Below are positions 1 to 64,000 of a stretch of DNA of 64,000 bases, piece after piece. The position numbers and the translations under genes are program-made. Source of the DNA: a bacterium (lineage in GTDB: Bacteria > Zhuqueibacterota > Zhuqueibacteria > Residuimicrobiales > Krinioviventaceae); the NCBI GenBank assembly GCA_963675755.2, contig CAXXMD010000003.1, forward strand, positions 608,001 to 672,000, written 5' to 3'. Positions within the stretch are counted from its first letter, which is position 1. Each line of letters opens with the position of its first letter. Under the pieces are notes generated by a model that had not been told where the DNA came from, did no database searches, and worked only from the letters and a program-made list of their open reading frames with translations.

Positions 1-919
1 TATCATTAGGAACAAAAGTTGTTCGAGCTGTCTGCCAGGGTGGTTCAAACCAGACCACACCAACCGGAATGTTCAAACTGTGTAGTCGTTTAACCGCTGC
101 CGGGAATTGTTCACCCTTTAATGTATTTATATCCGCACCCGGAATGTCAGGATCCCCCATTAACCAGAACCATGGCTGATATGCCCAGCGCGGTGGTTTA
201 ACAAGCTTACCAGTGTAATTAATATAACTCTTGACTACCGAGGCAATAGAGGTCCCCGCAAACAAGGTAAAATCCAGTTCACTTATCTGCGCACAATAAC
301 TCAATTTTGATTTTTCGGTTTGCCCCACATCAAAATGGACCGCGCCACCATAATTCAACAAAAACCCATAATGGCGGGTCGACACATAATACGGCATATA
401 AGCGCATTCATCAGGTGTTCCCGGCTTGTCCCAAATATCAAGTGATTTACCTCGCTGCGCTATACCGCCATTCCAGGTTTCGCCGAATCCGTAAATCTCT
501 TCCTGCGGATAAAGAACTGCGGCTCCCCTGACAGAATCCACGGTAACGCCTACCGGTTTTACCACAAAATGGAATGCCGATCCTTCCTTAAATTCAATAC
601 AGACATTAACGGGTGTATCATCACCTAGTGCTGCGTTCAGTAATACTGACTCGTTATTAGATTGTGTTACATCAATTATTTTTTGTAGATGTCGCCACTC
701 ACCTTGAATCTTAAAAGCAGGGGGAATTGCATCAAGGAAGAGGATTTCCCCTTCAAGGCTTGATATTTTTATACTCCAGTTCTGTTTATCAAGAGATAAA
801 AGCGCTTGAGGGGTATTAATTTGAATACTTTTTTCATTAATGCTGATCCGGGCAAACAGGTTAATATGGAAAAACAAGCATAATATAATCGTTGCGCTCA
901 GCCTAAATTTAGAGTTCAC
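1..919 (-). CDS. GH31 family glycoside hydrolase (alpha-glucosidase/xylosidase-like), 5' part, truncated by window edge
   Basis: Not in the ORF track; translated by hand. GTG at 919 follows an AAGGAG RBS and the frame stays open to base 1: MNSKFRLSATIILCLFFHINLFA...EEIYGFGETWNG..QRG...YMPYYVSTRHYGFLLN...KPPRWAYQPWFW...IPVGVVWFEPPWQ. These are typical GH31 N-domain and barrel-start motifs. Confidence 0.85.
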   Translation of the reverse strand, partial: MNSKFRLSATIILCLFFHINLFARISINEKSIQINTPQALLSLDKQNWSIKISSLEGEILFLDAIPPAFKIQGEWRHLQKIIDVTQSNNESVLLNAALGDDTPVNVCIEFKEGSAFHFVVKPVGVTVDSVRGAAVLYPQEEIYGFGETWNGGIAQRGKSLDIWDKPGTPDECAYMPYYVSTRHYGFLLNYGGAVHFDVGQTEKSKLSYCAQISELDFTLFAGTSIASVVKSYINYTGKLVKPPRWAYQPWFWLMGDPDIPGADINTLKGEQFPAAVKRLHSLNIPVGVVWFEPPWQTARTTFVPND

Positions 920-970
920 ATTGTCTCCTTTCTATATAAATCATACAACATTTAATGACAAATTTCAACT

Positions 971-999
971 AATTGCCCGGCCACAAGGGCCGGGCAATT
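971..999 (-). terminator. Stem-loop downstream of 1076..2173
   Basis: Perfect 12-bp inverted repeat AATTGCCCGGCC-acaag-GGCCGGGCAATT; weak U-tract. Confidence 0.65.
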
Positions 1000-1075
1000 T
1001 ATCAAGTAAAACATAAGGGGAGGAACCTTACTTGACACGGACATTTGCCATTAATTTACTACAAATCACATCAGC

Positions 1076-2173
1076 TTATTGCGACAATACAAGCTTTATG
1101 TTTTCTGCATACTCGCCAGCCTGTAATCTACAAAAGTATGTTCCGCTGGATAATCCTTTTGGCTGCCAAACAATTTCATGTTGACCTTTTGTTTGAAATC
1201 CATTTACCAGGGTATCAATTTTCTGTCCATTAATGTTATAGACATTTAGAGATACATAACCAGATTCATGTAAATCATATTGGATTCTGGTCGCAGGATT
1301 AAATGGATTGGGATAAGCCGGGTACAATTTATTGGTATTGGGAACCAGGTGGTCTTTCTCAACACTGGTTTCAACGATTTCGCAATTTTCAACACTGTAG
1401 CCATCATCCATATCATAAACCGCCATATCATCGATATAGCAGACTGCTTCATTACCACCCGCGTCAGAAAGGCTTGAATACATTCCCAATGCCCAGTAAA
1501 TGTCACAGGTGCCCTCTACAAAATTCTCAAATAGTGTCCGCTGATTGTACTGTTCATCGAGTAGGGTACCATTCTTGAAAACCCGATAGTACCCATCAGT
1601 TTCGGTCGTCCAGTACATCTCAAGTATGTAGGTTGTCCATTCGCCCCGATCATAGGAAGTGATTGTTTGGTGACAGTCAGGTTCTGCTCTAAAATCAAAA
1701 GAGACGGAGCTGGTACTCTTGGTAAGGGTTATTTGATTAAAAATTCCGTAACCAATATCGCAAATGCAAGGCCGGTACGTGTCATCCCCGTACTCACAGG
1801 GATAGGTTTTCCATTGGGAAACGAGCATCCAATTTACACCCACACCATCGAGAAAGTCGGATGGATAGTACACCTTCCAGGTGTAGATATAACTCTTTCC
1901 GACGGTATCTAATCGCCGTTCAGGTGAGGTTTGGTATTCAGATCGCGTGGACCCGAATGGACTACGAACTTTGAGAACTCTTGAAGACGTATTGCGCCCT
2001 GAAGGATCCGGATTTTCAACAACCGTCACCCCTCCTCCATTCCTTGTATCAACCAACTGTTGACCAATGTCAGGGATGATCATTCCAGACTCAAAAGTTG
2101 CTTGAAACTTGGGGGCGGAAAAGGCGCAAGTCACCAATAATAACATAATCGAGAAGAATACCTTTGATTTCAT
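1076..2173 (-). CDS. Secreted polysaccharide-lyase-like (Polysacc_lyase/heparin lyase I-like jelly-roll) protein with FlgD/T9SS-type CTD
   Basis: Signal peptide; RSE, YTWKVYYP, SQWK, GEWTTYILEMYWT..DGYYRVFKNG and WALGMY motifs; C-terminal YPNPFNP...SSGTYFCRL. Confidence 0.7.
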   Translation of the reverse strand: MKSKVFFSIMLLLVTCAFSAPKFQATFESGMIIPDIGQQLVDTRNGGGVTVVENPDPSGRNTSSRVLKVRSPFGSTRSEYQTSPERRLDTVGKSYIYTWKVYYPSDFLDGVGVNWMLVSQWKTYPCEYGDDTYRPCICDIGYGIFNQITLTKSTSSVSFDFRAEPDCHQTITSYDRGEWTTYILEMYWTTETDGYYRVFKNGTLLDEQYNQRTLFENFVEGTCDIYWALGMYSSLSDAGGNEAVCYIDDMAVYDMDDGYSVENCEIVETSVEKDHLVPNTNKLYPAYPNPFNPATRIQYDLHESGYVSLNVYNINGQKIDTLVNGFQTKGQHEIVWQPKGLSSGTYFCRLQAGEYAENIKLVLSQ

Positions 2174-2320
2174 TTTTTACTTCTCCCAAATTTTAGTTCT
2201 ATCCAATTTATTTCACTCATCATGATTAAACATTTAATTATCATATACTGTTTGTGTCTGAATATTTTGAATTCTAAACAACTATCTTGATTTTTTTTGT
2301 TCGTTTACATTTCCAACCTT

Positions 2321-3616
2321 TTACTCCACACCAAGCATTTTAAACAGCCATTTTTGTGATGCTTCCTCCTGCTCCGGAAACACCCAGTGTCCGGTATCCA
2401 ACGCTAACAGCAGTTCTTTGGGTGCGGTTATCACATTGTATGCTGAATACATGGATGTAGGCGGACATACGTTGTCATTATAGCCCCACGAATACCAGCC
2501 CGGCACCTTGAGCTGTTTAGCAAAATTTACTACATCGTAATATTTGCTGGTCTCTATCTTGTCTTCCTTGACATTAAAAACTTTATTATCTTCATTAAAC
2601 ATGTGTGGCCAACCTCCGGCCCTGCCATACAGATAACCGGTAAGGTCACACAAGGCAGGAACAAAGGCAGCAAGGCATTTAACGCGAGAGTCTAGTCCGG
2701 CAGTAACAATAGACAATGCACCTCCCTGGCTGCCGCCGAAAACAGCAAGATTTTCACCGTCAAACTCGGGCAGACTGTATATAAAATCGATTGCGCGTAC
2801 ACAACCCAAATATACTCTTTTGTAATAATAACGGTCCTTATCATCCAGATTATAGAACCAGTAATTGCCTAAAGCTGCGCTCCTTAAATTATAATACACA
2901 TCTCCTTCTATATTCACCGGTATACCGTGAATACCTATAGCAAAAGAGATCACGCCCTTTCCCGCCAGTTCAGGTTCACCTTGATGAGCCCCAACACCTG
3001 CACCAGGGACCTGCAATATCGCCGGCACCTTACCCTCTGTTTTAGGTACGCACAGAATGCCATACAATCGTGAATCCTTTTTTTCATTCTGTAGATTCAC
3101 ATGATACACATTCACCTTTGAGGTACAACGCTCCGGAATAAGGGTCACGATTGGATCCATCGGGATTTTGGCGGCTTTTTGTTTTTCCTGCTCCCAGAAC
3201 TCAACAAAATCCTTAGGTAATGTTGTAGTCGGGACAATATCGAGCGGGGCGAACCCTGCTGTTGCATAACTTTTGTATTCCCTGCCGTCTACAGTGGCTG
3301 TAGCCCAGCAGCGCAGGAATCCCGGTTCTTTCATCGTACCACCGTCAATGGTGATAGAGCCAGATTTCAACACTTCGGTTTTTGTTTTCAGCGTCTGCAT
3401 TTTTTCCGGCTTGATTTCCCATAACACCTCAACATTGGGTACACGATTCCCTGCACGAAGCACGGTAATAGTAAATTTCACCTTTTCACCCACCTCATAC
3501 TGCCAGTTATAATGATCAGGGGCAACAATCACCTTAACGAGCTCTTGCTGGGGCCGGGCACCCAAAAGTATAGATACAAACAGTAAAGATATTAAAACAA
3601 ATAACTTGAATTTCAT
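2321..3616 (-). CDS. Acetylxylan esterase, CE7 (cephalosporin-C deacetylase family)
   Basis: GGSQGG nucleophile motif, GYNDNVCPPTSMYSAYN (Asp), TGHW (His), YYYKRVYLGCVRA. Confidence 0.9.
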   Translation of the reverse strand: MKFKLFVLISLLFVSILLGARPQQELVKVIVAPDHYNWQYEVGEKVKFTITVLRAGNRVPNVEVLWEIKPEKMQTLKTKTEVLKSGSITIDGGTMKEPGFLRCWATATVDGREYKSYATAGFAPLDIVPTTTLPKDFVEFWEQEKQKAAKIPMDPIVTLIPERCTSKVNVYHVNLQNEKKDSRLYGILCVPKTEGKVPAILQVPGAGVGAHQGEPELAGKGVISFAIGIHGIPVNIEGDVYYNLRSAALGNYWFYNLDDKDRYYYKRVYLGCVRAIDFIYSLPEFDGENLAVFGGSQGGALSIVTAGLDSRVKCLAAFVPALCDLTGYLYGRAGGWPHMFNEDNKVFNVKEDKIETSKYYDVVNFAKQLKVPGWYSWGYNDNVCPPTSMYSAYNVITAPKELLLALDTGHWVFPEQEEASQKWLFKMLGVE

Positions 3617-3673
3617 CCCGCAATCTCCTTTTTCAGCAAGTCATTAAATTTGACTATTTTCTGATAATTATCT

Positions 3674-5122
3674 TTATTGTATTTCAACTCGTAAAACATA
3701 GCCATATTCTAAAAGACGCTTTGCCGGTAATTGAACAGCAAGTCCTTCTTCCGTCTGTATCCATTTTATCTTTGCATCACTGCCAAGCAGAGAGAGATTT
3801 TTTATTTCAGGAGCAAAATCCATTTGATTGGATAGGGATTTAATGGTCACGGTACCATCATCGGGCCATACCAGTGCCATAATATAAAGGTTATTGTCTT
3901 TTTGACTGAACCAGAAATCCTGTTCGGAAAAATCACTGCGAAAGCCATCTTTTTCGCGTTGTCTGGTACTTTTAATTTCAATTTTTGTAGGCCCTTCATG
4001 GGTCACATCCCATGAATGCGTTCCATAAATCGCTTCACCATTAATGGACATCCATTCACCAATTTTTTGCAATTGATCGATACTTTTCCGAGGTATCGTT
4101 CCATCACCTTTGGGACCAATGTTGAGCAAATAATTGCCGCCCTTGCTGGCAATTTCCATGATCCAATAAATCAATTCCCGGGTTGATTTCCAGTCCACAT
4201 CGTAGCTTTTATAGCCCCATGTGTTATTTAGTGTTCCGGGAGTTTCCCAAAAGACATCGTGAGTTTCTTCAGCATCCGGAATTTTATTATCACCGGTTAC
4301 CCAATAGTCACCAAAATCATTACCTACACGGCTGTTAATCAAACAATTGGGTTGAATGTCATAAGCCAGTTTATAAAATTCAAAACTTTGTTCAGGGTTC
4401 ATATGACGTGGTACATCATACCAAATTTCGACAAGGTTGGGGAGATTGTTAAGCAGTTCGGTCATTTGTGGTTTGGCCTTGATTTTGAGGTATTCCTCGT
4501 AAGATACAGGTGCGGGGTCCCACATATTTGCGGGCCAGTCTGCCCATTCGCTGGTATCCTCAGGGGTTTCCTGCATATATTTACTAACTCCCGCATCACC
4601 GCCATCCATCCAATCGGTGGAATGGGAATAATAAATACCAAAACGTAATCCCTCTTTTTCACAGGCATCTGAAAGCGCCTTGATTGGATCAATGTTAAAA
4701 GGAGTACTGTCAATAATATCATAATCCGTCACTTTTGAATCATACATTGCAAAGCCATCATGGTGTTTCGGCATGGCGACAATATAACGCATACCCGCAG
4801 CCTTTGCCAGTTTGACCCAAGCCTCAGCATCAAATTGGACCGGGTTGAACTGGCCACACAATTGTTTGTACTCTGCCCTGGGAATTTGTGCATGATAAAA
4901 TATCCATTCACCCAATCCCGGAATCTTCTCGCCCTTCCAAATACCGGCAGGCTGTGAGTAGACTCCCCAGTGGATAAACATACCAAACTTGAGTTCATTA
5001 AATTCGTTCAATGCGTCACTTTTAGTTTTGTGCATTTCGTTCCATTTTTGCTGCAATGAATCATTTGCAAAAAGGATACTGTTTAATAGTAATAGCAAAA
5101 GTAACAGATATTTTTTATTCAT
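3674..5122 (-). CDS. Alpha-L-fucosidase, GH29
   Basis: KFGMFIHWG, KHHDGF, IWYD nucleophile, WETPGTLNNTWGY, GGNYLLNIGP; start placed at ATG 5122 after AAAGGA. Confidence 0.92.
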   Translation of the reverse strand: MNKKYLLLLLLLLNSILFANDSLQQKWNEMHKTKSDALNEFNELKFGMFIHWGVYSQPAGIWKGEKIPGLGEWIFYHAQIPRAEYKQLCGQFNPVQFDAEAWVKLAKAAGMRYIVAMPKHHDGFAMYDSKVTDYDIIDSTPFNIDPIKALSDACEKEGLRFGIYYSHSTDWMDGGDAGVSKYMQETPEDTSEWADWPANMWDPAPVSYEEYLKIKAKPQMTELLNNLPNLVEIWYDVPRHMNPEQSFEFYKLAYDIQPNCLINSRVGNDFGDYWVTGDNKIPDAEETHDVFWETPGTLNNTWGYKSYDVDWKSTRELIYWIMEIASKGGNYLLNIGPKGDGTIPRKSIDQLQKIGEWMSINGEAIYGTHSWDVTHEGPTKIEIKSTRQREKDGFRSDFSEQDFWFSQKDNNLYIMALVWPDDGTVTIKSLSNQMDFAPEIKNLSLLGSDAKIKWIQTEEGLAVQLPAKRLLEYGYVLRVEIQ

Positions 5123-5183
5123 TTTAATTAATCCTTTTAAAGACAAATTTCTCTCTTGAATTTAAATACATAAGGACAACTGC

Positions 5184-6650
5184 CTAGCCAAACTGATAAT
5201 TGTTTTGCATTCTAAATGGATAACCGTATGTCACAATATCTAACGGTTTTGTCTTTTTCCAATCACCTCTGGAAAAGTCAGGAAATTGCTGTGGAGCCCC
5301 GTTTTGGGCCACAGATACTTCACTTAATGGTGCTACAGCACTCCAAAAGCAGCCTTCGTATACATTCTGATCCAGAGGTTCACCTTTTCGCAGACATTCA
5401 ATGATCCGGTAACGCATAATAAAATCCATGCCACCATGGCCGCCCATTTTTTCAGCAAGTCTACCCAAACGTTTATAAAGCGGATGATCATATTTTTCAT
5501 AAACGGCATCCAGTTGTTCGCCTTGTACCCAATCATGATGAGAGTCAGTTGCTCCTGCAATACCGCCTTCTAAAGCAATTCGGGTGGGAAATCCGGCCAA
5601 TGTGCCTTTTGTACCCTGAATTAAATTGTGACGCGAATAGGGACGGGGGCTGGTTTCATCCCATTGCACCATGATTGTGCGCCCTAATACTGATTTGATG
5701 ATTGATGTATTAATATCTCCACCGGTAAAATCCAATTTATTCCATTGGTGGTCTTTATCAAAATGCTCAGCAGCATAACGTTTTCGTCCTTTTGCAGGAG
5801 ATGAATATGAAACAAGACTTTTGAAATTATCTTCACTTCGGGCCAGGTTCATGTATTGTGCCACCGGGCCTAATCCATGTGTTGGATAGAGATTCCCATT
5901 ACGTTTTGCATATTGAAAGGTTCGCCACGATCCGGTGCCACGATCCACTTGATCCATCTGGGTGCGTAATTCATGAATATAAGCCGCTTCGCCATGCAGC
6001 AATTCACCAATAACCCCTTGCCGGCACATGTTTAGAAACAAGAGTTCATCCCGGCCATAATTTACATTTTCCATCATCATACAGTGTTGCTGTGTCTTTT
6101 CTGACGTATTGACAATATTCCACATTTCATCAAGTGTTGTTGCTATAGGCACTTCAACAAAGGCGTGAGCACCCTGCTGCATTGCTTCAATCGCCATAGG
6201 CGCATGTAATTGCCAGGGAGTGGCGATAAAAACAGCATCCGGCTTTACCTCTTGAAGCATTTTCTTCCACAAATGCTCACCACCGTGATAAAGAGCAATA
6301 TTATTGTGTCGCTCACCTTTGCCTTTTTCCTTACATTGCGCTGCGATTTTTGTTGCAAGGTCCTCATACAAATCGCTGATAGCAACGATCTCTGTTCCCT
6401 CAATTTCGGCAATCTGTATTGCGTGCTCATGTCCGCGGTCGCCAACACCGATAAATGCGCATCGTACTGTGTCTAATTTTGGCGCAGCAAAATCGCCCAT
6501 ATAATGCGCTCCTGCAAGACGGTTGGGGACAATGCTCGTTTCAGAGGATGTATAAACCCTGACATTTCCCCCCTTACCTGCGCAACCACTCAAAATTCCA
6601 ATTCCAGCTCCCCCGAATATTTTTATAAACTGACGACGTGAACTATTCAT
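5184..6650 (-). CDS. NAD+-dependent alpha-N-acetylgalactosaminidase, GH109 (Tat-exported, probable lipoprotein)
   Basis: SRRQFIK Tat motif with LSGC lipobox; GVGDRG Rossmann motif, EVP, MMMENVNY, YPTHGLGP, PRPYSR, GGHGGMD. Confidence 0.9.
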   Translation of the reverse strand: MNSSRRQFIKIFGGAGIGILSGCAGKGGNVRVYTSSETSIVPNRLAGAHYMGDFAAPKLDTVRCAFIGVGDRGHEHAIQIAEIEGTEIVAISDLYEDLATKIAAQCKEKGKGERHNNIALYHGGEHLWKKMLQEVKPDAVFIATPWQLHAPMAIEAMQQGAHAFVEVPIATTLDEMWNIVNTSEKTQQHCMMMENVNYGRDELLFLNMCRQGVIGELLHGEAAYIHELRTQMDQVDRGTGSWRTFQYAKRNGNLYPTHGLGPVAQYMNLARSEDNFKSLVSYSSPAKGRKRYAAEHFDKDHQWNKLDFTGGDINTSIIKSVLGRTIMVQWDETSPRPYSRHNLIQGTKGTLAGFPTRIALEGGIAGATDSHHDWVQGEQLDAVYEKYDHPLYKRLGRLAEKMGGHGGMDFIMRYRIIECLRKGEPLDQNVYEGCFWSAVAPLSEVSVAQNGAPQQFPDFSRGDWKKTKPLDIVTYGYPFRMQNNYQFG

Positions 6651-6713
6651 TATATCTCCATGCACAATATTTTTTTAAAAGCATTCGTTGTTTTTATCAA
6701 TCCTTAATTAGGT

Positions 6714-6758
6714 AAAAAACGACAGGTTATCTATAGCCAGAGAAACCTGCCATTCTGT
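6714..6758 (-). terminator. Intrinsic terminator after 6804..8090
   Basis: Minus strand GGCAGGTTTCT-loop-AGATAACCTGTC followed by GTTTTTT. Confidence 0.7.
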
Positions 6759-6803
6759 TTATTTGGAGGAGATTTCTTAAATTTTATTTCGAGTTAAATA
6801 ATA

Positions 6804-8090
6804 TTATTTTATTAAAACCATTTTTTTCATTTGTACTTTAGAGTCAACTGCCAGGGTGTAAAAATAAACACCGCCAGCTACCGCTTCACCGTAATCATTC
6901 GTTCCGTCCCATATTACACTATGCTGGCCGGAAGACATGGATTGGTCCACCAGTGTGGTTATTTTTTGGCCCATGCTGTTGAAAATAGTCAGAGTAGCGG
7001 TTCCGGCTTGTGCCAGAGAGTACGTGATCTTTGTTGACGGATTTAACGGGTTTGGATAATTCCCATGCAGTACAAAGTCATTCGGTATATTACTAGCTTG
7101 CTGTTCCTCTTTTGAACCAACAGCAGTTGTTTCAGGAGCTCTGGGCTTTACAGCATCAAAACCTTCCGCACCCAGATTGTTACCATATTTCCAACGCACG
7201 GGGCCGACATACTTTTCCATAATTCGATCTTCTTCAAGAATATCCTCGGGCATGTAATCTCCCGAATCCCAGCGATAAACACCCCACCGCAAATGGGGAC
7301 ACGCATCTGTATCAAACATGTTAGGACTATTGAGTACCTGAGCCGTCGGGGTATCATTATAAGAATAACTATCCGGATCTCCCGCTTCATACATCCATAC
7401 CTTGATGTAGCCAGTCGAGTCCTTGGCAAACTTGATCTCCACAATCCAGTCATACCATGTATCTTCTTCAAGGGTACCGACAAGTGTTCTATAATCCCCA
7501 CCATGTACATATAACATCAATATTCGATTATTCCTCAGTGTAATCTCTGTGGCAGGCGACCCAGATCCGCAATTGCATCTGAATTGTAATACAGTCGATG
7601 GGTGGGACTCGTCAAAATCCGTCCACTTTTCAGACCATCCCATCCACACAGTATTGCCCTCCCTAGCCCTTCCCTCCTCACGCCAGGTTTCATTACAATG
7701 TATTTCAGCCCGTTCAACACTAGAGTTTTGATTACATGTGGCATAAATATTGGCATCTGTATACATTCTCGCTGAATTTGTTCCTGGGAAACGGGTCTCA
7801 GCGGTTGTGCCTAGTTCGATTATTGAATTACCGGAATTAGAAATCCAATAGGTATCCGTACTGTTCTCGAGATCCGTGCCATCCTCATCCTCATCACCAC
7901 AGTTAATTCCGCGGTCCCAATATAATTCACCACCATCGCTGTATCTGCTGTTTGTCCAGTTGCAAATGATATCGGCTGTCTCTTCGCACAGACAATCACC
8001 ATACCAGGTGAATTGCATAAATAGCGTCAGACATACAAGCGAAAGACGGATACCAGGTCTTTTTATTTTATTGAATATTTTCATGATCAT
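6804..8090 (-). CDS. Secreted polysaccharide-lyase-like protein with FlgD/T9SS-type CTD
   Basis: ERAEI, VWMGWS, VLQF, WYDWIVEIKF..GYIKVW and LRWGVYRW resemble PF14099-type lyases; CTD NYPNPLNP...GGVYFY. Confidence 0.65.
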   Translation of the reverse strand: MIMKIFNKIKRPGIRLSLVCLTLFMQFTWYGDCLCEETADIICNWTNSRYSDGGELYWDRGINCGDEDEDGTDLENSTDTYWISNSGNSIIELGTTAETRFPGTNSARMYTDANIYATCNQNSSVERAEIHCNETWREEGRAREGNTVWMGWSEKWTDFDESHPSTVLQFRCNCGSGSPATEITLRNNRILMLYVHGGDYRTLVGTLEEDTWYDWIVEIKFAKDSTGYIKVWMYEAGDPDSYSYNDTPTAQVLNSPNMFDTDACPHLRWGVYRWDSGDYMPEDILEEDRIMEKYVGPVRWKYGNNLGAEGFDAVKPRAPETTAVGSKEEQQASNIPNDFVLHGNYPNPLNPSTKITYSLAQAGTATLTIFNSMGQKITTLVDQSMSSGQHSVIWDGTNDYGEAVAGGVYFYTLAVDSKVQMKKMVLIK

Positions 8091-8211
8091 TATCCTTTCG
8101 CAAAATAGTGTGGGTAAAATAAAACATGCACAAAACAGTTATTTCCAGCCGGGTAATTTGACAATGGTATTGTATACAAGTCTTTTAATTTAAAATAATT
8201 TTCAATCTTTT

Positions 8212-10527
8212 TTATTTTTGCAAAAATTTGAAACGACTTTCTAGATCTCCCACCATCAATGTGAAAAATCCATTTTCAATCATTGATTCTCCCTCTTCAT
8301 CGGGATAGGACAAATGCTGTATGGGATCGATAGTAAATTTGAATTGTTTTGTTTCACCCGGCGCCAGCTCTCCTTTTTCAAAGTGGTGCAATTCTTTCAT
8401 CGGACGGGTGATACGTCCCTTCTCGTCATTAATAAACCACAAAACACTTTCTTTTCCTTTTCTTTTTCCAGTATTGGTCACCTCAATAGTTGCATAAAGC
8501 TTTTGATTTTGGTTTGTTATCAAAGTATCGGATAATTGCAGGTTGCTATATTGAAACGTTGTATAACTAAGGCCATCACCAAAATGTGCCAGGGAAGTCT
8601 TTTTATTGATTTCTTTCATGATGGATTCAGTAATTTTTTTACGATTGTAATTCATCACTGTGGAGGGACCAATTGGATATTCGAATGGCAGTTTACCGCT
8701 CGGATTATATGCACCAGCTATCAGCTCAGCAATGGCAGTACCTCCCTGGTATCCGGGCAGTCCCGCCCAGATAAAACCTGCTACGTTTTCATAAACACGT
8801 GTCACAATTCTCGGTCTTCCAGCTACCAGCACTAGAATGACTGGTTTTTCCATGTTAATCGCTGCTTCAATTTCATCTATCTGTTTTTCAGGTAGATTCA
8901 TATCATTGATAGAGCCATGATATTCGGCGTAAGGTCTTTCACCTGCAACATAGATAATTGCGTCCGCACCTATAGCCTTTTCCTGAATTTCTTTTTCATC
9001 CCGGGCAAGAACAATGGTACTGTTTTTAAACTGTTCTTGTATGCTCTGAAAAATGCTCGGGACTTTATCAGGAATGTGTTCGTCACGAACATCACTCCAC
9101 ATAACTGTCCAACCTCCAGCAATAGCGCTTCTGCTGTCCGCATTCGGCCCGGCAACTACAATCTTTTCAACTTTATCCGGATTTAGCGGTAAAACATTCT
9201 GATTATTTTTAACTAAAACCAGTGATTCTCTTGCTGCATTGAGTGCTTTCTCTTTGGAATTTTTTCGCCCGATCCTGTCATTATAATTGGGTTGAATGGA
9301 AAAATTCTCGTCAAAAAGACCCAAGTCATATTTTAACCGCAGAATTCGCTTAACCGACATGTCGATACGTTCAACCGGAATCCGGTTTTCACGCACCAGT
9401 TCACAGGTATATTGAGCAAAACGATAATCCTCTGCTGTGAGAATACAATCAAGCCCTGCCATCAATCCTAAATAGGTGGCTTCTTTTTCATCTTCAGCAA
9501 CCCCGTGATCATTGATCAATTTTTGAATATCAGCCCAGTCACTGTTCAAAACGCCTTTAAAGCCCATCTGATCTCGCAAGAGTTCTGTCAAATATTCATA
9601 GGATGCATGAACCGGAACACCGTTCACTTCACCGCTATTAGCCTCAATAATTTTTACGCCTGCATCGATACAAGCCTGAAAAGAGGGAACAAAATATTCA
9701 TAAATTTGTTGCTTGGGAATGAGAACAGGATTTCGATCCCAACCACTTTTAGGATCGGAATATCCAATAAAATGTTTAGCACAAGCTGATACTTTATAAG
9801 GCAGGGCATCTTTATTGTTTTGAACACCTTTGACGATGGACTTGCCCATTTCAGAACAAACCAAAAAGGATTCCCCAAAGGTTTCATAAAAGCGCGGCCA
9901 GTGAGGATTTCGGCCCAAATCAACTACCGGGACATATACAAAACTGTGATGCAAATGAGCGGTTTCAAGAGCAGTTACATATCCACTGTTAAATGCATGG
10001 GTAGTATCAAATGTGGCCGCAAGGTTAATATTATGCGGAAAAATGGTCCCGTCAGTAAGAAAGGACGGTCCATGTTGATGACAAATCGCATGAATGAAGG
10101 GAATTTTGAGTCTTGAATTCTCCAGGTAAAGTTTTTCGATACGAGGCTTGAAATCGCTCCAGTCCATGGAAGACAGTCCCAAATCTGCAAGAACAAATCC
10201 AAAGCCATATTTTTGGGCAAATTCAACAACTCTTTCTGTGTTAAAATTTTCATTAAAATCAACAGTATCAGATGGAGACTTGGCAGCAATAAAGATATGA
10301 AGCATCTGTCCTGCTTTTTCTTCAAGCGTCATTAGGGATAACAAGCTGTCAATTTTTTGTTCAACTTGGGCATTGTTCGAAACTTCAGCTTCCATTCTTT
10401 CAAGATAGGCTTCCGGTGTAAACCGGTTTTGCTCTGAATAACCGGAAGGGACTATGATAAATGCAAATAAAATCAGACTGACAACGAAAAGGATTGCCGT
10501 TCTACTTTTGTTGATATTTTGATTCAT
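8212..10527 (-). CDS. GH3 beta-glycosidase (BglX-like)
   Basis: MTLEEKAGQM, PHWPRFYETFGES, CAKHF, SDW nucleophile, PSGKLP, FGDGLSYTTF, Fn3-like C-terminus; start placed at ATG 10527 after GAGGA. Confidence 0.92.
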   Translation of the reverse strand: MNQNINKSRTAILFVVSLILFAFIIVPSGYSEQNRFTPEAYLERMEAEVSNNAQVEQKIDSLLSLMTLEEKAGQMLHIFIAAKSPSDTVDFNENFNTERVVEFAQKYGFGFVLADLGLSSMDWSDFKPRIEKLYLENSRLKIPFIHAICHQHGPSFLTDGTIFPHNINLAATFDTTHAFNSGYVTALETAHLHHSFVYVPVVDLGRNPHWPRFYETFGESFLVCSEMGKSIVKGVQNNKDALPYKVSACAKHFIGYSDPKSGWDRNPVLIPKQQIYEYFVPSFQACIDAGVKIIEANSGEVNGVPVHASYEYLTELLRDQMGFKGVLNSDWADIQKLINDHGVAEDEKEATYLGLMAGLDCILTAEDYRFAQYTCELVRENRIPVERIDMSVKRILRLKYDLGLFDENFSIQPNYNDRIGRKNSKEKALNAARESLVLVKNNQNVLPLNPDKVEKIVVAGPNADSRSAIAGGWTVMWSDVRDEHIPDKVPSIFQSIQEQFKNSTIVLARDEKEIQEKAIGADAIIYVAGERPYAEYHGSINDMNLPEKQIDEIEAAINMEKPVILVLVAGRPRIVTRVYENVAGFIWAGLPGYQGGTAIAELIAGAYNPSGKLPFEYPIGPSTVMNYNRKKITESIMKEINKKTSLAHFGDGLSYTTFQYSNLQLSDTLITNQNQKLYATIEVTNTGKRKGKESVLWFINDEKGRITRPMKELHHFEKGELAPGETKQFKFTIDPIQHLSYPDEEGESMIENGFFTLMVGDLESRFKFLQK

Positions 10528-10709
10528 GATGGATTTCCTCAAAAAAAATCTTAACTGTTGCACTTTACTTGAGCCTGGATTTTGTAAACCGCCTGTTATT
10601 CAAATCAATAAATTGGTGTTTAAAAAATAATGTAAATCCACTCAACATTAATACAACAAAACAACTATATCTTTTGTAGACCAGATAACCTGTTATAAAT
10701 CCAGTTTTC

Positions 10710-12059
10710 TTAGACGCTTTCCGGTACTTTGTATTTTTCCCGGTAATCAAACTTTAGCAAAGCATTTGCCTCCGGATCATTGATAAAGCACTCTTTTGAC
10801 GAATCATAATACAATTTCCTGTTACCAACCCGGTAAGAAATATTGCTCATATGGCCGACATTCATGCTATTGTTGAAAATTTCTATATCTCCGGCAGGAC
10901 GTTTCCGACTCTTGATACATTCTAAAAAGTTTTGGCGATGGGCATCATCGGGCACTCTGCCATACATCTTTTCTACTACCCTGCCGCCTGAGGTCATGGT
11001 CAGCCAGCCACCGCCCATACGACCAACGATCATCAGTTCCTTTGTTCCGTAAAACTCGATACGTGTTGAATTTTGCGTCCAGTACGGGAACTTGTCATTG
11101 CGCCTGATAGTTGACGTGCTTTTTTGCATGTAACGAGTATTGCTGGCCAGATCCAGGCTCATGATAAAATCATCAAACTCGTATGTGGTTACCTGGGTAT
11201 CTGGAGTTTGAGAATCGTCACCTTTGTAATGAAATTTACCACCGGCGGTAACAACGGACAATGGTACCGGTTCACCCAAAATGTTCAAGGCTATATCGAG
11301 TTGATGAACGGCGTCATCCAGGTTACCAGCTGAGAAATCCCAAAAAGCGATCCAGGCGTACTGATCGAGAATTGAGGGATAGAATGGCCTCGCCGGAGCA
11401 CCGCCGAGCCAGCGATCCCAGTCCAGGTAATCGGGCACAGGTGCTGGATTGCCAAGATAGAAGGGATTGCCATTTTGATTAAACGACAGCTTTGGCTGCA
11501 TTCCAAACACTTTAACCCGATGGATGTCGCCTAATTTACCTCCCTGAACATATTCTTTTGCCGCATGCACATAAGGTGCACTGCGGTTCTGGGCGCCAAC
11601 TTGAATAATCCGGTTATATTTATTTGCAGCCTCAATCATAAGCCGACCTTCCCGAATTGTCAACGATGACGGTTTTTCAAGATAGACATCTTTTCCTGCC
11701 TGCACGGACCGAATTGTTGGCAGGGCGTGCCAGTGGTTCGGAGTAGCAACAATTACCGCGTCTACATCTTTATCGTCTAGTGCTTTTTGAAAGTCTTTAA
11801 CCTGTCGTGGCGCGCTACCTTGTAATTCTGTGATCAGCGATGCCATTTCTCCCATTCTATTGTTATTGACATCGCATACATAGCTAATATGTGCGCCATC
11901 ATCAATAAATCCTCTTACCAGCAATCCTCCGCGGCCACCGCATCCAATCAGAGCAAGGTTAACACGATCATTCGCACCGAGCACCTTTTGAGAAATGCCA
12001 ACCGTACTCATAGCTGCAGCACTGTTCATAACCGTTTTAATAAAATGTCTTCTTTTCAT
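10710..12059 (-). CDS. Tat-exported Gfo/Idh/MocA oxidoreductase
   Basis: MKRRHFIK Tat motif; IGCGGRG, ATPNHWH, LEKP, LDWDRWLG, VHQLD. Confidence 0.9.
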   Translation of the reverse strand: MKRRHFIKTVMNSAAAMSTVGISQKVLGANDRVNLALIGCGGRGGLLVRGFIDDGAHISYVCDVNNNRMGEMASLITELQGSAPRQVKDFQKALDDKDVDAVIVATPNHWHALPTIRSVQAGKDVYLEKPSSLTIREGRLMIEAANKYNRIIQVGAQNRSAPYVHAAKEYVQGGKLGDIHRVKVFGMQPKLSFNQNGNPFYLGNPAPVPDYLDWDRWLGGAPARPFYPSILDQYAWIAFWDFSAGNLDDAVHQLDIALNILGEPVPLSVVTAGGKFHYKGDDSQTPDTQVTTYEFDDFIMSLDLASNTRYMQKSTSTIRRNDKFPYWTQNSTRIEFYGTKELMIVGRMGGGWLTMTSGGRVVEKMYGRVPDDAHRQNFLECIKSRKRPAGDIEIFNNSMNVGHMSNISYRVGNRKLYYDSSKECFINDPEANALLKFDYREKYKVPESV

Positions 12060-12187
12060 ATTTTCTCCAAAACATACACATTGTAATAATCAGACACATT
12101 CATTATTGTCTTTCATATTATAGATATCACATTAAGCTCTGGATTTATTCGTATTAAAAAATTATCATCATCAATTCACATTACCAG

Positions 12188-13063
12188 TTATTTACCATCC
12201 CAACCAGCTAAACGGGCCCACATCCACCAGGCAGCATATGCTTTCAAGTTGGCATTCAAGGGTTCCGAATGGGGCGAATCACATTGGTACCAGTCTTTGT
12301 CCAATATGTGAGAATCCTGCCACTCTTTTGCCCAGTTACCTCCGTTATATGAACAATCATCATTTACATTTTTATCACCAAAATAATTACCATCAGGATC
12401 ATAACTTTCTATATCATTATAATCATAAAGGACCTTTTCATTTTTAATACAATGATCCCGTATTATTTGATTGTTCTCTACCAGTGTACCATCCAAACCG
12501 GTACTGTCGGTATGCCCTGTCATATATACAAAAACAATGTTTTTATAATCTGATTCCAGGCTGGTCATCTCATTAATGTATTTATTCTGAACATCCTCAC
12601 TGCTATACCAGGATAACTGTCCACACCACGACCACATAATTACATTAATTTCAGGATGATTACTGCCAGTACCCTTATCGTTTGGGTATCCTAAAAACTC
12701 GCGCGTTTCATTTACCCACTTGGGATAGTATCCGGCATCATGATCAAGATCTCCATCTCCATAGGCATCTCCTTTATGCAAATGCAGTGCTCCCTCTACT
12801 GCTGTGGTATCCCATTTAAATAAATCTTTTTCATAACCTTTTGAATTCATAAAACCAACTAATCCCGTCATACCGTGCAATATTTGACTTCCATGAGATG
12901 TATATCCAAATCCGATATGAAGATTGGTTTTTGCATTAGCAATAAAGGAATGTGGAACTTTATAAATATTTGTACAATTATGATCTATAATAATTGGCTG
13001 GGCAATCAAAGAAATAGTTGATAATAACAGAATCAAAACAAGTTGAAAATATTTTTTTTTCAT
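12188..13063 (-). CDS. Secreted conserved hypothetical protein, possibly SGNH-like hydrolase
   Basis: Signal peptide; GYTSHGSQ, MWSWCGQ, VYMTGH, DIESYDPDG and HSEPLN motifs. The fold assignment is inference. Confidence 0.55.
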   Translation of the reverse strand: MKKKYFQLVLILLLSTISLIAQPIIIDHNCTNIYKVPHSFIANAKTNLHIGFGYTSHGSQILHGMTGLVGFMNSKGYEKDLFKWDTTAVEGALHLHKGDAYGDGDLDHDAGYYPKWVNETREFLGYPNDKGTGSNHPEINVIMWSWCGQLSWYSSEDVQNKYINEMTSLESDYKNIVFVYMTGHTDSTGLDGTLVENNQIIRDHCIKNEKVLYDYNDIESYDPDGNYFGDKNVNDDCSYNGGNWAKEWQDSHILDKDWYQCDSPHSEPLNANLKAYAAWWMWARLAGWDGK

Positions 13064-13147
13064 ATAAAAGTCCTTCTACAATAGGTAATAAATAATAATA
13101 AATTAAAAATGATGTGTTATACAATTTACCTTCTCTTTACTAATTTT

Positions 13148-13188
13148 AGAACGACAGGTCGTCATCTTGGGTAACAACCTGCCGCTCT
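13148..13188 (-). terminator. Stem-loop after 13246..15894, related in sequence to the 6714-6758 terminator
   Basis: Minus strand GAGCGGCAGGTTGTTA-loop-TGACGACCTGTCGTTC, with G-U pairs. Confidence 0.6.
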
Positions 13189-13245
13189 TTTGGGTAATTG
13201 GTAGGTTAGGTTAAATTTTTCCTTACCTGTTTTGGCAATATGATA

Positions 13246-15894
13246 CTATTTCAACAATAGCATCTTTCGGTTTTGTATAAAGTTTTTAGATTTTATCTGG
13301 CAGAAATAAACTCCACCAGCTACTGATTGGCCGTTATAATTTTTACCATCCCACGTCACGTTATGCTGACCGGCAGGCATTGATTGATCTATCAGGGTAA
13401 CCACTTTTTGGCCCATGGCATTAAATATGGTCAGGTTTACATTTCCGGCTTTTGCAAGAGAATACGTGATTTGTGTGGTCGGATTGAAAGGATTAGGATA
13501 GTTGTTGTAGAGCTCATACTTGATTGGGGATGACACTATGTCTTTAACATCAGAAACACCTGCTGAAATTTCAAAATTGGTTACGGAAATGATGCCCCAA
13601 TCACCAGTCCCTGAGTATGTGGCACCATAATCAATCATTACACCAACATTATCAATAACATCACAGGGATTGCGGAATCCGTAATCAACGGCTAATATAT
13701 CTGGTTCTTGATCATTCTTTGTGACAATCACGGAATAGGTCTGGGACTGCACATCTATGGACATTTCCACTGAAAATTGATCACCTTGTTCAAAGGTAAT
13801 GGCATTTTCCGCCATGTAGGTGCTACCATTGCGTGCTGTGAGTATATAGTCTTTAGTAAACTTGAGTACAGGTCCCGGATCACTCCAATCCACTGAAGCG
13901 CTGTCACTGAAAACGAACATCCAAACAATACCTTTTGCACCTATACTATCAACAGAAAGATCAAAGGTGGCAATCATGGCTTCATCTTGCTCGGCAATGG
14001 CTACATTTTGCCAAACATTGGCTGGCATTGCCTCAGCTTTTGTCTCTAAATTGTTAATAACAATATTAGCCGGATCACCGCACCATTCCGATTCAGCATC
14101 CTGGTATACCCACAAGTTATCGATAATAGGAGCAGGATTGCGAAATTTATAGTTTGTTGCCAATGCGATAGTATCACCGGTACCATTGAAAAGTTCGATA
14201 TTGTAGGTTTGTGTAAACACATTGACAAATATCGTAACGCCAAACTCATCGCCCTCGGCATAAGTAACCGTCGTATCTGCCGAATAGGCACTGCCATTAC
14301 GTGCTGTGATGGTATAATCACTATTAAGTTTAAAAATGGGTCCAACATCGCCCCACTCGGAAGCGGTACTGTCGCTAAAGCCAAGACACCATACCGCACC
14401 TTTAGAATCTCCGAGCGATTCGATCATCAAGTCAAAGGTACATTCCAAAGCATTAGCATAAGGACCAACAGCAATATCAGCAAAGTCATCTAGCTCAAGT
14501 TCGCTAACTGTAATAATAGCAGGATCGCCGCCCCATTCGGATTCAGCATCCATGTATGTCCACATAGTATTGGCTACGATGTTGGCATTACGAAATTTAT
14601 AATCCGTTGCCAAGGCGACAGGACCTTCGCCCTTGTCTATAATCACCGTATAGGTTTGGGCAACTAAATTCATTATCATTTGCACATCAAGCAAATCACC
14701 TGTTGCATAGGTCATACTAACATCCGATGAATATGAATTGCCGTTTCGAGCTGAAATGGTAAAATCGTTATTTAATTTAAAAATGGGGCCTACATCGGCC
14801 CAGGATTGTGCCAGGGTATCACAGAAACCTGCACACCAAACAGTACCTGAAGAACCAAGTGAGTCAATGGAAATTTTGAATTTGGCCTCAAACTGTCCCT
14901 TCACTTCAGCCAGGGCAGGTAAATCGCTAAAGGGGACATTTAGAAAATCATGAATTTCCAGATTCTCTACAACGATATTCGCGGCTGTACCGCTCCAATC
15001 ATAACCATCTACATCAATGTATGTCGCCAAATTTCTGATCGTTTGCACAAAATTTCTAAATTTATAGTCTGTAGCCAATGGAAAACGGCCATCGCCTTTA
15101 TCCAAAATTACGGTATAAGATTGCGCTGGAATATTGACTTTCATATCTACTTTAATGGTGTCACCTGAGGTATAGGTCACTGTCGTATCGGCCATGTAGG
15201 TACCGGCATAGCGTGCCGTAATTGTAAAATCATTATTCAATTTGAGGACTGGTCCCACATCTAACCAACTTTTGGCGCCGCTATCAGCAAAAGTAAGCGC
15301 CCAGACAACGCCCATATCGTCCAGCTCGGGAATAACCAATGAACAATTCATCTGGAACATTCCACAAGCCGCATCATAATACAAATCACCCATAGCAATG
15401 TCAGCAAAGGGATCATGGGTCATATTAGTAACGTACACATCAGCGCTATTGGTTTGCAAAACTGAATTCAGCGTATCGGTAGCCACTTGAAAAGCATAAT
15501 CATTGGCAACAGTAACTCTGCCGTCACCTGTTGTCACGTATACATCATAGGTATTTGTTATTAAATTCGCGGTCATCTGAACATCAAGGATATCACCAGC
15601 GGCAACAATCACTGTATTGTCCGCGCTATAGGCTGATCCATTCAAGGCTTTTAAAGAACCATCTTCACCAAGCTTGAATGAACAACAGAGTTCCGCCTCT
15701 TTGGTTGCAAGTGTGTCATTGCAAAGTCCCACGACATATTCATTGCCAGCATTATTCACAGTCAGCGCAAAATGAACATCGACAAAACCCATATGACTTG
15801 GGAATGTTTCGCCTACCAACTGAGCACTGGCAACACCTCCAAGTATCATGATACCTAAAGCAATAAACAACATGACATACAAGTTCTTCTTCAT
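13246..15894 (-). CDS. Secreted protein of five tandem ~150-aa beta-sandwich (lectin-like) repeats plus CTD
   Basis: Five copies of KL..D.TI.ARNG..Y.AD ... QTY.V ... A.DY.FRN; signal peptide; NYPNPFNP CTD; start placed at ATG 15894 after AGGAG. Confidence 0.75.
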   Translation of the reverse strand: MKKNLYVMLFIALGIMILGGVASAQLVGETFPSHMGFVDVHFALTVNNAGNEYVVGLCNDTLATKEAELCCSFKLGEDGSLKALNGSAYSADNTVIVAAGDILDVQMTANLITNTYDVYVTTGDGRVTVANDYAFQVATDTLNSVLQTNSADVYVTNMTHDPFADIAMGDLYYDAACGMFQMNCSLVIPELDDMGVVWALTFADSGAKSWLDVGPVLKLNNDFTITARYAGTYMADTTVTYTSGDTIKVDMKVNIPAQSYTVILDKGDGRFPLATDYKFRNFVQTIRNLATYIDVDGYDWSGTAANIVVENLEIHDFLNVPFSDLPALAEVKGQFEAKFKISIDSLGSSGTVWCAGFCDTLAQSWADVGPIFKLNNDFTISARNGNSYSSDVSMTYATGDLLDVQMIMNLVAQTYTVIIDKGEGPVALATDYKFRNANIVANTMWTYMDAESEWGGDPAIITVSELELDDFADIAVGPYANALECTFDLMIESLGDSKGAVWCLGFSDSTASEWGDVGPIFKLNSDYTITARNGSAYSADTTVTYAEGDEFGVTIFVNVFTQTYNIELFNGTGDTIALATNYKFRNPAPIIDNLWVYQDAESEWCGDPANIVINNLETKAEAMPANVWQNVAIAEQDEAMIATFDLSVDSIGAKGIVWMFVFSDSASVDWSDPGPVLKFTKDYILTARNGSTYMAENAITFEQGDQFSVEMSIDVQSQTYSVIVTKNDQEPDILAVDYGFRNPCDVIDNVGVMIDYGATYSGTGDWGIISVTNFEISAGVSDVKDIVSSPIKYELYNNYPNPFNPTTQITYSLAKAGNVNLTIFNAMGQKVVTLIDQSMPAGQHNVTWDGKNYNGQSVAGGVYFCQIKSKNFIQNRKMLLLK

Positions 15895-16139
15895 TTTGCA
15901 AACTCCTTTTGAATAATTAGTTAACATCTTTAAAGAATTGATACATGAACTTAATCCATTTTACATGTTTTTCATTTGCATTTTTCTATTATCTCAAAAA
16001 TACTATTATATTCCCATAGACCGTCGTTAGAGAAGGCAACTATTTTAATAATAGCATCTTTTGATTTTGAAAAATCTTGTTGGATTTCATCTTTTAGCAA
16101 TTAACACCATTAGTTTCCTCACATAAGAATTTATTACTA

Positions 16140-17498
16140 CTATTCTTTATTAAAATTCAGAACATTCTTATGTATATTCTTTTCTCCTTGTACTGTATCA
16201 GCGACAATATTTTTCAAAAACACATTTTCAACAGGCAGTTCTTTCTGACCAGATATTTTTGATATGAATTTCACATCCTTTACCTTAATATCATCCAGAT
16301 AAATGTCCTTTATAGCCGTCAATCTTGTTTCAAAAGTTGGAACCAAATCACGCCATTGATATAATACATCCGTATCAATACCTAAAACTCCCTCATCAAT
16401 CTTTCCGGCTTTAATATGGCTGACATGAATATTTTTAACATAGCCGCCACGGCGTTCATTTGTTTTTATGAAAAGAAGATGATTCAGCTTTGCATTATCA
16501 ACAACCTCACAGCTGTCTATATAAATATTTTCTACTCCACCAGACAGTTCACTTCCAATCGCCAATAACTGGTGTCCGTTTTTTACAATACAATTTTTAA
16601 TTACAAGGTTTTTAGTTGGGGTATCCAAACGCCAGGCATCCTGATTTCTACCAGATTTTACAGCAATTGCATCATCACCCTGGTCAAAAACACAATTTTC
16701 AATAAGCATATTTTGAGACATCTCGGGATCAACGCCATCATTATTATGTCCATGGGCAAAGACCTTTACATTTCGAATAACAACATGCTTACTTAGAAAT
16801 GGATGAATTGTCCAGAAAGGACTGTTGGTAATTGATATACCCTCGAGCAAGACATGCTGGCATCTGTTAAATTGTATAAAATGAGGACGCATATTGGAAG
16901 CGTCGTTAACCATTACTCTCTCTTCAACCGGAGTGTCTTTTGCAGCCATAAGGTACAGACGTTTCAAACCTTCCATATGAGCAGGAGGACGTTCAAACCA
17001 TTTTGTCCACGTATTCATTATTGCTTTAATTTCACCCTCACCGGATATCGCAATATTCTTACATTGATAAGCGTAAATCAGTGGTGAATAATTATAGCAT
17101 TCCATTCCTTCCCAGGTGGAAGGAACTGCTGGCAAATAATCTGCTGGTTCATCTGAAAAAAGAAGGACAGCTCCTTTATTTAAATAAAGATTCACATTGC
17201 TTTTTAAATGAATTTTTCCTGTTATCCATTCTCCATCAGGAATAATTACAATCCCGCCACCAGCTTTATTTGCTTCACCAATAGCCTTTTCAATCGCCAA
17301 AGTTGTTTTTTCTTTGTTACCCGGCGCGGCGCCAAATTCAGTAATTGGAAATTGAGGGCAATCAGTAAAATCAGGTATCTGAATACCGGGCATTGCAAAA
17401 GGGGTACTCACATCAATTTCTTGAAGCTTAACAGACGGATTATTTTGATGACATGAAGTGAGCGTAATTAATAAAATTAAAAAAAATGAATATTTCAT
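16140..17498 (-). CDS. GH28 polygalacturonase-family glycoside hydrolase (lipoprotein)
   Basis: LTSC lipobox; NNDG, GDD, GH and FIKT motifs; HLKSNVNL. Confidence 0.92.
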   Translation of the reverse strand: MKYSFFLILLITLTSCHQNNPSVKLQEIDVSTPFAMPGIQIPDFTDCPQFPITEFGAAPGNKEKTTLAIEKAIGEANKAGGGIVIIPDGEWITGKIHLKSNVNLYLNKGAVLLFSDEPADYLPAVPSTWEGMECYNYSPLIYAYQCKNIAISGEGEIKAIMNTWTKWFERPPAHMEGLKRLYLMAAKDTPVEERVMVNDASNMRPHFIQFNRCQHVLLEGISITNSPFWTIHPFLSKHVVIRNVKVFAHGHNNDGVDPEMSQNMLIENCVFDQGDDAIAVKSGRNQDAWRLDTPTKNLVIKNCIVKNGHQLLAIGSELSGGVENIYIDSCEVVDNAKLNHLLFIKTNERRGGYVKNIHVSHIKAGKIDEGVLGIDTDVLYQWRDLVPTFETRLTAIKDIYLDDIKVKDVKFISKISGQKELPVENVFLKNIVADTVQGEKNIHKNVLNFNKE

Positions 17499-17521
17499 AT
17501 TTACCTTATCAATTTGTTGTT

Positions 17522-18481
17522 TTAATAAAGTTCTCTGTTCTGAAAAATTAACCAGTCAATACAAAGATCTGTCCAACTCTTCCAATAACCCTGATCTATT
17601 GCCAGTGAATAACCATGCGTTCCCCCTTGATAAAGATGCATTTCTGCAGGAACACCCTTGTCCTTTAATGCACTATAAAATACCAGGCTATTTTCGACAG
17701 GAGCCGCAGGATCATCACCAGAATGAACGATAAAAGTCGGAGGAGTATCTTTTGTAACATGTAACTCATTGGAATAGTATTCAAGCAAAGTAGAATCAGG
17801 ATTTTCCCCAAGTAATCTATTTGATGATCCCGGGTGCATAAAAGGTTTTGTAAAAGTTACTACCGGGTATAATAAAATCATAAAATCAGGTCTGGAACTC
17901 ATGGTCTCTATAGGATCATTGGCCTTTTCATCACCATCATCAAAGTGGGTACCAGCTGTCGAAGCAAGATGTCCACCAGCGGAAAAACCCATAATTCCAA
18001 TTTTATCACCGTTAATATTCCACTCATATGCGTGGTATCGGGTTAATCGTATTGCTCGTTGAGCATCAAGTAGTGGTGATTTATGATTTGTAATATTGCT
18101 TTTTGATATAGGTAAACGGTACTTTAGTATTATAGCGGCAATTCCTTTGGAATTGAACCACTTTGCTACATCTGTACCTTCCAAATCATAAGCCAGGAAC
18201 CTGTATCCACCACCAGGACAGATTATAACTGCCTGGCCAGTAGCAATACGCTTAGAAGGAAGATAGACTGCAATATTCGGTTTTTGAACAAAACTGACTT
18301 TGACAATATCAGTAGAATCGCTTTTTTCAACTTGATTCGTTTTCTTGTAATTGGGGATGTTGTCAGGCCACAAGTCTAAAATATAATTTTGGCTTAAACA
18401 TATAGTGTTAAACATAAAAATGTAAATAATAAAAAATAAATGATTTTGCATAATTCTAACCACTAATCTTGTACAAAACAA
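17522..18481 (-). CDS. Alpha/beta-hydrolase carbohydrate esterase (BD-FAE-like)
   Basis: CPGGGY, GFSAGG, SSRPDF, TPPTFIVH..DDP, HGY triad motifs; true start may lie slightly downstream. Confidence 0.85.
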   Translation of the reverse strand: MFCTRLVVRIMQNHLFFIIYIFMFNTICLSQNYILDLWPDNIPNYKKTNQVEKSDSTDIVKVSFVQKPNIAVYLPSKRIATGQAVIICPGGGYRFLAYDLEGTDVAKWFNSKGIAAIILKYRLPISKSNITNHKSPLLDAQRAIRLTRYHAYEWNINGDKIGIMGFSAGGHLASTAGTHFDDGDEKANDPIETMSSRPDFMILLYPVVTFTKPFMHPGSSNRLLGENPDSTLLEYYSNELHVTKDTPPTFIVHSGDDPAAPVENSLVFYSALKDKGVPAEMHLYQGGTHGYSLAIDQGYWKSWTDLCIDWLIFQNRELY

Positions 18482-18601
18482 TTTAACTGGCTTTTAATTT
18501 TATTGAAAGAGTTGGACAATTAATGACAAATTGAAAAAATAGATTTTAATAAATACTGACAAATCCTTGTTAATCATTAATTACCATTAGGAAAAGCGAT
18601 C

Positions 18602-18639
18602 AAAAAAAGAGGGATAATTTCGTGAAAGTATCCCTCTTT
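18602..18639 (-). terminator. Intrinsic terminator after 18686..20350
   Basis: AAAGAGGGATA...TATCCCTCTTT inverted repeat with a T-run on the minus strand. Confidence 0.75.
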
Positions 18640-18685
18640 CAAAAAATGATTATCTTATTTCAAATTACAAGTATTATCCTGGATA

Positions 18686-20350
18686 CTATTTCATCAATAT
18701 CATTTTTTTAACTTGTACTTTTGAATCAACTTCAAGGCGATAAAAGTAAATACCGCTTGGAACTATTTTTCCAAAGTCATTCATACTATTCCAAACGACT
18801 TGATGTGTACCTGCAGTATTCATTTCATTTACCAATGTTCTTACTTTTTGTCCTAAAGAATTATAAACAACCAGACTTGTGTTAGCTGGTTTGTCTATAG
18901 AATAATTAATGACAGTTTCAGGATTGAAAGGATTTGGATAGTTTTGTGCTAAACTAAATCCAGCAGGAACTGCTGTTTCGTTTGTTTCAACGCCTGTTAA
19001 ATAAGTTTCCCATTCAGCTTTCTTTTCGGGGAACCAGTTCAAATCGCCCAGGGGGAATCCACCAATACCTGCGGTATAAGATGTTGCGTCGGTATTGTAA
19101 GACATATCCAATTCAGATTTTTCCCGTAAATCAAAAGTTGCATCAAGACCGGTCCACCAGTCCCATCCCTGAAATGGAGTTTCACCAGCATAAGTAACAG
19201 GATCGGCATTGCCAAGCACACAATAGTCGGCAATTGCTTCAATTGCAAACATTGGAGTTGCAGGCGCATCTGTAAAAGTAACCTCTTCTTCAAAGTAGGC
19301 ATTTTCAGGATCAATAATAACCGATTCTGTGTTGTTAGTCATAGTCCAGCTTTTATCCAATCCTCTTGTAGACCATGCATTTAGAACCTCGGAGGTATAG
19401 CTGATGTTATTAGACTGCATATCAATTACAGTACCGGCTGAATCAACCATTTCGGCGCTTATAAGCCACGATCCTTTTGGTCCAAGCATAGAAATGGTAT
19501 CAACAAAGTCGGTAATATCATCTTCGTTTTGTGGAAAATCGGTATACTTGTCGGAAAAGAATTCATTAGGGCGCATTGTGCCATTTACATAAAGATTGTT
19601 CGTAAATTGTACATTTTCAATGCGGGAAAACATCGTGGTTGGACCATGGGCGCCGGTAATATTGTATATTGTGTTATGGTCAACAATGAGTGTTTGTTGC
19701 TGGTATACAGCTGCACGGTAATCACCCCAGCCATTGCTCAGGAATGGACCAAATGTACAAAACATGAATGTATTGTTTTGGATTTTGGCGTACTTTATAG
19801 CTTCATCCTGGTAATCAAAAGTTCCGCCCCAACCTCCTGCAACAGACAAATTGCCAGCCAAAAAGCAATTCTCAATGATGAGTGAATCTATAGTATTTCC
19901 AGGAACCACAAATCGAAATCTTGAAATTTCCAAACCATCCAGGTGCAGTTTTGCCTCACCAAGTTCACCTTGTCTGACACATCGGGTTGCATAAGGAGCA
20001 AGAGTACCTTGCTGACCATTACAAATGATATTTTTCAATGTGAGCGCTGCATCAGCCTGAAACATGTTGCCAGTATATTCACCTGCTGCATCAGCAGCGA
20101 ACACAACTCTTGCCTTAGTTGCGGCACCATCAGCGGTTTTAATGGTTAGAGGAACATTGTTAGCCACAGTAGTGGTAATAGGATAGATACCGCCATCTGC
20201 AAGAATAAGAACATCTCCAGCGCTGGCACTAGCCGCGGCATTATACAAAGCATCAACTGTTGCTGCCGGAACATTTACTTCGGCTGAAAACGCTGTGTTT
20301 GCAGTAAGCAAACAAAAGATTATAAATAAAACTGTAATTGTTTTTCTCAT
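18686..20350 (-). CDS. Secreted parallel beta-helix protein with CTD, encoded directly after the TBDT (candidate surface glycan-binding protein)
   Basis: Signal peptide; beta-helix-like rungs (IENCF, IQNNTF, VDHNTIYN, FTNNLYVN); GFPLGDLNWFP; NYPNPFNP CTD. Confidence 0.7.
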   Translation of the reverse strand: MRKTITVLFIIFCLLTANTAFSAEVNVPAATVDALYNAAASASAGDVLILADGGIYPITTTVANNVPLTIKTADGAATKARVVFAADAAGEYTGNMFQADAALTLKNIICNGQQGTLAPYATRCVRQGELGEAKLHLDGLEISRFRFVVPGNTIDSLIIENCFLAGNLSVAGGWGGTFDYQDEAIKYAKIQNNTFMFCTFGPFLSNGWGDYRAAVYQQQTLIVDHNTIYNITGAHGPTTMFSRIENVQFTNNLYVNGTMRPNEFFSDKYTDFPQNEDDITDFVDTISMLGPKGSWLISAEMVDSAGTVIDMQSNNISYTSEVLNAWSTRGLDKSWTMTNNTESVIIDPENAYFEEEVTFTDAPATPMFAIEAIADYCVLGNADPVTYAGETPFQGWDWWTGLDATFDLREKSELDMSYNTDATSYTAGIGGFPLGDLNWFPEKKAEWETYLTGVETNETAVPAGFSLAQNYPNPFNPETVINYSIDKPANTSLVVYNSLGQKVRTLVNEMNTAGTHQVVWNSMNDFGKIVPSGIYFYRLEVDSKVQVKKMILMK

Positions 20351-20729
20351 TATAAATCTCCCTTTTCCGAAAATCAATACTGAAATTTTTTAGTTATTTA
20401 AGTTTGTAAATTTAATCCAATTCAAAAATGATGACGTTACAAGCTTAACGAAACTATTAAACATCATCTACTCATACTTAATTTTTCCCTCCTTAAAAAA
20501 ACAAAGTATTTTCTTTTCAACTTGAATTTTACTCTTATATTCTATCACCTCCCTTTTGAACTTTAATTCCATTTTTAAATTAAATTTTATCATTATTTCT
20601 TTGGGCTTCAATTCGTCAAAACAATACTTGAAATTTTTGTCAATAAGCTCAAATTTATATAGCCAGGCAATATTCTGCCAATTGTCAATCAGTTTGCAAA
20701 TATCTCAAGCTGTGATAAGGATTCATCAT

Positions 20730-23627
20730 TTAAAAACTATACTGTACACCAAAATCATACATTGCACCATAAACAGAATAGGTTGAGTGTTTGTCTGTAC
20801 CACTCAGGCTTGTTATATCCGGAGTACTTGTCAAATTTACTCCAGTAAAGAGTAAGGACAATTTTTCATTAATTTTGTAACGCAGTGACATGTCATAGCG
20901 AACAAAGTCTTCAACATAAGTATCAGCAGTTTCAATGCGCCCGACGCCGCTCAGGCTACGTCCCTGAAAGAATGTAGAAAATCTACCTGAAAAACCGCCA
21001 ATGTCATAGCCAATAGACATATTTAAAATATGATCAGGCTGTGTCGGAAGACGTCCCTTACGGAAACCAATGTCATAAGTCATGTGCTCAACGATCCATG
21101 GAGCCTGGCTAATATAGGTAATACTGTCGAGTGTCACCTCATAGTGCCGTAACCATGAATTTGAGAATGCACGTGTATAATTGATACCAAATGTGAAATT
21201 TTTCAATAAACCGGGTAGAGCACTGAGGTTGGCCTGATAGTCAACTTCAATACCTTTCACAGTGGAAAGACCATGGGTATTAACAGGAAATGAAATATTT
21301 TTATTAATATAATGATTCGCATCAAAGGCAGGGTCATCCTCATCAAGTCCATACATTATTGCATCTTCATTACTTCCTACATAGTACTGGAGCGTATATG
21401 AAAAGTTTTTAATTTCTTTATAGTATCCTGCAATTGTAAATAACCCAAATCTATTACTATATATTGATGTTGAAAGGTCAAAATTCTTTGACGTTGCTGT
21501 CTTGAGATCTGGATTACCACGCTCAGTGATAGCTTCATTATCGAAAGATGCGGTTACATATGGAATAAGATGTCTAAAATTGGGTCTGGAAATTGTTTCA
21601 GTATAGGCAAATCGGGTATCAAGCCATTCCAAAGGTTTCACTTTTATATGCACCATTGGCAGCCAGAATTCATGTTCACGTTTTGCACTTCGTGGCTCAT
21701 ATACACCATTAAAGGTTACCGTACTTTTATTTTTGATATAGTGATAATATCCAGTTGCATCAAAATCATCACCTTCATAACGTATGCCGGGAATAACGGT
21801 CAATACATCATTAAAGGCATTGAGTTTCATCATCAAATAGCCGGCGTAATAATTTTCCGTCATATCATAATTTTCGTTATCCGTTTTCAGAGGCTTATAT
21901 GCAGCATATTCATAGTCTTTGATCCAGTCAGTCCAGACAGACTTGATTTTGTCCACATCAATATAGTGGTTGATTGAGACCTTTCCATTCAGCACCGGAT
22001 CAGGATTATAATCTGTAGTATATTCTGACCATACTGGTCCTGAAGCACCGTTAGGAAACAAGCCGTCATAAAGACTTCGCTGCTGAATACGACTTGAACG
22101 CTCCACCTGTTTAAAAAGAACACCTGTCTTTATAAAGCCTGACATATTCTTGTAAAAAAATGGATATTTAATATCAAATTTTTCGGCATATTTAACTTCT
22201 TCAATATGCCCTTCATCTTTATAAACTTCATTAAAATTCCAAATACCCGTATTCGGAAGTAAATCTAAATAGTCTTCAGGCGTAATTGTAAGCTTGTTGG
22301 CAGCATTTAAAGCATCAATTTCACCCTGATCTGTTGGGCTCAAATTGAATCGTATTTGATAATCGTCGGGTGTATCTGTTTCAGAGCGAAAATGCGAAAC
22401 TCGCCATTCTATATCGAATTTAGAAAAGTTGTGTGTACCGCGTAATGCATTTGAAAGCATATACACGTCACTCTCTGTTTTGTATCCACTGAGACTGGAT
22501 GCATTCCTTGTTATCATTCTGGAAGTTAAACCACCGGAATTGAAAAAATTGGAGAATAAAATCTCGGTCCCTTTGTTTGAATAATCGAATATGGCATCAA
22601 TGCCCTGCTTAGTACGGATCGCTCTTGTATTACTTATTGTGGCACCCGTTGTTCTGTATTGGGTTACTCGAACTCCATCAATATAAGGTTCTTCTCGTTG
22701 AATTGATCCAATTAACCGATCACTGCCACGATTACGCTGCTCAGCATTTATGCCGAATTGAACTCCCAATTTCTTATCGAAAAAACGTCGGGACATTTTT
22801 CCAACTATTTTATATTGATTCAAATCTTCCTCGTATGCATTATAACCGCCATACACACGGATGTCGTATTCATTTTCCTCAGGGGCTCTGCCCAGACGCA
22901 TATTAACAGTTCCACCCAGGGTTGCCGCATCCATGTCCGGCAAGATGGCTTTGTATACTTCAATACCACTTAAATTTTCCTGAGAAATACCCTGCAATGT
23001 AACGCTTCTGCTTTGTTTTCCACTAAAGTCATCAGCACGGCCAGGAGTACCTGTTCCGCCCATTACAACACCATCAATTTGAACCTGATTATATTGGCTG
23101 TTAAGGCCACGAATACGGATACTAGCACCTTCACCATCAACTCTTGATATTGTGATTCCGGGAACACGTGCAATGGCTTCAGCCACATTCTGGTCTGGTA
23201 ATTCCTGAATTCGTTCAGCATCAACAATATTCATCATGGCGTCAGCAGCAAGTTGCTGGTTAATGGCCGCCAATTGACCCACAGATTGGGCAGACACAAC
23301 AACCACATCTCCCTCAATATATGACATAACCAATTCGGCATTCTGCATCACAGTTTGATTCGCTGTCTTGATTTGAACATTATATTCTGCTACTTCATAT
23401 CCTATATATGTGACTTTTAAGGTATAGTTACCAGGTGGTATTTTTTGAATAGTAAATCTACCCTCTATGTCTGACGCTGAACCTAAACTCGTACCTCCAA
23501 CCATAACATTTGCACCAGGCAGGAGTACACCAGTTGCTCCATCAGTAATCGTCCCCTTAATTGTTGCCCCAAAAATAGAAACAGCATATAGAAAAATAAA
23601 AAACAACATATTTTTAATATTTTTCAT
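20730..23627 (-). CDS. TonB-dependent receptor
   Basis: N-terminal carboxypeptidase-regulatory-like domain (LPGANV..GT..G), plug PDQNVAEAIARVPGI..GEG..IRG, GNPDLK, C-terminal Phe. Confidence 0.95.
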   Translation of the reverse strand: MKNIKNMLFFIFLYAVSIFGATIKGTITDGATGVLLPGANVMVGGTSLGSASDIEGRFTIQKIPPGNYTLKVTYIGYEVAEYNVQIKTANQTVMQNAELVMSYIEGDVVVVSAQSVGQLAAINQQLAADAMMNIVDAERIQELPDQNVAEAIARVPGITISRVDGEGASIRIRGLNSQYNQVQIDGVVMGGTGTPGRADDFSGKQSRSVTLQGISQENLSGIEVYKAILPDMDAATLGGTVNMRLGRAPEENEYDIRVYGGYNAYEEDLNQYKIVGKMSRRFFDKKLGVQFGINAEQRNRGSDRLIGSIQREEPYIDGVRVTQYRTTGATISNTRAIRTKQGIDAIFDYSNKGTEILFSNFFNSGGLTSRMITRNASSLSGYKTESDVYMLSNALRGTHNFSKFDIEWRVSHFRSETDTPDDYQIRFNLSPTDQGEIDALNAANKLTITPEDYLDLLPNTGIWNFNEVYKDEGHIEEVKYAEKFDIKYPFFYKNMSGFIKTGVLFKQVERSSRIQQRSLYDGLFPNGASGPVWSEYTTDYNPDPVLNGKVSINHYIDVDKIKSVWTDWIKDYEYAAYKPLKTDNENYDMTENYYAGYLMMKLNAFNDVLTVIPGIRYEGDDFDATGYYHYIKNKSTVTFNGVYEPRSAKREHEFWLPMVHIKVKPLEWLDTRFAYTETISRPNFRHLIPYVTASFDNEAITERGNPDLKTATSKNFDLSTSIYSNRFGLFTIAGYYKEIKNFSYTLQYYVGSNEDAIMYGLDEDDPAFDANHYINKNISFPVNTHGLSTVKGIEVDYQANLSALPGLLKNFTFGINYTRAFSNSWLRHYEVTLDSITYISQAPWIVEHMTYDIGFRKGRLPTQPDHILNMSIGYDIGGFSGRFSTFFQGRSLSGVGRIETADTYVEDFVRYDMSLRYKINEKLSLLFTGVNLTSTPDITSLSGTDKHSTYSVYGAMYDFGVQYSF

Positions 23628-23654
23628 TTTTTATCTCCTTGATAATTGAAAATC

Positions 23655-24533
23655 CTATTCATCTTCCTCAGACTCTATTGCCAATAGAAAAGTTGCAATC
23701 AGCGCCAGTACCATTCCAGAAATTATTATGGGATGAGGAATTACACTGTATATGATAAGAGAGAGAACAACTGTAATAACGGGTGCGATAGCATTTGTTA
23801 ATGGAGAAACAATAATCGCTTTCCCATAACGCAGAGCATATACCAGACATAAAGCGCCTATTGAATTCAATATTTGAATCATTGCCGCCAGATATGGGCC
23901 TTTAAATCCCCAATTTATGGGTTGGCTAAAATCAGTCATATAAATTGCAAACGGTATCAGTAAAAGACCCGTTATCATCATATAAAAAAAGATACTTTCA
24001 GCTTTCATGCGTTCATTTGCAAACCTCATCACAAAAGCCTGAATTCCCCATGCCAGGAATACGAACAAAGCAAGCACTATCCAGAAATAACCTCGTCCGG
24101 ATGTATCCGGAGATTGATAGGACAATAAGGGAATCGCCAACAAGGCAATGATAATACCAACCCAACTTTTTTTACCAGTCCGTTCTTTTAAGAAAAAATA
24201 CGATAGTAAAATGGTAATAATTGGTGATAATGAAATAAAAGGAAAAACGAGATAAGCAGGACCTGTTCTCAAAGTTTGAAAGAGGATCAGTTGTCCACCA
24301 GCGCCAAGGAATCCTATAACAGATCCCAGGAAAATTGAACGCAAATCATTCTCCAACTTCCAATTGACAAACTTTAGAGCTACCAGTGCGCAAGGAATCA
24401 TCGTTAGTGCCCAAACCGTATAACCTAAAGTAGCTGGAAAGCCTGCTTTTTCCGGTGCTTCAATAAAAGCGCCCCATAATCCCCAGAATAACGTCGTTGT
24501 TATTGCAAAATAGAACCAAATTCTTTTTTTCAT
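23655..24533 (-). CDS. DMT/EamA-family inner-membrane transporter (probable sugar permease)
   Basis: About 10 hydrophobic helices in two repeats (WGLWG / WGIQA); located in a sugar catabolic operon. Confidence 0.8.
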   Translation of the reverse strand: MKKRIWFYFAITTTLFWGLWGAFIEAPEKAGFPATLGYTVWALTMIPCALVALKFVNWKLENDLRSIFLGSVIGFLGAGGQLILFQTLRTGPAYLVFPFISLSPIITILLSYFFLKERTGKKSWVGIIIALLAIPLLSYQSPDTSGRGYFWIVLALFVFLAWGIQAFVMRFANERMKAESIFFYMMITGLLLIPFAIYMTDFSQPINWGFKGPYLAAMIQILNSIGALCLVYALRYGKAIIVSPLTNAIAPVITVVLSLIIYSVIPHPIIISGMVLALIATFLLAIESEEDE

Positions 24534-24578
24534 CGTTAGCCAAATTTAAGTTAATATTAGTTTCCTATTCAAGGTTGT

Positions 24579-25892
24579 TTAACAATAACCGCATGCATAT
24601 GAATATATCACTATAGTATCCCTGATCTTATCTTGAATGATTTCTTCGGGACTGTTTTGTATTCGCCCTTCTCGTATCGACTGATACTGCATTGGCAAAT
24701 ATTGACTTAAAAGTGTAGCAGGTATTTCATGATGATTGAGATTATGAATGAGTATTGATAGTGACTCACGTATATGTGGTAAATTCCAGTAATATCTTGA
24801 ACGATCGCTATAGCTATATTTTCGAGAAAATGACCGAGTCTTGTGATCACCTTTATAATGATTATTCCAGTATGTTGGATTTTCGCACATTAACTGATCA
24901 AGTGTTTCCCTGATATGTGATAAAACAATACCCTTTCTCGAGAAAGAAAGTTCCTCTTCAATTTCGGCAAGAGCAAAAACAGCTTCTCGAAAAGCAAAAG
25001 TTAACCAGGGACCAACTTTAAGGATAGCGAAATGATCTTTTACCATCTGGCGCAAAGCTGATTTCAATTGGTAATCTGTAGAATGGGCCTCATATACCAA
25101 ATTGGAATAATTTTCAATAAACAGCGAAAGTTCTTTTGCTTGATCATGAGAATAATTCAATACAATTTCATCACCAAATTCGACACCCGGTTGAACAACG
25201 ACTGCTATCACTCTTTTCCAGGCGCTATCCAATCCTCGTGTTAAAAATGCTTTTTTGGTAATTTCTATTGTATTTTTAATATCAACAGTGTTGGTTATCT
25301 CTATATCTTGTTCCTCTACAGCACCTCCCGGTATTGGAACATCTGTGCCAATAACATATAAAGGTTGCAGTGAACCAGGAGGCATATTCTGGTATGTCTG
25401 TTCTGCCACCTCACATAAATCCGCGGCCCTTTCAGCAATAATATGACAATCCAATGGCTCATGTAAAGGACCGTTGTCATCATTACATTTCATACTGGCA
25501 TCAAGATGAATCTTTTGATAACCCGCCTGTACATAATCACGAATCATATGTTTAGACTTTTCCATAGCACTGTTTGCATTTTCATTTTGCCACGGATTTG
25601 GGCCCAAGTGATCACCACCCAAAATCAGCCGGTTTAACGGAAAGCTTACAGTTCTGGCAATTTCATGAACATAATCAACGAATTGGGATGGTGTCATACC
25701 TATATATCCACCCATCTGATTCACCTGATTGGATGTGGATTCTACCAAAAGATTGGTCTCATCTTCCATGGCCTGCCGCATCGCTGCTTTGAGAACAAAA
25801 CCATTTGCTGAACAAACAGAATATATCCCAATGCTTTGATCACTGTTAAATTGGTGCAAATTTTCAAGACTAAAATTATTCATTAACCGCAC
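24579..25892 (-). CDS. kbaZ: GatZ/KbaZ family protein (probable D-tagatose-6-phosphate 4-epimerase)
   Basis: GIYSVCSA, ESTSNQVNQ.GGY, GGDHLGPNPW, KIHLDASM, VVQPGVEF, EAHSTDYQ, LKVGP.LTFA, YSYSDR.RYYW. Confidence 0.92.
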   Translation of the reverse strand: MRLMNNFSLENLHQFNSDQSIGIYSVCSANGFVLKAAMRQAMEDETNLLVESTSNQVNQMGGYIGMTPSQFVDYVHEIARTVSFPLNRLILGGDHLGPNPWQNENANSAMEKSKHMIRDYVQAGYQKIHLDASMKCNDDNGPLHEPLDCHIIAERAADLCEVAEQTYQNMPPGSLQPLYVIGTDVPIPGGAVEEQDIEITNTVDIKNTIEITKKAFLTRGLDSAWKRVIAVVVQPGVEFGDEIVLNYSHDQAKELSLFIENYSNLVYEAHSTDYQLKSALRQMVKDHFAILKVGPWLTFAFREAVFALAEIEEELSFSRKGIVLSHIRETLDQLMCENPTYWNNHYKGDHKTRSFSRKYSYSDRSRYYWNLPHIRESLSILIHNLNHHEIPATLLSQYLPMQYQSIREGRIQNSPEEIIQDKIRDTIVIYSYACGYC

Positions 25893-26826
25893 TTTTTAAT
25901 ATCTGTTTTAAATTTTCCTGTAATACTTTTTTATCAGTAAAGGCACCGGTACCGCCAATTGCTGTGACTGCATTAGCTCCACAAGCATTGCCAAAACGCA
26001 AACACTCTGTCCAATCTGAATTCTGCAAAAATTTATAAATAAACCCGGAATTAAAGCTGTCACCAGCACCCGTAACTTCTACAGGTGTTACATGAAAAGA
26101 TGGAGCTTTAAAAGTCTTATCGTTTGTGCAAAGTATCGATCCTTTATCACTACGCTTGACAACCAGTACCCTGACTTTTTGGCGTAAAAATTCAATGGCT
26201 TTTTCAATGTCATCCGTTTTTGCAATACGAAGGGCTTCATCTTCATTCGGGAAAAATATATCCGTATGCTTTAATACATCAAAAAGATCTTTATCCCATT
26301 TATCTTCAGGGTCCCAATTCGTATCAAGAGAAGTAGTCATGCCCAATTCTTTTGCCTTGGCAAAAATAGCCGGTAAATCGGGACGAATACCAGGTTGTAA
26401 ATAATAGCATCCCAAATGCAAGTGACGAGCCTGTGAAATATAATCCCAATCCATATCATCAATTGCCAGACATTTCATTGCCCCCATGTAGGTCAACACT
26501 GCTCTGTGTGGTAGATTTGCAAGAACAATGGAAGCACCTGTTTTCAAATTTTTATCACGAATAATTGATAACGTCTCAACACCACCGGCAGCTAATTTTT
26601 TTATCATATAATCACCAAAGTTATCAATACCGGCTTTACCAATAAAACCCACCTTTGCTCCGATTGATGCAAGATTATGTGCAGTAATAGCAGAAGAGGA
26701 ACCCATAGCGAACCGCATATCCTCTGCCAGCATTTCTTTGTCATTCTCAGGCATGGGTACATTTATCAAAACAAGATCAATATTCAATTCTCCAATGATG
26801 ACAACATCCAGTCGTTTTTCTGCCAT
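25876..26826 (-). CDS. PfkB family carbohydrate kinase
   Basis: GELNIDL, GSSSAITA, PNEDEA, VTGAGDSFNSG. Confidence 0.9.
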   Translation of the reverse strand: MAEKRLDVVIIGELNIDLVLINVPMPENDKEMLAEDMRFAMGSSSAITAHNLASIGAKVGFIGKAGIDNFGDYMIKKLAAGGVETLSIIRDKNLKTGASIVLANLPHRAVLTYMGAMKCLAIDDMDWDYISQARHLHLGCYYLQPGIRPDLPAIFAKAKELGMTTSLDTNWDPEDKWDKDLFDVLKHTDIFFPNEDEALRIAKTDDIEKAIEFLRQKVRVLVVKRSDKGSILCTNDKTFKAPSFHVTPVEVTGAGDSFNSGFIYKFLQNSDWTECLRFGNACGANAVTAIGGTGAFTDKKVLQENLKQILKSAVNE

Positions 26827-26983
26827 TTAATAACCTTCTTTATTCTGAATAAATAGTTCCTAAACTCGTTTTTGTACAAACAGATAAAATGTAAATATTG
26901 ATAATTATCTGAGTTTAATTTTCAAGCTTTTATATAAAATAAATTATGAAAGCATTTCTTGGTTTTCAAATTTGTAAAAACAG

Positions 26984-28075
26984 TTATTTTATTTCACTAT
27001 CAGCTTGCTCAAATGTGACAACTTGGGATAAATATCGAGGCAAATCCGGATTAATATCTTTAGAAACTGCACGATAAAAACCAAGTAACTGCAAAAGAGG
27101 AACATAATGGAAAATATTAAACATGTCGGATGATTGATTCATACAGATACTGAAATCTGCACTTTGCTCAATAAATTGTGAATATTCACCATGCAAAACA
27201 AAACACTTACCACCTAAATCCTTGATCTCTTTAATCATAGGCTTTTCCCAGCCGGCTCCTGAACTGGAGATTAAAAATGTTATTAGTGAATTTTCTGAGA
27301 CGAAAGACCTTGGCCCATGACGATATTCCAAAGTATGAAAACTCGTAGAATTTGTAATGGACATTTCCAGCATTTTTAATGCAGCTTCATTAGCAATGCC
27401 ATAATAGGGCCCCTGACCCAAAAATATGAAATCATTAAATTGTGTGTTTGCAGCAACATTTTCTATAAACGATTCATGTGTTTTAACAAGTTTTTCACCA
27501 GACCCAACAACACTAAATAAAGATTCAAGTGTGGCATCATCATTTCTCAAAATTAAAGCGATGTATATTAAAGCTAATAACAACGTTGTAAATGAACTGG
27601 TCATGACGACACTCTTTTCCTTTTCAAATGGGAAAGGGATAGAATAGTCACACGCTTTTACAAGTGAAGAATTCTGATCGCATGATATTGCCAGGGTAGG
27701 AATATGAAATTCTTTACGAGATTTTTCTGCAACCAGAACAGTTTCAGTAGATTCACCAGATCTGGAAATGGGAACTATTAAATATTTTTTATTCTTCAAA
27801 AAGATAGAATCCGGATTAATGAGAATTTCTGATCCAGGTAAAGCATAACTAATAATACCAGTATATTTTGAAAATAAACTACTGGCGGTCTGAGCTATAT
27901 AATAAGAAGTGCCACATCCAACAAATATCCAAATACGATCTACAAAATCTTTTATTAACTGTTGATTTTTTTCTTTATCATATATAAGAGCTGTAAGTGC
28001 ATTTTTCCATATTTTTTGTTGCCTAGATATTTCAAGATAAGTTAAATATTCATGGGCTGATTGTTTCGCCATCAT
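26984..28075 (-). CDS. agaS: SIS-domain sugar-phosphate isomerase/deaminase, AgaS-like
   Basis: GCGTSYY, ISRSGESTE, SVVMTSSFT, EAALKMLEMS, EYRHGP, INPDLPRYLSQVV; context with KbaZ and AgaR. Confidence 0.75.
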   Translation of the reverse strand: MMAKQSAHEYLTYLEISRQQKIWKNALTALIYDKEKNQQLIKDFVDRIWIFVGCGTSYYIAQTASSLFSKYTGIISYALPGSEILINPDSIFLKNKKYLIVPISRSGESTETVLVAEKSRKEFHIPTLAISCDQNSSLVKACDYSIPFPFEKEKSVVMTSSFTTLLLALIYIALILRNDDATLESLFSVVGSGEKLVKTHESFIENVAANTQFNDFIFLGQGPYYGIANEAALKMLEMSITNSTSFHTLEYRHGPRSFVSENSLITFLISSSGAGWEKPMIKEIKDLGGKCFVLHGEYSQFIEQSADFSICMNQSSDMFNIFHYVPLLQLLGFYRAVSKDINPDLPRYLSQVVTFEQADSEIK

Positions 28076-28086
28076 CTACGTCTCCA

Positions 28087-28857
28087 TTATACAATTATTA
28101 CTTCAATACCCATTTCTTCAAGTTTTAACAAATACTCCTTGGGAATTCCACTATCGGTAATCAGTTTATGAATTTGATTTATTTGACAAATCACCCCTAA
28201 GCTGCGTTTTCCAAATTTAGAGGAATCAGTTACAACAACAACTTCACTTGCCGCATTTACCATGAGTTTACTTACTTTTGTTTCCAAAATGTTTGGAGTA
28301 GTCAAACCAACATTCAAATCAATACCATCAACGCCAAGGAATAATTTATCAGCTGCTACACTTGTAATTGCATCTTCTGCCAAGGGGCCAACCAGGGAAA
28401 AAGAATTTTCCCTTAAATTTCCTCCTGTAAGTATTATATCAATTTCACTTGCAGCTAATTCACTTGCAATGTTTACTGCATTTGTAATAATTGTGATATT
28501 TTTATAAAACTTTAAAAGACGGGCAATAAATGTTGTGGTTGAGCCAGAATCGAGAATAACTACATCTCCACTATCAATCATATCAACAGCTTTTTGAGCT
28601 ATATTACTTTTATCTTTTGCTCTGATCCTTTCCTTCTCTGTCAAAGCAAGATCAGTTACCGCTGACTGATTCAATACCGCACCGCCATGAACACGGGTAA
28701 GAATCCCTTTATTTTCCATAATTACGAGATCTTTTCGTATAGTAACGGGAGAAATCCCAAATTCCTCTGCTACATCATTTACGATAAGCCGTTTATTGGT
28801 TACCAAAATCTCTTGAAGCTTTCTTCTTCTTTCTTCATTTAACATAATAACTTCCAT
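28087..28857 (-). CDS. agaR: DeoR/GlpR family transcriptional repressor, AgaR-like
   Basis: SPVTIRKDL HTH, RVHGGA, LDSGSTT, ITNAVNIA, DSSKFG. Confidence 0.85.
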   Translation of the reverse strand: MEVIMLNEERRRKLQEILVTNKRLIVNDVAEEFGISPVTIRKDLVIMENKGILTRVHGGAVLNQSAVTDLALTEKERIRAKDKSNIAQKAVDMIDSGDVVILDSGSTTTFIARLLKFYKNITIITNAVNIASELAASEIDIILTGGNLRENSFSLVGPLAEDAITSVAADKLFLGVDGIDLNVGLTTPNILETKVSKLMVNAASEVVVVTDSSKFGKRSLGVICQINQIHKLITDSGIPKEYLLKLEEMGIEVIIV

Positions 28858-28870
28858 TTTGGTTTTTTTT

Positions 28871-28970
28871 CTTTCATTTTAGATCAATCTCTTTTTCATG
28901 GTAATAATTATTTTACAATAATGCAAGTCTTTTTTCGTTTTGGATCATTTTATTTCATATTGTTTCGTTT
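28871..28970 (-). promoter_or_regulatory. sigma70-type promoter (TTGCAT-N17-TACCAT, 28926-28898) flanked by 10-bp-periodic TTTCRTTT boxes, candidate AgaR operators
   Basis: Plus strand 28931-28970 reads tttttcgttt/tggatcattt/tatttcatat/tgtttcgttt, with ctttcatttt at 28871. This resembles known AgaR TTTC direct-repeat sites. Confidence 0.6.
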
Positions 28971-29331
28971 AAATTGAATAATTTTTTGATATGTTTCGTA
29001 TCGGAACACGTTTAAATACTCAGAATAGAAAATTTTAGAACCCAAAATGCTCCTATCCCCATTGATTCTCATCAAATCACAATCAAGTTAACTTGTATTT
29101 TTATTAGATAGTCACCAAATAGAGAGCACCGTAGTAAACTGATTACGTTCTCTAATTTCTTAGTACTTTTCTCACAGGATGTGAAAGGCTCGGGATCAGC
29201 ATCGCCAAAACATCTGAATTTTTCCGGGGATTACCATGAAGAACGAAATTCAATTCGCTTGTCCATCGCAGATGGACCCGGCAGGCAGGATGCGACTTTC
29301 AAAATGGTGTAAAGAGGTATAATCAGAGTTT

Positions 29332-29497
29332 TGACGGAGACAATCTCCCCCATGATCAATTTTACAAAATCAATTCAATCCTGTAATCTTTTAATCCAAT
29401 AAATCTTAATTCAAACAAAAAGGCGCCGCCCATTACATGGTTAGCAGTGGCGGCGCTTTAAGAAGAATACCTGGTCTACAGGCTCAGGTTACGAACT
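29332..29497. repeat. Composite inter-cassette repeat, copy R1 (partial)
   Basis: Contains tgacggaga-caatctc, 9-nt AATCC tandem units, a gcgccgcc...ggcggcgc hairpin and REP-like cctggtctacaggctcaggttacg; aligns with R2-R4. Confidence 0.85.
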
Positions 29498-29501
29498 GAT
29501 G

Positions 29502-29735
29502 TTATACAAAAGTAAATAACAAAATAAAAATCACAGTAAAAATAAACATAACATTGAACAACAATTTAAAAAATTTCTCGCTGGTAAAAAAATAATTTAA
29601 AGATTTTGGATTTGATCTTTTGTGTGTTCTTGATAATTTTGATAAAATTTGAAACCCATTCAATTTATAAAAAAATATCCAAAGCCATAACCAAATAAAC
29701 ATATAAAAAATAATATCTTTAAAATCAAATTCCAT
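29502..29735 (-). CDS. Small two-TM membrane protein, putative immunity protein
   Basis: 77 aa, very AT-rich, AGGA RBS, directly downstream of a decayed RHS toxin fragment. Confidence 0.55.
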   Translation of the reverse strand: MEFDFKDIIFYMFIWLWLWIFFYKLNGFQILSKLSRTHKRSNPKSLNYFFTSEKFFKLLFNVMFIFTVIFILLFTFV

Positions 29736-29749
29736 TAGATTTTATCCTA

Positions 29750-30098
29750 TTAATTATTTCCCCATTTTTCTATTTCATTATCTTTTCTAACAATTGTTTT
29801 CTCAGTATTATCTTCCTTTTTAAACTTTTTAAAAAGATCAATAACTCCTTATTTCAAATCTATTGTTTAAGTTTTAAATGCGGAAAATCCAAGGTCAGCC
29901 CCCAAAGAAACTCCAAATTTAATCCCAATTACATCCCTCCCATCCGGATCAACCAGTATCAACGGGTTATTCATCGTATAATTTTATACAGACTCAACCC
30001 CGGATATTTTCCCTACAACGGATCAACGCAAATAAACCGCCCCACAACCGGATCATGACTAAAACATCACCGTATTGGATCATAACCAAAATAACGCA
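29750..30098 (-). pseudogene. Decayed orphan RHS core/toxin-tip fragment
   Basis: HDPVVGRFICVDPL*GKYPGLSLY-(+2 frameshift)-NYTMNNPLILVDPDG-RDVIGIKFGVSLGADLGFSAFKT*. TAG at 30013-30015; DNA similar to 33565-33728. Confidence 0.85.
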
Positions 30099-30116
30099 TA
30101 AAAACAAATGTTTTAA

Positions 30117-30362
30117 TCAATCGTGTTTTTATCCGTGAAGATCAGTGTGAATCCGTGGCTAAATACAGAAGCAAAAAGCTTTACCGCAGTGATCGCAGAG
30201 TATTCGCAATGAACGCGGAGAGGTAAAATTTAACCATGACAGAGACAATCTCTGTCACGATCGTTTTTAAAACATCAATTCAATCTTATAATCCTTTAAT
30301 CCCATAAATCATAATTCAGACAAAAAAACGCCGGTTACTGCAGGGTTAGCAGTGTGACGACG
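30117..30362. repeat. Composite inter-cassette repeat, copy R2
   Basis: tcaatcgtgtttttatccgtg..., tgacagaga-caa-tctctgtca hairpin, AATCC tandem and actgc..gcagt hairpin. The central part is replaced by cgcag/cgcgg ~10-mers. Confidence 0.85.
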
Positions 30363-30515
30363 TAATGATATAAATAATTAACATTCAATTTCACACTATT
30401 GTGGCAATGCGAAAGAAATCCCACGGATAGATTTGAACTACTAACCAATTCAACATTCAATACAATAATAAATTTCAATCAACACTTGAAATTCTAACAA
30501 ATCATTGTAATAACA

Positions 30516-30749
30516 TTAAAATATCTCAACTATTCCATACAAAATGGATATAAAACTTACAAAATACAATACAATTAATAGTGTTTTTTGATATGATATT
30601 ATTCCCTTCTTTGTTTGCATCTCCTCCTTATTGAAAAAAATTTTACCGCTATCATATTCTCGCTCCATATGACGAAGATTTGATAAAACTCTAAAATTTG
30701 CAAAAAACACTAAAATTCCAGTTATTAATAATATCATTTCATAACTCAT
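30516..30749 (-). CDS. Small two-TM membrane protein, putative orphan immunity protein
   Basis: 77 aa, strong GGAGGTG RBS, occupies the same array position as the other immunity-like genes. Confidence 0.6.
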   Translation of the reverse strand: MSYEMILLITGILVFFANFRVLSNLRHMEREYDSGKIFFNKEEMQTKKGIISYQKTLLIVLYFVSFISILYGIVEIF

Positions 30750-30767
30750 TAATATTCACCTCCAGTC

Positions 30768-30790
30768 CGTAGCCTGGGCCTGTCGCCCAG
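30768..30790 (+). repeat. GTAG-type REP-like hairpin, left boundary of inserted segment
   Basis: cGTAG-CCTGGG-cctgtcg-CCCAG. Confidence 0.7.
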
Positions 30791-30850
30791 AATTTGAACT
30801 GACGAATATCGAACGACCCATAAAATTTGATGTTTGGCAAGTATTCAATT

Positions 30851-31966
30851 TTATTCATTCTTTTTCCTGATTTCAATTCCTTTTAAATCTGAAATTCGAG
30901 CAATAAAACCCCAACCGAACTTGTCCTCGGATATTTCCATTATCAATTCATTTTCCCCCTCAAGAAAAAGCACATCTATTGTCTTGTCATTTTCTAAAAC
31001 ATATCCTCTATCCCTGTAATCACCTGATTCTACAAAACTATTATCACCTTCAAACAACATTTCAGAATTGAGGCAGACCCTGACTTTATCACTATATCCA
31101 AAATACAACTTTTTACTCTGTGTTTTTTTTGAATTGATGAATACTTTGGCTAAAACAGTGTTTTTTGTATTGGTTTTTACAAAATGCTTGTTCAAATTTA
31201 CTAAATAGTCTTCTGCATCTATTAAATGCCATTTATTGATACTTTTATTTAATACCTGAATATCTTTATTTTGGTTATAGTTATCATAGGGCTCTGAAAT
31301 TAGCCAGCTTGATATATATGACTCGTCTTTTATATTGGATTCATGATGCTTTTCGGAACCTGAAAGGGGATCATATTTTGTTACTTTTAGGTTTTTAAAA
31401 TTCGCAGGGTGATAACTAAAAACGCCTACTGCCCCTGATGTAATATCATGTTTCAACTTTACTGACAAAGAAGGATTTTGATTGTTGTTTAAATAAACAA
31501 TTGCAATATCATCAATTACCTCTAATTTTACATGAAACCATTCTTGCACCGGGATATCTGCTACAGCTTGATAGTCTTTCCCGTTATATAGCTGCCAGGT
31601 TGCAGAGCTGTTAAAAATGGGATCATATTGTATTGCATCCCATTTTCCACTGGTATGAGGCTGGAAATAAATACATTCATAATTAACTAATTCCCCTATT
31701 CGAAATGCAAGCCCTAAATAAGCCTTTTGAGTTGGTGAGTATAAATCACACTCTATTACACCATTTTCAAACTCCAGGCCATCAAGATATGCAATTCCCA
31801 CACCTTCTGAAATTAAAGTAATAAATCCGGAATCAGATTCTTTTACTGACGCAGAACCTAATGTTTTCCAATTATCAGACAAAAAATCAATGTTCTCAAC
31901 GTTCTGCTGTGCAATACATAAATTTGAAATGATGACAAATAATATGAACAAATTTGCTCTATTCAT
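30851..31966 (-). CDS. Secreted DUF1080/GH16-like beta-sandwich protein with a C-terminal beta domain
   Basis: Signal peptide from ATG 31966 (AGAAAGGA RBS); FENGVIECD, GLAFR, WFHVKLEV, VYLN, GAVG, FKNL pattern. Confidence 0.6.
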   Translation of the reverse strand: MNRANLFILFVIISNLCIAQQNVENIDFLSDNWKTLGSASVKESDSGFITLISEGVGIAYLDGLEFENGVIECDLYSPTQKAYLGLAFRIGELVNYECIYFQPHTSGKWDAIQYDPIFNSSATWQLYNGKDYQAVADIPVQEWFHVKLEVIDDIAIVYLNNNQNPSLSVKLKHDITSGAVGVFSYHPANFKNLKVTKYDPLSGSEKHHESNIKDESYISSWLISEPYDNYNQNKDIQVLNKSINKWHLIDAEDYLVNLNKHFVKTNTKNTVLAKVFINSKKTQSKKLYFGYSDKVRVCLNSEMLFEGDNSFVESGDYRDRGYVLENDKTIDVLFLEGENELIMEISEDKFGWGFIARISDLKGIEIRKKNE

Positions 31967-32167
31967 TATAATCCTTTCTGTAACGATGCAGATTCCCGTT
32001 TCACAAAATATATTAAGGCACATTTGTCTAAAGGGGCACTCCCCATTATTCAGACAATTTTAGGTACTTTTGGTGAAAGACCAAAGTAGCCAATTAATTT
32101 TCCTCGGTCAAGTCATTTTAAATAATTTTGCGCCAGAGTTTGGTCCGCTTTAAAAGCCAGAAAGAAT

Positions 32168-32191
32168 CCTGGGGCAGGGGTCCTAGGCTAC
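32168..32191 (-). repeat. GTAG-type REP-like hairpin, right boundary of inserted segment
   Basis: Minus strand GTAG-CCTAGG-acccctgc-CCCAGG, inverted relative to 30768-30790. Confidence 0.7.
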
Positions 32192-32192
32192 A

Positions 32193-32509
32193 TACTCAAT
32201 CGTGTTTTTATCCGTGAGGATCTGTGTGAATCCGTGGCCGAATTGACAGATAGAAAATAGGCCACGGATCTCCACAGATCAGCACGGATTGGAATTGCTA
32301 TATTGGGGATTGTTGTGCCTTGGTAAGCAAGGAGACGTTCGTGACGGAGATGATCTCCGTCACGATCAAATTCATAACATCAATTCAATCCTATAATCCT
32401 TAAATCCTACAAATCTTAATTCAGACAAAAATGCGACGGTCACTGCATGGGTAGCAGTGAGACGGCGCTTAAAGATGAATACCTGGGCCACAGGTCCAGG
32501 CTACGAACT
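32193..32509. repeat. Composite inter-cassette repeat, copy R3 (most complete)
   Basis: 32193-32429 is nearly identical to 33729-33964; 32430-32509 matches the ends of R1 and R2 and includes the REP-like 32482-32505. Confidence 0.92.
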
Positions 32510-32522
32510 ACGAAATGATCAT

Positions 32523-32912
32523 TTACTTTGAGAGTGACATAATAAAAAGTGCAATGGTTAATATAAAATAGCCCCAGATTAAAATATTACCCAAGTCATG
32601 ATATTTATTATCCCATTCATCATATTCTTTTATCATTATATCAAGATTTTTATTCGGTTTTAACAATAAAAAATGAATAATTATTATAACAAAATATCCA
32701 ATTAGTTGATGTATTAATGATGAATTTGCAATAGTATTCAATATAGAATAACTAGCTATTTTATTCAATATCCGTATTATACTTATAATATTGTATGATG
32801 CGAAAACACTCAACAATACAATTGCACCAATATCTGCAACATCATCATCATTATAACTCCATAGCATCAAGTTATAAAGTTTTATATAAAGAATTTTATA
32901 AATCTTGAACAT
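32523..32912 (-). CDS. Three-TM putative immunity protein
   Basis: Begins 11 nt after the RHS-CT stop; hydrophobic and AT-rich. Confidence 0.7.
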   Translation of the reverse strand: MFKIYKILYIKLYNLMLWSYNDDDVADIGAIVLLSVFASYNIISIIRILNKIASYSILNTIANSSLIHQLIGYFVIIIIHFLLLKPNKNLDIMIKEYDEWDNKYHDLGNILIWGYFILTIALFIMSLSK

Positions 32913-32923
32913 TTCTAACCTTC

Positions 32924-33685
32924 TTAATAATATTTAAACATTCGGGATACTCCAATACGTGCGGCATTACTCGCATCTACAGGAAATGTTTCAAGTTTTG
33001 GTCGTACTATCAAATATGAAATCGTTAAGGGGACACCAACTATAGGGCTTGACAAAGTTGATACTGTAGAAATTCCAATATCTAACACACCAAGCCCAAT
33101 ACCATAATAATCATTGTTATTGTAACTTGTAGATATTTGATAGCCACCACTAATTAAACCGAAACTATATCCAACAAGACCAACACCTTTTAAAAATCTT
33201 ATCGAAGGATAATACTTAAAATCTGTAATTTGAGTTAAATTAAGCTCATGAGCCGACATTAATACTCCACCATTGATGCCTATGAAATTACTTATAGCTC
33301 CAGTGATTTCCCCCGCATCCGGGAAATCACGGCAAATACTTTGATAATAAACTGATTCTGCTGTCAAACCTAGCGAAGGTCCGGTCTTATTATTATAAAG
33401 ACCAGGATTATTACTATTTCTACTAGAATAACTATCTAACGATTGTGTCATTGCATCTAAAATATATATATAATTCCAATTTACTGGTCTATCTGCTTCA
33501 ACTATAATATCATCAGTTTCATAAAATTGATAATCTCCTATTTGTTTTGTCTCCAACCCGTTTGGGTCTATCAGTCTTAACGGGTTATTCATCGTATAAT
33601 TATACGGACTCAACCCCGGATACTTCATTGCCAACGGATCAACGCTGATAAACGGCCCCACTACCGGATCATTACTAAACATCAT
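32924..33685 (-). CDS. Orphan RHS repeat-associated core plus C-terminal toxin domain (membrane-active type)
   Basis: DPVVGPFISVDPLAMKYPGLSPYNYTMNNPLRLIDPNG is the RHS core end with the DPxG cleavage motif; Gly-rich hydrophobic C-terminal helices; no RHS body and no clear RBS. Confidence 0.88.
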   Translation of the reverse strand: MMFSNDPVVGPFISVDPLAMKYPGLSPYNYTMNNPLRLIDPNGLETKQIGDYQFYETDDIIVEADRPVNWNYIYILDAMTQSLDSYSSRNSNNPGLYNNKTGPSLGLTAESVYYQSICRDFPDAGEITGAISNFIGINGGVLMSAHELNLTQITDFKYYPSIRFLKGVGLVGYSFGLISGGYQISTSYNNNDYYGIGLGVLDIGISTVSTLSSPIVGVPLTISYLIVRPKLETFPVDASNAARIGVSRMFKYY

Positions 33686-33728
33686 CGTATTGCATCATAA
33701 CCAAAATAACGCAAAAAAGCAAACATTT

Positions 33729-33964
33729 TACTCAATCGTGTTTTTATCCGTGAGGATCTGTGTAAATCCGTGGCCGAATTGACAGATAGAAAATAGGCCA
33801 CTGATCTCCACAGATCAGCACGGATTGGAATCGCTATATTGGGGATTGTAGTGTCTTGGTAAGCAAGGAGACGATCGTGACGAGATGATCTCCGTCACGA
33901 TCAAATTCATAACATCAATTCAATCCTATCATCCTTTAATCCTACAAATCATAATTCTGACAAA
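33729..33964. repeat. Composite inter-cassette repeat, copy R4
   Basis: Inverted triple 10-mers (atccgtgagg atctgtgtaa atccgtggcc ... ggccactgat ctccacagat cagcacggat), near-palindrome gatcgtgacgagatgatctccgtcacgatc, AATCC tandem. Confidence 0.92.
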
Positions 33965-34190
33965 GAAAACATCAAAACTTTGGGGAATACAGTAAACCAA
34001 CACTCGAGCAAAAATCTTTTCATATACTCTTGCATTCTGTTGCCCAATATAGACCAGGTATGCTCAATTCATCAAGAAATTTCAATTATCAATTGTTTTT
34101 TCAAGATGTATCCCTTATTTTTAAATAACCTGAATCTGAAATTTCCAAGTACAGTTGAATATATAAAATTTAAAAAATAAGGAGTTACAA

Positions 34191-35828
34191 TTGAGTCAAA
34201 ATAAACTTGCCGGCATGCCTGCTCCACGGGAATTACTGGTCAACATTCCCGGACTTGTTTCTGCTTATTATACATATGAACCCGACATTGAAAATCCCTC
34301 AAACCTGGTCTCCTTTGGCACATCAGGACACCGTGGTTCTTCATTAAAAAAAACCTTTACAGAATCGCATATCCTTGCTGTTTCACAAGCCATTTGTGAA
34401 TACAGAAATCAAAATAATATAAAGGGCCCCATTTTCATCGGAAAGGATACCCACGCACTGTCTGAGGCAGCCTTTGCAACAGCGCTTCAGGTTTTTGCGG
34501 CAAATGACCTGCAAGTAATCATTCAAAAAGGTCTTGGATTCACACCCACCCCCGTCATCTCTCATGCTATTCTAAATTTCAACAAGGGCAGAACCTCAGG
34601 TCTGGCGGATGGGGTTGTTATAACACCCTCGCACAATCCACCAGAAGATGGAGGATTCAAATACAATCCACCTAATGGCGGCCCTGCAGACACGGCAACT
34701 ACAAGTGTAATAGAAAAACGCGCCAACGAAATCCTGAAAAAAGGTTTAAAAGATGTTAAACGCATGCTCTACGAAAAAGCGCTAAAAGCAGAAAATGTAC
34801 AACATCTTGATCTCGTACATCCCTATGTAAATGATCTGGCAAACATCGTTGATATGGAAGCCATCCAATCTGCCGGATTAAAAATTGGTGTTGATCCCAT
34901 GGGTGGTGCCGGTATTGCCTATTGGGAACCGATTGCTGAGAAATACAAGCTCAATATAGAAAACGTGAATCCCTATGTAGATCCAACCTTTTCTTTTATG
35001 ACATTGGACAAAGATGGAAAAATCCGTATGGATTGTTCATCGCCCTATGCTATGGCAGGTCTGATAAAACTGAAAGAAAAGTTCGACATTGCATTTGGTA
35101 ATGACCCGGATTATGACAGACACGGCATTGTAACCCAAAGCAGTGGATTGATGAACCCCAATCACTATCTTGCGGTTGCCATTTGGTACTTGTTCCAAAA
35201 TCGTCCGGAATGGCGGCAGGATGCTGCAATTGGTAAAACTCTGGTTTCCAGTTCAATGCTTGACCGTGTGGCAGCTCATCTTGAGCGGAAAATTTCCGAA
35301 GTACCGGTCGGTTTCAAATGGTTTGTTGATGGACTCATTGATGGATCTTATGGCTTTGGTGGTGAAGAAAGCGCGGGGGCTTCTTTTCTACGTAAGAATG
35401 GAACAACATGGACAACAGATAAAGACGGTATTATAATGGACCTGTTAGCTGCCGAAATTTTAGCCAAAACCGAACGGGATCCCGGCGAGATCTACCAGTC
35501 CCTTGAAGCTCAATTCGGATCACCGGTTTATGAACGCATAGACGCGCCGGCAACCAAAGCACAAAAAGAAATATTGAAAAACCTGACCCCGGACCAGCTT
35601 AAAGCCAGCGAATTTGCGGGTGAACCCATTTTGCAAAAATTAACTCATGCACCCGGCAATAACGCTGCAATTGGCGGATTAAAAGTCGTTACCGAAAATG
35701 GCTGGTTTGCAGCTCGTCCTTCCGGAACAGAAGAAATTTATAAAATATATGCCGAAAGTTTCAAAGGTAAAGCGCATTTAGAAAAAATTCAGAATGAAGC
35801 AAAATCCCTTGTTGCGTCTGTTTTTTAG
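34191..35828 (+). CDS. pgm: Phosphoglucomutase (alpha-D-glucose phosphate-specific)
   Basis: [14 protein letters not shown] phosphoserine, DPDYDRH metal loop, GEESAG, RPSGTE; TTG start after AAGGAG. Confidence 0.97.
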
Positions 35829-35862
35829 AGATAAATAAATGAACCCATTAAATACATTATAA

Positions 35863-35889
35863 AAAGGCCCTTTTTTGAAAAGGGCCTTT
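35863..35889 (+). terminator. Intrinsic terminator after pgm
   Basis: AAAGGCCCTTTT-ttg-AAAAGGGCCTTT. Confidence 0.8.
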
Positions 35890-36234
35890 CCCCTACAAGA
35901 ATACAACCCAAATATAAAACCAAAAAATTTAATTTAAGCATTATAGCATAAGCTATTTGGATTTAAAATTCTTTTTGCTTGCTTTTCTTCTATATAAATT
36001 GTTAATTAGGATATTATTATAAAAATTTTATTATATTCAAATATGTATGGTAATTTGAGTATAATTTTTTAAATAAAATAAATTTATTTGCACTATGGTA
36101 AAGAAATATTAATTGTATATTTTTTTGCGGCCTTTCTCCAGCCTTTATTTATATTATCCTAACATTTGTTAATAAATATTGTATAAAGAAAAATTAAAAA
36201 ATCATTAATAATATTCTGTACATTTAAAAATTTT

Positions 36235-36248
36235 TATAAACGTTTATA
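36235..36248. promoter_or_regulatory. Candidate LacI-family operator (autoregulatory)
   Basis: Perfect palindrome TATAAACGTTTATA with central CG, upstream of the LacI gene. Confidence 0.55.
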
Positions 36249-36384
36249 TGTAACTTTTTTGAAACAGACATTGATTTAAAAAACACAAAAAGTTAATGAG
36301 CAACTAGAAAAAATTTGTAAATCCCGATTCTTTTAAATAGATATTTATAGTTTACTGGTTATCAATTGGTGAATAAATTTTATT

Positions 36385-37401
36385 ATGCAAAACAAAAGCA
36401 CAATTAAAGATATTGCAAAACAACTTGGGGTTTCAACCTCACTTGTATCATTTGTTCTCAATGGTAAAAGTAAAGAAAAAAGAATTAGCGATGAAATGAC
36501 AGCCAAAGTCTTAAAAGTTGCTAAAAAAATGAATTACACTCCAAATTATCTTGCAAAAAGTTTAAGACATGGCAAGTCAAGAACTTTAGGACTCATAGTA
36601 GCTGACATATCAAATCCATTTTTTGCAAACCTGACCCGACATATCGAAATTGAAGCATTTAAATATAACTATCATGTTATTTTGGGCAACTCGGATGAGA
36701 ATTTATCAAAATTTTCCAACCAATTAAAAGTTTTAAAAAATGGCCAGGTCGATGGATTTATTATTACGCCGCCTCATGGAAGTGAAAAGGAAATAATTGA
36801 ATTACAAGAACAAAACATACCTTTTGTTATTATAGACAGAATATTTAACATACCTAATACACATTCGGTAATGATTGATAATCATAAAGCAAGTTATAAA
36901 GCCACAGAACGCCTGTTAGCTAATAATAGAAAAAATATTGCCCTTATTAATATAATCCCAGAATTGATTCATATGAAGCAACGAGAAGATGGTTTTCTTG
37001 ATGCTTTAAAAGACAATGGAATTCCTATAAACCACTCTATTATCAAACATCTTGATTTCAGCCATCAAAAAGATGTTTTAATGGAAGCGATCAAAGATGT
37101 TATTCAAAAACAAGCCGATGCAATTCTATTTACCACCAATAAACTCGGGCTTATGGGTGTAGAATGTCTGAAAGAATTGAATGTAGATATTTCCAACAAA
37201 ATGTCAGTTATCAGTTATGATGATCCTATAGCATTCAAGGTATCATATACACCAATCAGCGCAATTGTACAGCCCATTGAGCAAATGAGTAAAGATGCGG
37301 TTCGAATATTAATGAATACAATTGAAAACAAGTACAATGGTGATATAATAGAAAATATTGAACTGGATGTTGATTTTATTTTCAGGGCATCATGTAAATA
37401 A
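36385..37401 (+). CDS. LacI family transcriptional regulator
   Basis: TIKDIAKQLGVSTSLVSFVLNG HTH, YTPNYLAKSL, periplasmic-binding-fold C-terminal domain. Confidence 0.95.
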   Translation: MQNKSTIKDIAKQLGVSTSLVSFVLNGKSKEKRISDEMTAKVLKVAKKMNYTPNYLAKSLRHGKSRTLGLIVADISNPFFANLTRHIEIEAFKYNYHVILGNSDENLSKFSNQLKVLKNGQVDGFIITPPHGSEKEIIELQEQNIPFVIIDRIFNIPNTHSVMIDNHKASYKATERLLANNRKNIALINIIPELIHMKQREDGFLDALKDNGIPINHSIIKHLDFSHQKDVLMEAIKDVIQKQADAILFTTNKLGLMGVECLKELNVDISNKMSVISYDDPIAFKVSYTPISAIVQPIEQMSKDAVRILMNTIENKYNGDIIENIELDVDFIFRASCK

Positions 37402-37664
37402 TACTACCAACTCTTGATTTCCCATTTTTGACAGTCTACCTGTAAATTCATATTATCTTTAACAAGAATCTAACCTTTTCCTCTCCGAATATCGGTTTTT
37501 CAAATTTCCGGAATAAATCCAGGGGATTAAACTATACTTGTTTTTTTGGGCGAATTTTACTATGTTTTTCTACTCTGAATATTAACGTGACACTGTTTAT
37601 ATTCTATGGATATTATGACTGATGTGCTTTTGCATTTATTAAATTGATATATGAGTAATGCATA

Positions 37665-40481
37665 ATGGTAATATTGAAAAAAAATTATTTATTATTTATC
37701 TTGATAATTCTTTTGGGGGGCTGTTCAAAAGATTTTTCCCCTGATAAAAACAAAAAATATTTTGTGGGTTTTTCTCAATGCGTAAGTAATGATCTATGGC
37801 GTCAGTCCATGAATTATGAGATAAAGCTTGAAGCATCATTACATCCTGAAATTGAACTTTTAATTCTAGATGGCCAATCTAACAATCAAAAACAAATCAA
37901 TGACATTACTTATTTGATTGATCAGCAAGTTGATTTGTTAATTGTTTCCCCAAATGAAGCTGAGCCTCTAACGCCTATTGTGGAAAAAGCTTACAAAAGT
38001 GGAATTCCGGTAATCTTGCTGGACCGGAAAATTAACAGCGATTTATACAATACCTATATTGGCGCAGATAATTATGCAATTGGTTTTGAAGCCGGTTTAT
38101 ATGCAGTAAATCAATTAAAAAATGGCGGCAAGATATACGAAATTTGTGGATTGGCCGGTTCTTCACCCAGTTATGATAGACATGCAGGTTTTGCAGATGC
38201 TTTAAAATACAATGAAAACATTGAACTTTTGAAAAGTCAATATCACGATTGGGTAATAAAAGACACTCTTCAATTTCAGGAACTTTTATTCAATGAATTA
38301 AAAAAACACCCAAATATAAACATGATATATGGTCATAATGATGGATTGGCTGCTGGAGCCTTTATAGCGCTGAATAAAATGAACATGGCGCAAAAGATAA
38401 AATTTATTGGTATTGATGCCTTGCCCGGAGAAGGTGGTGGCCTTCAAATGGTATTGAATAAAGTCCTAGATGCCTCTTTTCTTTATCCAACAGGTGGGGA
38501 TGTTGCAATTCAAACAGCATTTAAAATATTAATTGGAGATACTGTTGATAAAAATATAAGCCTGGAATCTGTTCTTGTTGATTCAACAAATGCAAGATTG
38601 TTGCAAATAAAATCAGATCAAATCCATAATATCCGATCAAAAATTGAAACTCAAAATCAAATCTTGAACAGGCTATTCATTCAATACAATTCGCAGCGAT
38701 ATTTTGTTTTTACACTTGTTACAGCAATTTTTTTGCTGGCGGCTTTTCTTTTTTTACTGTTCCGTTCTTTACAGATCAATAAAATGATGAATCGTAAATT
38801 AAATGAAAAAAATCTGGCAATTGAAGAACATTTAATTGAACTTGAAAAGCAGCGTGACGAGTTATATCAGATGCAAGAAACTGTAAAAAAAGCGAATGAA
38901 TTTAAAATTCAATTTTTCACAAACATCTCTCATGAATTCCGAACTCCTCTTACTCTTATTTTAGGGACACTGGATCAATTAAAAAAACTAAACATCAAAG
39001 ACAATTATATTACCAAACAGTTGAATATTTTAAACAAAAACGCTGAAAGATTATTAAAGCTCATTAACGAATTAATGAACTTTAGAAAAATAGAAGCTCA
39101 AAAAGTCTCTCTAAATATTTATGAGCATGATATTGTAAGTTTCTTAAAAGATATATTAATATTCTTTGAAGGCTCGGCAGAAACAAAAAATATTAAATTA
39201 AACTTTTTTGCTCAACATGAACAAATGAATGTTTTTATTGATGCTATAAAATTTGAAAAAGTTATTTTTAATCTTCTTTCAAACGCTTTTAAATTCACCC
39301 CAGACAATGGAGAGATTACTCTATGTGTTATATATAATGAATGCATTGAAGATAATATTAGATGCATCGAAATTAGTGTTAAAGATACTGGTATTGGTAT
39401 ACCTGAGAATGAACTTGAACTTATATTTGAGCAGTTTCATAATATTGACCAAAATGGATATTCTTCAATAACAAGTACAGGTATAGGATTAGCCTTTAGC
39501 AAGAGAATAGTGACACTGCATCATGGAAACATAAGTGTAAAAAGTGAGGTCAATAAAGGCAGCACATTTACCATTCAACTGCCTTCTAATGCTGCTGCAT
39601 ATAAAAACAATGAAATCATAAATGATATGGCGGCTTTTAATTCCTTTGAGCACCTTGTTTCTGAGGAATTAGATAATTTACCGGAGCAAACTGTCAATCA
39701 AATAAATGTTATTGAAGATAATGCAGAAGTATTACTCGTTGTTGAGGACAATAAAGATGTTGTCCAGATGTTGAAAGATAATTTTGTCAAAGATTTTGAG
39801 ATCATTACAGCATACAATGGCAAAGAGGGTCTCGCATTAGCAAAAAAATATAAACCCAATATTATTATTAGCGATATAATGATGCCCATAATGGATGGCA
39901 ATGAGATGACAAAGTTATTAAAATCTGATATTGATACAAGCCACATTCCTATAATTTTACTCTCTGCCAAAACTACTGAAGAAAATAAAATAGAAGGTCT
40001 TGAATGCGGTGCTGATTATTATATCACAAAGCCATTCAACTTTAAAATCCTTGAATTAAAATTAAAAAATATCATAAAAAACAGAGAGAAAATTAAAGAA
40101 CATTTTTCCAAAGATATTCTGTTCTTTAAAAATGAACCACGGATCAAAGATCTTGACAAAGCGTTTCTTCAAAAAGTAATTGCACAGGCGGAAATGCAAA
40201 TATTGGATTCAAATTTATCTGTTGAAAATTTGGGTAAAACATTTGGAATGAACCGGCTTACTTTTTATCGAAAAATCAAAACAATTACAGGTCTTGCTCC
40301 AAGTGAATTTATAAAAACCATTCAGCTGCACAAAGCATCTGATCTTTTGAAAAATTCAGACTTGACCATTTCTGAAATTGCTTTCAAAGTTGGTTTTGAA
40401 ACCCCTTCATATTTTACAAAATGTTTTAAAAATGTCTTTAAAGTAAAACCTTCAGAATACCAGAAAAATTTTAACAATTAA
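37665..40481 (+). CDS. Hybrid two-component system with periplasmic sugar-binding sensor (BT1754-like)
   Basis: VGFSQC..DLWR binding-protein domain, TM helix, SHEFRTPL HisKA, NLLSNAFKFT/DTGIG HATPase, SDIMMP receiver, AraC HTH. Confidence 0.93.
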   Translation: MVILKKNYLLFILIILLGGCSKDFSPDKNKKYFVGFSQCVSNDLWRQSMNYEIKLEASLHPEIELLILDGQSNNQKQINDITYLIDQQVDLLIVSPNEAEPLTPIVEKAYKSGIPVILLDRKINSDLYNTYIGADNYAIGFEAGLYAVNQLKNGGKIYEICGLAGSSPSYDRHAGFADALKYNENIELLKSQYHDWVIKDTLQFQELLFNELKKHPNINMIYGHNDGLAAGAFIALNKMNMAQKIKFIGIDALPGEGGGLQMVLNKVLDASFLYPTGGDVAIQTAFKILIGDTVDKNISLESVLVDSTNARLLQIKSDQIHNIRSKIETQNQILNRLFIQYNSQRYFVFTLVTAIFLLAAFLFLLFRSLQINKMMNRKLNEKNLAIEEHLIELEKQRDELYQMQETVKKANEFKIQFFTNISHEFRTPLTLILGTLDQLKKLNIKDNYITKQLNILNKNAERLLKLINELMNFRKIEAQKVSLNIYEHDIVSFLKDILIFFEGSAETKNIKLNFFAQHEQMNVFIDAIKFEKVIFNLLSNAFKFTPDNGEITLCVIYNECIEDNIRCIEISVKDTGIGIPENELELIFEQFHNIDQNGYSSITSTGIGLAFSKRIVTLHHGNISVKSEVNKGSTFTIQLPSNAAAYKNNEIINDMAAFNSFEHLVSEELDNLPEQTVNQINVIEDNAEVLLVVEDNKDVVQMLKDNFVKDFEIITAYNGKEGLALAKKYKPNIIISDIMMPIMDGNEMTKLLKSDIDTSHIPIILLSAKTTEENKIEGLECGADYYITKPFNFKILELKLKNIIKNREKIKEHFSKDILFFKNEPRIKDLDKAFLQKVIAQAEMQILDSNLSVENLGKTFGMNRLTFYRKIKTITGLAPSEFIKTIQLHKASDLLKNSDLTISEIAFKVGFETPSYFTKCFKNVFKVKPSEYQKNFNN

Positions 40482-40683
40482 TTTTAGCTTTTCGCAAACT
40501 CTTCCCAGAGCGACATGTGTTTTCTGATGCATGTATTGCAACTATTTATACAAAACTCTATTTCCATCCTCACACTTTTCCTGCTGTGATTATTAATCCA
40601 TCAAATAACGAAAATTTTAAAAGATAAAGTTTAGTGGATTAATAAAAAACGATTCAATCCCTGTTCAAAAGAACATTTTTCAA

Positions 40684-40716
40684 AATTGATACATCTCTTG
40701 CAGTAATTGATACATC
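40684..40716 (+). promoter_or_regulatory. Candidate HTCS (AraC) binding site: 12-bp direct repeat at 21-bp period
   Basis: AATTGATACATC at 40684 and 40705. Confidence 0.65.
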
Positions 40717-40913
40717 CATTCTATTTGATTTATTTAAAAAATATTATCTTAATCATAAAAATTACCGCATTGAAGCAAGCTTATAATTAACATTGTATTT
40801 CATTTGCCTGATTTTTAATAAAAACATTTTAATATGTAATAATCACCATGAGCAATATAGTTTCTATAAATAAAAATTTGATTTTGTTGTAATAAAATTT
40901 TTTTAACTATTTT

Positions 40914-40929
40914 GCTAAAACGTTTTAGC
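40914..40929. promoter_or_regulatory. Candidate LacI operator upstream of the TBDT operon
   Basis: Perfect 16-bp palindrome GCTAAAACGTTTTAGC. Confidence 0.75.
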
Positions 40930-41192
40930 TTTTATGTTTTATCATTGGCTTTTAATCAACACACAAGGTAGACAATCTTAAATATGAGTCCAGCATAATC
41001 AAGATCTTTTTGTTATGCAGAATAAAAGCTACAAATCAAAGACGCTGTTAAATAGCTTTTTGAATTATTTAACCGCCCCTTTTTTATAATAAATATTTAA
41101 TGATTAATAGTGTATATCAATATTTTCGAGGAGTAAAATGGAAATCAATAAAGAATATAGAATGAAAAAAAGAATAAGGAAAGGATTGGTTT

Positions 41193-43898
41193 ATGAAAAG
41201 ATTCACCATTGGTTTTCTCCTTCTTTTATGTCTGTCTGGAAATTTATTATCTCAGACAACCGGTAAAATTGCCGGATCCATTAAAGATGTTGAAACAGGG
41301 GAGCCTCTTGTAGGTGTAAACGTTATGGTCGATGGCACCTATTTAGGTGGAGCTTCAAATATAGAGGGAAACTACTTTATTTTGAATGTTCCTCCGGGGA
41401 AATACACTATCAAATTCATGTGTATTGGTTATGCAACAAAACTCATAACTGACGTTCAAGTATCTGTAAACCGCACTTTAACTTTATCAACGACAATGAG
41501 CCAGGAAGCTTTGGATCTTGGTGAAGAAATTATCGTTTCCGCAGACCGCGTTGCTATCAAAAAAGACCAGACGAGTTCAATTCGAAATGTATCATCAGAA
41601 GATATTAATGTTCTTCCTGTTGAAAGCACCGGAAGCGTTGTTGCTATGCAACCGGGTGTTGTTCAGGGCCACTTTCGTGGTGGTCGTAGTAATGAGACTA
41701 GCTACTTGATCGATGGTATGTCTGTCAATAATGGGCTTAACAGAGGGCAAATGATAGAGATTGATCCTGATGCGGTACAGGAAGTAGAAGTCATTACCGG
41801 TACGTTCAGCGCCAAATATGGACAGGCTATGAGCGGTATTGTCAATGCAGTAACAAAAGAGGGCGGTAAAGACTTTCATGGTAAAATTGAAGGGTATTTA
41901 GGAAACTATTTTACTACCCATGATGATGTATATATCGGCCTTGAGCCATCTCAAATGGACCGTAACGAAGATTATAAGGTAATGTTACACGGCCCTGTTT
42001 TTGGCGACAAGCTGACATTTTTCACAAGTGCCAGAGTTCAGGATAATGATGGCTATTTAAATGGAGTCAGACGGTTCAATGTAACGGACCAACCGGATTA
42101 TAGTTTGTACCAAGACAGTACCTCATATGATCCTGAAACCGGCGCATACCTTTATAACGAAAATACAGGTGACAATGAATATGTTCCTATGAGCTGGTCC
42201 GAATCCATAAATTTCAACGGCAAGCTGACATACAAAATGCAAAACTTGAAAATGTCATTAATGTATTTACGTAATCAGAGTGAAGGACAATCTTACAGCC
42301 ATTCCAGAAAATATAAACCCGATGGTCGTAGTAGAAGTCACAACAAAAGTCAGATGCTGACCTACCAGTTGAACCATATTTTGAGTCCGGAATTATTTTA
42401 TGAAGTCAAAGTATCATATTCAAAAGATATGGGGGGCAGTTATCTATATGAAGACCCACAGGATAGTCGCTACATTCATGACTCTTTTTCAACAAATTCA
42501 TCATATACAGGATTTGTCACAGGTGGTCAAGATAAAGGCTATTCCAAAACAACAAGTAAAAAAATGCTCGGTCGTTTTGACATAACCTGGCAGGCCAACT
42601 ATAATCATAATATTGAAGCGGGTTTTCAGGGTGAACAATTTGATTATGATTATTTAGGCGGTTCGATTTTAAATTATTATAGAAACACTTCAGCGTCAGA
42701 TTTCCTTTATGCACCAGAGTTGCCGTCTGATTCAACCGTATATACAGACAGCTACCAAAAGAAACCCTATCAATTTGCTGGTTGGATTTCAGACAAAATG
42801 GAATATAACAACATGGTTATTGATTTGGGTGTAAGAGGTGAATACTTTGATCCAAATACAACTTACCCTTCCAACTATAGAAATCCCAGTAACCTGCTTC
42901 AAAAAGAAGGCACAGAAGATTGGGTTAGTACATATCCAAAAGCAAAAGCTAAAATTAATATAGCCCCACGTTTAGGTTTATCTTATAAATTGGGTGAAAC
43001 AGCATTGCTGCGTTTTAGCTATGGCCACTTTTATCAATATCCCCCACATAGCACCATGTATCTCAACAGCTCTTATGTAATCTCACCTGGAGATTATGAG
43101 ACCACATTGGGTAATCCCAATGTTGACCCGGAGATGACTGTTAGTTATGAAATAGGTTTATGGCAGATGCTTAATGATTATATGGATCTTGAAGTCGCTC
43201 TTTGGTACAGAGATATTTATAACCTGTCCACAGTCAATATTGTTACCACCTATAATTCTGTTCGATATGGACTCTATGGCAATAAAGACTATGGAAACGC
43301 AAGAGGCCTCGAGCTGAAATACAATGCACATGTTGCAAACTTTTTTGCCGAAGTCAATTATACCCTACAATACACACGTGGTAATGCTGATAATCCTATC
43401 TTTACCTTTAGTCGTGCAGGTAGCAGCCAGGATCCTATTCCAACATTAATACCAATGAGTTGGGACCAGCGTCATACTGTCAATATGTCTATTGGATATA
43501 ACTTGAGCAAATGGGGTGTATCAGTAATGGGTTGGGCAGGATCAGGTTCTGCATACACATGGAGTCCAATCAGTGAAAACCCATTAAACCGAATTAATTT
43601 ATATCCAAATGGAGCAAGTAAACCTGCTCACTATAAATTTGATTTAAAAGCACATTATGACATTGCTACCATTATGGGAGCCAAATTTATTGCAACCTTA
43701 CGGGTATATAATCTTTTTGATCACTTGAACGAAAACAATGTAAACTCGAATACAGGACGCACCAACCAGGCGATTATCAAACCCAGCGACCTGTTAGGTT
43801 TTTATAGTGATTTTAGTACTTATGAAGAAAGTATTTACAGCCCCGCAAACTGGTCTGCGCCTCGATTAGTCAAATTGGGCCTTGGTATTTCGTTTTAA
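41193..43898 (+). CDS. TonB-dependent receptor
   Basis: TTGKIAG..D.ETGEPLVGVNV N-domain, HFRGGRSNE plug, GTFSAKYGQAMSGIVN, GNPNVDPE.TVSYE, WDQRH, C-terminal Phe. Confidence 0.93.
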   Translation: MKRFTIGFLLLLCLSGNLLSQTTGKIAGSIKDVETGEPLVGVNVMVDGTYLGGASNIEGNYFILNVPPGKYTIKFMCIGYATKLITDVQVSVNRTLTLSTTMSQEALDLGEEIIVSADRVAIKKDQTSSIRNVSSEDINVLPVESTGSVVAMQPGVVQGHFRGGRSNETSYLIDGMSVNNGLNRGQMIEIDPDAVQEVEVITGTFSAKYGQAMSGIVNAVTKEGGKDFHGKIEGYLGNYFTTHDDVYIGLEPSQMDRNEDYKVMLHGPVFGDKLTFFTSARVQDNDGYLNGVRRFNVTDQPDYSLYQDSTSYDPETGAYLYNENTGDNEYVPMSWSESINFNGKLTYKMQNLKMSLMYLRNQSEGQSYSHSRKYKPDGRSRSHNKSQMLTYQLNHILSPELFYEVKVSYSKDMGGSYLYEDPQDSRYIHDSFSTNSSYTGFVTGGQDKGYSKTTSKKMLGRFDITWQANYNHNIEAGFQGEQFDYDYLGGSILNYYRNTSASDFLYAPELPSDSTVYTDSYQKKPYQFAGWISDKMEYNNMVIDLGVRGEYFDPNTTYPSNYRNPSNLLQKEGTEDWVSTYPKAKAKINIAPRLGLSYKLGETALLRFSYGHFYQYPPHSTMYLNSSYVISPGDYETTLGNPNVDPEMTVSYEIGLWQMLNDYMDLEVALWYRDIYNLSTVNIVTTYNSVRYGLYGNKDYGNARGLELKYNAHVANFFAEVNYTLQYTRGNADNPIFTFSRAGSSQDPIPTLIPMSWDQRHTVNMSIGYNLSKWGVSVMGWAGSGSAYTWSPISENPLNRINLYPNGASKPAHYKFDLKAHYDIATIMGAKFIATLRVYNLFDHLNENNVNSNTGRTNQAIIKPSDLLGFYSDFSTYEESIYSPANWSAPRLVKLGLGISF

Positions 43899-43959
43899 GA
43901 ACTTTTGAATTAAAGGTGTGAATCTAATGAGAGGAAGAATTTCGAAAGGATTTTTAACT

Positions 43960-46900
43960 ATGAGGATAAAACTTTTTATTCTTTGTTTTGGATTATTATT
44001 TCTTAGCATAACCGACCTCTATGCTCAGGGGAAAACTTATGACGGTCCTCAAGACAGCGCAGGTGATCCATATCTGGAGCGCGAAGGTGTAATGTCAGGT
44101 AACCGTGTTCAATTGAATTTTAAAAACAATACGGAATTGGGTGGTTATCCCGTTGCTACAACCGCGTGGTGGCCAAAAGGTGTTGGTGGAAACAAAATGC
44201 ATGACAATATGGGTCTGTTAATAAGCTCAGCTGTCTGCATTACCCAAGATTCAATTCCGGTCACTGATCCTGATGAAATCAAAGCACTGGAAGCTCAGGG
44301 TCTGATTGATACTCTATTTTATTGCCAAACCAATTATAGAGAAGAAATGGACCGTGACCCTACCGGTCAGGTAGAATGGGGTTTTCATCCGGTTCCTGGC
44401 TATATGAACAATGCCAGTGAAACTCCGGCATTAAGCAATGATCCGGACTCATGGCCAACACACGGCTGGCTTTATACAGGACGCCAAACGCATTGGATGG
44501 GCGAATGGGATGGCCGTTTTGGTCGTGGCCAAATTAAAGCAGATTTAGAAGCATATTTTGTTGCCAACGATGCTCAGGATCTCGAATACCTGGGAGATGA
44601 CGACAAAGTTAAATATTATCCACGCAAAGATGTTAAAATTGGTGATATTGATGGCAGTGTGACTGTGCAAAAAGGAGAGCCCTGGGGTGGTCTGGGAATC
44701 AGAGTAAAACAAAGAGGTTTTCAGTGGAATAATCCCATGGCCCAGGACTGTATCTTTTGGGAATATACTGTTGCAAATATTTCAGACTATGATCTACCCA
44801 ATATGGCATTTGGTTACTGGCTTGACAATAATATTGGTGGTGAAAACACGGGTGAAGATGGTAATTTCAATAAAGTTATGAACTTGTCATATTGTTGGGA
44901 CACTGATGGAGTTGGTTCAGGTGGATATAAAACCGGAACCGCGGGTTATGCTTATCTTGAAAGTCCTGGTATTTTTAATGACTTTATAGATAATGATCAA
45001 GATGGTTTGGTCGATGAAGAACGAGATAATGATGCCGGTATGTTTATCGGCAAGTATGACGGTATAACAAATTTAGATGATTTTCTGTCTTTTTATGGCA
45101 AAACAGAAGAAGACCTGGTAGAGCATTGGTCAGGTGACGAAGATCAGGATTGGTCAGATGGTGAAGATACCAATAATGACGGAATTTATCAGGCAGATGA
45201 ATATGCCGGTGACGATATAGGTCTCGACGGTGTTTCTCCCAGTGAATTAAATTATACCGGTCCCGATGCTGATGGTACTGAATGTAATCACAAACCGGAC
45301 ATTGGAGAAGGTTACGCGGAACCAAACTTTGGCTGGACGGATGTAACAGAAACAGACATGTTGGGTTTAACAACATTGTTATTTTACGAAGCGCCTATAC
45401 ATACAGCGCCTTATGTAAACTGGTTCAGAAATGATGAATCTGTATATAGAAACATGACCTGTGGAATTCTGGAAGCCGGTGCCACACACATTGACAACCT
45501 GTTCCAGCTCTTTTCTACTGCGATCTTTCCGCTTTATCGTGGTCAAACTGAATTTATCTCAATTTCAGAACTACATACTTATGATGACCTTGCAGGTTTG
45601 ACTTCTGCTGAACACTCTGCTCCGGCACTCTTTACATTAAAAAATGTAGTTCAGCTTATATATGAAAAAGACTATCGTTTTGCTCAACCACCAGAAATGC
45701 CCAAACTGACTGCTGTTGCCGGTGATGGTTTTGTTCAATTAATGTGGGATGACCGTTCAGACCGGTTGACAAAGGAATCCTTTCTCAATGGTGAAAATGA
45801 CTTTGAAGGCTATAAAGTGTATCGTTCCACAGATCCGGATATGCTTGATCCTATGGTAATAACAGATGGTTATGGATCTGCAGCTTTTTCAAAACCTATT
45901 TTTCAATGCGATCTTAAAAACGAGTATGAAGGTTTTGCCACTTGGGGATTTTTGAATGGAACAGCTTATTATCTGGGTGACAACTCTGGTATAGCGTATT
46001 CATTTAAAGACGAAACCGTTCAAAATGGACGTACCTATTATTATGCCCTGGTAGCTTACGACTATGGTATTGAACCTGACAAACTTAAAGGTACCTCCCT
46101 CATATCTCAGGATGAAAATGCCGGTATCTCACCTTCTGAAAACAATGCTATTATTAGAAAAGATGATTCTGAAAACATAGAATTCATCGGAGCAAATGTG
46201 GCAATTGTTACCCCCGGTTCTGATGCTGCGGGAGAGGAAGTGACGGTTGATTTTCAAGTTGATGATAATGGTTCTATTGGTGGTGGTAAAATTGTTCCCA
46301 AAGTTATTGATATCAATTCATTAAAAGATGACCACGTCTATAAAATAAAATTCTCTTATAATCAGATTGATTCTGCTTACAGATACCATGCAGGTTATGG
46401 ATATAAATACACTGCCAATGGCTTAAAAGTCTATGATGTAACCGAAGATAACAGACTAGTTCTTTCAGACCTTTTAGGAAGTGGCGGCCCTGCCAACATG
46501 ACTTCCATTATTGAAAAGGACGACTATTACCACCTGGCTTCTTCCGAGCTCATGTGGACGGATATTTTTGATGGAATACAACTGGGCGTAAAAATGGATG
46601 CTGCATTGTCAGAACTCGATGTGGCAAACACAGGATGGATGCCTGGTGAATCTCCCATGAACATCCGCTATATTGATAACCTGGCAATGGAATGCTATAG
46701 CTGGGATTATAACATTGTCTTTTCCGATCAACCCCTGCATAAAACACAAATTACTCAGAGATATGCGGCTTATCTGGACGATGAAAATGGAAACAGATTA
46801 AATAAAGATGAATTGCTGGTTGAAGAAGAGTTTAACTTTAGAATTGAATGCCTGGATTTTGCCGATACTACCGGAGCACCTCGTGTTTTAGATATGCTGG

Positions 46901-47502
46901 TCCAGGACATGAATGCTAACGGCCAGTTTGACATTTTAGAAGATCGTATTTTGGTTGGTCCCTATAATGCAAATAAATTATGGGATGGCGTTTTGTTTAT
47001 CATTGATTTCCAACGTTGCGATGACGAAAGTGACTTGCCCAAAGCAAACGACGTTTATGCCATTCGCCACTTGAAACCGTGGTACAAAACCGATTCATTA
47101 ACATTCACAGTTTCTGCCGAAAAATTGATCAATACGGAAAGTGCAAAATCATTAATGGATTCTATCCGCGTGGTTCCAAATCCTTATGTTGCTACAAACA
47201 TGATGGAACCCTCAGTGGTCAATAAATATCTGAACCAGCGTAGAAGATTATTGTTTACGAATCTACCTGCCCAATGTACAATCAAAATCTTTACTGTTAG
47301 TGGAATGCTTGTACGGGAATTAAATAGCCCGGGAGATTGCTTGACAACCTTTTCAGGCTTTGGTGACAATAATACCGGTACTCTTCACTGGGATATGCTA
47401 TCCTGGGAAGGATTGGAAATAGCTGCCGGTATGTATTTATATCATGTTAAAGATGATGAGACCGGTGAAGAAAAAGTCGGCAAATTTGGTGTCATTAAAT
47501 AA
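43960..47502 (+). CDS. Large secreted protein with DxDxDG Ca-binding loops, Fn3-like domain and variant CTD
   Basis: Signal peptide; DNDQDGLVDE, DTNNDG, DFEGYKVYRS, NGRTYYYALVAYD; C-terminal IRVVPNPY...CTIKIFTVSG...WD...AAGMYLYHV...KFGVIK. Confidence 0.75.
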   Translation: MRIKLFILCFGLLFLSITDLYAQGKTYDGPQDSAGDPYLEREGVMSGNRVQLNFKNNTELGGYPVATTAWWPKGVGGNKMHDNMGLLISSAVCITQDSIPVTDPDEIKALEAQGLIDTLFYCQTNYREEMDRDPTGQVEWGFHPVPGYMNNASETPALSNDPDSWPTHGWLYTGRQTHWMGEWDGRFGRGQIKADLEAYFVANDAQDLEYLGDDDKVKYYPRKDVKIGDIDGSVTVQKGEPWGGLGIRVKQRGFQWNNPMAQDCIFWEYTVANISDYDLPNMAFGYWLDNNIGGENTGEDGNFNKVMNLSYCWDTDGVGSGGYKTGTAGYAYLESPGIFNDFIDNDQDGLVDEERDNDAGMFIGKYDGITNLDDFLSFYGKTEEDLVEHWSGDEDQDWSDGEDTNNDGIYQADEYAGDDIGLDGVSPSELNYTGPDADGTECNHKPDIGEGYAEPNFGWTDVTETDMLGLTTLLFYEAPIHTAPYVNWFRNDESVYRNMTCGILEAGATHIDNLFQLFSTAIFPLYRGQTEFISISELHTYDDLAGLTSAEHSAPALFTLKNVVQLIYEKDYRFAQPPEMPKLTAVAGDGFVQLMWDDRSDRLTKESFLNGENDFEGYKVYRSTDPDMLDPMVITDGYGSAAFSKPIFQCDLKNEYEGFATWGFLNGTAYYLGDNSGIAYSFKDETVQNGRTYYYALVAYDYGIEPDKLKGTSLISQDENAGISPSENNAIIRKDDSENIEFIGANVAIVTPGSDAAGEEVTVDFQVDDNGSIGGGKIVPKVIDINSLKDDHVYKIKFSYNQIDSAYRYHAGYGYKYTANGLKVYDVTEDNRLVLSDLLGSGGPANMTSIIEKDDYYHLASSELMWTDIFDGIQLGVKMDAALSELDVANTGWMPGESPMNIRYIDNLAMECYSWDYNIVFSDQPLHKTQITQRYAAYLDDENGNRLNKDELLVEEEFNFRIECLDFADTTGAPRVLDMLVQDMNANGQFDILEDRILVGPYNANKLWDGVLFIIDFQRCDDESDLPKANDVYAIRHLKPWYKTDSLTFTVSAEKLINTESAKSLMDSIRVVPNPYVATNMMEPSVVNKYLNQRRRLLFTNLPAQCTIKIFTVSGMLVRELNSPGDCLTTFSGFGDNNTGTLHWDMLSWEGLEIAAGMYLYHVKDDETGEEKVGKFGVIK

Positions 47503-47539
47503 GTTCACGAAAATTTTTAAAGATTGAAAGGATAAAGTA

Positions 47540-48601
47540 ATGTTAAGAGGACACCTTAGAGTTTCAATTTTGACATTTTTTTTACTGATAAGCATTCAGG
47601 GACTAGCTCAGCAACCCTATAGGGTTGGAACAACATCCGCTAGTTTTTTGGAAATTGGAATAGGCGCTGCAGGTAATGCCATGGGAGATGCATATGTTGC
47701 ATCAACCGGAGATATGTCATCCATTTATTGGAATCCTGCAGGTCTTGCTTTTTTGAAATCTAACGAAGCACTGTTTATGTATCAACCCTGGGTGGTTGAC
47801 ATTAATTCAATGTTTTCCGGATTCGCTATGCCATTACAGGGGTTAGGCACCATTGCAGTAGGCATATTTAGCCTCAATTATGGCGATATCGATGTAACAA
47901 CACTTGAATACCAGAATGGTACTGGTGAAAAATATACAGCAATGGATTACAACTTTAGTTTATCATATGCCCAAAGTATTGCTCAATGGTTTTCCTTTGG
48001 TGCCACATTTAAATACATCAGCTCAAAAATCTGGCATACCAACAGTCATGCAATTGCGGCTGATTTGGGTGTACTTGTTCAAACCCCGTTCTTCTCACCT
48101 AACAGCAAGAATGAAGATGGTCTTCGAATTGGTATGAGCATATCAAATTATGGTTCAAAGATGGAATACGATGGTGATGATTTGCTGATTCCGGTAGACA
48201 TTGACGTAGATGCTAACGGTAATTATCAAAATCTTCAGGGGAAATATAAAATGTCTGAATGGGAATTACCACTCATTTTCCGGGTTGGTATTGCCGTTAC
48301 TCCTATCTCTTTGGGAAACCAAAAATTAGTCCTGGAGGCTGACGCCCTGCATCCAAACAACATGGGTGAATCCATTAATGCCGGTGCAGAATATAAATTT
48401 TTTGCCCCGGGATATGGAGATTTTTCTCTACGGGCAGGTTACAAAGCCTTGTTTTTAGAAAAATCTAATTATGGGCCCACTTTTGGAGCTGGTTTAAATT
48501 ATCATCTTTCTCCAAATCTGTCATTCAATATTGATTATGCCTATCGTACTCTGGGAGTATTGGGTAATATTCATTGCAGCAGCTTTGGTGTACAATTTTA
48601 A
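47540..48601 (+). CDS. PorV/PorQ-family outer-membrane beta-barrel (UPF0164)
   Basis: GTTSASFLEIGIGA...AMGDAY, SIYWNPAGLA, LPLIFRVG, LRAGY, IDYAY, C-terminal Phe. Confidence 0.88.
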   Translation: MLRGHLRVSILTFFLLISIQGLAQQPYRVGTTSASFLEIGIGAAGNAMGDAYVASTGDMSSIYWNPAGLAFLKSNEALFMYQPWVVDINSMFSGFAMPLQGLGTIAVGIFSLNYGDIDVTTLEYQNGTGEKYTAMDYNFSLSYAQSIAQWFSFGATFKYISSKIWHTNSHAIAADLGVLVQTPFFSPNSKNEDGLRIGMSISNYGSKMEYDGDDLLIPVDIDVDANGNYQNLQGKYKMSEWELPLIFRVGIAVTPISLGNQKLVLEADALHPNNMGESINAGAEYKFFAPGYGDFSLRAGYKALFLEKSNYGPTFGAGLNYHLSPNLSFNIDYAYRTLGVLGNIHCSSFGVQF

Positions 48602-48661
48602 TTACCATCCAATAATTGATAACTCTTTGAACAAGAGTTTATAATAGATATAGGAGGCACA

Positions 48662-49477
48662 ATGAAATATAGGATTTTAATTCTGTTTGTGGCGATAGTT
48701 AGCTTTGGAATTGTTGCGTGTGATTTTAATAGCCATACTGAGCCAGAATTGAATTACGACAAGGCAAAAATATTAGGAGATGAAATATATATAAATCAAT
48801 CGGACGAAAGACCGCAGGGAATTGATTCGCTGTATATTAATGAAGGCGATACATTGCTGCTTAAACTCACTACCCAGCTATTGGAAGATCCTGAATATCA
48901 GTGGATAATTGAAGATAACAGTGTTTTCGAAATTCTACCCATTGCAGATGATCCAACTTCGTTTTATGCAGTTGCCAAAACTGATAGCGGAGCAACAACC
49001 AGTTTTACACTAAAAGACAACATTAATGAAGCAAAAAAACAAATGCAAGTTATTGTGACTAAATTCTGGGCGGATCCCGATATATATATATTGCTGGGCC
49101 GTTTTGGCGGTCACTGTTATTACATCTCTCGTTCAAAAATCACCTGGCCTGAAGCTAATTACAACTGTGAACTTGCCGGCGGATATTTGCCTTGCATTGC
49201 AACCCAGGAAGAGCACTCTTTTCTTTTCAATGCAATGATGGATCTTGATATGGGTGAAACATGGATCGGTATTCGTTATGAACCCACTGGTGAAGGTGGT
49301 TTTACACTCCTGAATTGGATTAATGGAGATGAACTAACCTATGAATATTTTAAAAGCAAAGACGGTGTTGATGGTTTTAATGCAAGATACTTTTTCGCCA
49401 TGTTAACTACCGAAGGCGGTCTTTGGTACAACTATGCTGTTGCTGACCGGTGTAACTACTTTTTGGAACTTGAATAA
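48662..49477 (+). CDS. Lipoprotein with C-terminal C-type lectin-like domain
   Basis: IVAC lipobox; FGGHCYY..TWPEANYNC..GGYL..I...EE..FL...WIG...W.NG...W...YFLE. Confidence 0.78.
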   Translation: MKYRILILFVAIVSFGIVACDFNSHTEPELNYDKAKILGDEIYINQSDERPQGIDSLYINEGDTLLLKLTTQLLEDPEYQWIIEDNSVFEILPIADDPTSFYAVAKTDSGATTSFTLKDNINEAKKQMQVIVTKFWADPDIYILLGRFGGHCYYISRSKITWPEANYNCELAGGYLPCIATQEEHSFLFNAMMDLDMGETWIGIRYEPTGEGGFTLLNWINGDELTYEYFKSKDGVDGFNARYFFAMLTTEGGLWYNYAVADRCNYFLELE

Positions 49478-49507
49478 AAGCACCGCTTCTCAAACAAAAT
49501 AAACTCG

Positions 49508-49543
49508 TTAAATGTCCGATCTTTATTTAGATCGGACATTTAA
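49508..49543. terminator. Intra-operon stem-loop
   Basis: 15-bp perfect inverted repeat TTAAATGTCCGATCT-ttattt-AGATCGGACATTTAA. Confidence 0.65.
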
Positions 49544-49581
49544 TTCAATCATTACAATTATTAAAATGTTGGTTAATTACC

Positions 49582-51075
49582 ATGAAGTATAAAATTTTAA
49601 TATTGATATTATTTCTTTTTTCTTGCAGTACAAAAACACCCAAAGAGCCTCAGGAAAAAATCCTTGTAGACATTGACGGCAAGGCTACTATTAGTGTTAA
49701 CGAATTTTTACGCCGTGCCGAATATGTTCCAAGACCAGACTATTGTAAAGCAAATACATATATCCATAAAAAAATCATATTAAACTCACTCATTGCAGAA
49801 AAGTTACTTGCACTTGAAGCCGGGAATGATTCCCCCTTGTTGGAAAATATAGAGTTTCAAAACTATATCAAAGGTCATAAAGAACAGGCAATGCGTCAAT
49901 ATATGCATCATGTTGAAGCTACAGATAAAGTTGTTTTAGACAATGCTGAATTAACAAATGCATATAAATTTGCAGGTCGTGAATATGATGTTGCTTATTT
50001 CACAATCGTTGATAGTTCCGTTGCAGAAAAAGCACATGATGAACTGGTACAGAATCCTCAACAATTTGATGAATTCTATTTTCAAATGACGGGTCAAAAA
50101 AATGTACCAAATCGTAAAGTTCAATGGAACAGTGATGAGCACGTAAAGCTGCATCAAACTTTATTCTCACAAGACATTACCAAGGGACAAGTGCTGTCAC
50201 CAATCAAATTTGATGAAAATGGTTATCTTTTTATCAAAATACTTGGCTGGACAGATACTAAAGTCATTACAGAAAAACAGCAGCGAGAAAGACTTGATCA
50301 GATAACCGAAAAATTAACAGAGATTAAAGCTAGTGCCATTTGGGAAAATCGTGTTTCTGAAATTATGCGTGGTAAACGTATGGATTTTAACAAAGACGTT
50401 TTCAATAAAATGGCAGAAATTTTATATGCTTCTTATTTCCCAACATCAGAAGAAAAAAAGGATATTGCTATTAACCAATTATGGCAACAGGAAGATGAAC
50501 AGAACCCAAAATCATTACAAGATATGTCCAATGAGGTGTTTTTACAAGAACCTTTTTTCACTATTGATGGTAACGTGTGGACAGTTGATGATTTTCGGAA
50601 TGCCCTCATGTCTCACCCACTTGTGTTCCGAACCAATAAAGTTAATCCCAATGAATTCCCCCAACAGTTACGTCTCGCTATTGCAGACCTTGTTCGGGAT
50701 CATTTTATAACCCAACAAGCTTATAAAGCAGGTTACGATAAAGTCAATATTGTTGAAAGAAATGTCAACATGTGGAAGGATACTTTTTTTGCATTAAATG
50801 AAAAACACCAATTTTTAGATTCTGTACATGAAAACAGAGATTTTGCAAAAAATTATCATGAAATACTAGATGAAACTTTGAATCCATACATCAACAAGCT
50901 ACAGGAAAAATATTACAAAAAAGTCAAACTGGATTTCAAGACATTTGAAGACATCTCTCTTTCTTCTATAGATTTATTGGTTATGCACCAGGACCAACCA
51001 TATAAATATGTTGTACCATTATTTCCAATAATCACTAACGACCATTTGATAGAATATGTAGATAAAATTCATTAA
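49582..51075 (+). CDS. Lipoprotein, SurA/PpiC chaperone-like
   Basis: LFSC lipobox; ISVNEFLRRAEY...LNSLIAEKLLALEA SurA-N-like helix; GQVLSPI..GYLFIKI degenerate parvulin end. Confidence 0.6.
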   Translation: MKYKILILILFLFSCSTKTPKEPQEKILVDIDGKATISVNEFLRRAEYVPRPDYCKANTYIHKKIILNSLIAEKLLALEAGNDSPLLENIEFQNYIKGHKEQAMRQYMHHVEATDKVVLDNAELTNAYKFAGREYDVAYFTIVDSSVAEKAHDELVQNPQQFDEFYFQMTGQKNVPNRKVQWNSDEHVKLHQTLFSQDITKGQVLSPIKFDENGYLFIKILGWTDTKVITEKQQRERLDQITEKLTEIKASAIWENRVSEIMRGKRMDFNKDVFNKMAEILYASYFPTSEEKKDIAINQLWQQEDEQNPKSLQDMSNEVFLQEPFFTIDGNVWTVDDFRNALMSHPLVFRTNKVNPNEFPQQLRLAIADLVRDHFITQQAYKAGYDKVNIVERNVNMWKDTFFALNEKHQFLDSVHENRDFAKNYHEILDETLNPYINKLQEKYYKKVKLDFKTFEDISLSSIDLLVMHQDQPYKYVVPLFPIITNDHLIEYVDKIH

Positions 51076-51080
51076 GACAC

Positions 51081-51146
51081 AAAGGAGGTGATACAAAAAG
51101 CTACTCATTTTTACGTAATAATATTTAAAGGAGGTGATAAGAAAAA
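51081..51146 (+). promoter_or_regulatory. Two strong Shine-Dalgarno-like motifs (AAAGGAGGTGATA) with no start codon at canonical spacing
   Basis: Copies at 51081 and 51127, in the leader of 51294..54179. Confidence 0.5.
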
Positions 51147-51293
51147 CTGTTGATCAATTCGGAATATTCAAAACCAGACTTGATCAAGAAAAAGTATCTT
51201 TTGTTTTGAAATGTGATAAAATCGAATAATTCGAAAGAAACGCAGATCAATTCATAATTACTACTCATTTGCTACGTTAGGAGAAATGAAAAC

Positions 51294-54179
51294 ATGTTTA
51301 AAACAAAACTACTAGTACTTTGCGGACTTGTCTTTACATTCTTTATGTTTGGATCATTGTCTGCTAAAGAATCAAAAACTACTACAAATACTGTCGATGC
51401 TGTCAAAGTATGGGCAAATGAAATGATGGATCCTGATCCGGAAAAACTCAATACCAACAATGGCAATCCGGTTCGTTACGGAACCAAAGCTGAACCCGGC
51501 TCTGAAAACATTGTTCGCTGGTGCGTTCAAAATGCAGAAGACTGGATGTTAATCAATTCTGATGATCCTGCAAGTGGTCCTTATTCCATGACCATTAGTA
51601 TTGGTGGAGAACGCATTCCGTCTGACAATTGCTGGCTTGATTTACGTCGGGAAGATGCTCCTGTAGCTGGTTATAACGTTCCTTTTGATGCCACTGGTAC
51701 CGACCGGGTTACTTTTTGGATCAAAGCTGAACCTGGTACAGCTCCATTGTGGTTCCTGGTACAGGGTTTTCAGCCTGACTATGATGGCACCACCTACTCT
51801 GGCGACAAACAGGAAACTGTTAATGCGTTTATCGATGGTGAAACCATTATCGTTAAAGACGCAGACGGTGGTTTAAAAGTATTGCGTGACAATCACTTTA
51901 ACGGTGAATGGCAATTTGTTAGTCTGCCATGGGAATTCTTGACAATGTCAGATTCAGCTGCTGTTGCTGAATTGCTACCCTGGAGTTTGGCATGGGAGGG
52001 TTCTTCTGCAGATTCTCGCGATGATGTTGCTTTTAGAGTTTCTGAAGTTCGTACAGTTAAATGGTTCACCAAACCTGCAAGTGAATTCCTCAAAGATCAA
52101 TATTGGGAATCTGATGACAACCTGTGGGGTCCTTATGGTATCAATCCTGAACGGGCTACATGGGAAATTGATGAAATTATGTTTGACACTTTTAATACTG
52201 ATGAAATTGATGACTGCTTGACACCCGAAGTTGATGTTTGGGCAAATGAAATGATGGATCCTGATCCGGAAAAACTCAATACCAACAATGGCAATCCGGT
52301 TCGTTACGGAACCAAAGCAGAACCCGGCTCTGAAAATATTGTTCGCTGGTGCGTTCAAAATGCAGAAGACTGGATGTTAATCAATTCTGATGATCCTGCA
52401 AGTGGTCCTTATTCCATGACCATTAGTATTGGTGGAGAACGCATTCCGTCTGACAATTGCTGGTTGGATTTACGCCGCGAAGATGCTCCTGTAGCTGGTT
52501 ACAATGTTCCGTTTGATGCCAGCAATACTGACAGAGTTACTTTTTGGATCAAAGCTGAACCTGGTACAGCTCCATTGTGGTTCCTGGTACAGGGCTTTCA
52601 GCCTGACTATGATGGTACCACCTACTCTGGCGACAAACAGGAAACTGTTAATGCGTTTATCGATGGTGAAACCGTTATCGTTAAAGATGGAAACGGTGGT
52701 TTAAAAGTATTGCGTGACAATCACTTTAACGGCGAATGGCAATTTGTTAGTCTGCCATGGGAATTCCTGACAATGTCAGATTCAGCTGCTGTTGCTGAAT
52801 TGCTGCCTTGGAGTTTGGCATGGGAAGGCTCTTCTGCAGATTCTCGCGATGATGTTGCTTTTAGAGTTTCTGAAGTACGTACTGTTAAATGGTTCACCAA
52901 ACCTGCAAGTGAATTCCTCAAAGATCAATATTGGGAATCTGCTGACAACCTGTGGGGTCCTTATGGTATTAATCCTGAACGGGCTACATGGGAACTTGAT
53001 GAAATTAAATTCCAAAAATCTAATTCTTGTGAATCATATCCTGCAGAAATTGCGGTATGGGACAATGCAATGATGGATCCTGATCCGGAAAAACTCAATA
53101 CCAACAATGGCAACCCGGTTCGTTACGGAACCAAAGCTGAACCCGGCTGTGAAACTATAGTTCGCTGGTGTGTTCAAAATGCTGAAGACTGGATGCTAAT
53201 CAACTCTGACAATCCTGCAAGTGGTCCTTATTCTATGACTATTAGTATTGGTGGAGAACGCATTCCGTCTGACAATTGCTGGTTGGATTTACGTCGCGAA
53301 GATGCTCCTGTAGCTGGTTACAATGTTCCTTTTGACGCAAGTGAAACAGATCGTGTAAGTTTCTGGATCAAAGCTGAACCTGGTACAGCTCCAGTTTGGT
53401 TCCTGGTACAGGGTTTTCAGCCAGACTATGATGGCACCACTTATTCTGGTGACAAACAGGAAACTGTTAATGCATTTATCGATGGTGAAACCGTTATTGA
53501 TATCAATGAATTAGGTGAATTGGCAGTTGTTAGAGACAGACATTTTACAGGTGAATGGCAATTTGTTAGTTTGCCATGGAAATTCCTGACAATGTCAGAT
53601 TCTGCTGCTGTTGATGCCATACTGCCTTGGAGTTTGGCATGGGAAGGTTCTTCTGCGGATAGTCGCGATGATGTTGCATTCAGAACTTCCGAAGTACGTA
53701 CCGTTAAATGGTTCACCAAACCTGCAAGTGAATTCCTCAAAGATCAATATTGGGAATCTGCCGACAACCTGTGGGGTCCTTATGGTATTAATCCTGAACG
53801 GGCTACATGGGAAATTGATGCAGTGTATTTCACATCCGGTTTTAAAGCACGTGAAGGTTTCACAACTGGTATTGAAGATTTGGATAAAGAAAGAATTCCT
53901 GCTTCTTATACTCTTTACAATGCATATCCAAATCCATTTAACCCAAGCACCACAATTCGCTACACAATTCCGGTATCAAACATGGTAACCGTTGATATTT
54001 ATAATGTTATGGGTCAAAAAATCCGTACGCTGGTTAATGAATATAAATCAGCAGGTACCTATGATATGGTATGGGATGGTCGTAACGATGCTGGTAACAA
54101 CATTTCCTCCGGAATTTATTTTGTCAAAATGCAAGCAAGCCATTTTAATTCAGTACAAAAGGTTACTTTGATTAAATAA
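51294..54179 (+). CDS. Secreted protein with three near-identical ~275-aa CBM-like repeats plus CTD
   Basis: Signal peptide; 3x WANEMMDPDPEKL...PFDA..TDRVTFWIKAE...GEWQFVSLPW...ATWEIDEI; AYPNPFNP CTD. Confidence 0.85.
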   Translation: MFKTKLLVLCGLVFTFFMFGSLSAKESKTTTNTVDAVKVWANEMMDPDPEKLNTNNGNPVRYGTKAEPGSENIVRWCVQNAEDWMLINSDDPASGPYSMTISIGGERIPSDNCWLDLRREDAPVAGYNVPFDATGTDRVTFWIKAEPGTAPLWFLVQGFQPDYDGTTYSGDKQETVNAFIDGETIIVKDADGGLKVLRDNHFNGEWQFVSLPWEFLTMSDSAAVAELLPWSLAWEGSSADSRDDVAFRVSEVRTVKWFTKPASEFLKDQYWESDDNLWGPYGINPERATWEIDEIMFDTFNTDEIDDCLTPEVDVWANEMMDPDPEKLNTNNGNPVRYGTKAEPGSENIVRWCVQNAEDWMLINSDDPASGPYSMTISIGGERIPSDNCWLDLRREDAPVAGYNVPFDASNTDRVTFWIKAEPGTAPLWFLVQGFQPDYDGTTYSGDKQETVNAFIDGETVIVKDGNGGLKVLRDNHFNGEWQFVSLPWEFLTMSDSAAVAELLPWSLAWEGSSADSRDDVAFRVSEVRTVKWFTKPASEFLKDQYWESADNLWGPYGINPERATWELDEIKFQKSNSCESYPAEIAVWDNAMMDPDPEKLNTNNGNPVRYGTKAEPGCETIVRWCVQNAEDWMLINSDNPASGPYSMTISIGGERIPSDNCWLDLRREDAPVAGYNVPFDASETDRVSFWIKAEPGTAPVWFLVQGFQPDYDGTTYSGDKQETVNAFIDGETVIDINELGELAVVRDRHFTGEWQFVSLPWKFLTMSDSAAVDAILPWSLAWEGSSADSRDDVAFRTSEVRTVKWFTKPASEFLKDQYWESADNLWGPYGINPERATWEIDAVYFTSGFKAREGFTTGIEDLDKERIPASYTLYNAYPNPFNPSTTIRYTIPVSNMVTVDIYNVMGQKIRTLVNEYKSAGTYDMVWDGRNDAGNNISSGIYFVKMQASHFNSVQKVTLIK
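51411..53820 (+). repeat. Intragenic tandem triplication (periods 828 and 819 bp)
   Basis: Units start at 51411, 52239 and 53058; long identical DNA stretches with mostly synonymous differences. Confidence 0.95.
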
Positions 54180-54205
54180 ATTCATTGTTAAATTAAGCTT
54201 TACAA

Positions 54206-54237
54206 TAAACGAGGAGCAAAATATTGCTCCTCGTTTA
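54206..54237 (+). terminator. Terminator-like hairpin after the repeat protein
   Basis: TAAACGAGGAGCAA-aata-TTGCTCCTCGTTTA. Confidence 0.75.
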
Positions 54238-54562
54238 AATATTATAAATCAAACCCTAATGAGTCATGTGTTCCAGTCATTAAGGTTTTAATACAAAGGA
54301 TGATACTTGAAAAAACAACATGAATAGATAAAATGACCTGCCCAAATGTTGTTTCTTTAATTATTATCTTTTGCGTTTAACAAAAGGATGTTTTGAAAAG
54401 TAAAAAAAATATCAATATATTTTCTGGCCCTAATAAAGAGCCACTGATTCTTGTATAATATAAATGAAAAAAGCTGCTTAATATAAAATTACAAGCATTG
54501 CATCGCAACGCTTACATGAATGTTCGATTGAATGGCATATCAAGTAGTATGAGGTTACGGAG

Positions 54563-55732
54563 ATGATAAAGAAAAAGTGTTTTGGATTTATCCCCACAAA
54601 AGGCGAAACGGTAGATGAACAATTCAAGAACTGCCTGTTACAATTAGAAAAAACTTTAAAATCGTTAAATTTAGATAATATCGATATTCTCAAACAAACA
54701 ATTTTCGTCAATGCAGAAAATAATACCCGTTATCTTGAAATAAAAAACAGACTGGTAAAAATTTTAGACGCAAATTTCAATTCTTCCACTCCCCCAACCA
54801 GTTTTGTAGGTCAACCGCCTGAAGAAAATAAACATTTAGCATTAGAAATTATTGTTGCTGAAAAAGTTGATGGTTACCAGATCCAGCAAAAAAAAGTTGA
54901 AAATATAAAGTATGTGGTCGTCCAGAATACTGACATGAAAGAAGTTTATGCAACCGGATTGACAATGTCTGATCTGAACAGTGGAATTTCAGAGCAATCC
55001 CAAAACGCGTTTAACAAAATGGAATTAATTTTACAAAACGAGGGGTTAGATTTTAACAATATTGTTCGTCAATGGAATTACATAGAAAATATTCTAGATG
55101 TTAAAACCAGTGACCAGAAATTAGAACAAAATTATCAAATCTTTAATAACGTTAGATCCACTTTTTATGGAAAAAGCTCCTTTAATAATGGGTATCCTGC
55201 AGCAACAGGCATAGGGATGAATGTTGGTGGAGTTATTCTCGATTTTATTGCAATTTCTTCTTCAAAAAATATTTCTATTTATCCTATAAAAAACCCAAAC
55301 CAGGTAGACGCGCACCAGTATTCAGAAAAAGTACTGGTAGGTGATAATGCTGCAAATAAAACCCGTCCCAAATTTGAACGTGCAAAAGTAGTTTCTAACG
55401 AGTCGGTTAATCAAATTTTCATTTCGGGTACAGCAGCAATTATAGGCCAATATACAATTAACGAAAACACTGTTTCAGATCAAACAATTGCTACTTTACA
55501 AAATATAAACAAACTGATTTCAATTGATAATCTAAAAGCACATGGTGTTTCAATTCGCGATAGCTTAAAAGGACCCTCATATTTAAGGGTTTATGTTAAA
55601 AACAAAAATGATATTCCTTTGGTAAAAAATTTATGCAACGAATTTTATAAAGAAATTCCTACATTGTTTCTTGTATCTGATATTTGCCGTAATAATTTGA
55701 CTGTAGAAATTGAAGGAATAGCAGATTTTTAA
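54563..55732 (+). CDS. Multi-domain Rid/YjgF protein, FkbO/Hyg5 chorismatase-like
   Basis: RQWNYI, YQIFN..R, YPAATGIG, NPNQVDAHQYS, PKFERA, FISGTAAIIG, RVYVK, DICR..L.VEIEG. Confidence 0.8.
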   Translation: MIKKKCFGFIPTKGETVDEQFKNCLLQLEKTLKSLNLDNIDILKQTIFVNAENNTRYLEIKNRLVKILDANFNSSTPPTSFVGQPPEENKHLALEIIVAEKVDGYQIQQKKVENIKYVVVQNTDMKEVYATGLTMSDLNSGISEQSQNAFNKMELILQNEGLDFNNIVRQWNYIENILDVKTSDQKLEQNYQIFNNVRSTFYGKSSFNNGYPAATGIGMNVGGVILDFIAISSSKNISIYPIKNPNQVDAHQYSEKVLVGDNAANKTRPKFERAKVVSNESVNQIFISGTAAIIGQYTINENTVSDQTIATLQNINKLISIDNLKAHGVSIRDSLKGPSYLRVYVKNKNDIPLVKNLCNEFYKEIPTLFLVSDICRNNLTVEIEGIADF

Positions 55733-55771
55733 AATGAACACAGTCAATTTTAAACTTGGAGGTATTGAGTT

Positions 55772-58375
55772 TTGAAGTTAACTATATCCAAAAAGATCAT
55801 TTTATGTGTGTTTACATGCACTATTTTATTCATGTCTCAGCTATTTTACTGCCAAAATAGCGATAATAAAGTAATTGAAAATTGGCAAAAGAATAAAAAT
55901 TTAAAGGGTAATCTTTCTATTACCTATCCTGAAAACAATACTGTATTTCCTCCAGAAATAGTAGCACCAACTTTTCTGTGGAAAGATGAAATAGAGCAAG
56001 CGGATAAATGGCTGGTTTCAATAAATTTAAAAGAACAATCAATCAATATATTTACAGAGCAGCAACAATGGCGGCCAGATTCAGTACAATGGGGAAAAAT
56101 TAAATCCCAATCAATAGAACAGAATATTCAGGTAGCCATTCTTGGCATAAGTGGATCATCTATCGTATCCGGCTCCAGTGTTGTCATCGGCACATCAAAA
56201 GATTCTGTAAATGCGGCAATTTTTTATCGTGACGTGCCATTGCCTTTTAAACATGCCCTCAAAAACCTGCATTCCATCAAATACCGCTTGGGTGATATCT
56301 CTCAAGATGGAGAATCTAAAGTACTGTTGGAAGATCTGCCAATTTGCGGCAATTGTCACTCTTTTTCGCGTGATGGCGAAACAATGGCTATGGATGTGGA
56401 TTATGCCAATGACAAGGGATCTTATGTTATATCTGATATTGAAAAAGTAACTCCGTTAACGTTAGATAAAATTATTACCTGGAGTGATTACAAACGAGAT
56501 GACGGAGAAACAACTTTTGGATTATTATCACAAATTTCCCCGGATGGACGTTATGTAGCGAGTACCGTTAAAGATCGTTCCATTTTCGTAGCCAAAGATG
56601 ATCTGGCATTTTCACAACTGTTTTTCCCAATCAAAGGAAGAATTGTAATATATGATCGTCAAACAAAAAAATATTTCCCTCTGCCCGGCGCCAGTGATCC
56701 ACAATATTGTCAGTCAAATCCTGTATGGTCACCTGACGGCAAGCACCTTATTTTTGCACGGGCAAAAGCATATCGTTCGGAAAAAATTGAACAGTATAAA
56801 ACAGCCGTAATACCAACAGAAGCTGCTGAGGAATTTATAAGCGGAGAAAAAGAATTTAAATTTGATCTTTATAAAATCCCATTCAATAATGGTAAAGGTG
56901 GCAAAGCAATACCCATAAAAGGTGCCTCAAAAAACAACATGAGTAATTTTTTCGCTAAACCTTCTCCTAACGGAAAATGGATTGTCTTTTCTCAAGCGAA
57001 AAACTTTATGCTGCTTCAACCGGACAGTAAATTAATGATAATGCCGGCTGAAGGCGGAGAACCCAGAGAAATGATTTGTAATAATACAACTATGAACTCC
57101 TGGCATTCCTGGTCTCCTAATGGTAAATGGTTGGTATTTGCCTCCAAAGAAAGAGGCCCATACACCCAACTCTATCTTACCCATATAGATGATAACGGTA
57201 ATGACACACCAGCGGTTTTACTGGAAAACCTGATTTTAGAAAACCGCGCCATAAATATCCCTGAATTTGTAAATAGAAAAAGTGAATCATGGGACAAAAT
57301 GGTCGATATTTTTTCTGATAGCAGTAATTATCCCTTACGTGTTGGACACGTTGCACTTTATTATGGAAAATATGATGAAGCGATAAAGTCATATACAGAT
57401 GCAATAAACCAAAATCCTCAAGATTATGGAAATTGGTATTCCAGATCAGTTGCGAATAAAAGAGCCGGAAAAATGCTTGATGCCATTGATGATTTAAACA
57501 AAACGTTAGAATTAAATCCTGAATTTACGGATGTCTATAAGGACTTGGCAGAAATCTATATACAAATGAAAAATTTCAAAGGCGCTGAAGAGTATTTTAA
57601 TAAAGCATTAAAAATTGACCCTAAAAACTCTTATATCTGGTCTGCAATTGGTGTCAGTTATGCCATGCGTAAACAATATGAAACCTCGATAGAATACTTT
57701 GACAAAGCAATAAAATTTGAACCGGATAGTGCGGCGTACTGGACAAATCGTGCAATATCTAAAAGATACCTTGGAAAACTTGACGCTGCAGTTAATGATT
57801 TGAATAAAGCGCTGCAACTGAATCCTAAATTCTTGCTCGCCAACCAGCACCTGGGTGATATTAATATGCAAACCGGCAAATACGCCGATGCAGCAAAAGC
57901 ATATACCCGGGCAATTGACGCAAAACCGGGTAACGCAGTTCTTTACCATATGCGAGGTGATGCTTATCTGAGATCAGAGAACTATCAACTCGCCATTAAT
58001 GATTACGATCAAAGCCTGATGCTGAACCCTAAAAATGTTGATATCTATCTGGCAAGAGGCGTTTCGAAAATGAATATAGAAGACTTTTCTAACGCGGTAA
58101 CAGATTTCGATAAATGCATTCAACTTAATCCCAAAGATATTGAGGCATACTATAATCGGGCTGAAGCAAAATATCAGATGGAACAGTATATAGAATCACT
58201 CCAAGACTATAGTATTGTTCTTGAATTAAATCCAAAATTTGCAGCGGCATTTTACAAAAGAGGTCTTGTTCATTTCAAAATTGGAAATAATAAGGAAGGT
58301 TGTTCAGATTTGCAGATTGCTCTGGATCTTGGTTATAAATATGCGCAATCTGCTATTAATGAATATTGTAAATAA
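55772..58375 (+). CDS. TolB-like (PD40) beta-propeller plus TPR protein with a CxxCH motif
   Basis: ICGNCHSF; SPDG/SPNG repeats (WSPDGKHL, WHSWSPNGKWLVF); about 10 C-terminal TPRs. Confidence 0.85.
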   Translation: MKLTISKKIILCVFTCTILFMSQLFYCQNSDNKVIENWQKNKNLKGNLSITYPENNTVFPPEIVAPTFLWKDEIEQADKWLVSINLKEQSINIFTEQQQWRPDSVQWGKIKSQSIEQNIQVAILGISGSSIVSGSSVVIGTSKDSVNAAIFYRDVPLPFKHALKNLHSIKYRLGDISQDGESKVLLEDLPICGNCHSFSRDGETMAMDVDYANDKGSYVISDIEKVTPLTLDKIITWSDYKRDDGETTFGLLSQISPDGRYVASTVKDRSIFVAKDDLAFSQLFFPIKGRIVIYDRQTKKYFPLPGASDPQYCQSNPVWSPDGKHLIFARAKAYRSEKIEQYKTAVIPTEAAEEFISGEKEFKFDLYKIPFNNGKGGKAIPIKGASKNNMSNFFAKPSPNGKWIVFSQAKNFMLLQPDSKLMIMPAEGGEPREMICNNTTMNSWHSWSPNGKWLVFASKERGPYTQLYLTHIDDNGNDTPAVLLENLILENRAINIPEFVNRKSESWDKMVDIFSDSSNYPLRVGHVALYYGKYDEAIKSYTDAINQNPQDYGNWYSRSVANKRAGKMLDAIDDLNKTLELNPEFTDVYKDLAEIYIQMKNFKGAEEYFNKALKIDPKNSYIWSAIGVSYAMRKQYETSIEYFDKAIKFEPDSAAYWTNRAISKRYLGKLDAAVNDLNKALQLNPKFLLANQHLGDINMQTGKYADAAKAYTRAIDAKPGNAVLYHMRGDAYLRSENYQLAINDYDQSLMLNPKNVDIYLARGVSKMNIEDFSNAVTDFDKCIQLNPKDIEAYYNRAEAKYQMEQYIESLQDYSIVLELNPKFAAAFYKRGLVHFKIGNNKEGCSDLQIALDLGYKYAQSAINEYCK

Positions 58376-58395
58376 TATCTAAGAGTTTGGTATAT

Positions 58396-58445
58396 TTCAA
58401 GATCAGGACACGTTGAAAAATACACTTTTAAATCCTGATCTTGAA
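58396..58445. terminator. Inverted repeat after the TPR gene
   Basis: TTCAAGATCAGGA-24 nt-TCCTGATCTTGAA. Confidence 0.45.
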
Positions 58446-58647
58446 TAAACTTTATAAATTAAATTTCTGCTCCGGTTGATATTAAGAATTATTTTATTGA
58501 CAAATAAAAACGTGTTTGAACGCGAGAAACAGAACCAAACTCCCCTGTTAATACAAAGCTTGATTCAAAAATAATAAATCCTGACATTTTAAAATTAATA
58601 TATTTAACAGCATACTATTTCGGTATGGATTAATAAAAAGGGAAATT

Positions 58648-59940
58648 ATGAAACTGCTCCAAAAATTAATACTCGTAAAAGCTCAGCAAAACAAAACAGG
58701 ATTAATAAAAGCCACTATTTCAATGCTTAAAAAAATGATATTACTATCAAGTATAATCATTTTAACCGGCTGTTCACAAAACGGACCAGATATTAACAAA
58801 AAATATCATTGGGATGATGACGGTATGCTTGTGATTGACGGGAAACGCACCTTTATTATCGGTTCCTATCATCTTCCCAAAGGCGACGATCCATATAAAG
58901 AGATCGCAAAAAAAGGTTATAATTATGTACGTGCAAATGCATCTCAGGAAGCCCTTGACGCAGCCAAAGATAATAATCTGAAAACATGGCTCTCTACGGG
59001 TTGTATTCGTGATGATCACCGCGAAGATGATCAAAAACGAATTGCAGAATTGGTTAATAAATTTAAAACACATCCTGCACTTTTATGCTGGGAAATTGCT
59101 GATGAGCCGGCCTGGACCTGGAATTCTGCTGAACCCAGAATAGAAGCAGAATTAATGATTGAAACCTATCAATTCATCAAACAAAATGATCCTGAACATT
59201 TGATATATACGAATCATGCCCCTACAAATTTGGTGTCAACCATGCAAAAATACAACGATGCCACAGATGTTGTTGCCTGTGACATTTATCCGGTTATTCC
59301 ACATGGAATTACACCCACATATGCCTTGTTTCCGGATGGTTTGCAAGGAGATTTATTAAATCCATACATCAGCCAGGTTGGCGAATATGTTGATAAAATG
59401 CTAAAAGTCACAAATCAGAACAAACCGCTTTTTATGGTGTTGCAGGGTTTTGCCTGGGAAATGTTAAAAAAAGAACCTGAGCGTAATTCGGCTATGATAC
59501 AATATCCTACTTTTAAAGAATCACGCTTTATGGCATATAATGCTATAATTCATGGAGCTGTAGGTATCAACTATTGGGGAACTCATTATACACCCGAGTC
59601 TTCACAATTTATGAAGGATCTTGACAACCTTACACAAGAACTTGCAGAAATGCAAGATATTCTGTCAGCCCGTTCATTTGAGCTTGATATCAATAAAGAG
59701 TATCATGAAATTGGCTATTCGGTAGATACCGGTGTAGAAATTCTTACCAAAAAAGTCAACAATAAAACCTATTTATTGACTGTTAACTCGCATAGAAAAC
59801 CCGTACGTGTGAGCCTTTCAGGATTAAAAGAATACAACAATGCGAAAGTCTTAAAAGAAGGCCGTACTCTTTCGATTAATGAGGGTATACTCTTGGATGA
59901 TTATAAACCATTTGATGTACATGTGTATGAATTGCAATAG
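58648..59940 (+). CDS. Putative glycoside hydrolase lipoprotein (TIM-barrel, clan GH-A-like, unclassified)
   Basis: LTGC lipobox (true start probably downstream); GYNYV, HPALLCWEIADEP, DVVACDIYP, VLQGF, AIIHGAVGINYW. Confidence 0.65.
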   Translation: MKLLQKLILVKAQQNKTGLIKATISMLKKMILLSSIIILTGCSQNGPDINKKYHWDDDGMLVIDGKRTFIIGSYHLPKGDDPYKEIAKKGYNYVRANASQEALDAAKDNNLKTWLSTGCIRDDHREDDQKRIAELVNKFKTHPALLCWEIADEPAWTWNSAEPRIEAELMIETYQFIKQNDPEHLIYTNHAPTNLVSTMQKYNDATDVVACDIYPVIPHGITPTYALFPDGLQGDLLNPYISQVGEYVDKMLKVTNQNKPLFMVLQGFAWEMLKKEPERNSAMIQYPTFKESRFMAYNAIIHGAVGINYWGTHYTPESSQFMKDLDNLTQELAEMQDILSARSFELDINKEYHEIGYSVDTGVEILTKKVNNKTYLLTVNSHRKPVRVSLSGLKEYNNAKVLKEGRTLSINEGILLDDYKPFDVHVYELQ

Positions 59941-60027
59941 CTTTATAAAATAATAAATTCTTTATATAACAGACACAAAAAAGTAACTGTTAAATTCAAT
60001 AATTCAAGACAAAGGAGCCTTATCTAC

Positions 60028-63000
60028 ATGCTGAACCGAAAAATCCCCAAAACGATTATAATGCTGTTTCTGGTTTCATTCCTTTTTACTATTAAAATAT
60101 TTGCCGGTGATGTTGATTGCATATGGACATATAAATCACCTGATATTAATTTTGATGCGTCTGCGGCTATTGGAGATGTAGACCGTGATGGTAATTTGGA
60201 TATTGTGGTTGCAAGTTTGACCGGAGATGTAATAGCACTTGACGGTTATGGACGCGAAATCTGGAAAACCGTTATGGGTAAAAGAATTACCATTGCACCT
60301 ACCCTTGTGGATGTTACAGGAGATACAGGCCTGGAAGTGCTGATATTAACCCATGAAGGCAGACTCTGCTGCCTGAATAGCCTGACCGGTGAACTGGTTT
60401 GGGAAAACAATATGCTTGAAACAATTAAATGGGCATGCATGACTGTGGTCGCCTCTGATATAGATCAGGACGGCAATATTGAAATTATTACTGCTGATGA
60501 AAAAGGGACACTTTTATGTCTTGACGGCAGCGGCAAATTAATGTGGAAGTATGTTGAAAAGGAAGGTATTGGAGCTGCTCCGGCAGTTGGCGATATTGAT
60601 GGTGATGAAAAGTCTGAGATTATTATTGCATCAGAAGATACACCCCTTATTTGCCTTGACTATGAGGGAAACGTAATATGGCGTTTTAGACCCGAAGGAG
60701 ATATCCTCAATTCTGGCCGAAAAAGCGAGGTTTCCGCACCCGTCATCTGGGACATTGATGGAGACAAGAATGCAGAAATCCTCACAGGAATGGGATATAA
60801 TCTTGCTGCTGTAAACAACAAGGGCAAGCTTTTATGGTCATATCCTATGAAAAACAGAATAGACAGTTCAATTTCCGTTGCTGATGCCGACAAAGATGGA
60901 GATGTTGAAATTTACGCGGGTGATTTATCCGGAAACTTTATATGCGTAACCCAAGATGGAAAATTAAAATGGTCAGATAAGCTGGAACGTCGGGCACGGC
61001 GCTCACCGGCAATTGCAGACATTGACGGTGATGGAAGCATTGAAGTCATTGTTGCCGGCTATGGAAGTAAAATGAATATCTATAGTTGTACCGGAGAACT
61101 GGAAAACGACCTTATACTAAAAGGTGGTACAAATGCAGCTCCAGTCGTTGCGGACCTTTGGGGTGACGGTGGATTATGTATTGTGGTTCCGGTAATTAAT
61201 GGTAACCTGATAGCGTATCGATGGGAACCGGTTATTAGTGATCCTCAGGTACTTTGGGCGGAATATCGTACCTGGCCTTCCAGATCCGCAGGAGAATTTT
61301 GCCAGAATACACGTAAAAACAGTAAAAAAGCGCGTCCTGTAAAAATGACTGATACTGAAAAACAAAAATTTGCAGATGATTTATCACATCTTTTAAAAAT
61401 AGAGGATGAAATATATCAACTATTACCCAAATTGCCTGACAGCCGGGGAATAACAGAACGCGTGTATTACTTGAGTGCGGCTATCGAAAAATCTAAAAAA
61501 TCGGTCAAGGATGTTTCCAAACTTGAACCAATCAAAAGACGAGAATTGCGAGACAATTTATCTGACTGGACGAAAGAGTTTGAAAATCAGTTAACAATAA
61601 TAAATCTTGTTACCGAAAAAAATGAAATTCTATGTGCCAATGCGGCTAATCCATGGACACCCTTTGTTGGAATGGATGAACTTGCTAAAGGCCGTACATC
61701 AGAATCAAACCTGTCTGTTGAAGCGTTCCAGGGAGAATTTGAATCAGCCGCAGTAAATTTGTTTAATTTCAGCGGCAGCGCGCGTACGCTTCGTGTCATG
61801 TTTGATGAATTTTCTGCTCCAACAGGATCAGATGCTGTTTCAACTGATGATGTATTTACTTTGCGGGAAGTTGTTAGCGTACCCACACAGGATTCTGACC
61901 TTTCTGCTGACCCGCTTCCCGAGTTGAATACGGGAAACCTGATTGTTGTTCCCGCCTGGGACGCAAGACAACTGTGGATCACCGTCAATACAACCAAACT
62001 CACACCCGGCACCTGGAAAGCCAAAATACATTTAAAAAGCCTTGATGTCCAATTTGTTGAAACCACTGTTGAATTAAATATTAAAATTTGGGATGTTCCT
62101 CTGCCTAAAGAGAAACCTTTGCATTTGTGTAACTGGAGTAGAACCGAGTACCCGAATGGCACCTTTGAAGACCAGCTTGCACATGGTGTTGACCTTTTCC
62201 CACGTACGGTTCCTGCAACAGCAACATTTGACGAGTCAGGAGAAATTACAAATATTGATTATACTGAACATGATAAATTCATGGCCAAACATGCGCCACA
62301 CGGTATCGCTCTTTTTCACAGCTTTGTAAAACTGAATGGTCCATCCCCTGCTTTTTCGGATCCATGGATAAAAGCGTATAAAAGTTTTATTCCCCAATGG
62401 GTTGAACATTTAAAAGACCTGGGGTATGGATATGATAAATTTGTCTTTTATCCCCAGGATGAACCCGGACTTGAGCATGGTAAAAATGTAGCCAACTTTT
62501 TGAAATGGGCAAAATTGGTCCGCAGTATTGACAAGAACATCCTGATTTATGCGAATCCTGTTCAGCATATTACCATGGAACAACTCGGAGAAATTGCGCC
62601 ATATGTTGATATCTGGGCGCCTTTATCAACAATGACTTTCCCAAAAGAACAATTGGATTTCATTCACTCTACCAACAAACAATTCTGGAATTATAATTGT
62701 TCAGACAATGGCAAGAAATTGTCCCCGTTGAATTATTACCGCGGACAAGCCTGGATGTGCTGGGATTTTGGACATACCGGTATAGGATTCTGGACCTATT
62801 TTTCCACACCCAAAACCTGGTTTCAACCGGAAGCAGGTTTTGAATACGATATGGTTTATGATGGAAAAGGCGTTGTTACCAGCAAACGTTGGGAAGCCGT
62901 TCGTGACGGTGTAGAAGATTATTCACTATTATATGCGCTCAGAATTGCTACAGAGTCCGCAGAACAAAACAATGCTCCAAAAGAGCTGATAGAAAAAGCA

Positions 63001-63159
63001 CGTCACGTCTATATTGATAAAGCGGCTATCATTGCAGGGTTTTATAAAAAGCATAAAAATAATATAATTATTGACGGATACGATGATGATGCAAAATGGG
63101 CGGAAATCACAAATATCCGTAGAGATATTGCAGAATTGCTCTCTGAACTGTCAGATTAA
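60028..63159 (+). CDS. FG-GAP/PQQ-like beta-propeller fused to a GH123/DUF4091-like catalytic domain
   Basis: Repeated (G/A)DxDxDG..EI blades; GEFESA, QLWITV, YPQDEPG, WNYNC, GIGFWTY, SKRWEAVRDGVEDY. Confidence 0.72.
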   Translation: MLNRKIPKTIIMLFLVSFLFTIKIFAGDVDCIWTYKSPDINFDASAAIGDVDRDGNLDIVVASLTGDVIALDGYGREIWKTVMGKRITIAPTLVDVTGDTGLEVLILTHEGRLCCLNSLTGELVWENNMLETIKWACMTVVASDIDQDGNIEIITADEKGTLLCLDGSGKLMWKYVEKEGIGAAPAVGDIDGDEKSEIIIASEDTPLICLDYEGNVIWRFRPEGDILNSGRKSEVSAPVIWDIDGDKNAEILTGMGYNLAAVNNKGKLLWSYPMKNRIDSSISVADADKDGDVEIYAGDLSGNFICVTQDGKLKWSDKLERRARRSPAIADIDGDGSIEVIVAGYGSKMNIYSCTGELENDLILKGGTNAAPVVADLWGDGGLCIVVPVINGNLIAYRWEPVISDPQVLWAEYRTWPSRSAGEFCQNTRKNSKKARPVKMTDTEKQKFADDLSHLLKIEDEIYQLLPKLPDSRGITERVYYLSAAIEKSKKSVKDVSKLEPIKRRELRDNLSDWTKEFENQLTIINLVTEKNEILCANAANPWTPFVGMDELAKGRTSESNLSVEAFQGEFESAAVNLFNFSGSARTLRVMFDEFSAPTGSDAVSTDDVFTLREVVSVPTQDSDLSADPLPELNTGNLIVVPAWDARQLWITVNTTKLTPGTWKAKIHLKSLDVQFVETTVELNIKIWDVPLPKEKPLHLCNWSRTEYPNGTFEDQLAHGVDLFPRTVPATATFDESGEITNIDYTEHDKFMAKHAPHGIALFHSFVKLNGPSPAFSDPWIKAYKSFIPQWVEHLKDLGYGYDKFVFYPQDEPGLEHGKNVANFLKWAKLVRSIDKNILIYANPVQHITMEQLGEIAPYVDIWAPLSTMTFPKEQLDFIHSTNKQFWNYNCSDNGKKLSPLNYYRGQAWMCWDFGHTGIGFWTYFSTPKTWFQPEAGFEYDMVYDGKGVVTSKRWEAVRDGVEDYSLLYALRIATESAEQNNAPKELIEKARHVYIDKAAIIAGFYKKHKNNIIIDGYDDDAKWAEITNIRRDIAELLSELSD

Positions 63160-63274
63160 TTTTGCCTGAACCAATTAGACCGGTAAAAAATCTCAAACAA
63201 ATGGTAACAATTTGCCAAGCATATATATTTGAGACACACAATAGCCGGGTCTGTATTTTACAGACTAGTGTTTC

Positions 63275-63303
63275 AAAAGCCCCTGATAATCACAGGGGCT
63301 TTT
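63275..63303. terminator. Bidirectional terminator between convergent genes
   Basis: AAAAGCCCCTG-ataatca-CAGGGGCTTTT. Confidence 0.8.
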
Positions 63304-64000
63304 ATTTCGCAAGTACCATCTTACCGGTTGCGTTGTATTCACCTGCCTGGATTCTATATAAATAAATTCCTGTTGAGTATTGCAAAGCATTCCAGACAAT
63401 CCTGTGTCGGCCAGTTACCATCAATTCTTCAGCCAACTCCTCCATTAACTGGCCGGCAATATTATACACTGATATTTTTACATAACACGCTTTGGGTAAA
63501 TCAAAAATAATATAGGTTTCAGGGTTAAAAGGATTTGGATAATTCGGCAACAATTCAAATCTGTCCGGCAACTCTGTGCTCATGTTAGATGTAATATCTG
63601 TATCAATCCGGGTTATCAATTCATCAACAATTGAAAGTCCATTCACCTGGTATACATTTGGTGAACCTTCCTCAAAAACAACATTGGCCATAAACTCTTG
63701 ATTTTCAGATTTGGACCATACACAAAACCTCAACGTGTCTCCAACAATAAATCCATCAGGGTCTTCTGTTTGTTGGTTATCACCCCATACCGTGATAGCC
63801 AGATTAGCACCTTCCCAAACTGCAGCACCACAACATATTTGCTCTGAATTCAAAACACCTATTTCATCACCGTTTTGCAGCAGCGTTCCGTCTGCATATT
63901 TTGGCGGCTTTTCATATGTAATCACAACTGTTGCATTTTCACCTGTGTTTGAAACAAATTCAAAATGCTCAGGAGGTGTTGTTTCCGCGTGATGAAGAAT
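63302..64000 (-). CDS. 3' end of a secreted CTD-bearing protein, truncated by window edge
   Basis: Frame is open from base 64000 (ILHHAETTPPEHFEFVSNTGENAT...GDEIGV...WGD...DGF..GD) to the NYPNPFNP...STGIYLYRI CTD. Confidence 0.8.
   Translation of the reverse strand: MLHHAETTPPEHFEFVSNTGENATVVITYEKPPKYADGTLLQNGDEIGVLNSEQICCGAAVWEGANLAITVWGDNQQTEDPDGFIVGDTLRFCVWSKSENQEFMANVVFEEGSPNVYQVNGLSIVDELITRIDTDITSNMSTELPDRFELLPNYPNPFNPETYIIFDLPKACYVKISVYNIAGQLMEELAEELMVTGRHRIVWNALQYSTGIYLYRIQAGEYNATGKMVLAK

Follow-up and report, generated by a model that had tools for sequence, protein, structure and literature searches.

The 64,000-nucleotide stretch of DNA analysed here (the window) holds an array of Rhs-type toxin/immunity cassettes separated by a hairpin-rich repeat, and raises the question of how such an array is built. 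A previous interpretation (the sequence-only reading) proposed an integron-like or acquired-immunity-like system, in which the spacer is the capture site and the enzyme acts in trans. Comparison of the window with the rest of its genome (G000) and with a sister species (G001) suggests that the array is most likely the product of plain homologous recombination and not of an integron-like machine. Coordinates are those of the window, and the array is read on the minus strand.

Organization of the cassette array

The array consists of three co-oriented cassettes on the minus strand, lying between a DeoR-family regulator and pgm and delimited by four copies of a structured repeat, R1 to R4 (Table 1). 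ORF and repeat analysis confirmed the order read earlier from R4 to R1, that is R4, an Rhs core fragment with its CT (253-aa ORF), a 129-aa ORF, R3, an insertion (390-aa ORF), a 77-aa ORF, R2, a decayed core and CT with in-frame stops, a further 77-aa ORF and R1. The placement between a sugar operon and pgm was also correct, the left flank being the DeoR gene of a carbohydrate cluster and the right flank phosphoglucomutase. The variable region holding the array has tRNA-Val/tRNA-Asp on one side and pgm on the other, and the G+C content across the array is 28-36%, as compared to 39-40% for the genome. G000 contains three TIGR03696 core matches, split over two loci, the window array and a second array (C2). 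The arrays have also received IS elements and a foreign gene.

Table 1. Features of the array and its flanks in window coordinates.
Feature	Position	Strand	Description
DeoR-family regulator	28087..28857	-	left flank; last gene of a 31.8-kb carbohydrate cluster
M5 relic	29129..29331	-	remnant of one more long-core cassette, with leader and rhs-derived sequence
R1	29332..29510	-	M1 29468-29492, T, M2 29369-29413, degenerate M3
Cassette 3 candidate orphan immunity gene	29502..29735	-	77-aa small hydrophobic ORF
Cassette 3 toxin part	29870..30116	-	leader, decayed Rhs core, short CT remnant; in-frame stops and frameshift
R2	30117..30370	-	T, M2 30273-30320, M3 30237-30266, half of M4 30117-30169
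Cassette 2 remnant	30516..30749	-	candidate orphan immunity gene; 77-aa ORF, two hydrophobic segments
Insertion	30764..32191	-	replaces cassette 2 toxin part
Insertion, inverted M1 REP	30764-30790	
Insertion, 390-aa ORF	30851-32023	-	secreted lectin-like, signal-peptide-like start
Insertion, M1-like REP	32168-32191	
R3	32193..32520	-	fullest copy; M1 GTAG-tagged REP 32480-32504, M2 32378-32425, M3 32339-32368, M4 32210-32289
R3, T	about 32425-32472	-	predicted terminator hairpin with U-run
Cassette 1 candidate immunity gene	32523..32912	-	129 aa, three hydrophobic segments
Cassette 1 toxin part	32924..33685	-	253-aa ORF, truncated Rhs core (...IDPNGLE) and CT
Conserved leader	33686..33730	-	with ATGATG start of stand-alone Rhs core ORF
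R4	33729..34010 (end about)	-	head-of-array repeat; degenerate T, M2 33913-33957, M3 palindrome 33873-33902
R4, M4	33746-33825	-	long hairpin arms
Phosphoglucomutase (pgm)	34191..35828	+	right flank; 97% protein identity to the G001 orthologue

Between cassettes only the core matches, and the CT and immunity contents are unrelated, as had been noticed before. Both window cores share an internal deletion, with the loss of about 70 core codons, and the DPxGL-type core ends lie directly before the CT (...LIDPNGLE in cassette 1 and, decayed, ...LVDPDGRD in cassette 3). The TIGR03696 match of cassette 1, at 33554-33670 (positions 39-76), scored 32.7 bits against a cut-off of 32.5. The degenerate junction RYFGYDxIR*, reported upstream of both cores, corresponds to a real stretch of shared DNA (88% over 103 nt) that had been read out of frame. 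Comparison with an intact paralogue gave the true frame as ...VILVMMQY..., the start of the stand-alone core ORF, and the supposed junction is the leader with its start codon. The Pfam scan gave no family for the CT of cassette 1, whose relatives are only weak; Atlas gave leads to pore-forming or glycine-zipper proteins, with scores below 0.9. In the 77-aa ORF of cassette 3 one hydrophobic segment was scored, and inspection by eye makes another plausible. In two of the three window cassettes the toxin part has decayed or been replaced, and the small ORFs are open in all three.

No Rhs shell gene was found in the G000 assembly (98% complete, three contigs): PF05593 gave no match, tblastn with the RHS-repeat ORFs of G001 (1619 and 1704 aa) gave none either, and all three core matches sit in frames of 379 aa or less. 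The cassettes are therefore true orphans, as had been proposed, and the array does not trail a core-matching full-length rhs gene in this assembly.

Search for a recombinase

The four PF00589 matches of G000 (C2:549682, C2:2254394, C3:604557, and C3:3502359) and the four PF01797 matches all fall outside the window, in agreement with the earlier statement that it holds no integrase or transposase. The window ORFs that were compared with Pfam carry no integrase, Y1 transposase or transposase domain, and no recombinase adjoins either G000 array or the G001 array loci whose ORFs were scanned. The closest integrase lies about 32 kb away, in a classical tRNA-Asp island that has 49-nt direct repeats at its ends.

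These results bear on the possibility that a tyrosine recombinase encoded elsewhere recombines attC-like spacer hairpins and stacks promoterless cassettes, as in integrons or rAID clusters. The short, co-oriented genes of low G+C content and the conserved structured intergenic sequences would fit such a process and resemble rAID-1, as described in the available part of the report by Ross et al. (10.1101/471110). Nevertheless, we consider it extremely improbable, considering that PF00589 matches are so few, with none adjoining a G000 array and none found in the scanned G001 array loci, that the nearest integrase has its own att repeats, that each cassette starts with its own leader and ends in a terminator-like hairpin, whereas integron cassettes are promoterless, and that the hairpins are dispersed REPs (see below). 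With no tyrosine recombinase adjoining the scanned arrays, no dedicated capture system of the kind first proposed is evident.

Composition of the spacers

A 126-nt unit is present in four copies, at 29332, 30237, 32342, and 33877, with 68-83% identity to the reference copy. The picture of four non-coding repeat copies delimiting three cassettes, with R3 and R4 nearly identical, was borne out: BLASTN against the whole genome gave 95.4% over 237 nt for R3 and R4 (E 3e-104), 81% over 168 nt for R3 and R1 (E 2e-38), and 82.5% over 126 nt for R3 and R2 (E 2e-30). The common block of R3 and R4 has 96% identity over 154 nt (32193-32346 / 33729-33882), and spacer pairs other than R3/R4 are 58-89% identical. 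R1 is extended by one more module, M5, which is truncated at about 29129, where a carbohydrate-utilisation segment absent from G001 starts.

The spacer is a mosaic in which a cassette-specific hairpin, the predicted terminator T, is combined with four families of small repeats, M1 to M4, each scattered genome-wide beside housekeeping genes. M1 is a GTAG-tagged REP (GTAG-CCTGG...CCAGG) with eight copies at up to five substitutions. The M3 stem gave 67 strict matches; 27 of the 28 short-loop copies lie outside ORFs of at least 100 aa, and 17 long-loop copies surround a RAYT ORF. One RAYT ORF, at L003:7645-8193 (PF01797, 23.1 bits; HIH and YIHYNP motifs), lies between inverted M1 copies, and a second, at C3:340671-341204 (37.9 bits; HFH and YIHYNP), between arrays of M3-stem hairpins. 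M1 and M3 are REP families flanking two predicted RAYT genes; the sequence-only reading had suggested looking for a RAYT. The inverted M1 pair of the insertion, with the same inner flanks, is the one that encloses the RAYT gene in L003. M2 (45 nt) occurs at 20 genomic sites, 14 of them outside the cassette loci, and half of these (7/14) lie within 40 nt downstream of a co-oriented ORF (folD, a permease, and others). The palindromes M1, M3, and M4 occur as single copies next to housekeeping genes and also around RAYT genes; several spacers lack M3 and M4, which therefore cannot be required sites.

Since M1 to M4 are dispersed beside housekeeping genes and M1 and M3 flank RAYT genes, the idea that the hairpins are cassette-specific capture sites is not supported. 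It had been argued that a repeat scattered genome-wide, with no enrichment next to rhs-CT/immunity genes, would speak against capture. The scattering applies to the individual modules, whereas the long composite copies concentrate in the loci holding cores: seven of the eight composite copies of at least 70 nt in G000 fall within the two loci that hold all three Rhs core matches, and all nine long composite copies in G001 lie inside arrays with core matches. T and M2 were carried by all six cassette 3' ends in G000.

Comparison with the sister species

The corresponding tRNA-Asp to pgm locus of G001 is built in the same way. Synteny between the two genomes from the pgm side ends at 33919, which is the inner end of M2, and the two species carry different first cassettes at pgm within orthologous flanks. 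Another cassette, X, is 96% identical between the C2 locus of G000 and the pgm locus of G001, its homology stopping within the Rhs core on the 5' side and where M2 ends on the 3' side. Breakpoints in the core rather than in the repeat, taken earlier as the mark of ordinary tandem duplication and decay, were thus found on the 5' side and not on the 3' side. Two G000 cassette blocks abut M2 inverted doublets; the empty site in G001 is an intact M2 doublet for block B and only a degenerate M2-like piece for block A. The junctions lie repeatedly at exact M2 ends, an outcome also expected of a site-directed process. In contigs of public runs, joints at the repeats had sides shorter than 45 nt, and no recombination event was directly observed. 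The system was found in only two genomes, G000 and G001, so that cassette gain and loss rests on one species pair. The proposal that the repeat is a recombination site stands in that the 95% R3/R4 duplication brackets cassette 1 and homology limits fall at M2 ends, but not in its call for a dedicated enzyme.

A passive relic, in which an rhs 3' region was duplicated in tandem long ago and is now decaying, with the repeat as a passenger and small ORFs that are not maintained, is unlikely. The spacer copies differ by 11-42% without clustering by genome, so most units are old, the cores are deleted, frameshifted or interrupted, and the arrays contain IS elements and a foreign gene, all of which would suit such an origin. 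It does not sit well with the difference in the first pgm cassette, the high identity of cassette X at different loci, the recent R3/R4 duplication, and three small ORFs that have all stayed open, at a G+C content of about 30%, alongside decaying toxin parts.

The agreement between M2 boundaries and the ends of cassette blocks or homology, exact in four comparisons, could also indicate that a RAYT (single-strand HUH) or another trans factor cuts the hairpins or the M2 boundary and moves whole cassettes. Two spacer modules are the cognate REPs of two RAYT genes, and the 390-aa gene lies inside an inverted M1 pair that, elsewhere, surrounds a RAYT. We judge this directed capture very unlikely, because M2 has no associated enzyme gene, T and M2 are contiguous in every cassette, as expected of crossover within M2 homology, and M3 and M4 are dispensable as noted above. 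RAYTs are known to act on REPs or REPINs of about 100 nt and are not known to act on kilobase cassettes. That M2, alone or with RAYT-linked REPs, is a true landing and exit site, with T-M2 cassettes captured at the roughly 20 chromosomal M2 or M2-doublet sites by an enzyme that acts in trans and is directed by hairpins or repeats, seems quite unlikely.

Discussion

Since the spacer is made of a predicted terminator and ordinary genome-wide palindromic repeats, growth of the array occurred most likely by plain homologous recombination. With a probability of roughly two in three, the locus is an Rhs C-terminal-displacement array in which both flanks of a cassette provide homology, and which recombines homologously and is kept as an immunity reservoir. 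Each unit would begin with a conserved leader and its start codon, followed by an Rhs core that is partly deleted and ends in DPxGL, then by an unrelated CT, a small candidate immunity ORF, the cassette-specific predicted intrinsic-terminator hairpin T, and M2; the REP-type elements M1, M3, and M4 would have settled in the spacer and been copied along with the unit. T would end the transcript of each unit, and the leader may supply a promoter (both predicted). Units carry the leader and core at the 5' side and T+M2 at the 3' side, hence conserved DNA lies on both sides of every CT/immunity segment. RecA-type homologous recombination could then add, duplicate, and swap units and move them to other M2 sites, and a dedicated recombinase would not be needed. 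The route may be unequal crossing-over or the Campbell-type insertion of circles; for rhs tips, a model of homologous recombination through circular intermediates is given in the available part of Jackson et al. (2009, PMC2935791). A point against this is that stretches of 45-330 nt with 75-95% identity are short for RecA to recombine efficiently. In this Bacteroidota-like genome without a shell gene, the array would work, if at all, as a reservoir of candidate orphan immunity genes.

If this homology-based reading is correct, a bacterium that lacks its own Rhs shell gene can maintain a collection of Rhs tip/immunity modules and rearrange it, and the locus would fit the concept of acquired interbacterial defence beyond the gut Bacteroidales, the group in which such defence was described. 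It offers a cleanly resolved example of a module whose variable part lies between core/leader upstream and a predicted terminator plus dispersed repeat downstream; given this conserved DNA on both sides, homologous recombination could swap modules and seed new arrays at dispersed repeats. The tie between REP/RAYT repeats and cassette boundaries is a lead, not an established mechanism. Were M2 a landing site after all, this would be a recombinase-less 'REPIN-anchored' cassette system, distinct from integrons and rAID.

Comparison with known systems

In class 1-type integrons, co-oriented cassettes have imperfect palindromes between them, and the array is alike in this respect. It differs in having no intI, attI or Pc, and no PF00589 match in the window or beside the second array; its palindromes are not cassette-specific, and its cassettes have their own leaders and predicted terminators.

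The rAID-1 clusters of Bacteroidales are recombinase-associated acquired interbacterial defence clusters (Ross et al., bioRxiv 10.1101/471110; PMC12247911). As far as the available part of these sources goes, they share with the array co-oriented, short, low-G+C genes of orphan immunity type, the presence in each of conserved intergenic sequences, and a likely defensive role; of the published definition, which asks for at least two co-directional short genes at a G+C content of 41% or less and for conserved intergenic motifs, the array fits the orientation and the G+C. In contrast, rAID-1 is defined there by an adjacent 5' XerD-like recombinase (at least 44% identity to the B. fragilis reference), which adjoins none of the arrays scanned here, and our array retains toxin fragments with the Rhs core.

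The closely comparable dissociated tips of Rhs, in the accessible part of the account by Jackson et al. (2009, PMC2935791), also consist of a core fragment, an unrelated low-G+C tip, and a downstream small gene in one orientation, some fragments being degenerate and tips being common to different species at high identity. Unlike them, the array has no parent rhs gene upstream or elsewhere in the assembly, each of its units has a conserved leader and start codon of its own at the front, a conserved 3' flank (T+M2) provides homology on both sides of the variable part, and the spacer is filled with REP elements.

With the REP/REPIN/BIME and RAYT systems, as covered by the available part of PMC3733652, the spacers share the GTAG-tagged palindrome M1 and the short perfect palindrome M3, which are extragenic and multi-copy and each flank a single-copy RAYT gene, and the mosaic clusters downstream of genes. 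What sets the spacers apart is that a fixed mosaic is propagated as part of the cassette unit and that one REP pair encloses a 1.4-kb foreign gene.

Cassettes and structured repeats in the window

A repeat search of the window recovered, as a family at 29332, 30237, 32342 and 33877, the four copies of a structured spacer repeat (R1 to R4) that the sequence-only reading had described. The same search gave a 154-nt block of 96% identity, common to 32193-32346 and 33729-33882, and two other blocks (88% over 103 nt and 84% over 80 nt) that the regions immediately after R2 and R4 have in common when the array is read, as here, on the minus strand. When R3 (32193-32520, minus strand) was used as BLASTN query against the 6.48-Mb genome (G000) in which the window lies at C3:608001-672000, the near-identity to R4 claimed earlier was found again (95.4% over 237 nt, E 3e-104), and R1 and R2 matched at 81% over 168 nt (E 2e-38) and 82.5% over 126 nt (E 2e-30), respectively. 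The gene order proposed in that reading agrees with the ORF map and the sequence. The contents of the cassettes are indeed unrelated, since only the Rhs core matches, both among the window cassettes and with respect to other arrays, and Pfam gave neither integrase nor transposase among the window ORFs scanned. These results confirm the observation of cassettes punctuated by a repeat, which is real and well resolved, and with it the cassette architecture.

The alignment of the four copies, together with the genome-wide matches mapped along R3, shows that the spacer is a mosaic of modules, which are listed in the table. To judge from its sequence, the module T looks like an intrinsic terminator. 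R4 and R2 are followed by a 45-nt leader and an Rhs core fragment, R1 by a further conserved module, M5, which reaches about 29129. M1 is missing from both R4, where T is degenerate, and R2, where M4 is half present. No spacer module corresponded to a known RNA family when the window from 27000 to 37000 and an array of the sister species (G001) were searched against Rfam with E values up to 1; the matches obtained there were chance miRNA or sRNA only, far under the gathering scores. The consensus fold of seven M5 copies (RNAalifold, -14 kcal/mol), with 1 compensatory pair out of 24, does not support a structured RNA.

Features of the spacer, the cassettes and related loci (window coordinates unless a contig or fetched locus is named)
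Feature	Location	Description
M1	R3, minus strand	GTAG, then hairpin CCTGG...CCAGG
T	R3, minus strand	G+C-rich hairpin, then U-run; fold z-score -2.1 to -2.7
M2	R3, minus strand	45 nt, three GGATT repeats; sharp 5' end between TTG and TCTGAATTA
M3	R3, minus strand	perfect palindrome GATCGTGACGGAGAT-n-ATCTCCGTCACGATC; z -4.6
M4	R3, minus strand	hairpin of about 95 nt made of ATCCGTG-type words; z -8.3
M1-like REP	32168-32191	one flank of 390-aa ORF
Inverted M1	30764-30790	other flank of 390-aa ORF
77-aa ORF	30516-30749	two hydrophobic segments
77-aa ORF	29502-29735	one hydrophobic segment above threshold
Block A	G000 C2 locus	cassette X and IS3
Block B	G000 C2 locus	CotH, lone Gmx_para_CXXCG immunity-type gene, 360-aa core+CT ORF, 342-aa ORF, M1, T
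Second RAYT-like ORF	L003:7645-8193	23.1 bits; HIH and YIHYNP motifs
22.5-kb island	C3:582677-605216	just left of the window (L010 8068-9259); in tRNA-Asp 3' end, bounded by perfect 49-nt direct repeat
Tyrosine integrase (PF00589)	C3:604068-605129	right end of the island
DDE_Tnp_1 IS copies (G001)	L014 11752-12723; L011 17365-18336	about 4.8 Mb apart
Loci of large RHS-repeat ORFs (G001)	L016 4026-11706; L017 4410-11088	1619 and 1704 aa

Dispersed modules and the cassette-linked composite

The hairpin modules are spread over the whole genome and are linked to RAYTs (REP-associated Y1 transposases). M3 gave 67 strict stem matches in G000, 28 with a short loop and 39 with a long loop. All but one of the short-loop copies (27/28) lie outside ORFs of at least 100 aa, and 17 of the 39 long-loop copies surround a 177-aa ORF at C3:339-344 kb. 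Here (C3:339300-342350), arrays of hairpins of the form CGTGACGGAG-14 nt-CTCCGTCACG, with a spacing of about 80 nt, are present on both sides of this ORF, which gives a Y1_Tnp match (37.9 bits), contains HFH and YIHYNP motifs, and is a RAYT flanked by its own REPs, having the M3 stem. M1 is present in eight copies at up to 5 substitutions, and an inverted pair of it flanks a second RAYT-like ORF. M2 occurs at 20 sites, often as an inverted doublet; outside the cassette loci, 7 of 14 sites are 40 nt or less downstream of a co-oriented ORF. Among the genes next to dispersed copies of M2 and M3 are gltX, folD, genes for an amino-acid permease and MscS, and sulfatase genes. The integron-like role that had been proposed for the hairpin spacer was therefore not borne out, as its modules are dispersed genome-wide beside ordinary genes and around RAYTs. 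According to PMC3733652, REPs are predominantly found downstream of coding regions, and those of the array would have settled as passengers in a spacer rich in terminators.

While single hairpin modules are generic repeats, only the T-bearing composite is linked to cassettes. G000 contains eight composite copies that reach 70 nt or more: the window has four, a second array at C2:1962-1968 kb (L001, the C2 locus) has three, and the last is at C2:1358.9 kb (L003), downstream of a 142-aa membrane ORF adjoining the second RAYT-like ORF. The window and the C2 locus contain all the Rhs-core matches of G000 (3/3), and T followed by M2 is present at 6/6 cassette 3' ends in this genome.

Rhs core, leader and cassette proteins

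Both Rhs fragments of the window had been described as carrying the same degenerate junction, 'RYFGYD'. This peptide turned out to be an out-of-frame reading of a leader with its own start codon, because the copies of the C2 locus and of G001 read the leader into the core in another frame. In the C2 locus the same leader enters a complete core in frame (...VILVMMQYSVASAGQYYFHIHDHLGNTR...), with one frameshift before FGARYHDPVVGRF; in the G001 cassette next to pgm, leader and core read MIQYSAVFVKSRTCGFGARYHDP in a single frame. The core copies of the window read MMQY, then contain stops and resume at (S)NDPVVG, so that what both fragments share is the leader with its start codon and, after it, the internal loss of about 70 core codons. 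A longer core is kept in a second class of G001 cassettes and in the 360-aa ORF of the C2 locus. M5 lies ahead of this core, and translation of its 3' part gives the N-terminal portion of the core (...STRRLSNSDMTRDYTPFGE). Compared as DNA, M5 gave no match to the shell genes (RHS-repeat genes) of G001.

As regards the small ORFs, the one of 129 aa has three hydrophobic segments, and two others have 77 aa (see table). For the variable C-terminal toxin part (CT) of cassette 1, the search for longer proteins gave three matches, all limited to the core part, and an exhaustive protein search gave 6913 matches at E <= 0.001, of which almost all cover core residues 6-47. Over the CT, alignments were weak and poor, with 22-30% identity, and limited to a few short proteins, and colicin-like and glycine-zipper clusters of the Atlas score 0.79-0.81. 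The Gly-rich hydrophobic stretch, the membrane immunity candidate and these Atlas leads (below 0.9) suggest that the cassette 1 CT may be membrane-active. Among the 150 best relatives of the core fragment, most are short (55-500 aa) and carry the core motif close to the N-terminus, and stand-alone 'core + CT' ORFs seem to be very common in public (meta)genomes. Elsewhere in the genome, G000:C3:2629287-2630356 shows 82.6% DNA identity to the candidate immunity ORF (350 aa) of a cassette in one G001 array (L013 10676-11728), and may be another lone orphan immunity gene.

Shell genes and recombinases

The G000 assembly (98% complete, 3 contigs) contains no Rhs shell gene: PF05593 gave no match, and when the two large G001 RHS-repeat ORFs served as tblastn queries, the result was negative as well. 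These two ORFs stop before the core, and each is followed first by an unrelated ORF and then by a separate core+CT ORF, both with signal-peptide-like starts. Both loci are directly downstream of type IV pilus/T2SS-like genes (PilC-like T2SSF, pilin, prepilin peptidase). T9SS sorting domains and a PorV match, found in the G000 ORFs scanned, are the sole basis for the term 'Bacteroidota-like'.

No recombinase adjoins the G000 arrays or those of G001 that were scanned. PF00589 has four matches in G000, the nearest to the window being the tyrosine integrase of the 22.5-kb island; the other three genes have no array of short low-G+C genes downstream. In G001 the tRNA-Asp is uninterrupted, and after it come several partial att-like repeats, which surround a GIY-YIG gene. 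The G001 arrays carry IS elements (IS3, Mutator-family and DDE_Tnp_1), and no tyrosine recombinase was found in them. With hairpins dispersed and no recombinase next to the arrays, an integron-like capture system is not supported.

Conservation of the locus in the sister species

Among the 41 genomes searched, matches of at least 85 nt including T were obtained only in G000 and G001, and three other genomes contained single modules of at most 84 nt. A 26-nt leader pattern was found, among species-representative genomes, only in G001, and in 0 JGI metagenome contigs. G001 has 11 core matches. Its composite-punctuated arrays include one at C1:5148-5160 kb with five long copies and one at C1:2229-2234 kb with three; a further array, with a single long copy, follows an RHS-repeat locus.

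The locus is conserved, and the positions of the homology limits could be read directly. The pgm protein is 97% identical in the two species, and DNA synteny extends from 44762 down to 33919, which is the inner end of the R4 M2; beyond this point, G001 carries M2, half of M3, the leader and then a different cassette (X). On the other side, the G001 sequence up to tRNA-Asp is 94.6% identical to G000 C3:578361-582676. The synteny on these two sides places the array of either species in one and the same interval, between tRNA-Asp and pgm. In G000, tRNA-Asp is followed by the 22.5-kb island, a 31.8-kb carbohydrate-utilisation cluster (C3:605300-608000 and window 1-28857) and a truncated M5. This cluster has no syntenic counterpart in G001, and no att repeat could be detected where it ends on the right; it contains glycoside hydrolases, polysaccharide lyases, a TonB-dependent receptor and tagatose-pathway genes (SIS, PfkB, GatZ/KbaZ, EamA, DeoR). 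Cassette X is interrupted in G001, and its halves, which overlap by about 5 nt, abut two DDE_Tnp_1 IS copies at C1:363.7 kb and C1:5160.3 kb. This arrangement implies that an IS insertion, and then a chromosome-scale inversion, split the pgm-linked array of G001.

Limits of homology and proposed movement of cassettes

In G000, cassette X is found in the C2 locus, where its identity to the G001 copy (96.4% over 861 nt and 95.7% over 509 nt) is higher than that of the flanking core genome (90-94.6%). Homology ends on the 5' side inside the Rhs core, which is full in G000 and deleted in G001, and on the 3' side at the end of M2. Compared to the empty sites of G001, the C2 locus shows two insertions, blocks A and B, both adjoined by an M2 inverted doublet. 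At block B, G001 has the intact doublet, and the outer M2 end coincides exactly with the junction; at block A the G001 site has only a degenerate M2-like piece. In the window, cassette 1 lies between two copies, 95% identical, of a 237-nt M2-M3-M4 segment, while the other pairs among 17 composite copies are 58-89% identical, without clustering by genome. A direct duplication such as this is what a single-crossover circle insertion or an unequal crossover leaves behind. In two public runs (one sample, one study) the locus is present as contigs broken at the repeats; five contig joints, with 26-43 nt to each side, connect corresponding positions in R2, R3 and R4 and are uninformative on circles or deletions.

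We infer that homologous recombination would account for the gain of units, for their duplication and for their transfer to other loci; it would act through core and leader at one flank and through T-M2(-M3) at the other. Gain and relocation are deduced from one species pair, G000 and G001, and recombination from sequence comparison. A mechanism directed by the repeats themselves might instead move the cassettes, as suggested by the junctions that recur at exact M2 ends and by the foreign gene bracketed by REPs within the array; we consider it improbable.

The foreign gene is the 390-aa ORF inserted in cassette 2. It has a signal-like start and a weak 3-keto-disaccharide-hydrolase-like match, under the cut-off; this query gave no match in G001, and identity to the best relatives elsewhere does not exceed 35%. 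The insertion begins exactly at the expected leader start, and its inner flanks are those found around the RAYT of L003. The same inverted GTAG-REP pair encloses a RAYT at L003 7590-8404 and, at 30764-32191 of the window, an unrelated secreted lectin-like gene; what lies between the paired REPs appears to have been exchanged.

Comparison with known systems

A full-text literature search gave no paper on Rhs tip arrays punctuated by REP mosaics, which is weak evidence of absence. Homologous recombination at two flanks, as proposed here, would extend the circular-intermediate recombination model for rhs tips, as outlined by Jackson et al. (2009; PMC2935791). The array may be a reservoir of orphan immunity genes, a role that would be similar to that of the AID and rAID clusters, as portrayed in two reports (10.1101/471110; PMC12247911). 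An adjacent recombinase defines rAID-1, and the array, which lacks one, falls outside rAID-1 for this reason. The array is a variant of an already known kind of system.

Follow-up and report, generated by a model that had tools for sequence, protein, structure and literature searches.

A conserved gene module pairing a TonB-dependent transporter with a large, putatively secreted protein and a PorV/PorQ-family barrel: a candidate outer-membrane uptake system

Introduction

To our knowledge, the structural understanding of TonB-dependent glycan import comes almost exclusively from the SusC/SusD systems of Bacteroidota, in which SusD works as a lid. The locus described here raises the question of what accompanies such a transporter in a gene cluster where SusD is missing. 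It occupies positions 41,193-54,179 of GCA_963675755.2 CAXXMD010000003.1:608001-672000, a stretch of 64,000 nt analysed as a whole and referred to below as the window. A preliminary description had recognized at this place six co-oriented genes under sugar-type regulators, without SusD. Both observations hold: the six ORFs of the + strand and the domains of the regulators were verified, and none of the 35 window ORFs scanned with Pfam (10 at E<=0.01, 25 at E<=1e-5) matches a SusD-type family.

Organization of the locus

The features considered in this work are the following.

36385..37401, + strand: LacI-family regulator (context), with the Pfam domains LacI HTH and Peripla_BP_1
37665..40481, + strand: hybrid two-component regulator (context), with Peripla_BP_4, HisKA, HATPase_c, Response_reg and HTH_18
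41193..43898, + strand: TonB-dependent transporter (TBDT) of a module-specific subfamily, with the Pfam domains CarbopepD_reg_2, Plug and TonB_dep_Rec_b-barrel
43960..47502, + strand: BIG, a putatively secreted protein of 1180 aa from an unnamed family; a GTG at 43918 also opens the ORF
47164..47499, + strand: putative variant C-terminal domain (CTD) of BIG, aa 1083-1194, by alignment with type-A CTDs
47540..48601, + strand: PorVL, a dedicated outer-membrane barrel of the PorV/PorQ family (NF033709)
48662..49477, + strand: lipoprotein (lipobox IVAC) with a C-terminal C-type lectin-like domain (PF00059)
49582..51075, + strand: SurA/PrsA-like lipoprotein (lipobox LFSC), by family-level profile matches
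51294..54179, + strand: type-A cargo of the T9SS (type IX secretion system), carrying three nearly identical units in direct repeat, each about 275 aa long, and a C-terminal CTD

Both regulators lie upstream of the TBDT gene. The hybrid protein combines a periplasmic sugar-binding domain (Peripla_BP_4, E 3.5e-40) with an AraC HTH; among 79 related loci its full-length homologue is found in a single one (L001), and LacI-type genes stand near the module in 10. Between 40300 and 54700, neither promoters (54 vs 50.6 in shuffled sequences) nor terminators (7 vs 10) are in excess.

The product of the first gene is a TonB-dependent receptor, as judged from its Plug domain (PF07715, 43.9 bits for a cut-off of 23.9) and its 22-strand barrel domain (PF00593, 92 bits for a cut-off of 27). 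With the SusC/RagA model TIGR04056 it reaches only 67.3 bits, where the cut-off is 368.25, and the match is confined to the N-terminal residues 25-226. The transporters encoded next to BIG in the related loci are 43-72% identical to this one. A second TBDT of the window (20730-23627) was considered as a copy of the module and discarded: the identity is 35% and extends over no more than 145 aa, and a second gene for BIG, PorVL or the chaperone-like lipoprotein is missing from the window.

Conservation of the module

The conservation of this arrangement was followed in the set of 79 related loci, a locus being assessable for a given gene when it is not cut at a contig edge. By their labels, 21 of these loci belong to Marinimicrobia, 12 are of Calditrichota type, 8 come from KSB1 and 2 from Ignavibacteria, the rest being unclassified or oddly labelled. 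The TBDT gene adjoins BIG in 76/76 assessable loci (the other 3 of the 79 are cut), and PorVL is present in 72/72 (the other 7 are cut). Its gene comes immediately after that of BIG in 67 loci; in 3 it separates TBDT and BIG, and in 2 it stands at a distance of one or two genes. Because it recurs in every assessable one of the 79 loci, the TBDT-BIG-PorVL arrangement is far beyond chance, and the conservation expected of the triad is thus borne out. More broadly, at least 524 stretches carrying the module were confirmed by tblastn with one genome per species.

The initial view of a six-gene module, on the other hand, stands for this triad and falls for two of the other genes, since the gene for the lectin lipoprotein is found in 12/79 loci and that for the repeat protein is full-length in 1/79. 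The core of the module therefore consists of TBDT, BIG and PorVL, and the SurA/PrsA-like lipoprotein constitutes a frequent fourth gene: it is present in 49/63 assessable loci, at 300 nt or less from the module in 37 of the 49, and missing in the other 14.

Its resemblance to SurA, proposed from the single sequence, finds support at the level of the family. The protein encoded at 49582-51075 shows by itself no SurA- or parvulin-type Pfam match at E<=1; among the 29 members of its family, SurA_N_2 is matched by 12 (best E 2.1e-6), Rotamase_2 by 9 and SurA_N_3 by 8, and the family profile matches the PrsA structure 4wo7 (E 5e-4). The lectin lipoprotein was likewise correctly described, with its IVAC lipobox and a Lectin_C match (PF00059) above the gathering score (26.8 bits vs 22.6, E 9.2e-6, residues 159-229), a partial match that covers profile positions 2-68 of 107; its 12 loci all belong to the subclade of the window.

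The last protein (51294-54179) ends in a type-A CTD recognized by Por_Secre_tail, TIGR04183 (32.6 bits vs 23) and FlgD_ig. Its full-length match is restricted to L001, from a near-identical genome, other loci being reached through the CTD only. Its three repeats are spaced by 828 and 819 nt, and the 300-nt stretch compared between them is 90-94% identical; the 828-nt period was missed by Tandem Repeats Finder and recovered by a direct-repeat search. In the ESM Atlas, the repeat unit retrieves unnamed clusters together with a weak SGBP_B_XBD lead at 0.91, and a search of PDB sequences matched nothing in this protein beyond its FlgD-like CTD region, so that the earlier name of repeat binder stays a putative one.

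Inheritance of the three core genes was examined in pairwise comparisons. The identities of TBDT and BIG are closely correlated (Spearman 0.907), and those of PorVL correlate with either at 0.627 and 0.567. The preliminary description had proposed a test of co-evolution; the TBDT-BIG value can also be produced by nothing more than common ancestry and protein length. In the eight assemblies that contain two modules, each of the 16 modules possesses its own PorVL. Five of these assemblies have complete triads, and for 5 of their 10 modules (L002, L060, L030, L064 and L071) TBDT, BIG and PorVL all have their closest counterpart in one and the same module; for the other five, the nearest module differs between genes. 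A departure from the usual composition is L078, where three tandem BIG genes accompany one TBDT and one complete PorVL, a content that fits a 1:1 lid poorly.

The BIG protein and its variant CTD

ATG 43960 is the likelier start of BIG, over GTG 43918, because both the homologues and the family profile begin at residue 15-16. BIG belongs to a large and unnamed family: of 8000 scored candidates, 1874 proved to be relatives, with at least two paralogues in Caldithrix abyssi, and its profile retrieves 622 clusters at E<=1e-30. More distant relatives show 30-45% identity. No Pfam family was matched at E<=0.01 by any of 26 members, no PDB sequence matched the profile at E<=0.1, and the ESM Atlas returned unnamed clusters only. 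As to whether BIG might prove to be a stand-alone enzyme, these family searches show no enzyme signature.

The structure predicted from a 63-sequence alignment is compact (pLDDT 88.3, pTM 0.81) and shows a beta-sandwich at the CTD; it supersedes an earlier model from 26 sequences, with a pLDDT of 60.1 that fell below 50 in the N-terminal half. In fold searches, both models found matches only to single domains or at low TM, with 0.22 as the highest value, and no global match. The best of them include PorZ and PorU, with PorZ 5m11 at the top (E 4e-8, TM 0.09/0.13); GH116 chains appear as weak matches (prob 0.98-0.99, TM 0.15/0.22), and in the whole-model search the N-terminal 550 aa are without a known fold match. 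Invariant acidic and aromatic residues are numerous in this N-terminal region, and the acidic ones fall in motifs resembling DxDxDG, a pattern characteristic of calcium sites. Between loci with differing enzyme sets, BIG retains 47-69% identity, a degree of conservation more in keeping with a core machine part than with a binder or enzyme specific to one substrate.

At the C-terminus, BIG carries the motif VVPNPY...GKFGVIK. This region aligns with six type-A CTDs encoded elsewhere in the window at the positions of PNP, G, W, GxY and K, and relative to these CTDs it has insertions of 14 aa and 9 aa, and a conserved inserted loop is located at about aa 1089-1110. VVPNPY, G1129, G1171 and GK(1189)F show no or almost no variation. 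Neither Por_Secre_tail (PF18962) nor TIGR04183 matches BIG at E<=0.01, and its sole HMM match is to the C-terminus of PorZ (E 5.2e-7); no other NCBIfam model, type-B CTD models included, is matched at E<=0.01. Even this match does not make BIG a PorZ, since the equivalog NF052228 gives 28.5 bits vs 260 and aligns only BIG 1080-1194 with profile positions 670-757. By alignment, the CTD of BIG is a genuine variant, and one that apparently derives from type A. It had been set apart from six CTDs of YPNPFNP type, a description that is correct for the variant and for five of the six, the remaining one bearing YPNPLNP. Since its CTD aligns with T9SS type-A CTDs, BIG is likely a T9SS cargo, and from the six type-A CTD genes of the window we infer that the source bacterium has a T9SS.

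PorVL and its predicted binding to the CTD

The gene that directly follows BIG (47540-48601) had been attributed to a PorV-family barrel, and this attribution is confirmed by NF033709, which scores 207.6 bits (cut-off 90) over residues 31-353 on profile positions 1-326. PorVL scores below the cut-offs of PorV proper (NF033710, 99 bits vs 250), PorQ proper (NF033711, 91.6 bits vs 220) and PorV2 (70.2 bits vs 325), three models that match its N-terminal two-thirds or less (to about residue 225 of 353). The same four NCBIfam models are matched by 38/38 of its orthologues. On profile scores, PorVL is a separate subfamily of the PorV/PorQ family, because it reaches neither the PorV nor the PorQ equivalog cut-off. 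These scores, the private copy found in 16/16 modules and the association with BIG in 72/72 loci agree with the earlier suggestion of a locus-specific PorV.

The binding of this barrel to its cognate CTD, also suggested earlier, was addressed with complex models. PorVL (24-353) and BIG (1060-1194) score 0.90 in all three runs, and the best of 3 controls reaches 0.00; the mark used for such scores is attained by 116/157 solved complexes and by 2/215 mismatched pairs. Contact agreement between the runs is at least 87%, and the pLDDT of the partner is at least 72. In the model, the invariant K1189 of BIG contacts PorVL residues 114 and 117, which echoes the conserved CTD lysine that contacts Asn87 and Phe115 of PorV (PMC10994853). 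The inserted loop at aa 1089-1110 is nearly missing from the predicted interface, which it touches through residue 1092 alone.

These predictions support the binding of the BIG CTD by PorVL, and a dedicated anchoring of BIG by PorVL is supported at the same level of modelling. The score may nevertheless reflect likeness or recall, rather than the binding of this particular pair or its staying bound, because a like complex is already solved, in which a type-A CTD lies on PorV loops inside SprA (PMC10994853). The authors of that structure suggest a lower affinity between CTD and PorV once the CTD is outside the translocon.

Association with glycan-active genes

A survey of 35 loci, with 157 same-strand neighbours, detected GH, CE or CBM genes in 27/35; a CBM9-plus-CTD protein occurs in 20/35 and GH16 in 17/35. 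In Marinimicrobia-type loci, the module is found among GH16, GH3 and GH5 genes, a set that targets beta-glucans such as laminarin. The proposed association with CAZymes is therefore upheld across the survey and rare in the subclade of the window itself, where one of 5 scanned loci (L003, with GH78) has a CAZyme neighbour and where the co-oriented run of the window module contains no CAZyme gene.

Proposed mechanism and alternatives

The reading favoured here, with a probability estimated at about 0.55, is that BIG is exported, anchored by PorVL and partnered with the TBDT in a conserved outer-membrane uptake module. With its Sec signal and variant T9SS CTD, BIG would be exported by the T9SS. 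PorVL would capture the CTD and then act as an anchor that holds BIG permanently and non-covalently at the cell surface, in the manner of PorQ with PorZ, PorV with PorU, or PorP/SprF-type barrels with type-B cargo. BIG, compact and rich in calcium-site-like motifs, would then be the extracellular partner of the TBDT, involved in substrate capture or in capping of the barrel. The specificity for the substrate would come from enzymes and CBM proteins that are encoded in the same loci and secreted by the T9SS, and the SurA/PrsA-like lipoprotein would probably serve as a periplasmic chaperone for one large component.

A more ambitious joint reading is advanced tentatively, at clearly less than even odds. 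TBDT, BIG and PorVL would form one stable outer-membrane complex in which BIG, held through an uncleaved CTD, would be the lid or substrate-capture subunit and an independently evolved counterpart of SusD, with the CTD insertion at aa 1089-1110 as the contact to the TBDT. This complex would be a general glycan-import machine of KSB1, Calditrichota, Marinimicrobia/SAR406 and Ignavibacteriota, extended to Rhodothermota on annotation evidence only.

Other roles can be envisaged for the same genes. PorVL might act only as a specialised transient shuttle through the T9SS translocon, in the way PorP/SprF-type proteins serve their cognate type-B cargo, and BIG would then be released or sortase-attached as a free or LPS-linked glycan binder, with no set position on the TBDT. 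Shuttles dedicated to variant CTDs have been described (PMC12618676), the affinity of CTDs for PorV has been suggested to fall outside SprA (PMC10994853), L078 offers three BIG genes for one PorVL, and a complex model cannot separate transient from permanent binding. A shuttle role alone would, however, leave unexplained both the strict adjacency of the TBDT (76/76) and its identity correlation with BIG (0.907), and PorZ and PorU, the nearest HMM and fold matches, remain barrel-bound; this role is consequently regarded as rather unlikely. A different proposal concerns BIG itself, which could be a stand-alone surface enzyme of a new CAZyme family making the first cut beside the transporter. The N-terminal 550 aa devoid of a fold match, with their many invariant acidic and aromatic residues, the abundance of enzymes in the loci and the weak GH116 matches would all suit such a role. 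It is nonetheless improbable: no catalytic family is matched in Pfam, NCBIfam or PDB sequences, the acidic residues sit in calcium-site-like motifs of DxDxDG type, the GH116 TM-scores are far below a fold match, and an identity of about 50% across loci with GH16, GH9, GH30, GH92, GH78 or CE2 makes a single enzyme unlikely.

Finally, BIG, PorVL and the SurA-like lipoprotein could together form a device that assembles the transporter or controls its quality, outside the working uptake complex. A precedent exists in the BAM complex of Bacteroidota (BtBAM), where the FadL/PorV-like barrel BamG holds the surface protein BamH via loops (PMC12578637), and a chaperone-like lipoprotein is indeed encoded in 49/63 assessable loci. 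The several paralogous modules per genome, each beside its own TBDT in a substrate-specific locus, suggest a part in what the individual locus does rather than in general biogenesis, and the alignment of the BIG CTD with T9SS type-A CTDs designates BIG as a likely T9SS cargo, so that an assembly device appears very improbable.

Comparison with known systems

The favoured reading, that of an anchored partner of the TBDT, places the module between several known systems. As in the SusC/SusD (RagA/RagB) pairs and utilisomes of Bacteroidota, the gene of a large extracellular partner comes immediately after that of a TBDT whose N-terminus bears a carboxypeptidase-regulatory-like domain, and the neighbourhood supplies glycoside hydrolases and binding proteins, regulators of LacI or hybrid two-component type, and symporters for sugars. 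Unlike in SusC/SusD, no SusD-type family is found in the 35 window ORFs scanned and the TBDT fails the SusC/RagA model; the gene after it is BIG, so that the susC/susD pair of a Bacteroidota-type PUL is absent. BIG differs from SusD in being a Sec/CTD protein, with no lipoprotein character and with its own PorV-type barrel, and the enzymes and binders of the module loci bear T9SS CTDs instead of the lipid anchors of Bacteroidota loci.

In Porphyromonas gingivalis, PorZ is held on PorQ and PorU on PorV (PMC12365241). BIG would resemble them as a predicted surface protein on a PorV/PorQ-family barrel, although BIG is not PorZ and PorVL is neither PorV nor PorQ by equivalog cut-offs; the attachment complex of the T9SS occurs once per genome, whereas BIG and PorVL lie beside a TBDT in many paralogous copies. 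Type-B cargo, with its variant CTD, is encoded in genetic linkage with an outer-membrane barrel of its own, on which its secretion or anchorage depends (PMC9143113, PMC12618676). The linkage of BIG, with its variant CTD, to a dedicated barrel gene recalls these PorP/SprF pairs, from which it is distinguished by a barrel of the PorV/PorQ family and a CTD apparently derived from type A. The type-B cargoes named in these sources, unlike BIG, are adhesins and motility proteins without TBDT neighbours (PMC9143113, PMC12618676).

A full-text search of the main texts of openly accessible articles retrieved no description or interpretation of the module, and its sole trace is a gene map (PMC9530828). 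In the alginate locus of Rhodothermus marinus drawn there, the gene order is tonB-hypA-hypB-hypC, with a TonB-dependent receptor of 2805 nt followed by hypA (2181 nt, a T9SS type-A sorting-domain protein), hypB (1056 nt, PorV/PorQ family) and hypC (1398 nt, hypothetical); alginate lyases with sorting domains come next and a PD40 protein stands at the end (PMC9530828). This order is like that of the module, a likeness by annotation words only, and hypA is far shorter than BIG (PMC9530828). The genes are given as hypothetical by the authors, who suggest no function for them (PMC9530828). In the genome paper of Caldithrix abyssi, a term search found no mention of SusC, SusD or T9SS.

Significance

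The module may be, in several phyla, the counterpart of the glycan uptake performed by SusC/SusD in Bacteroidota. Its carriers include very abundant marine and sediment heterotrophs (Marinimicrobia/SAR406, Calditrichota, KSB1), and it bears on how these phyla couple their surface enzymes to uptake. It is common, and the 1180-aa protein at its centre is not represented in Pfam. If the proposed mechanism is true, it would offer targets for tests in the cultured species Caldithrix abyssi and Rhodothermus marinus, and it would link type IX secretion and anchoring to TonB-dependent nutrient uptake, two fields hitherto separate.

Gene content of the locus

Six open reading frames (ORFs), all in the same orientation as the preliminary description had reported, occupy positions 41193-54179:

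41193-43898, + strand: TonB-dependent transporter (TBDT) with CarboxypepD_reg, Plug and barrel domains (Pfam)
43918-47502 (GTG start) or 43960-47502 (ATG start), + strand: large protein, hereafter BIG
47540-48601, + strand: barrel of the PorV/PorQ family (207.6 bits, cut-off 90), hereafter PorVL
48662-49477, + strand: lectin lipoprotein, matching part of the C-type lectin profile
49582-51075, + strand: lipoprotein (the fifth gene), itself without a family match
51294-54179, + strand: repeat protein of three units, with a type-A C-terminal domain (CTD) of type IX secretion system (T9SS) cargo
upstream of the TBDT: LacI-family regulator
upstream of the TBDT: hybrid kinase/receiver/AraC protein with a periplasmic sugar-binding domain

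The TBDT stays below the cut-off of the SusC/RagA model (67 bits, cut-off 368), its N-terminus alone being matched, and PorVL stays under the equivalog cut-offs of both PorV (99 versus 250) and PorQ (91.6 versus 220). The reported absence of SusD is borne out, no SusD-type family being present among the 35 scanned ORFs of the window.

A perfect hairpin (49508-49543; 15-bp stem, 5 GC pairs, 6-nt loop) lies in the 104 nt that separate the lectin lipoprotein gene from the fifth gene, and was scored as a minus-strand terminator-like site by the terminator scan; because it is a palindrome, it may work on either strand. Downstream of the module, 55772-58375 encodes a protein with TPR and PD40 (TolB-like propeller) domains. 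A PD40 protein likewise lies downstream of the module in L032, a related locus (16799-18349), and the last gene of the Rhodothermus marinus alginate locus is described as a 'PD40 domain-containing protein' (PMC9530828); such a protein may be a recurrent accessory of the module. Elsewhere in the window, 28857-30851 and 32023-32924 are devoid of ORFs of 150 aa or more and belong to its lower-GC part (0.32-0.35).

Conservation of the module

A scan of species-representative genomes matched at least 607 stretches and confirmed at least 524, from which 79 loci (L001-L079) were kept. Their gene neighbourhoods were counted by BLASTP of the window proteins against their ORFs, together with profile searches. 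A TBDT of the module type (43-72% identity) adjoins BIG in 76 of the 79 loci, and in the other three (L044, L063, L079) BIG lies at a contig edge. PorVL was found in 72 loci, and the remaining seven end within or just past BIG. It is located directly 3' of BIG in 67 of the 72, between the TBDT and BIG in three (L071, L073, L078), and one or two genes farther downstream in L056 and L072. The triad of TBDT, BIG and PorVL is thus conserved, since both the TBDT-BIG adjacency and PorVL were found in every locus where they could be assessed (76 and 72, respectively).

This does not extend to the whole six-gene module initially described. Of 63 assessable loci, 49 also have a member of the fifth-gene family, and in 37 of them it lies no more than 300 nt away from the module. 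The lectin lipoprotein, on the other hand, is limited to 12 of the 79 loci, namely 11 of the twelve closest relatives of BIG (all except L011) and L032, where the match is weak and to a longer protein upstream. A full-length homologue of the repeat protein exists in L001 alone, from a near-identical genome; matches in the other loci are confined to the CTD (about 10% coverage). Within 51399-54000, the units of this protein are spaced by 828 and 819 nt and are 90-94% identical at the DNA level over the 300-nt stretch compared, and therefore point to a recent internal triplication.

The fifth gene was described as encoding a SurA-like lipoprotein, a reading which is reasonable at the family level. 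The profile of 29 members matches the PrsA foldase structure 4wo7 (E 5e-4), the lipobox cysteine is nearly invariant, and matches at E<=1 were obtained to SurA_N_2 in 12 of the 29 members (best E 2.1e-6), to Rotamase_2 in nine and to SurA_N_3 in eight. None of these three families was matched by the window's own protein, however, so that the assignment to a SurA/PrsA-like chaperone applies by sequence to the family. L018 lacks the SurA-like gene; the ORF 15091-17271, downstream of its PorVL, combines PPIC-type rotamase domains with radical-SAM/SPASM and SEC-C motifs, and is perhaps a fusion produced by ORF calling or another parvulin-type protein in place of the missing one.

Eight assemblies contain two loci each, and all 16 modules possess their own PorVL, in keeping with the locus-specific character attributed to this barrel. 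In five of these assemblies, with complete triads, five of the ten modules have one nearest module common to the three genes (L002 with L008, L060 with L076, L030 with L024, L064 with L057 and L071 with L078), and in the other five the nearest module varies by gene. Over 59 complete triads (58 loci and the window), Spearman correlations of pairwise identities reach 0.907 for TBDT-BIG, 0.627 for TBDT-PorVL and 0.567 for BIG-PorVL; these values agree with a co-evolution of the triad but are no proof of it, because the genes share descent. L078 (5227-21667) carries a partial PorVL followed by a TBDT, a PorVL and three BIG paralogues in tandem, each sharing about 48-49% identity with BIG of the window, or three BIG genes per transporter and anchor.

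The loci are labelled Marinimicrobia (21), Calditrichota-type (12), 'uncultured Cytophagia' (10), KSB1 (8), Ignavibacteria (2), 'Bacteroides sp.' (1, L007), 'Methanobacteriota archaeon' (1, L063) and unclassified bacteria (24). The labels of L063, L007 and the ten 'uncultured Cytophagia' loci look out of line with the otherwise KSB1/Calditrichota/Marinimicrobia range of the module, and likely reflect mis-binned contigs or loose taxonomy.

The BIG protein and its predicted pairing with PorVL

BIG probably starts with the ATG at 43960, since neither its homologues nor the family profile extends upstream of residue 15-16 of the GTG-started ORF; the leader that follows this codon is, by its sequence, of the signal-peptidase-I type. 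BIG belongs to no Pfam family, and none of 26 family members gave a Pfam match at E<=0.01. The single NCBIfam match, to the PorZ C-terminus (E 5.2e-7), is far under the cut-off. At least 1874 relatives were found at E<=1e-3 among 8000 candidates scored, the best 120 being 49-98% identical and nearly all named 'hypothetical', and the 26-member profile retrieved 5649, 2965 and 622 cluster representatives at E<=1e-3, 1e-10 and 1e-30, respectively. A PDB sequence search with this profile gave no match.

The AlphaFold model built from 26 sequences was poor (pLDDT 60.1). With 63 more diverse sequences, pLDDT 88.3 and pTM 0.81 were reached, and the model thus shows a compact multi-domain body instead of beads on a string. 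The domain layout was drawn from the secondary structure of the model and the alignments. The leader is followed by about 550 residues of chiefly beta structure, in which several Asp-rich motifs of the DxDxDG-like kind are invariant (D358/D360/D362, D433/G435/D437/G438, among others) and are putative calcium sites. Residues ~592-715 read as fibronectin-III-like on the basis of fold matches to FN3 arrays and of the source label of some homologues, with no match to the Pfam fn3 model; beta-sandwich domains (735-1070) and the CTD (1083-1194) complete the protein. A fold search gave no global match, the best hits being PorZ (5m11; E 4e-8, TM 0.09/0.13), FN3 arrays and PorU.

In an alignment of the C-terminus of BIG with the type-A CTDs of six other window proteins, the positions PNP, G, W, GxY and K match, and insertions of 14 and 9 aa set BIG apart, which justifies the description of its CTD as a variant. 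A complex of PorVL (24-353) and BIG (1060-1194), modelled with an alignment for each, scored 0.90 in three out of three runs, against 0.00 for the best of three controls; in the benchmark of this score, 116 of 157 solved complexes reached the mark, as did 2 of 215 mismatched pairs. Contact agreement between runs was at least 87% and partner pLDDT at least 72. The model thus supports the anticipated binding of the BIG CTD by PorVL, with a score that may reflect likeness to a known structure, because type-A CTDs have been solved on PorV loops inside SprA (PMC10994853). The predicted interface comprises the most conserved CTD positions (1084-1089, 1123-1132, 1166-1178 and 1185-1194). In it, the invariant K1189 would contact PorVL residues 114 and 117, an echo of the conserved CTD lysine that contacts PorV Asn87/Phe115 in the solved complex (PMC10994853).

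Residues 1089-1110 (window 47182-47247) form a family-specific insertion with invariant or near-invariant N1094, M1096, E1097, V1100, N1102, Q1107, R1109 and R1110. In the models this segment has the lowest pLDDT of the CTD (65-69) and is nearly missing from the predicted PorVL interface; it is a candidate for contacting a third partner.

Carbohydrate context

Neighbours were surveyed in 35 of the 79 loci, picked for long flanks and spread, by considering, per locus, at most two ORFs 5' and three ORFs 3' of the module on its strand, plus any ORF lying within it (157 in total). Domains of glycoside hydrolases, carbohydrate esterases or CBMs occur in 27 of the 35, so that the module is clearly tied to glycan loci overall. 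A CBM9 protein of ~800-1200 aa with a CTD is found in 20 loci, mostly directly upstream of the TBDT, and GH16 in 17, where it is often accompanied by GH3, GH5+CBM6, GH30 or GH2, sodium-solute symporters and LacI genes. T9SS CTDs are present on many of the enzymes. Such CAZyme or CBM domains are absent from the surveyed ORFs of eight loci (L002, L005, L007, L010, L032, L071, L073, L078).

The expected association with CAZymes holds for the family and is rare in the window's own subclade: four of these eight loci belong to that subclade, in which L003 alone of the five surveyed has a CAZyme neighbour (GH78), and the co-oriented run of the window's module contains no enzyme gene. The window's CAZyme genes are on the opposite strand (1-17.5 kb), more than 23 kb upstream of the module, and the carbohydrate link of the locus itself rests on its regulators and lectin domain.

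A large cluster of CAZyme and catabolic genes (1076-28857, - strand) encodes two CTD proteins with polysaccharide-lyase domains, AXE1, a GH29 fucosidase, GH109, GH3, GH28 and a BD-FAE esterase, followed by a GatZ/KbaZ, PfkB, SIS and DeoR set, by its appearance presumably a tagatose/galactosamine-type pathway. A second TBDT (20730-23627, - strand, 965 aa), 35% identical to that of the module over 145 N-terminal residues only, is directly followed by a type-A CTD protein (18686-20377, - strand, 563 aa). SusD, PorV-family and BIG-like genes are lacking next to it, and 18686-23627 may be a simpler arrangement of a TBDT plus a CTD partner.

Proposed mechanism

Full-text literature searches found no description of the TBDT-BIG-PorVL module, and a term search of the Caldithrix abyssi genome paper gave no mention of SusC, SusD or T9SS. 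A similar order, judging by gene descriptions, is in print once, in the R. marinus alginate locus: a TonB receptor, a T9SS sorting-domain protein, a PorV/PorQ family protein and a hypothetical protein precede lyases with sorting domains, the genes being entered there as hypothetical and without interpretation (PMC9530828). The module is rated here as a variation on two known themes, TBDT-based glycan loci and PorV-family anchoring.

A mechanism is proposed from the observed gene content, family assignments, synteny and joint inheritance of the module, the compact BIG model and the supportive PorVL-CTD model. BIG would be exported by the T9SS, and its CTD would be taken by the dedicated PorVL, which would hold the protein on the surface. 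The model for this hold is the surface retention of PorZ by PorQ and of PorU by PorV (PMC12365241), and it can be likened to that of type-B cargo by PorP/SprF-type barrels (PMC9143113, PMC12618676). A rival explanation accepts the pairing and makes PorVL a transient specialised shuttle, BIG being released later. Alternatively, BIG may be a novel enzyme, or BIG, PorVL and the SurA-like lipoprotein a biogenesis device like BamG-BamH (PMC12578637). Because BIG and the TBDT are about 45-70% identical across loci with differing enzyme sets, they look like core parts of a machine. As a surface-held extracellular partner of the adjacent TBDT, BIG would act either as a SusD-like lid or as a capture platform, and specificity would be conferred by the CBM and enzyme cargo or, at the locus of the window, by the lectin and repeat proteins.
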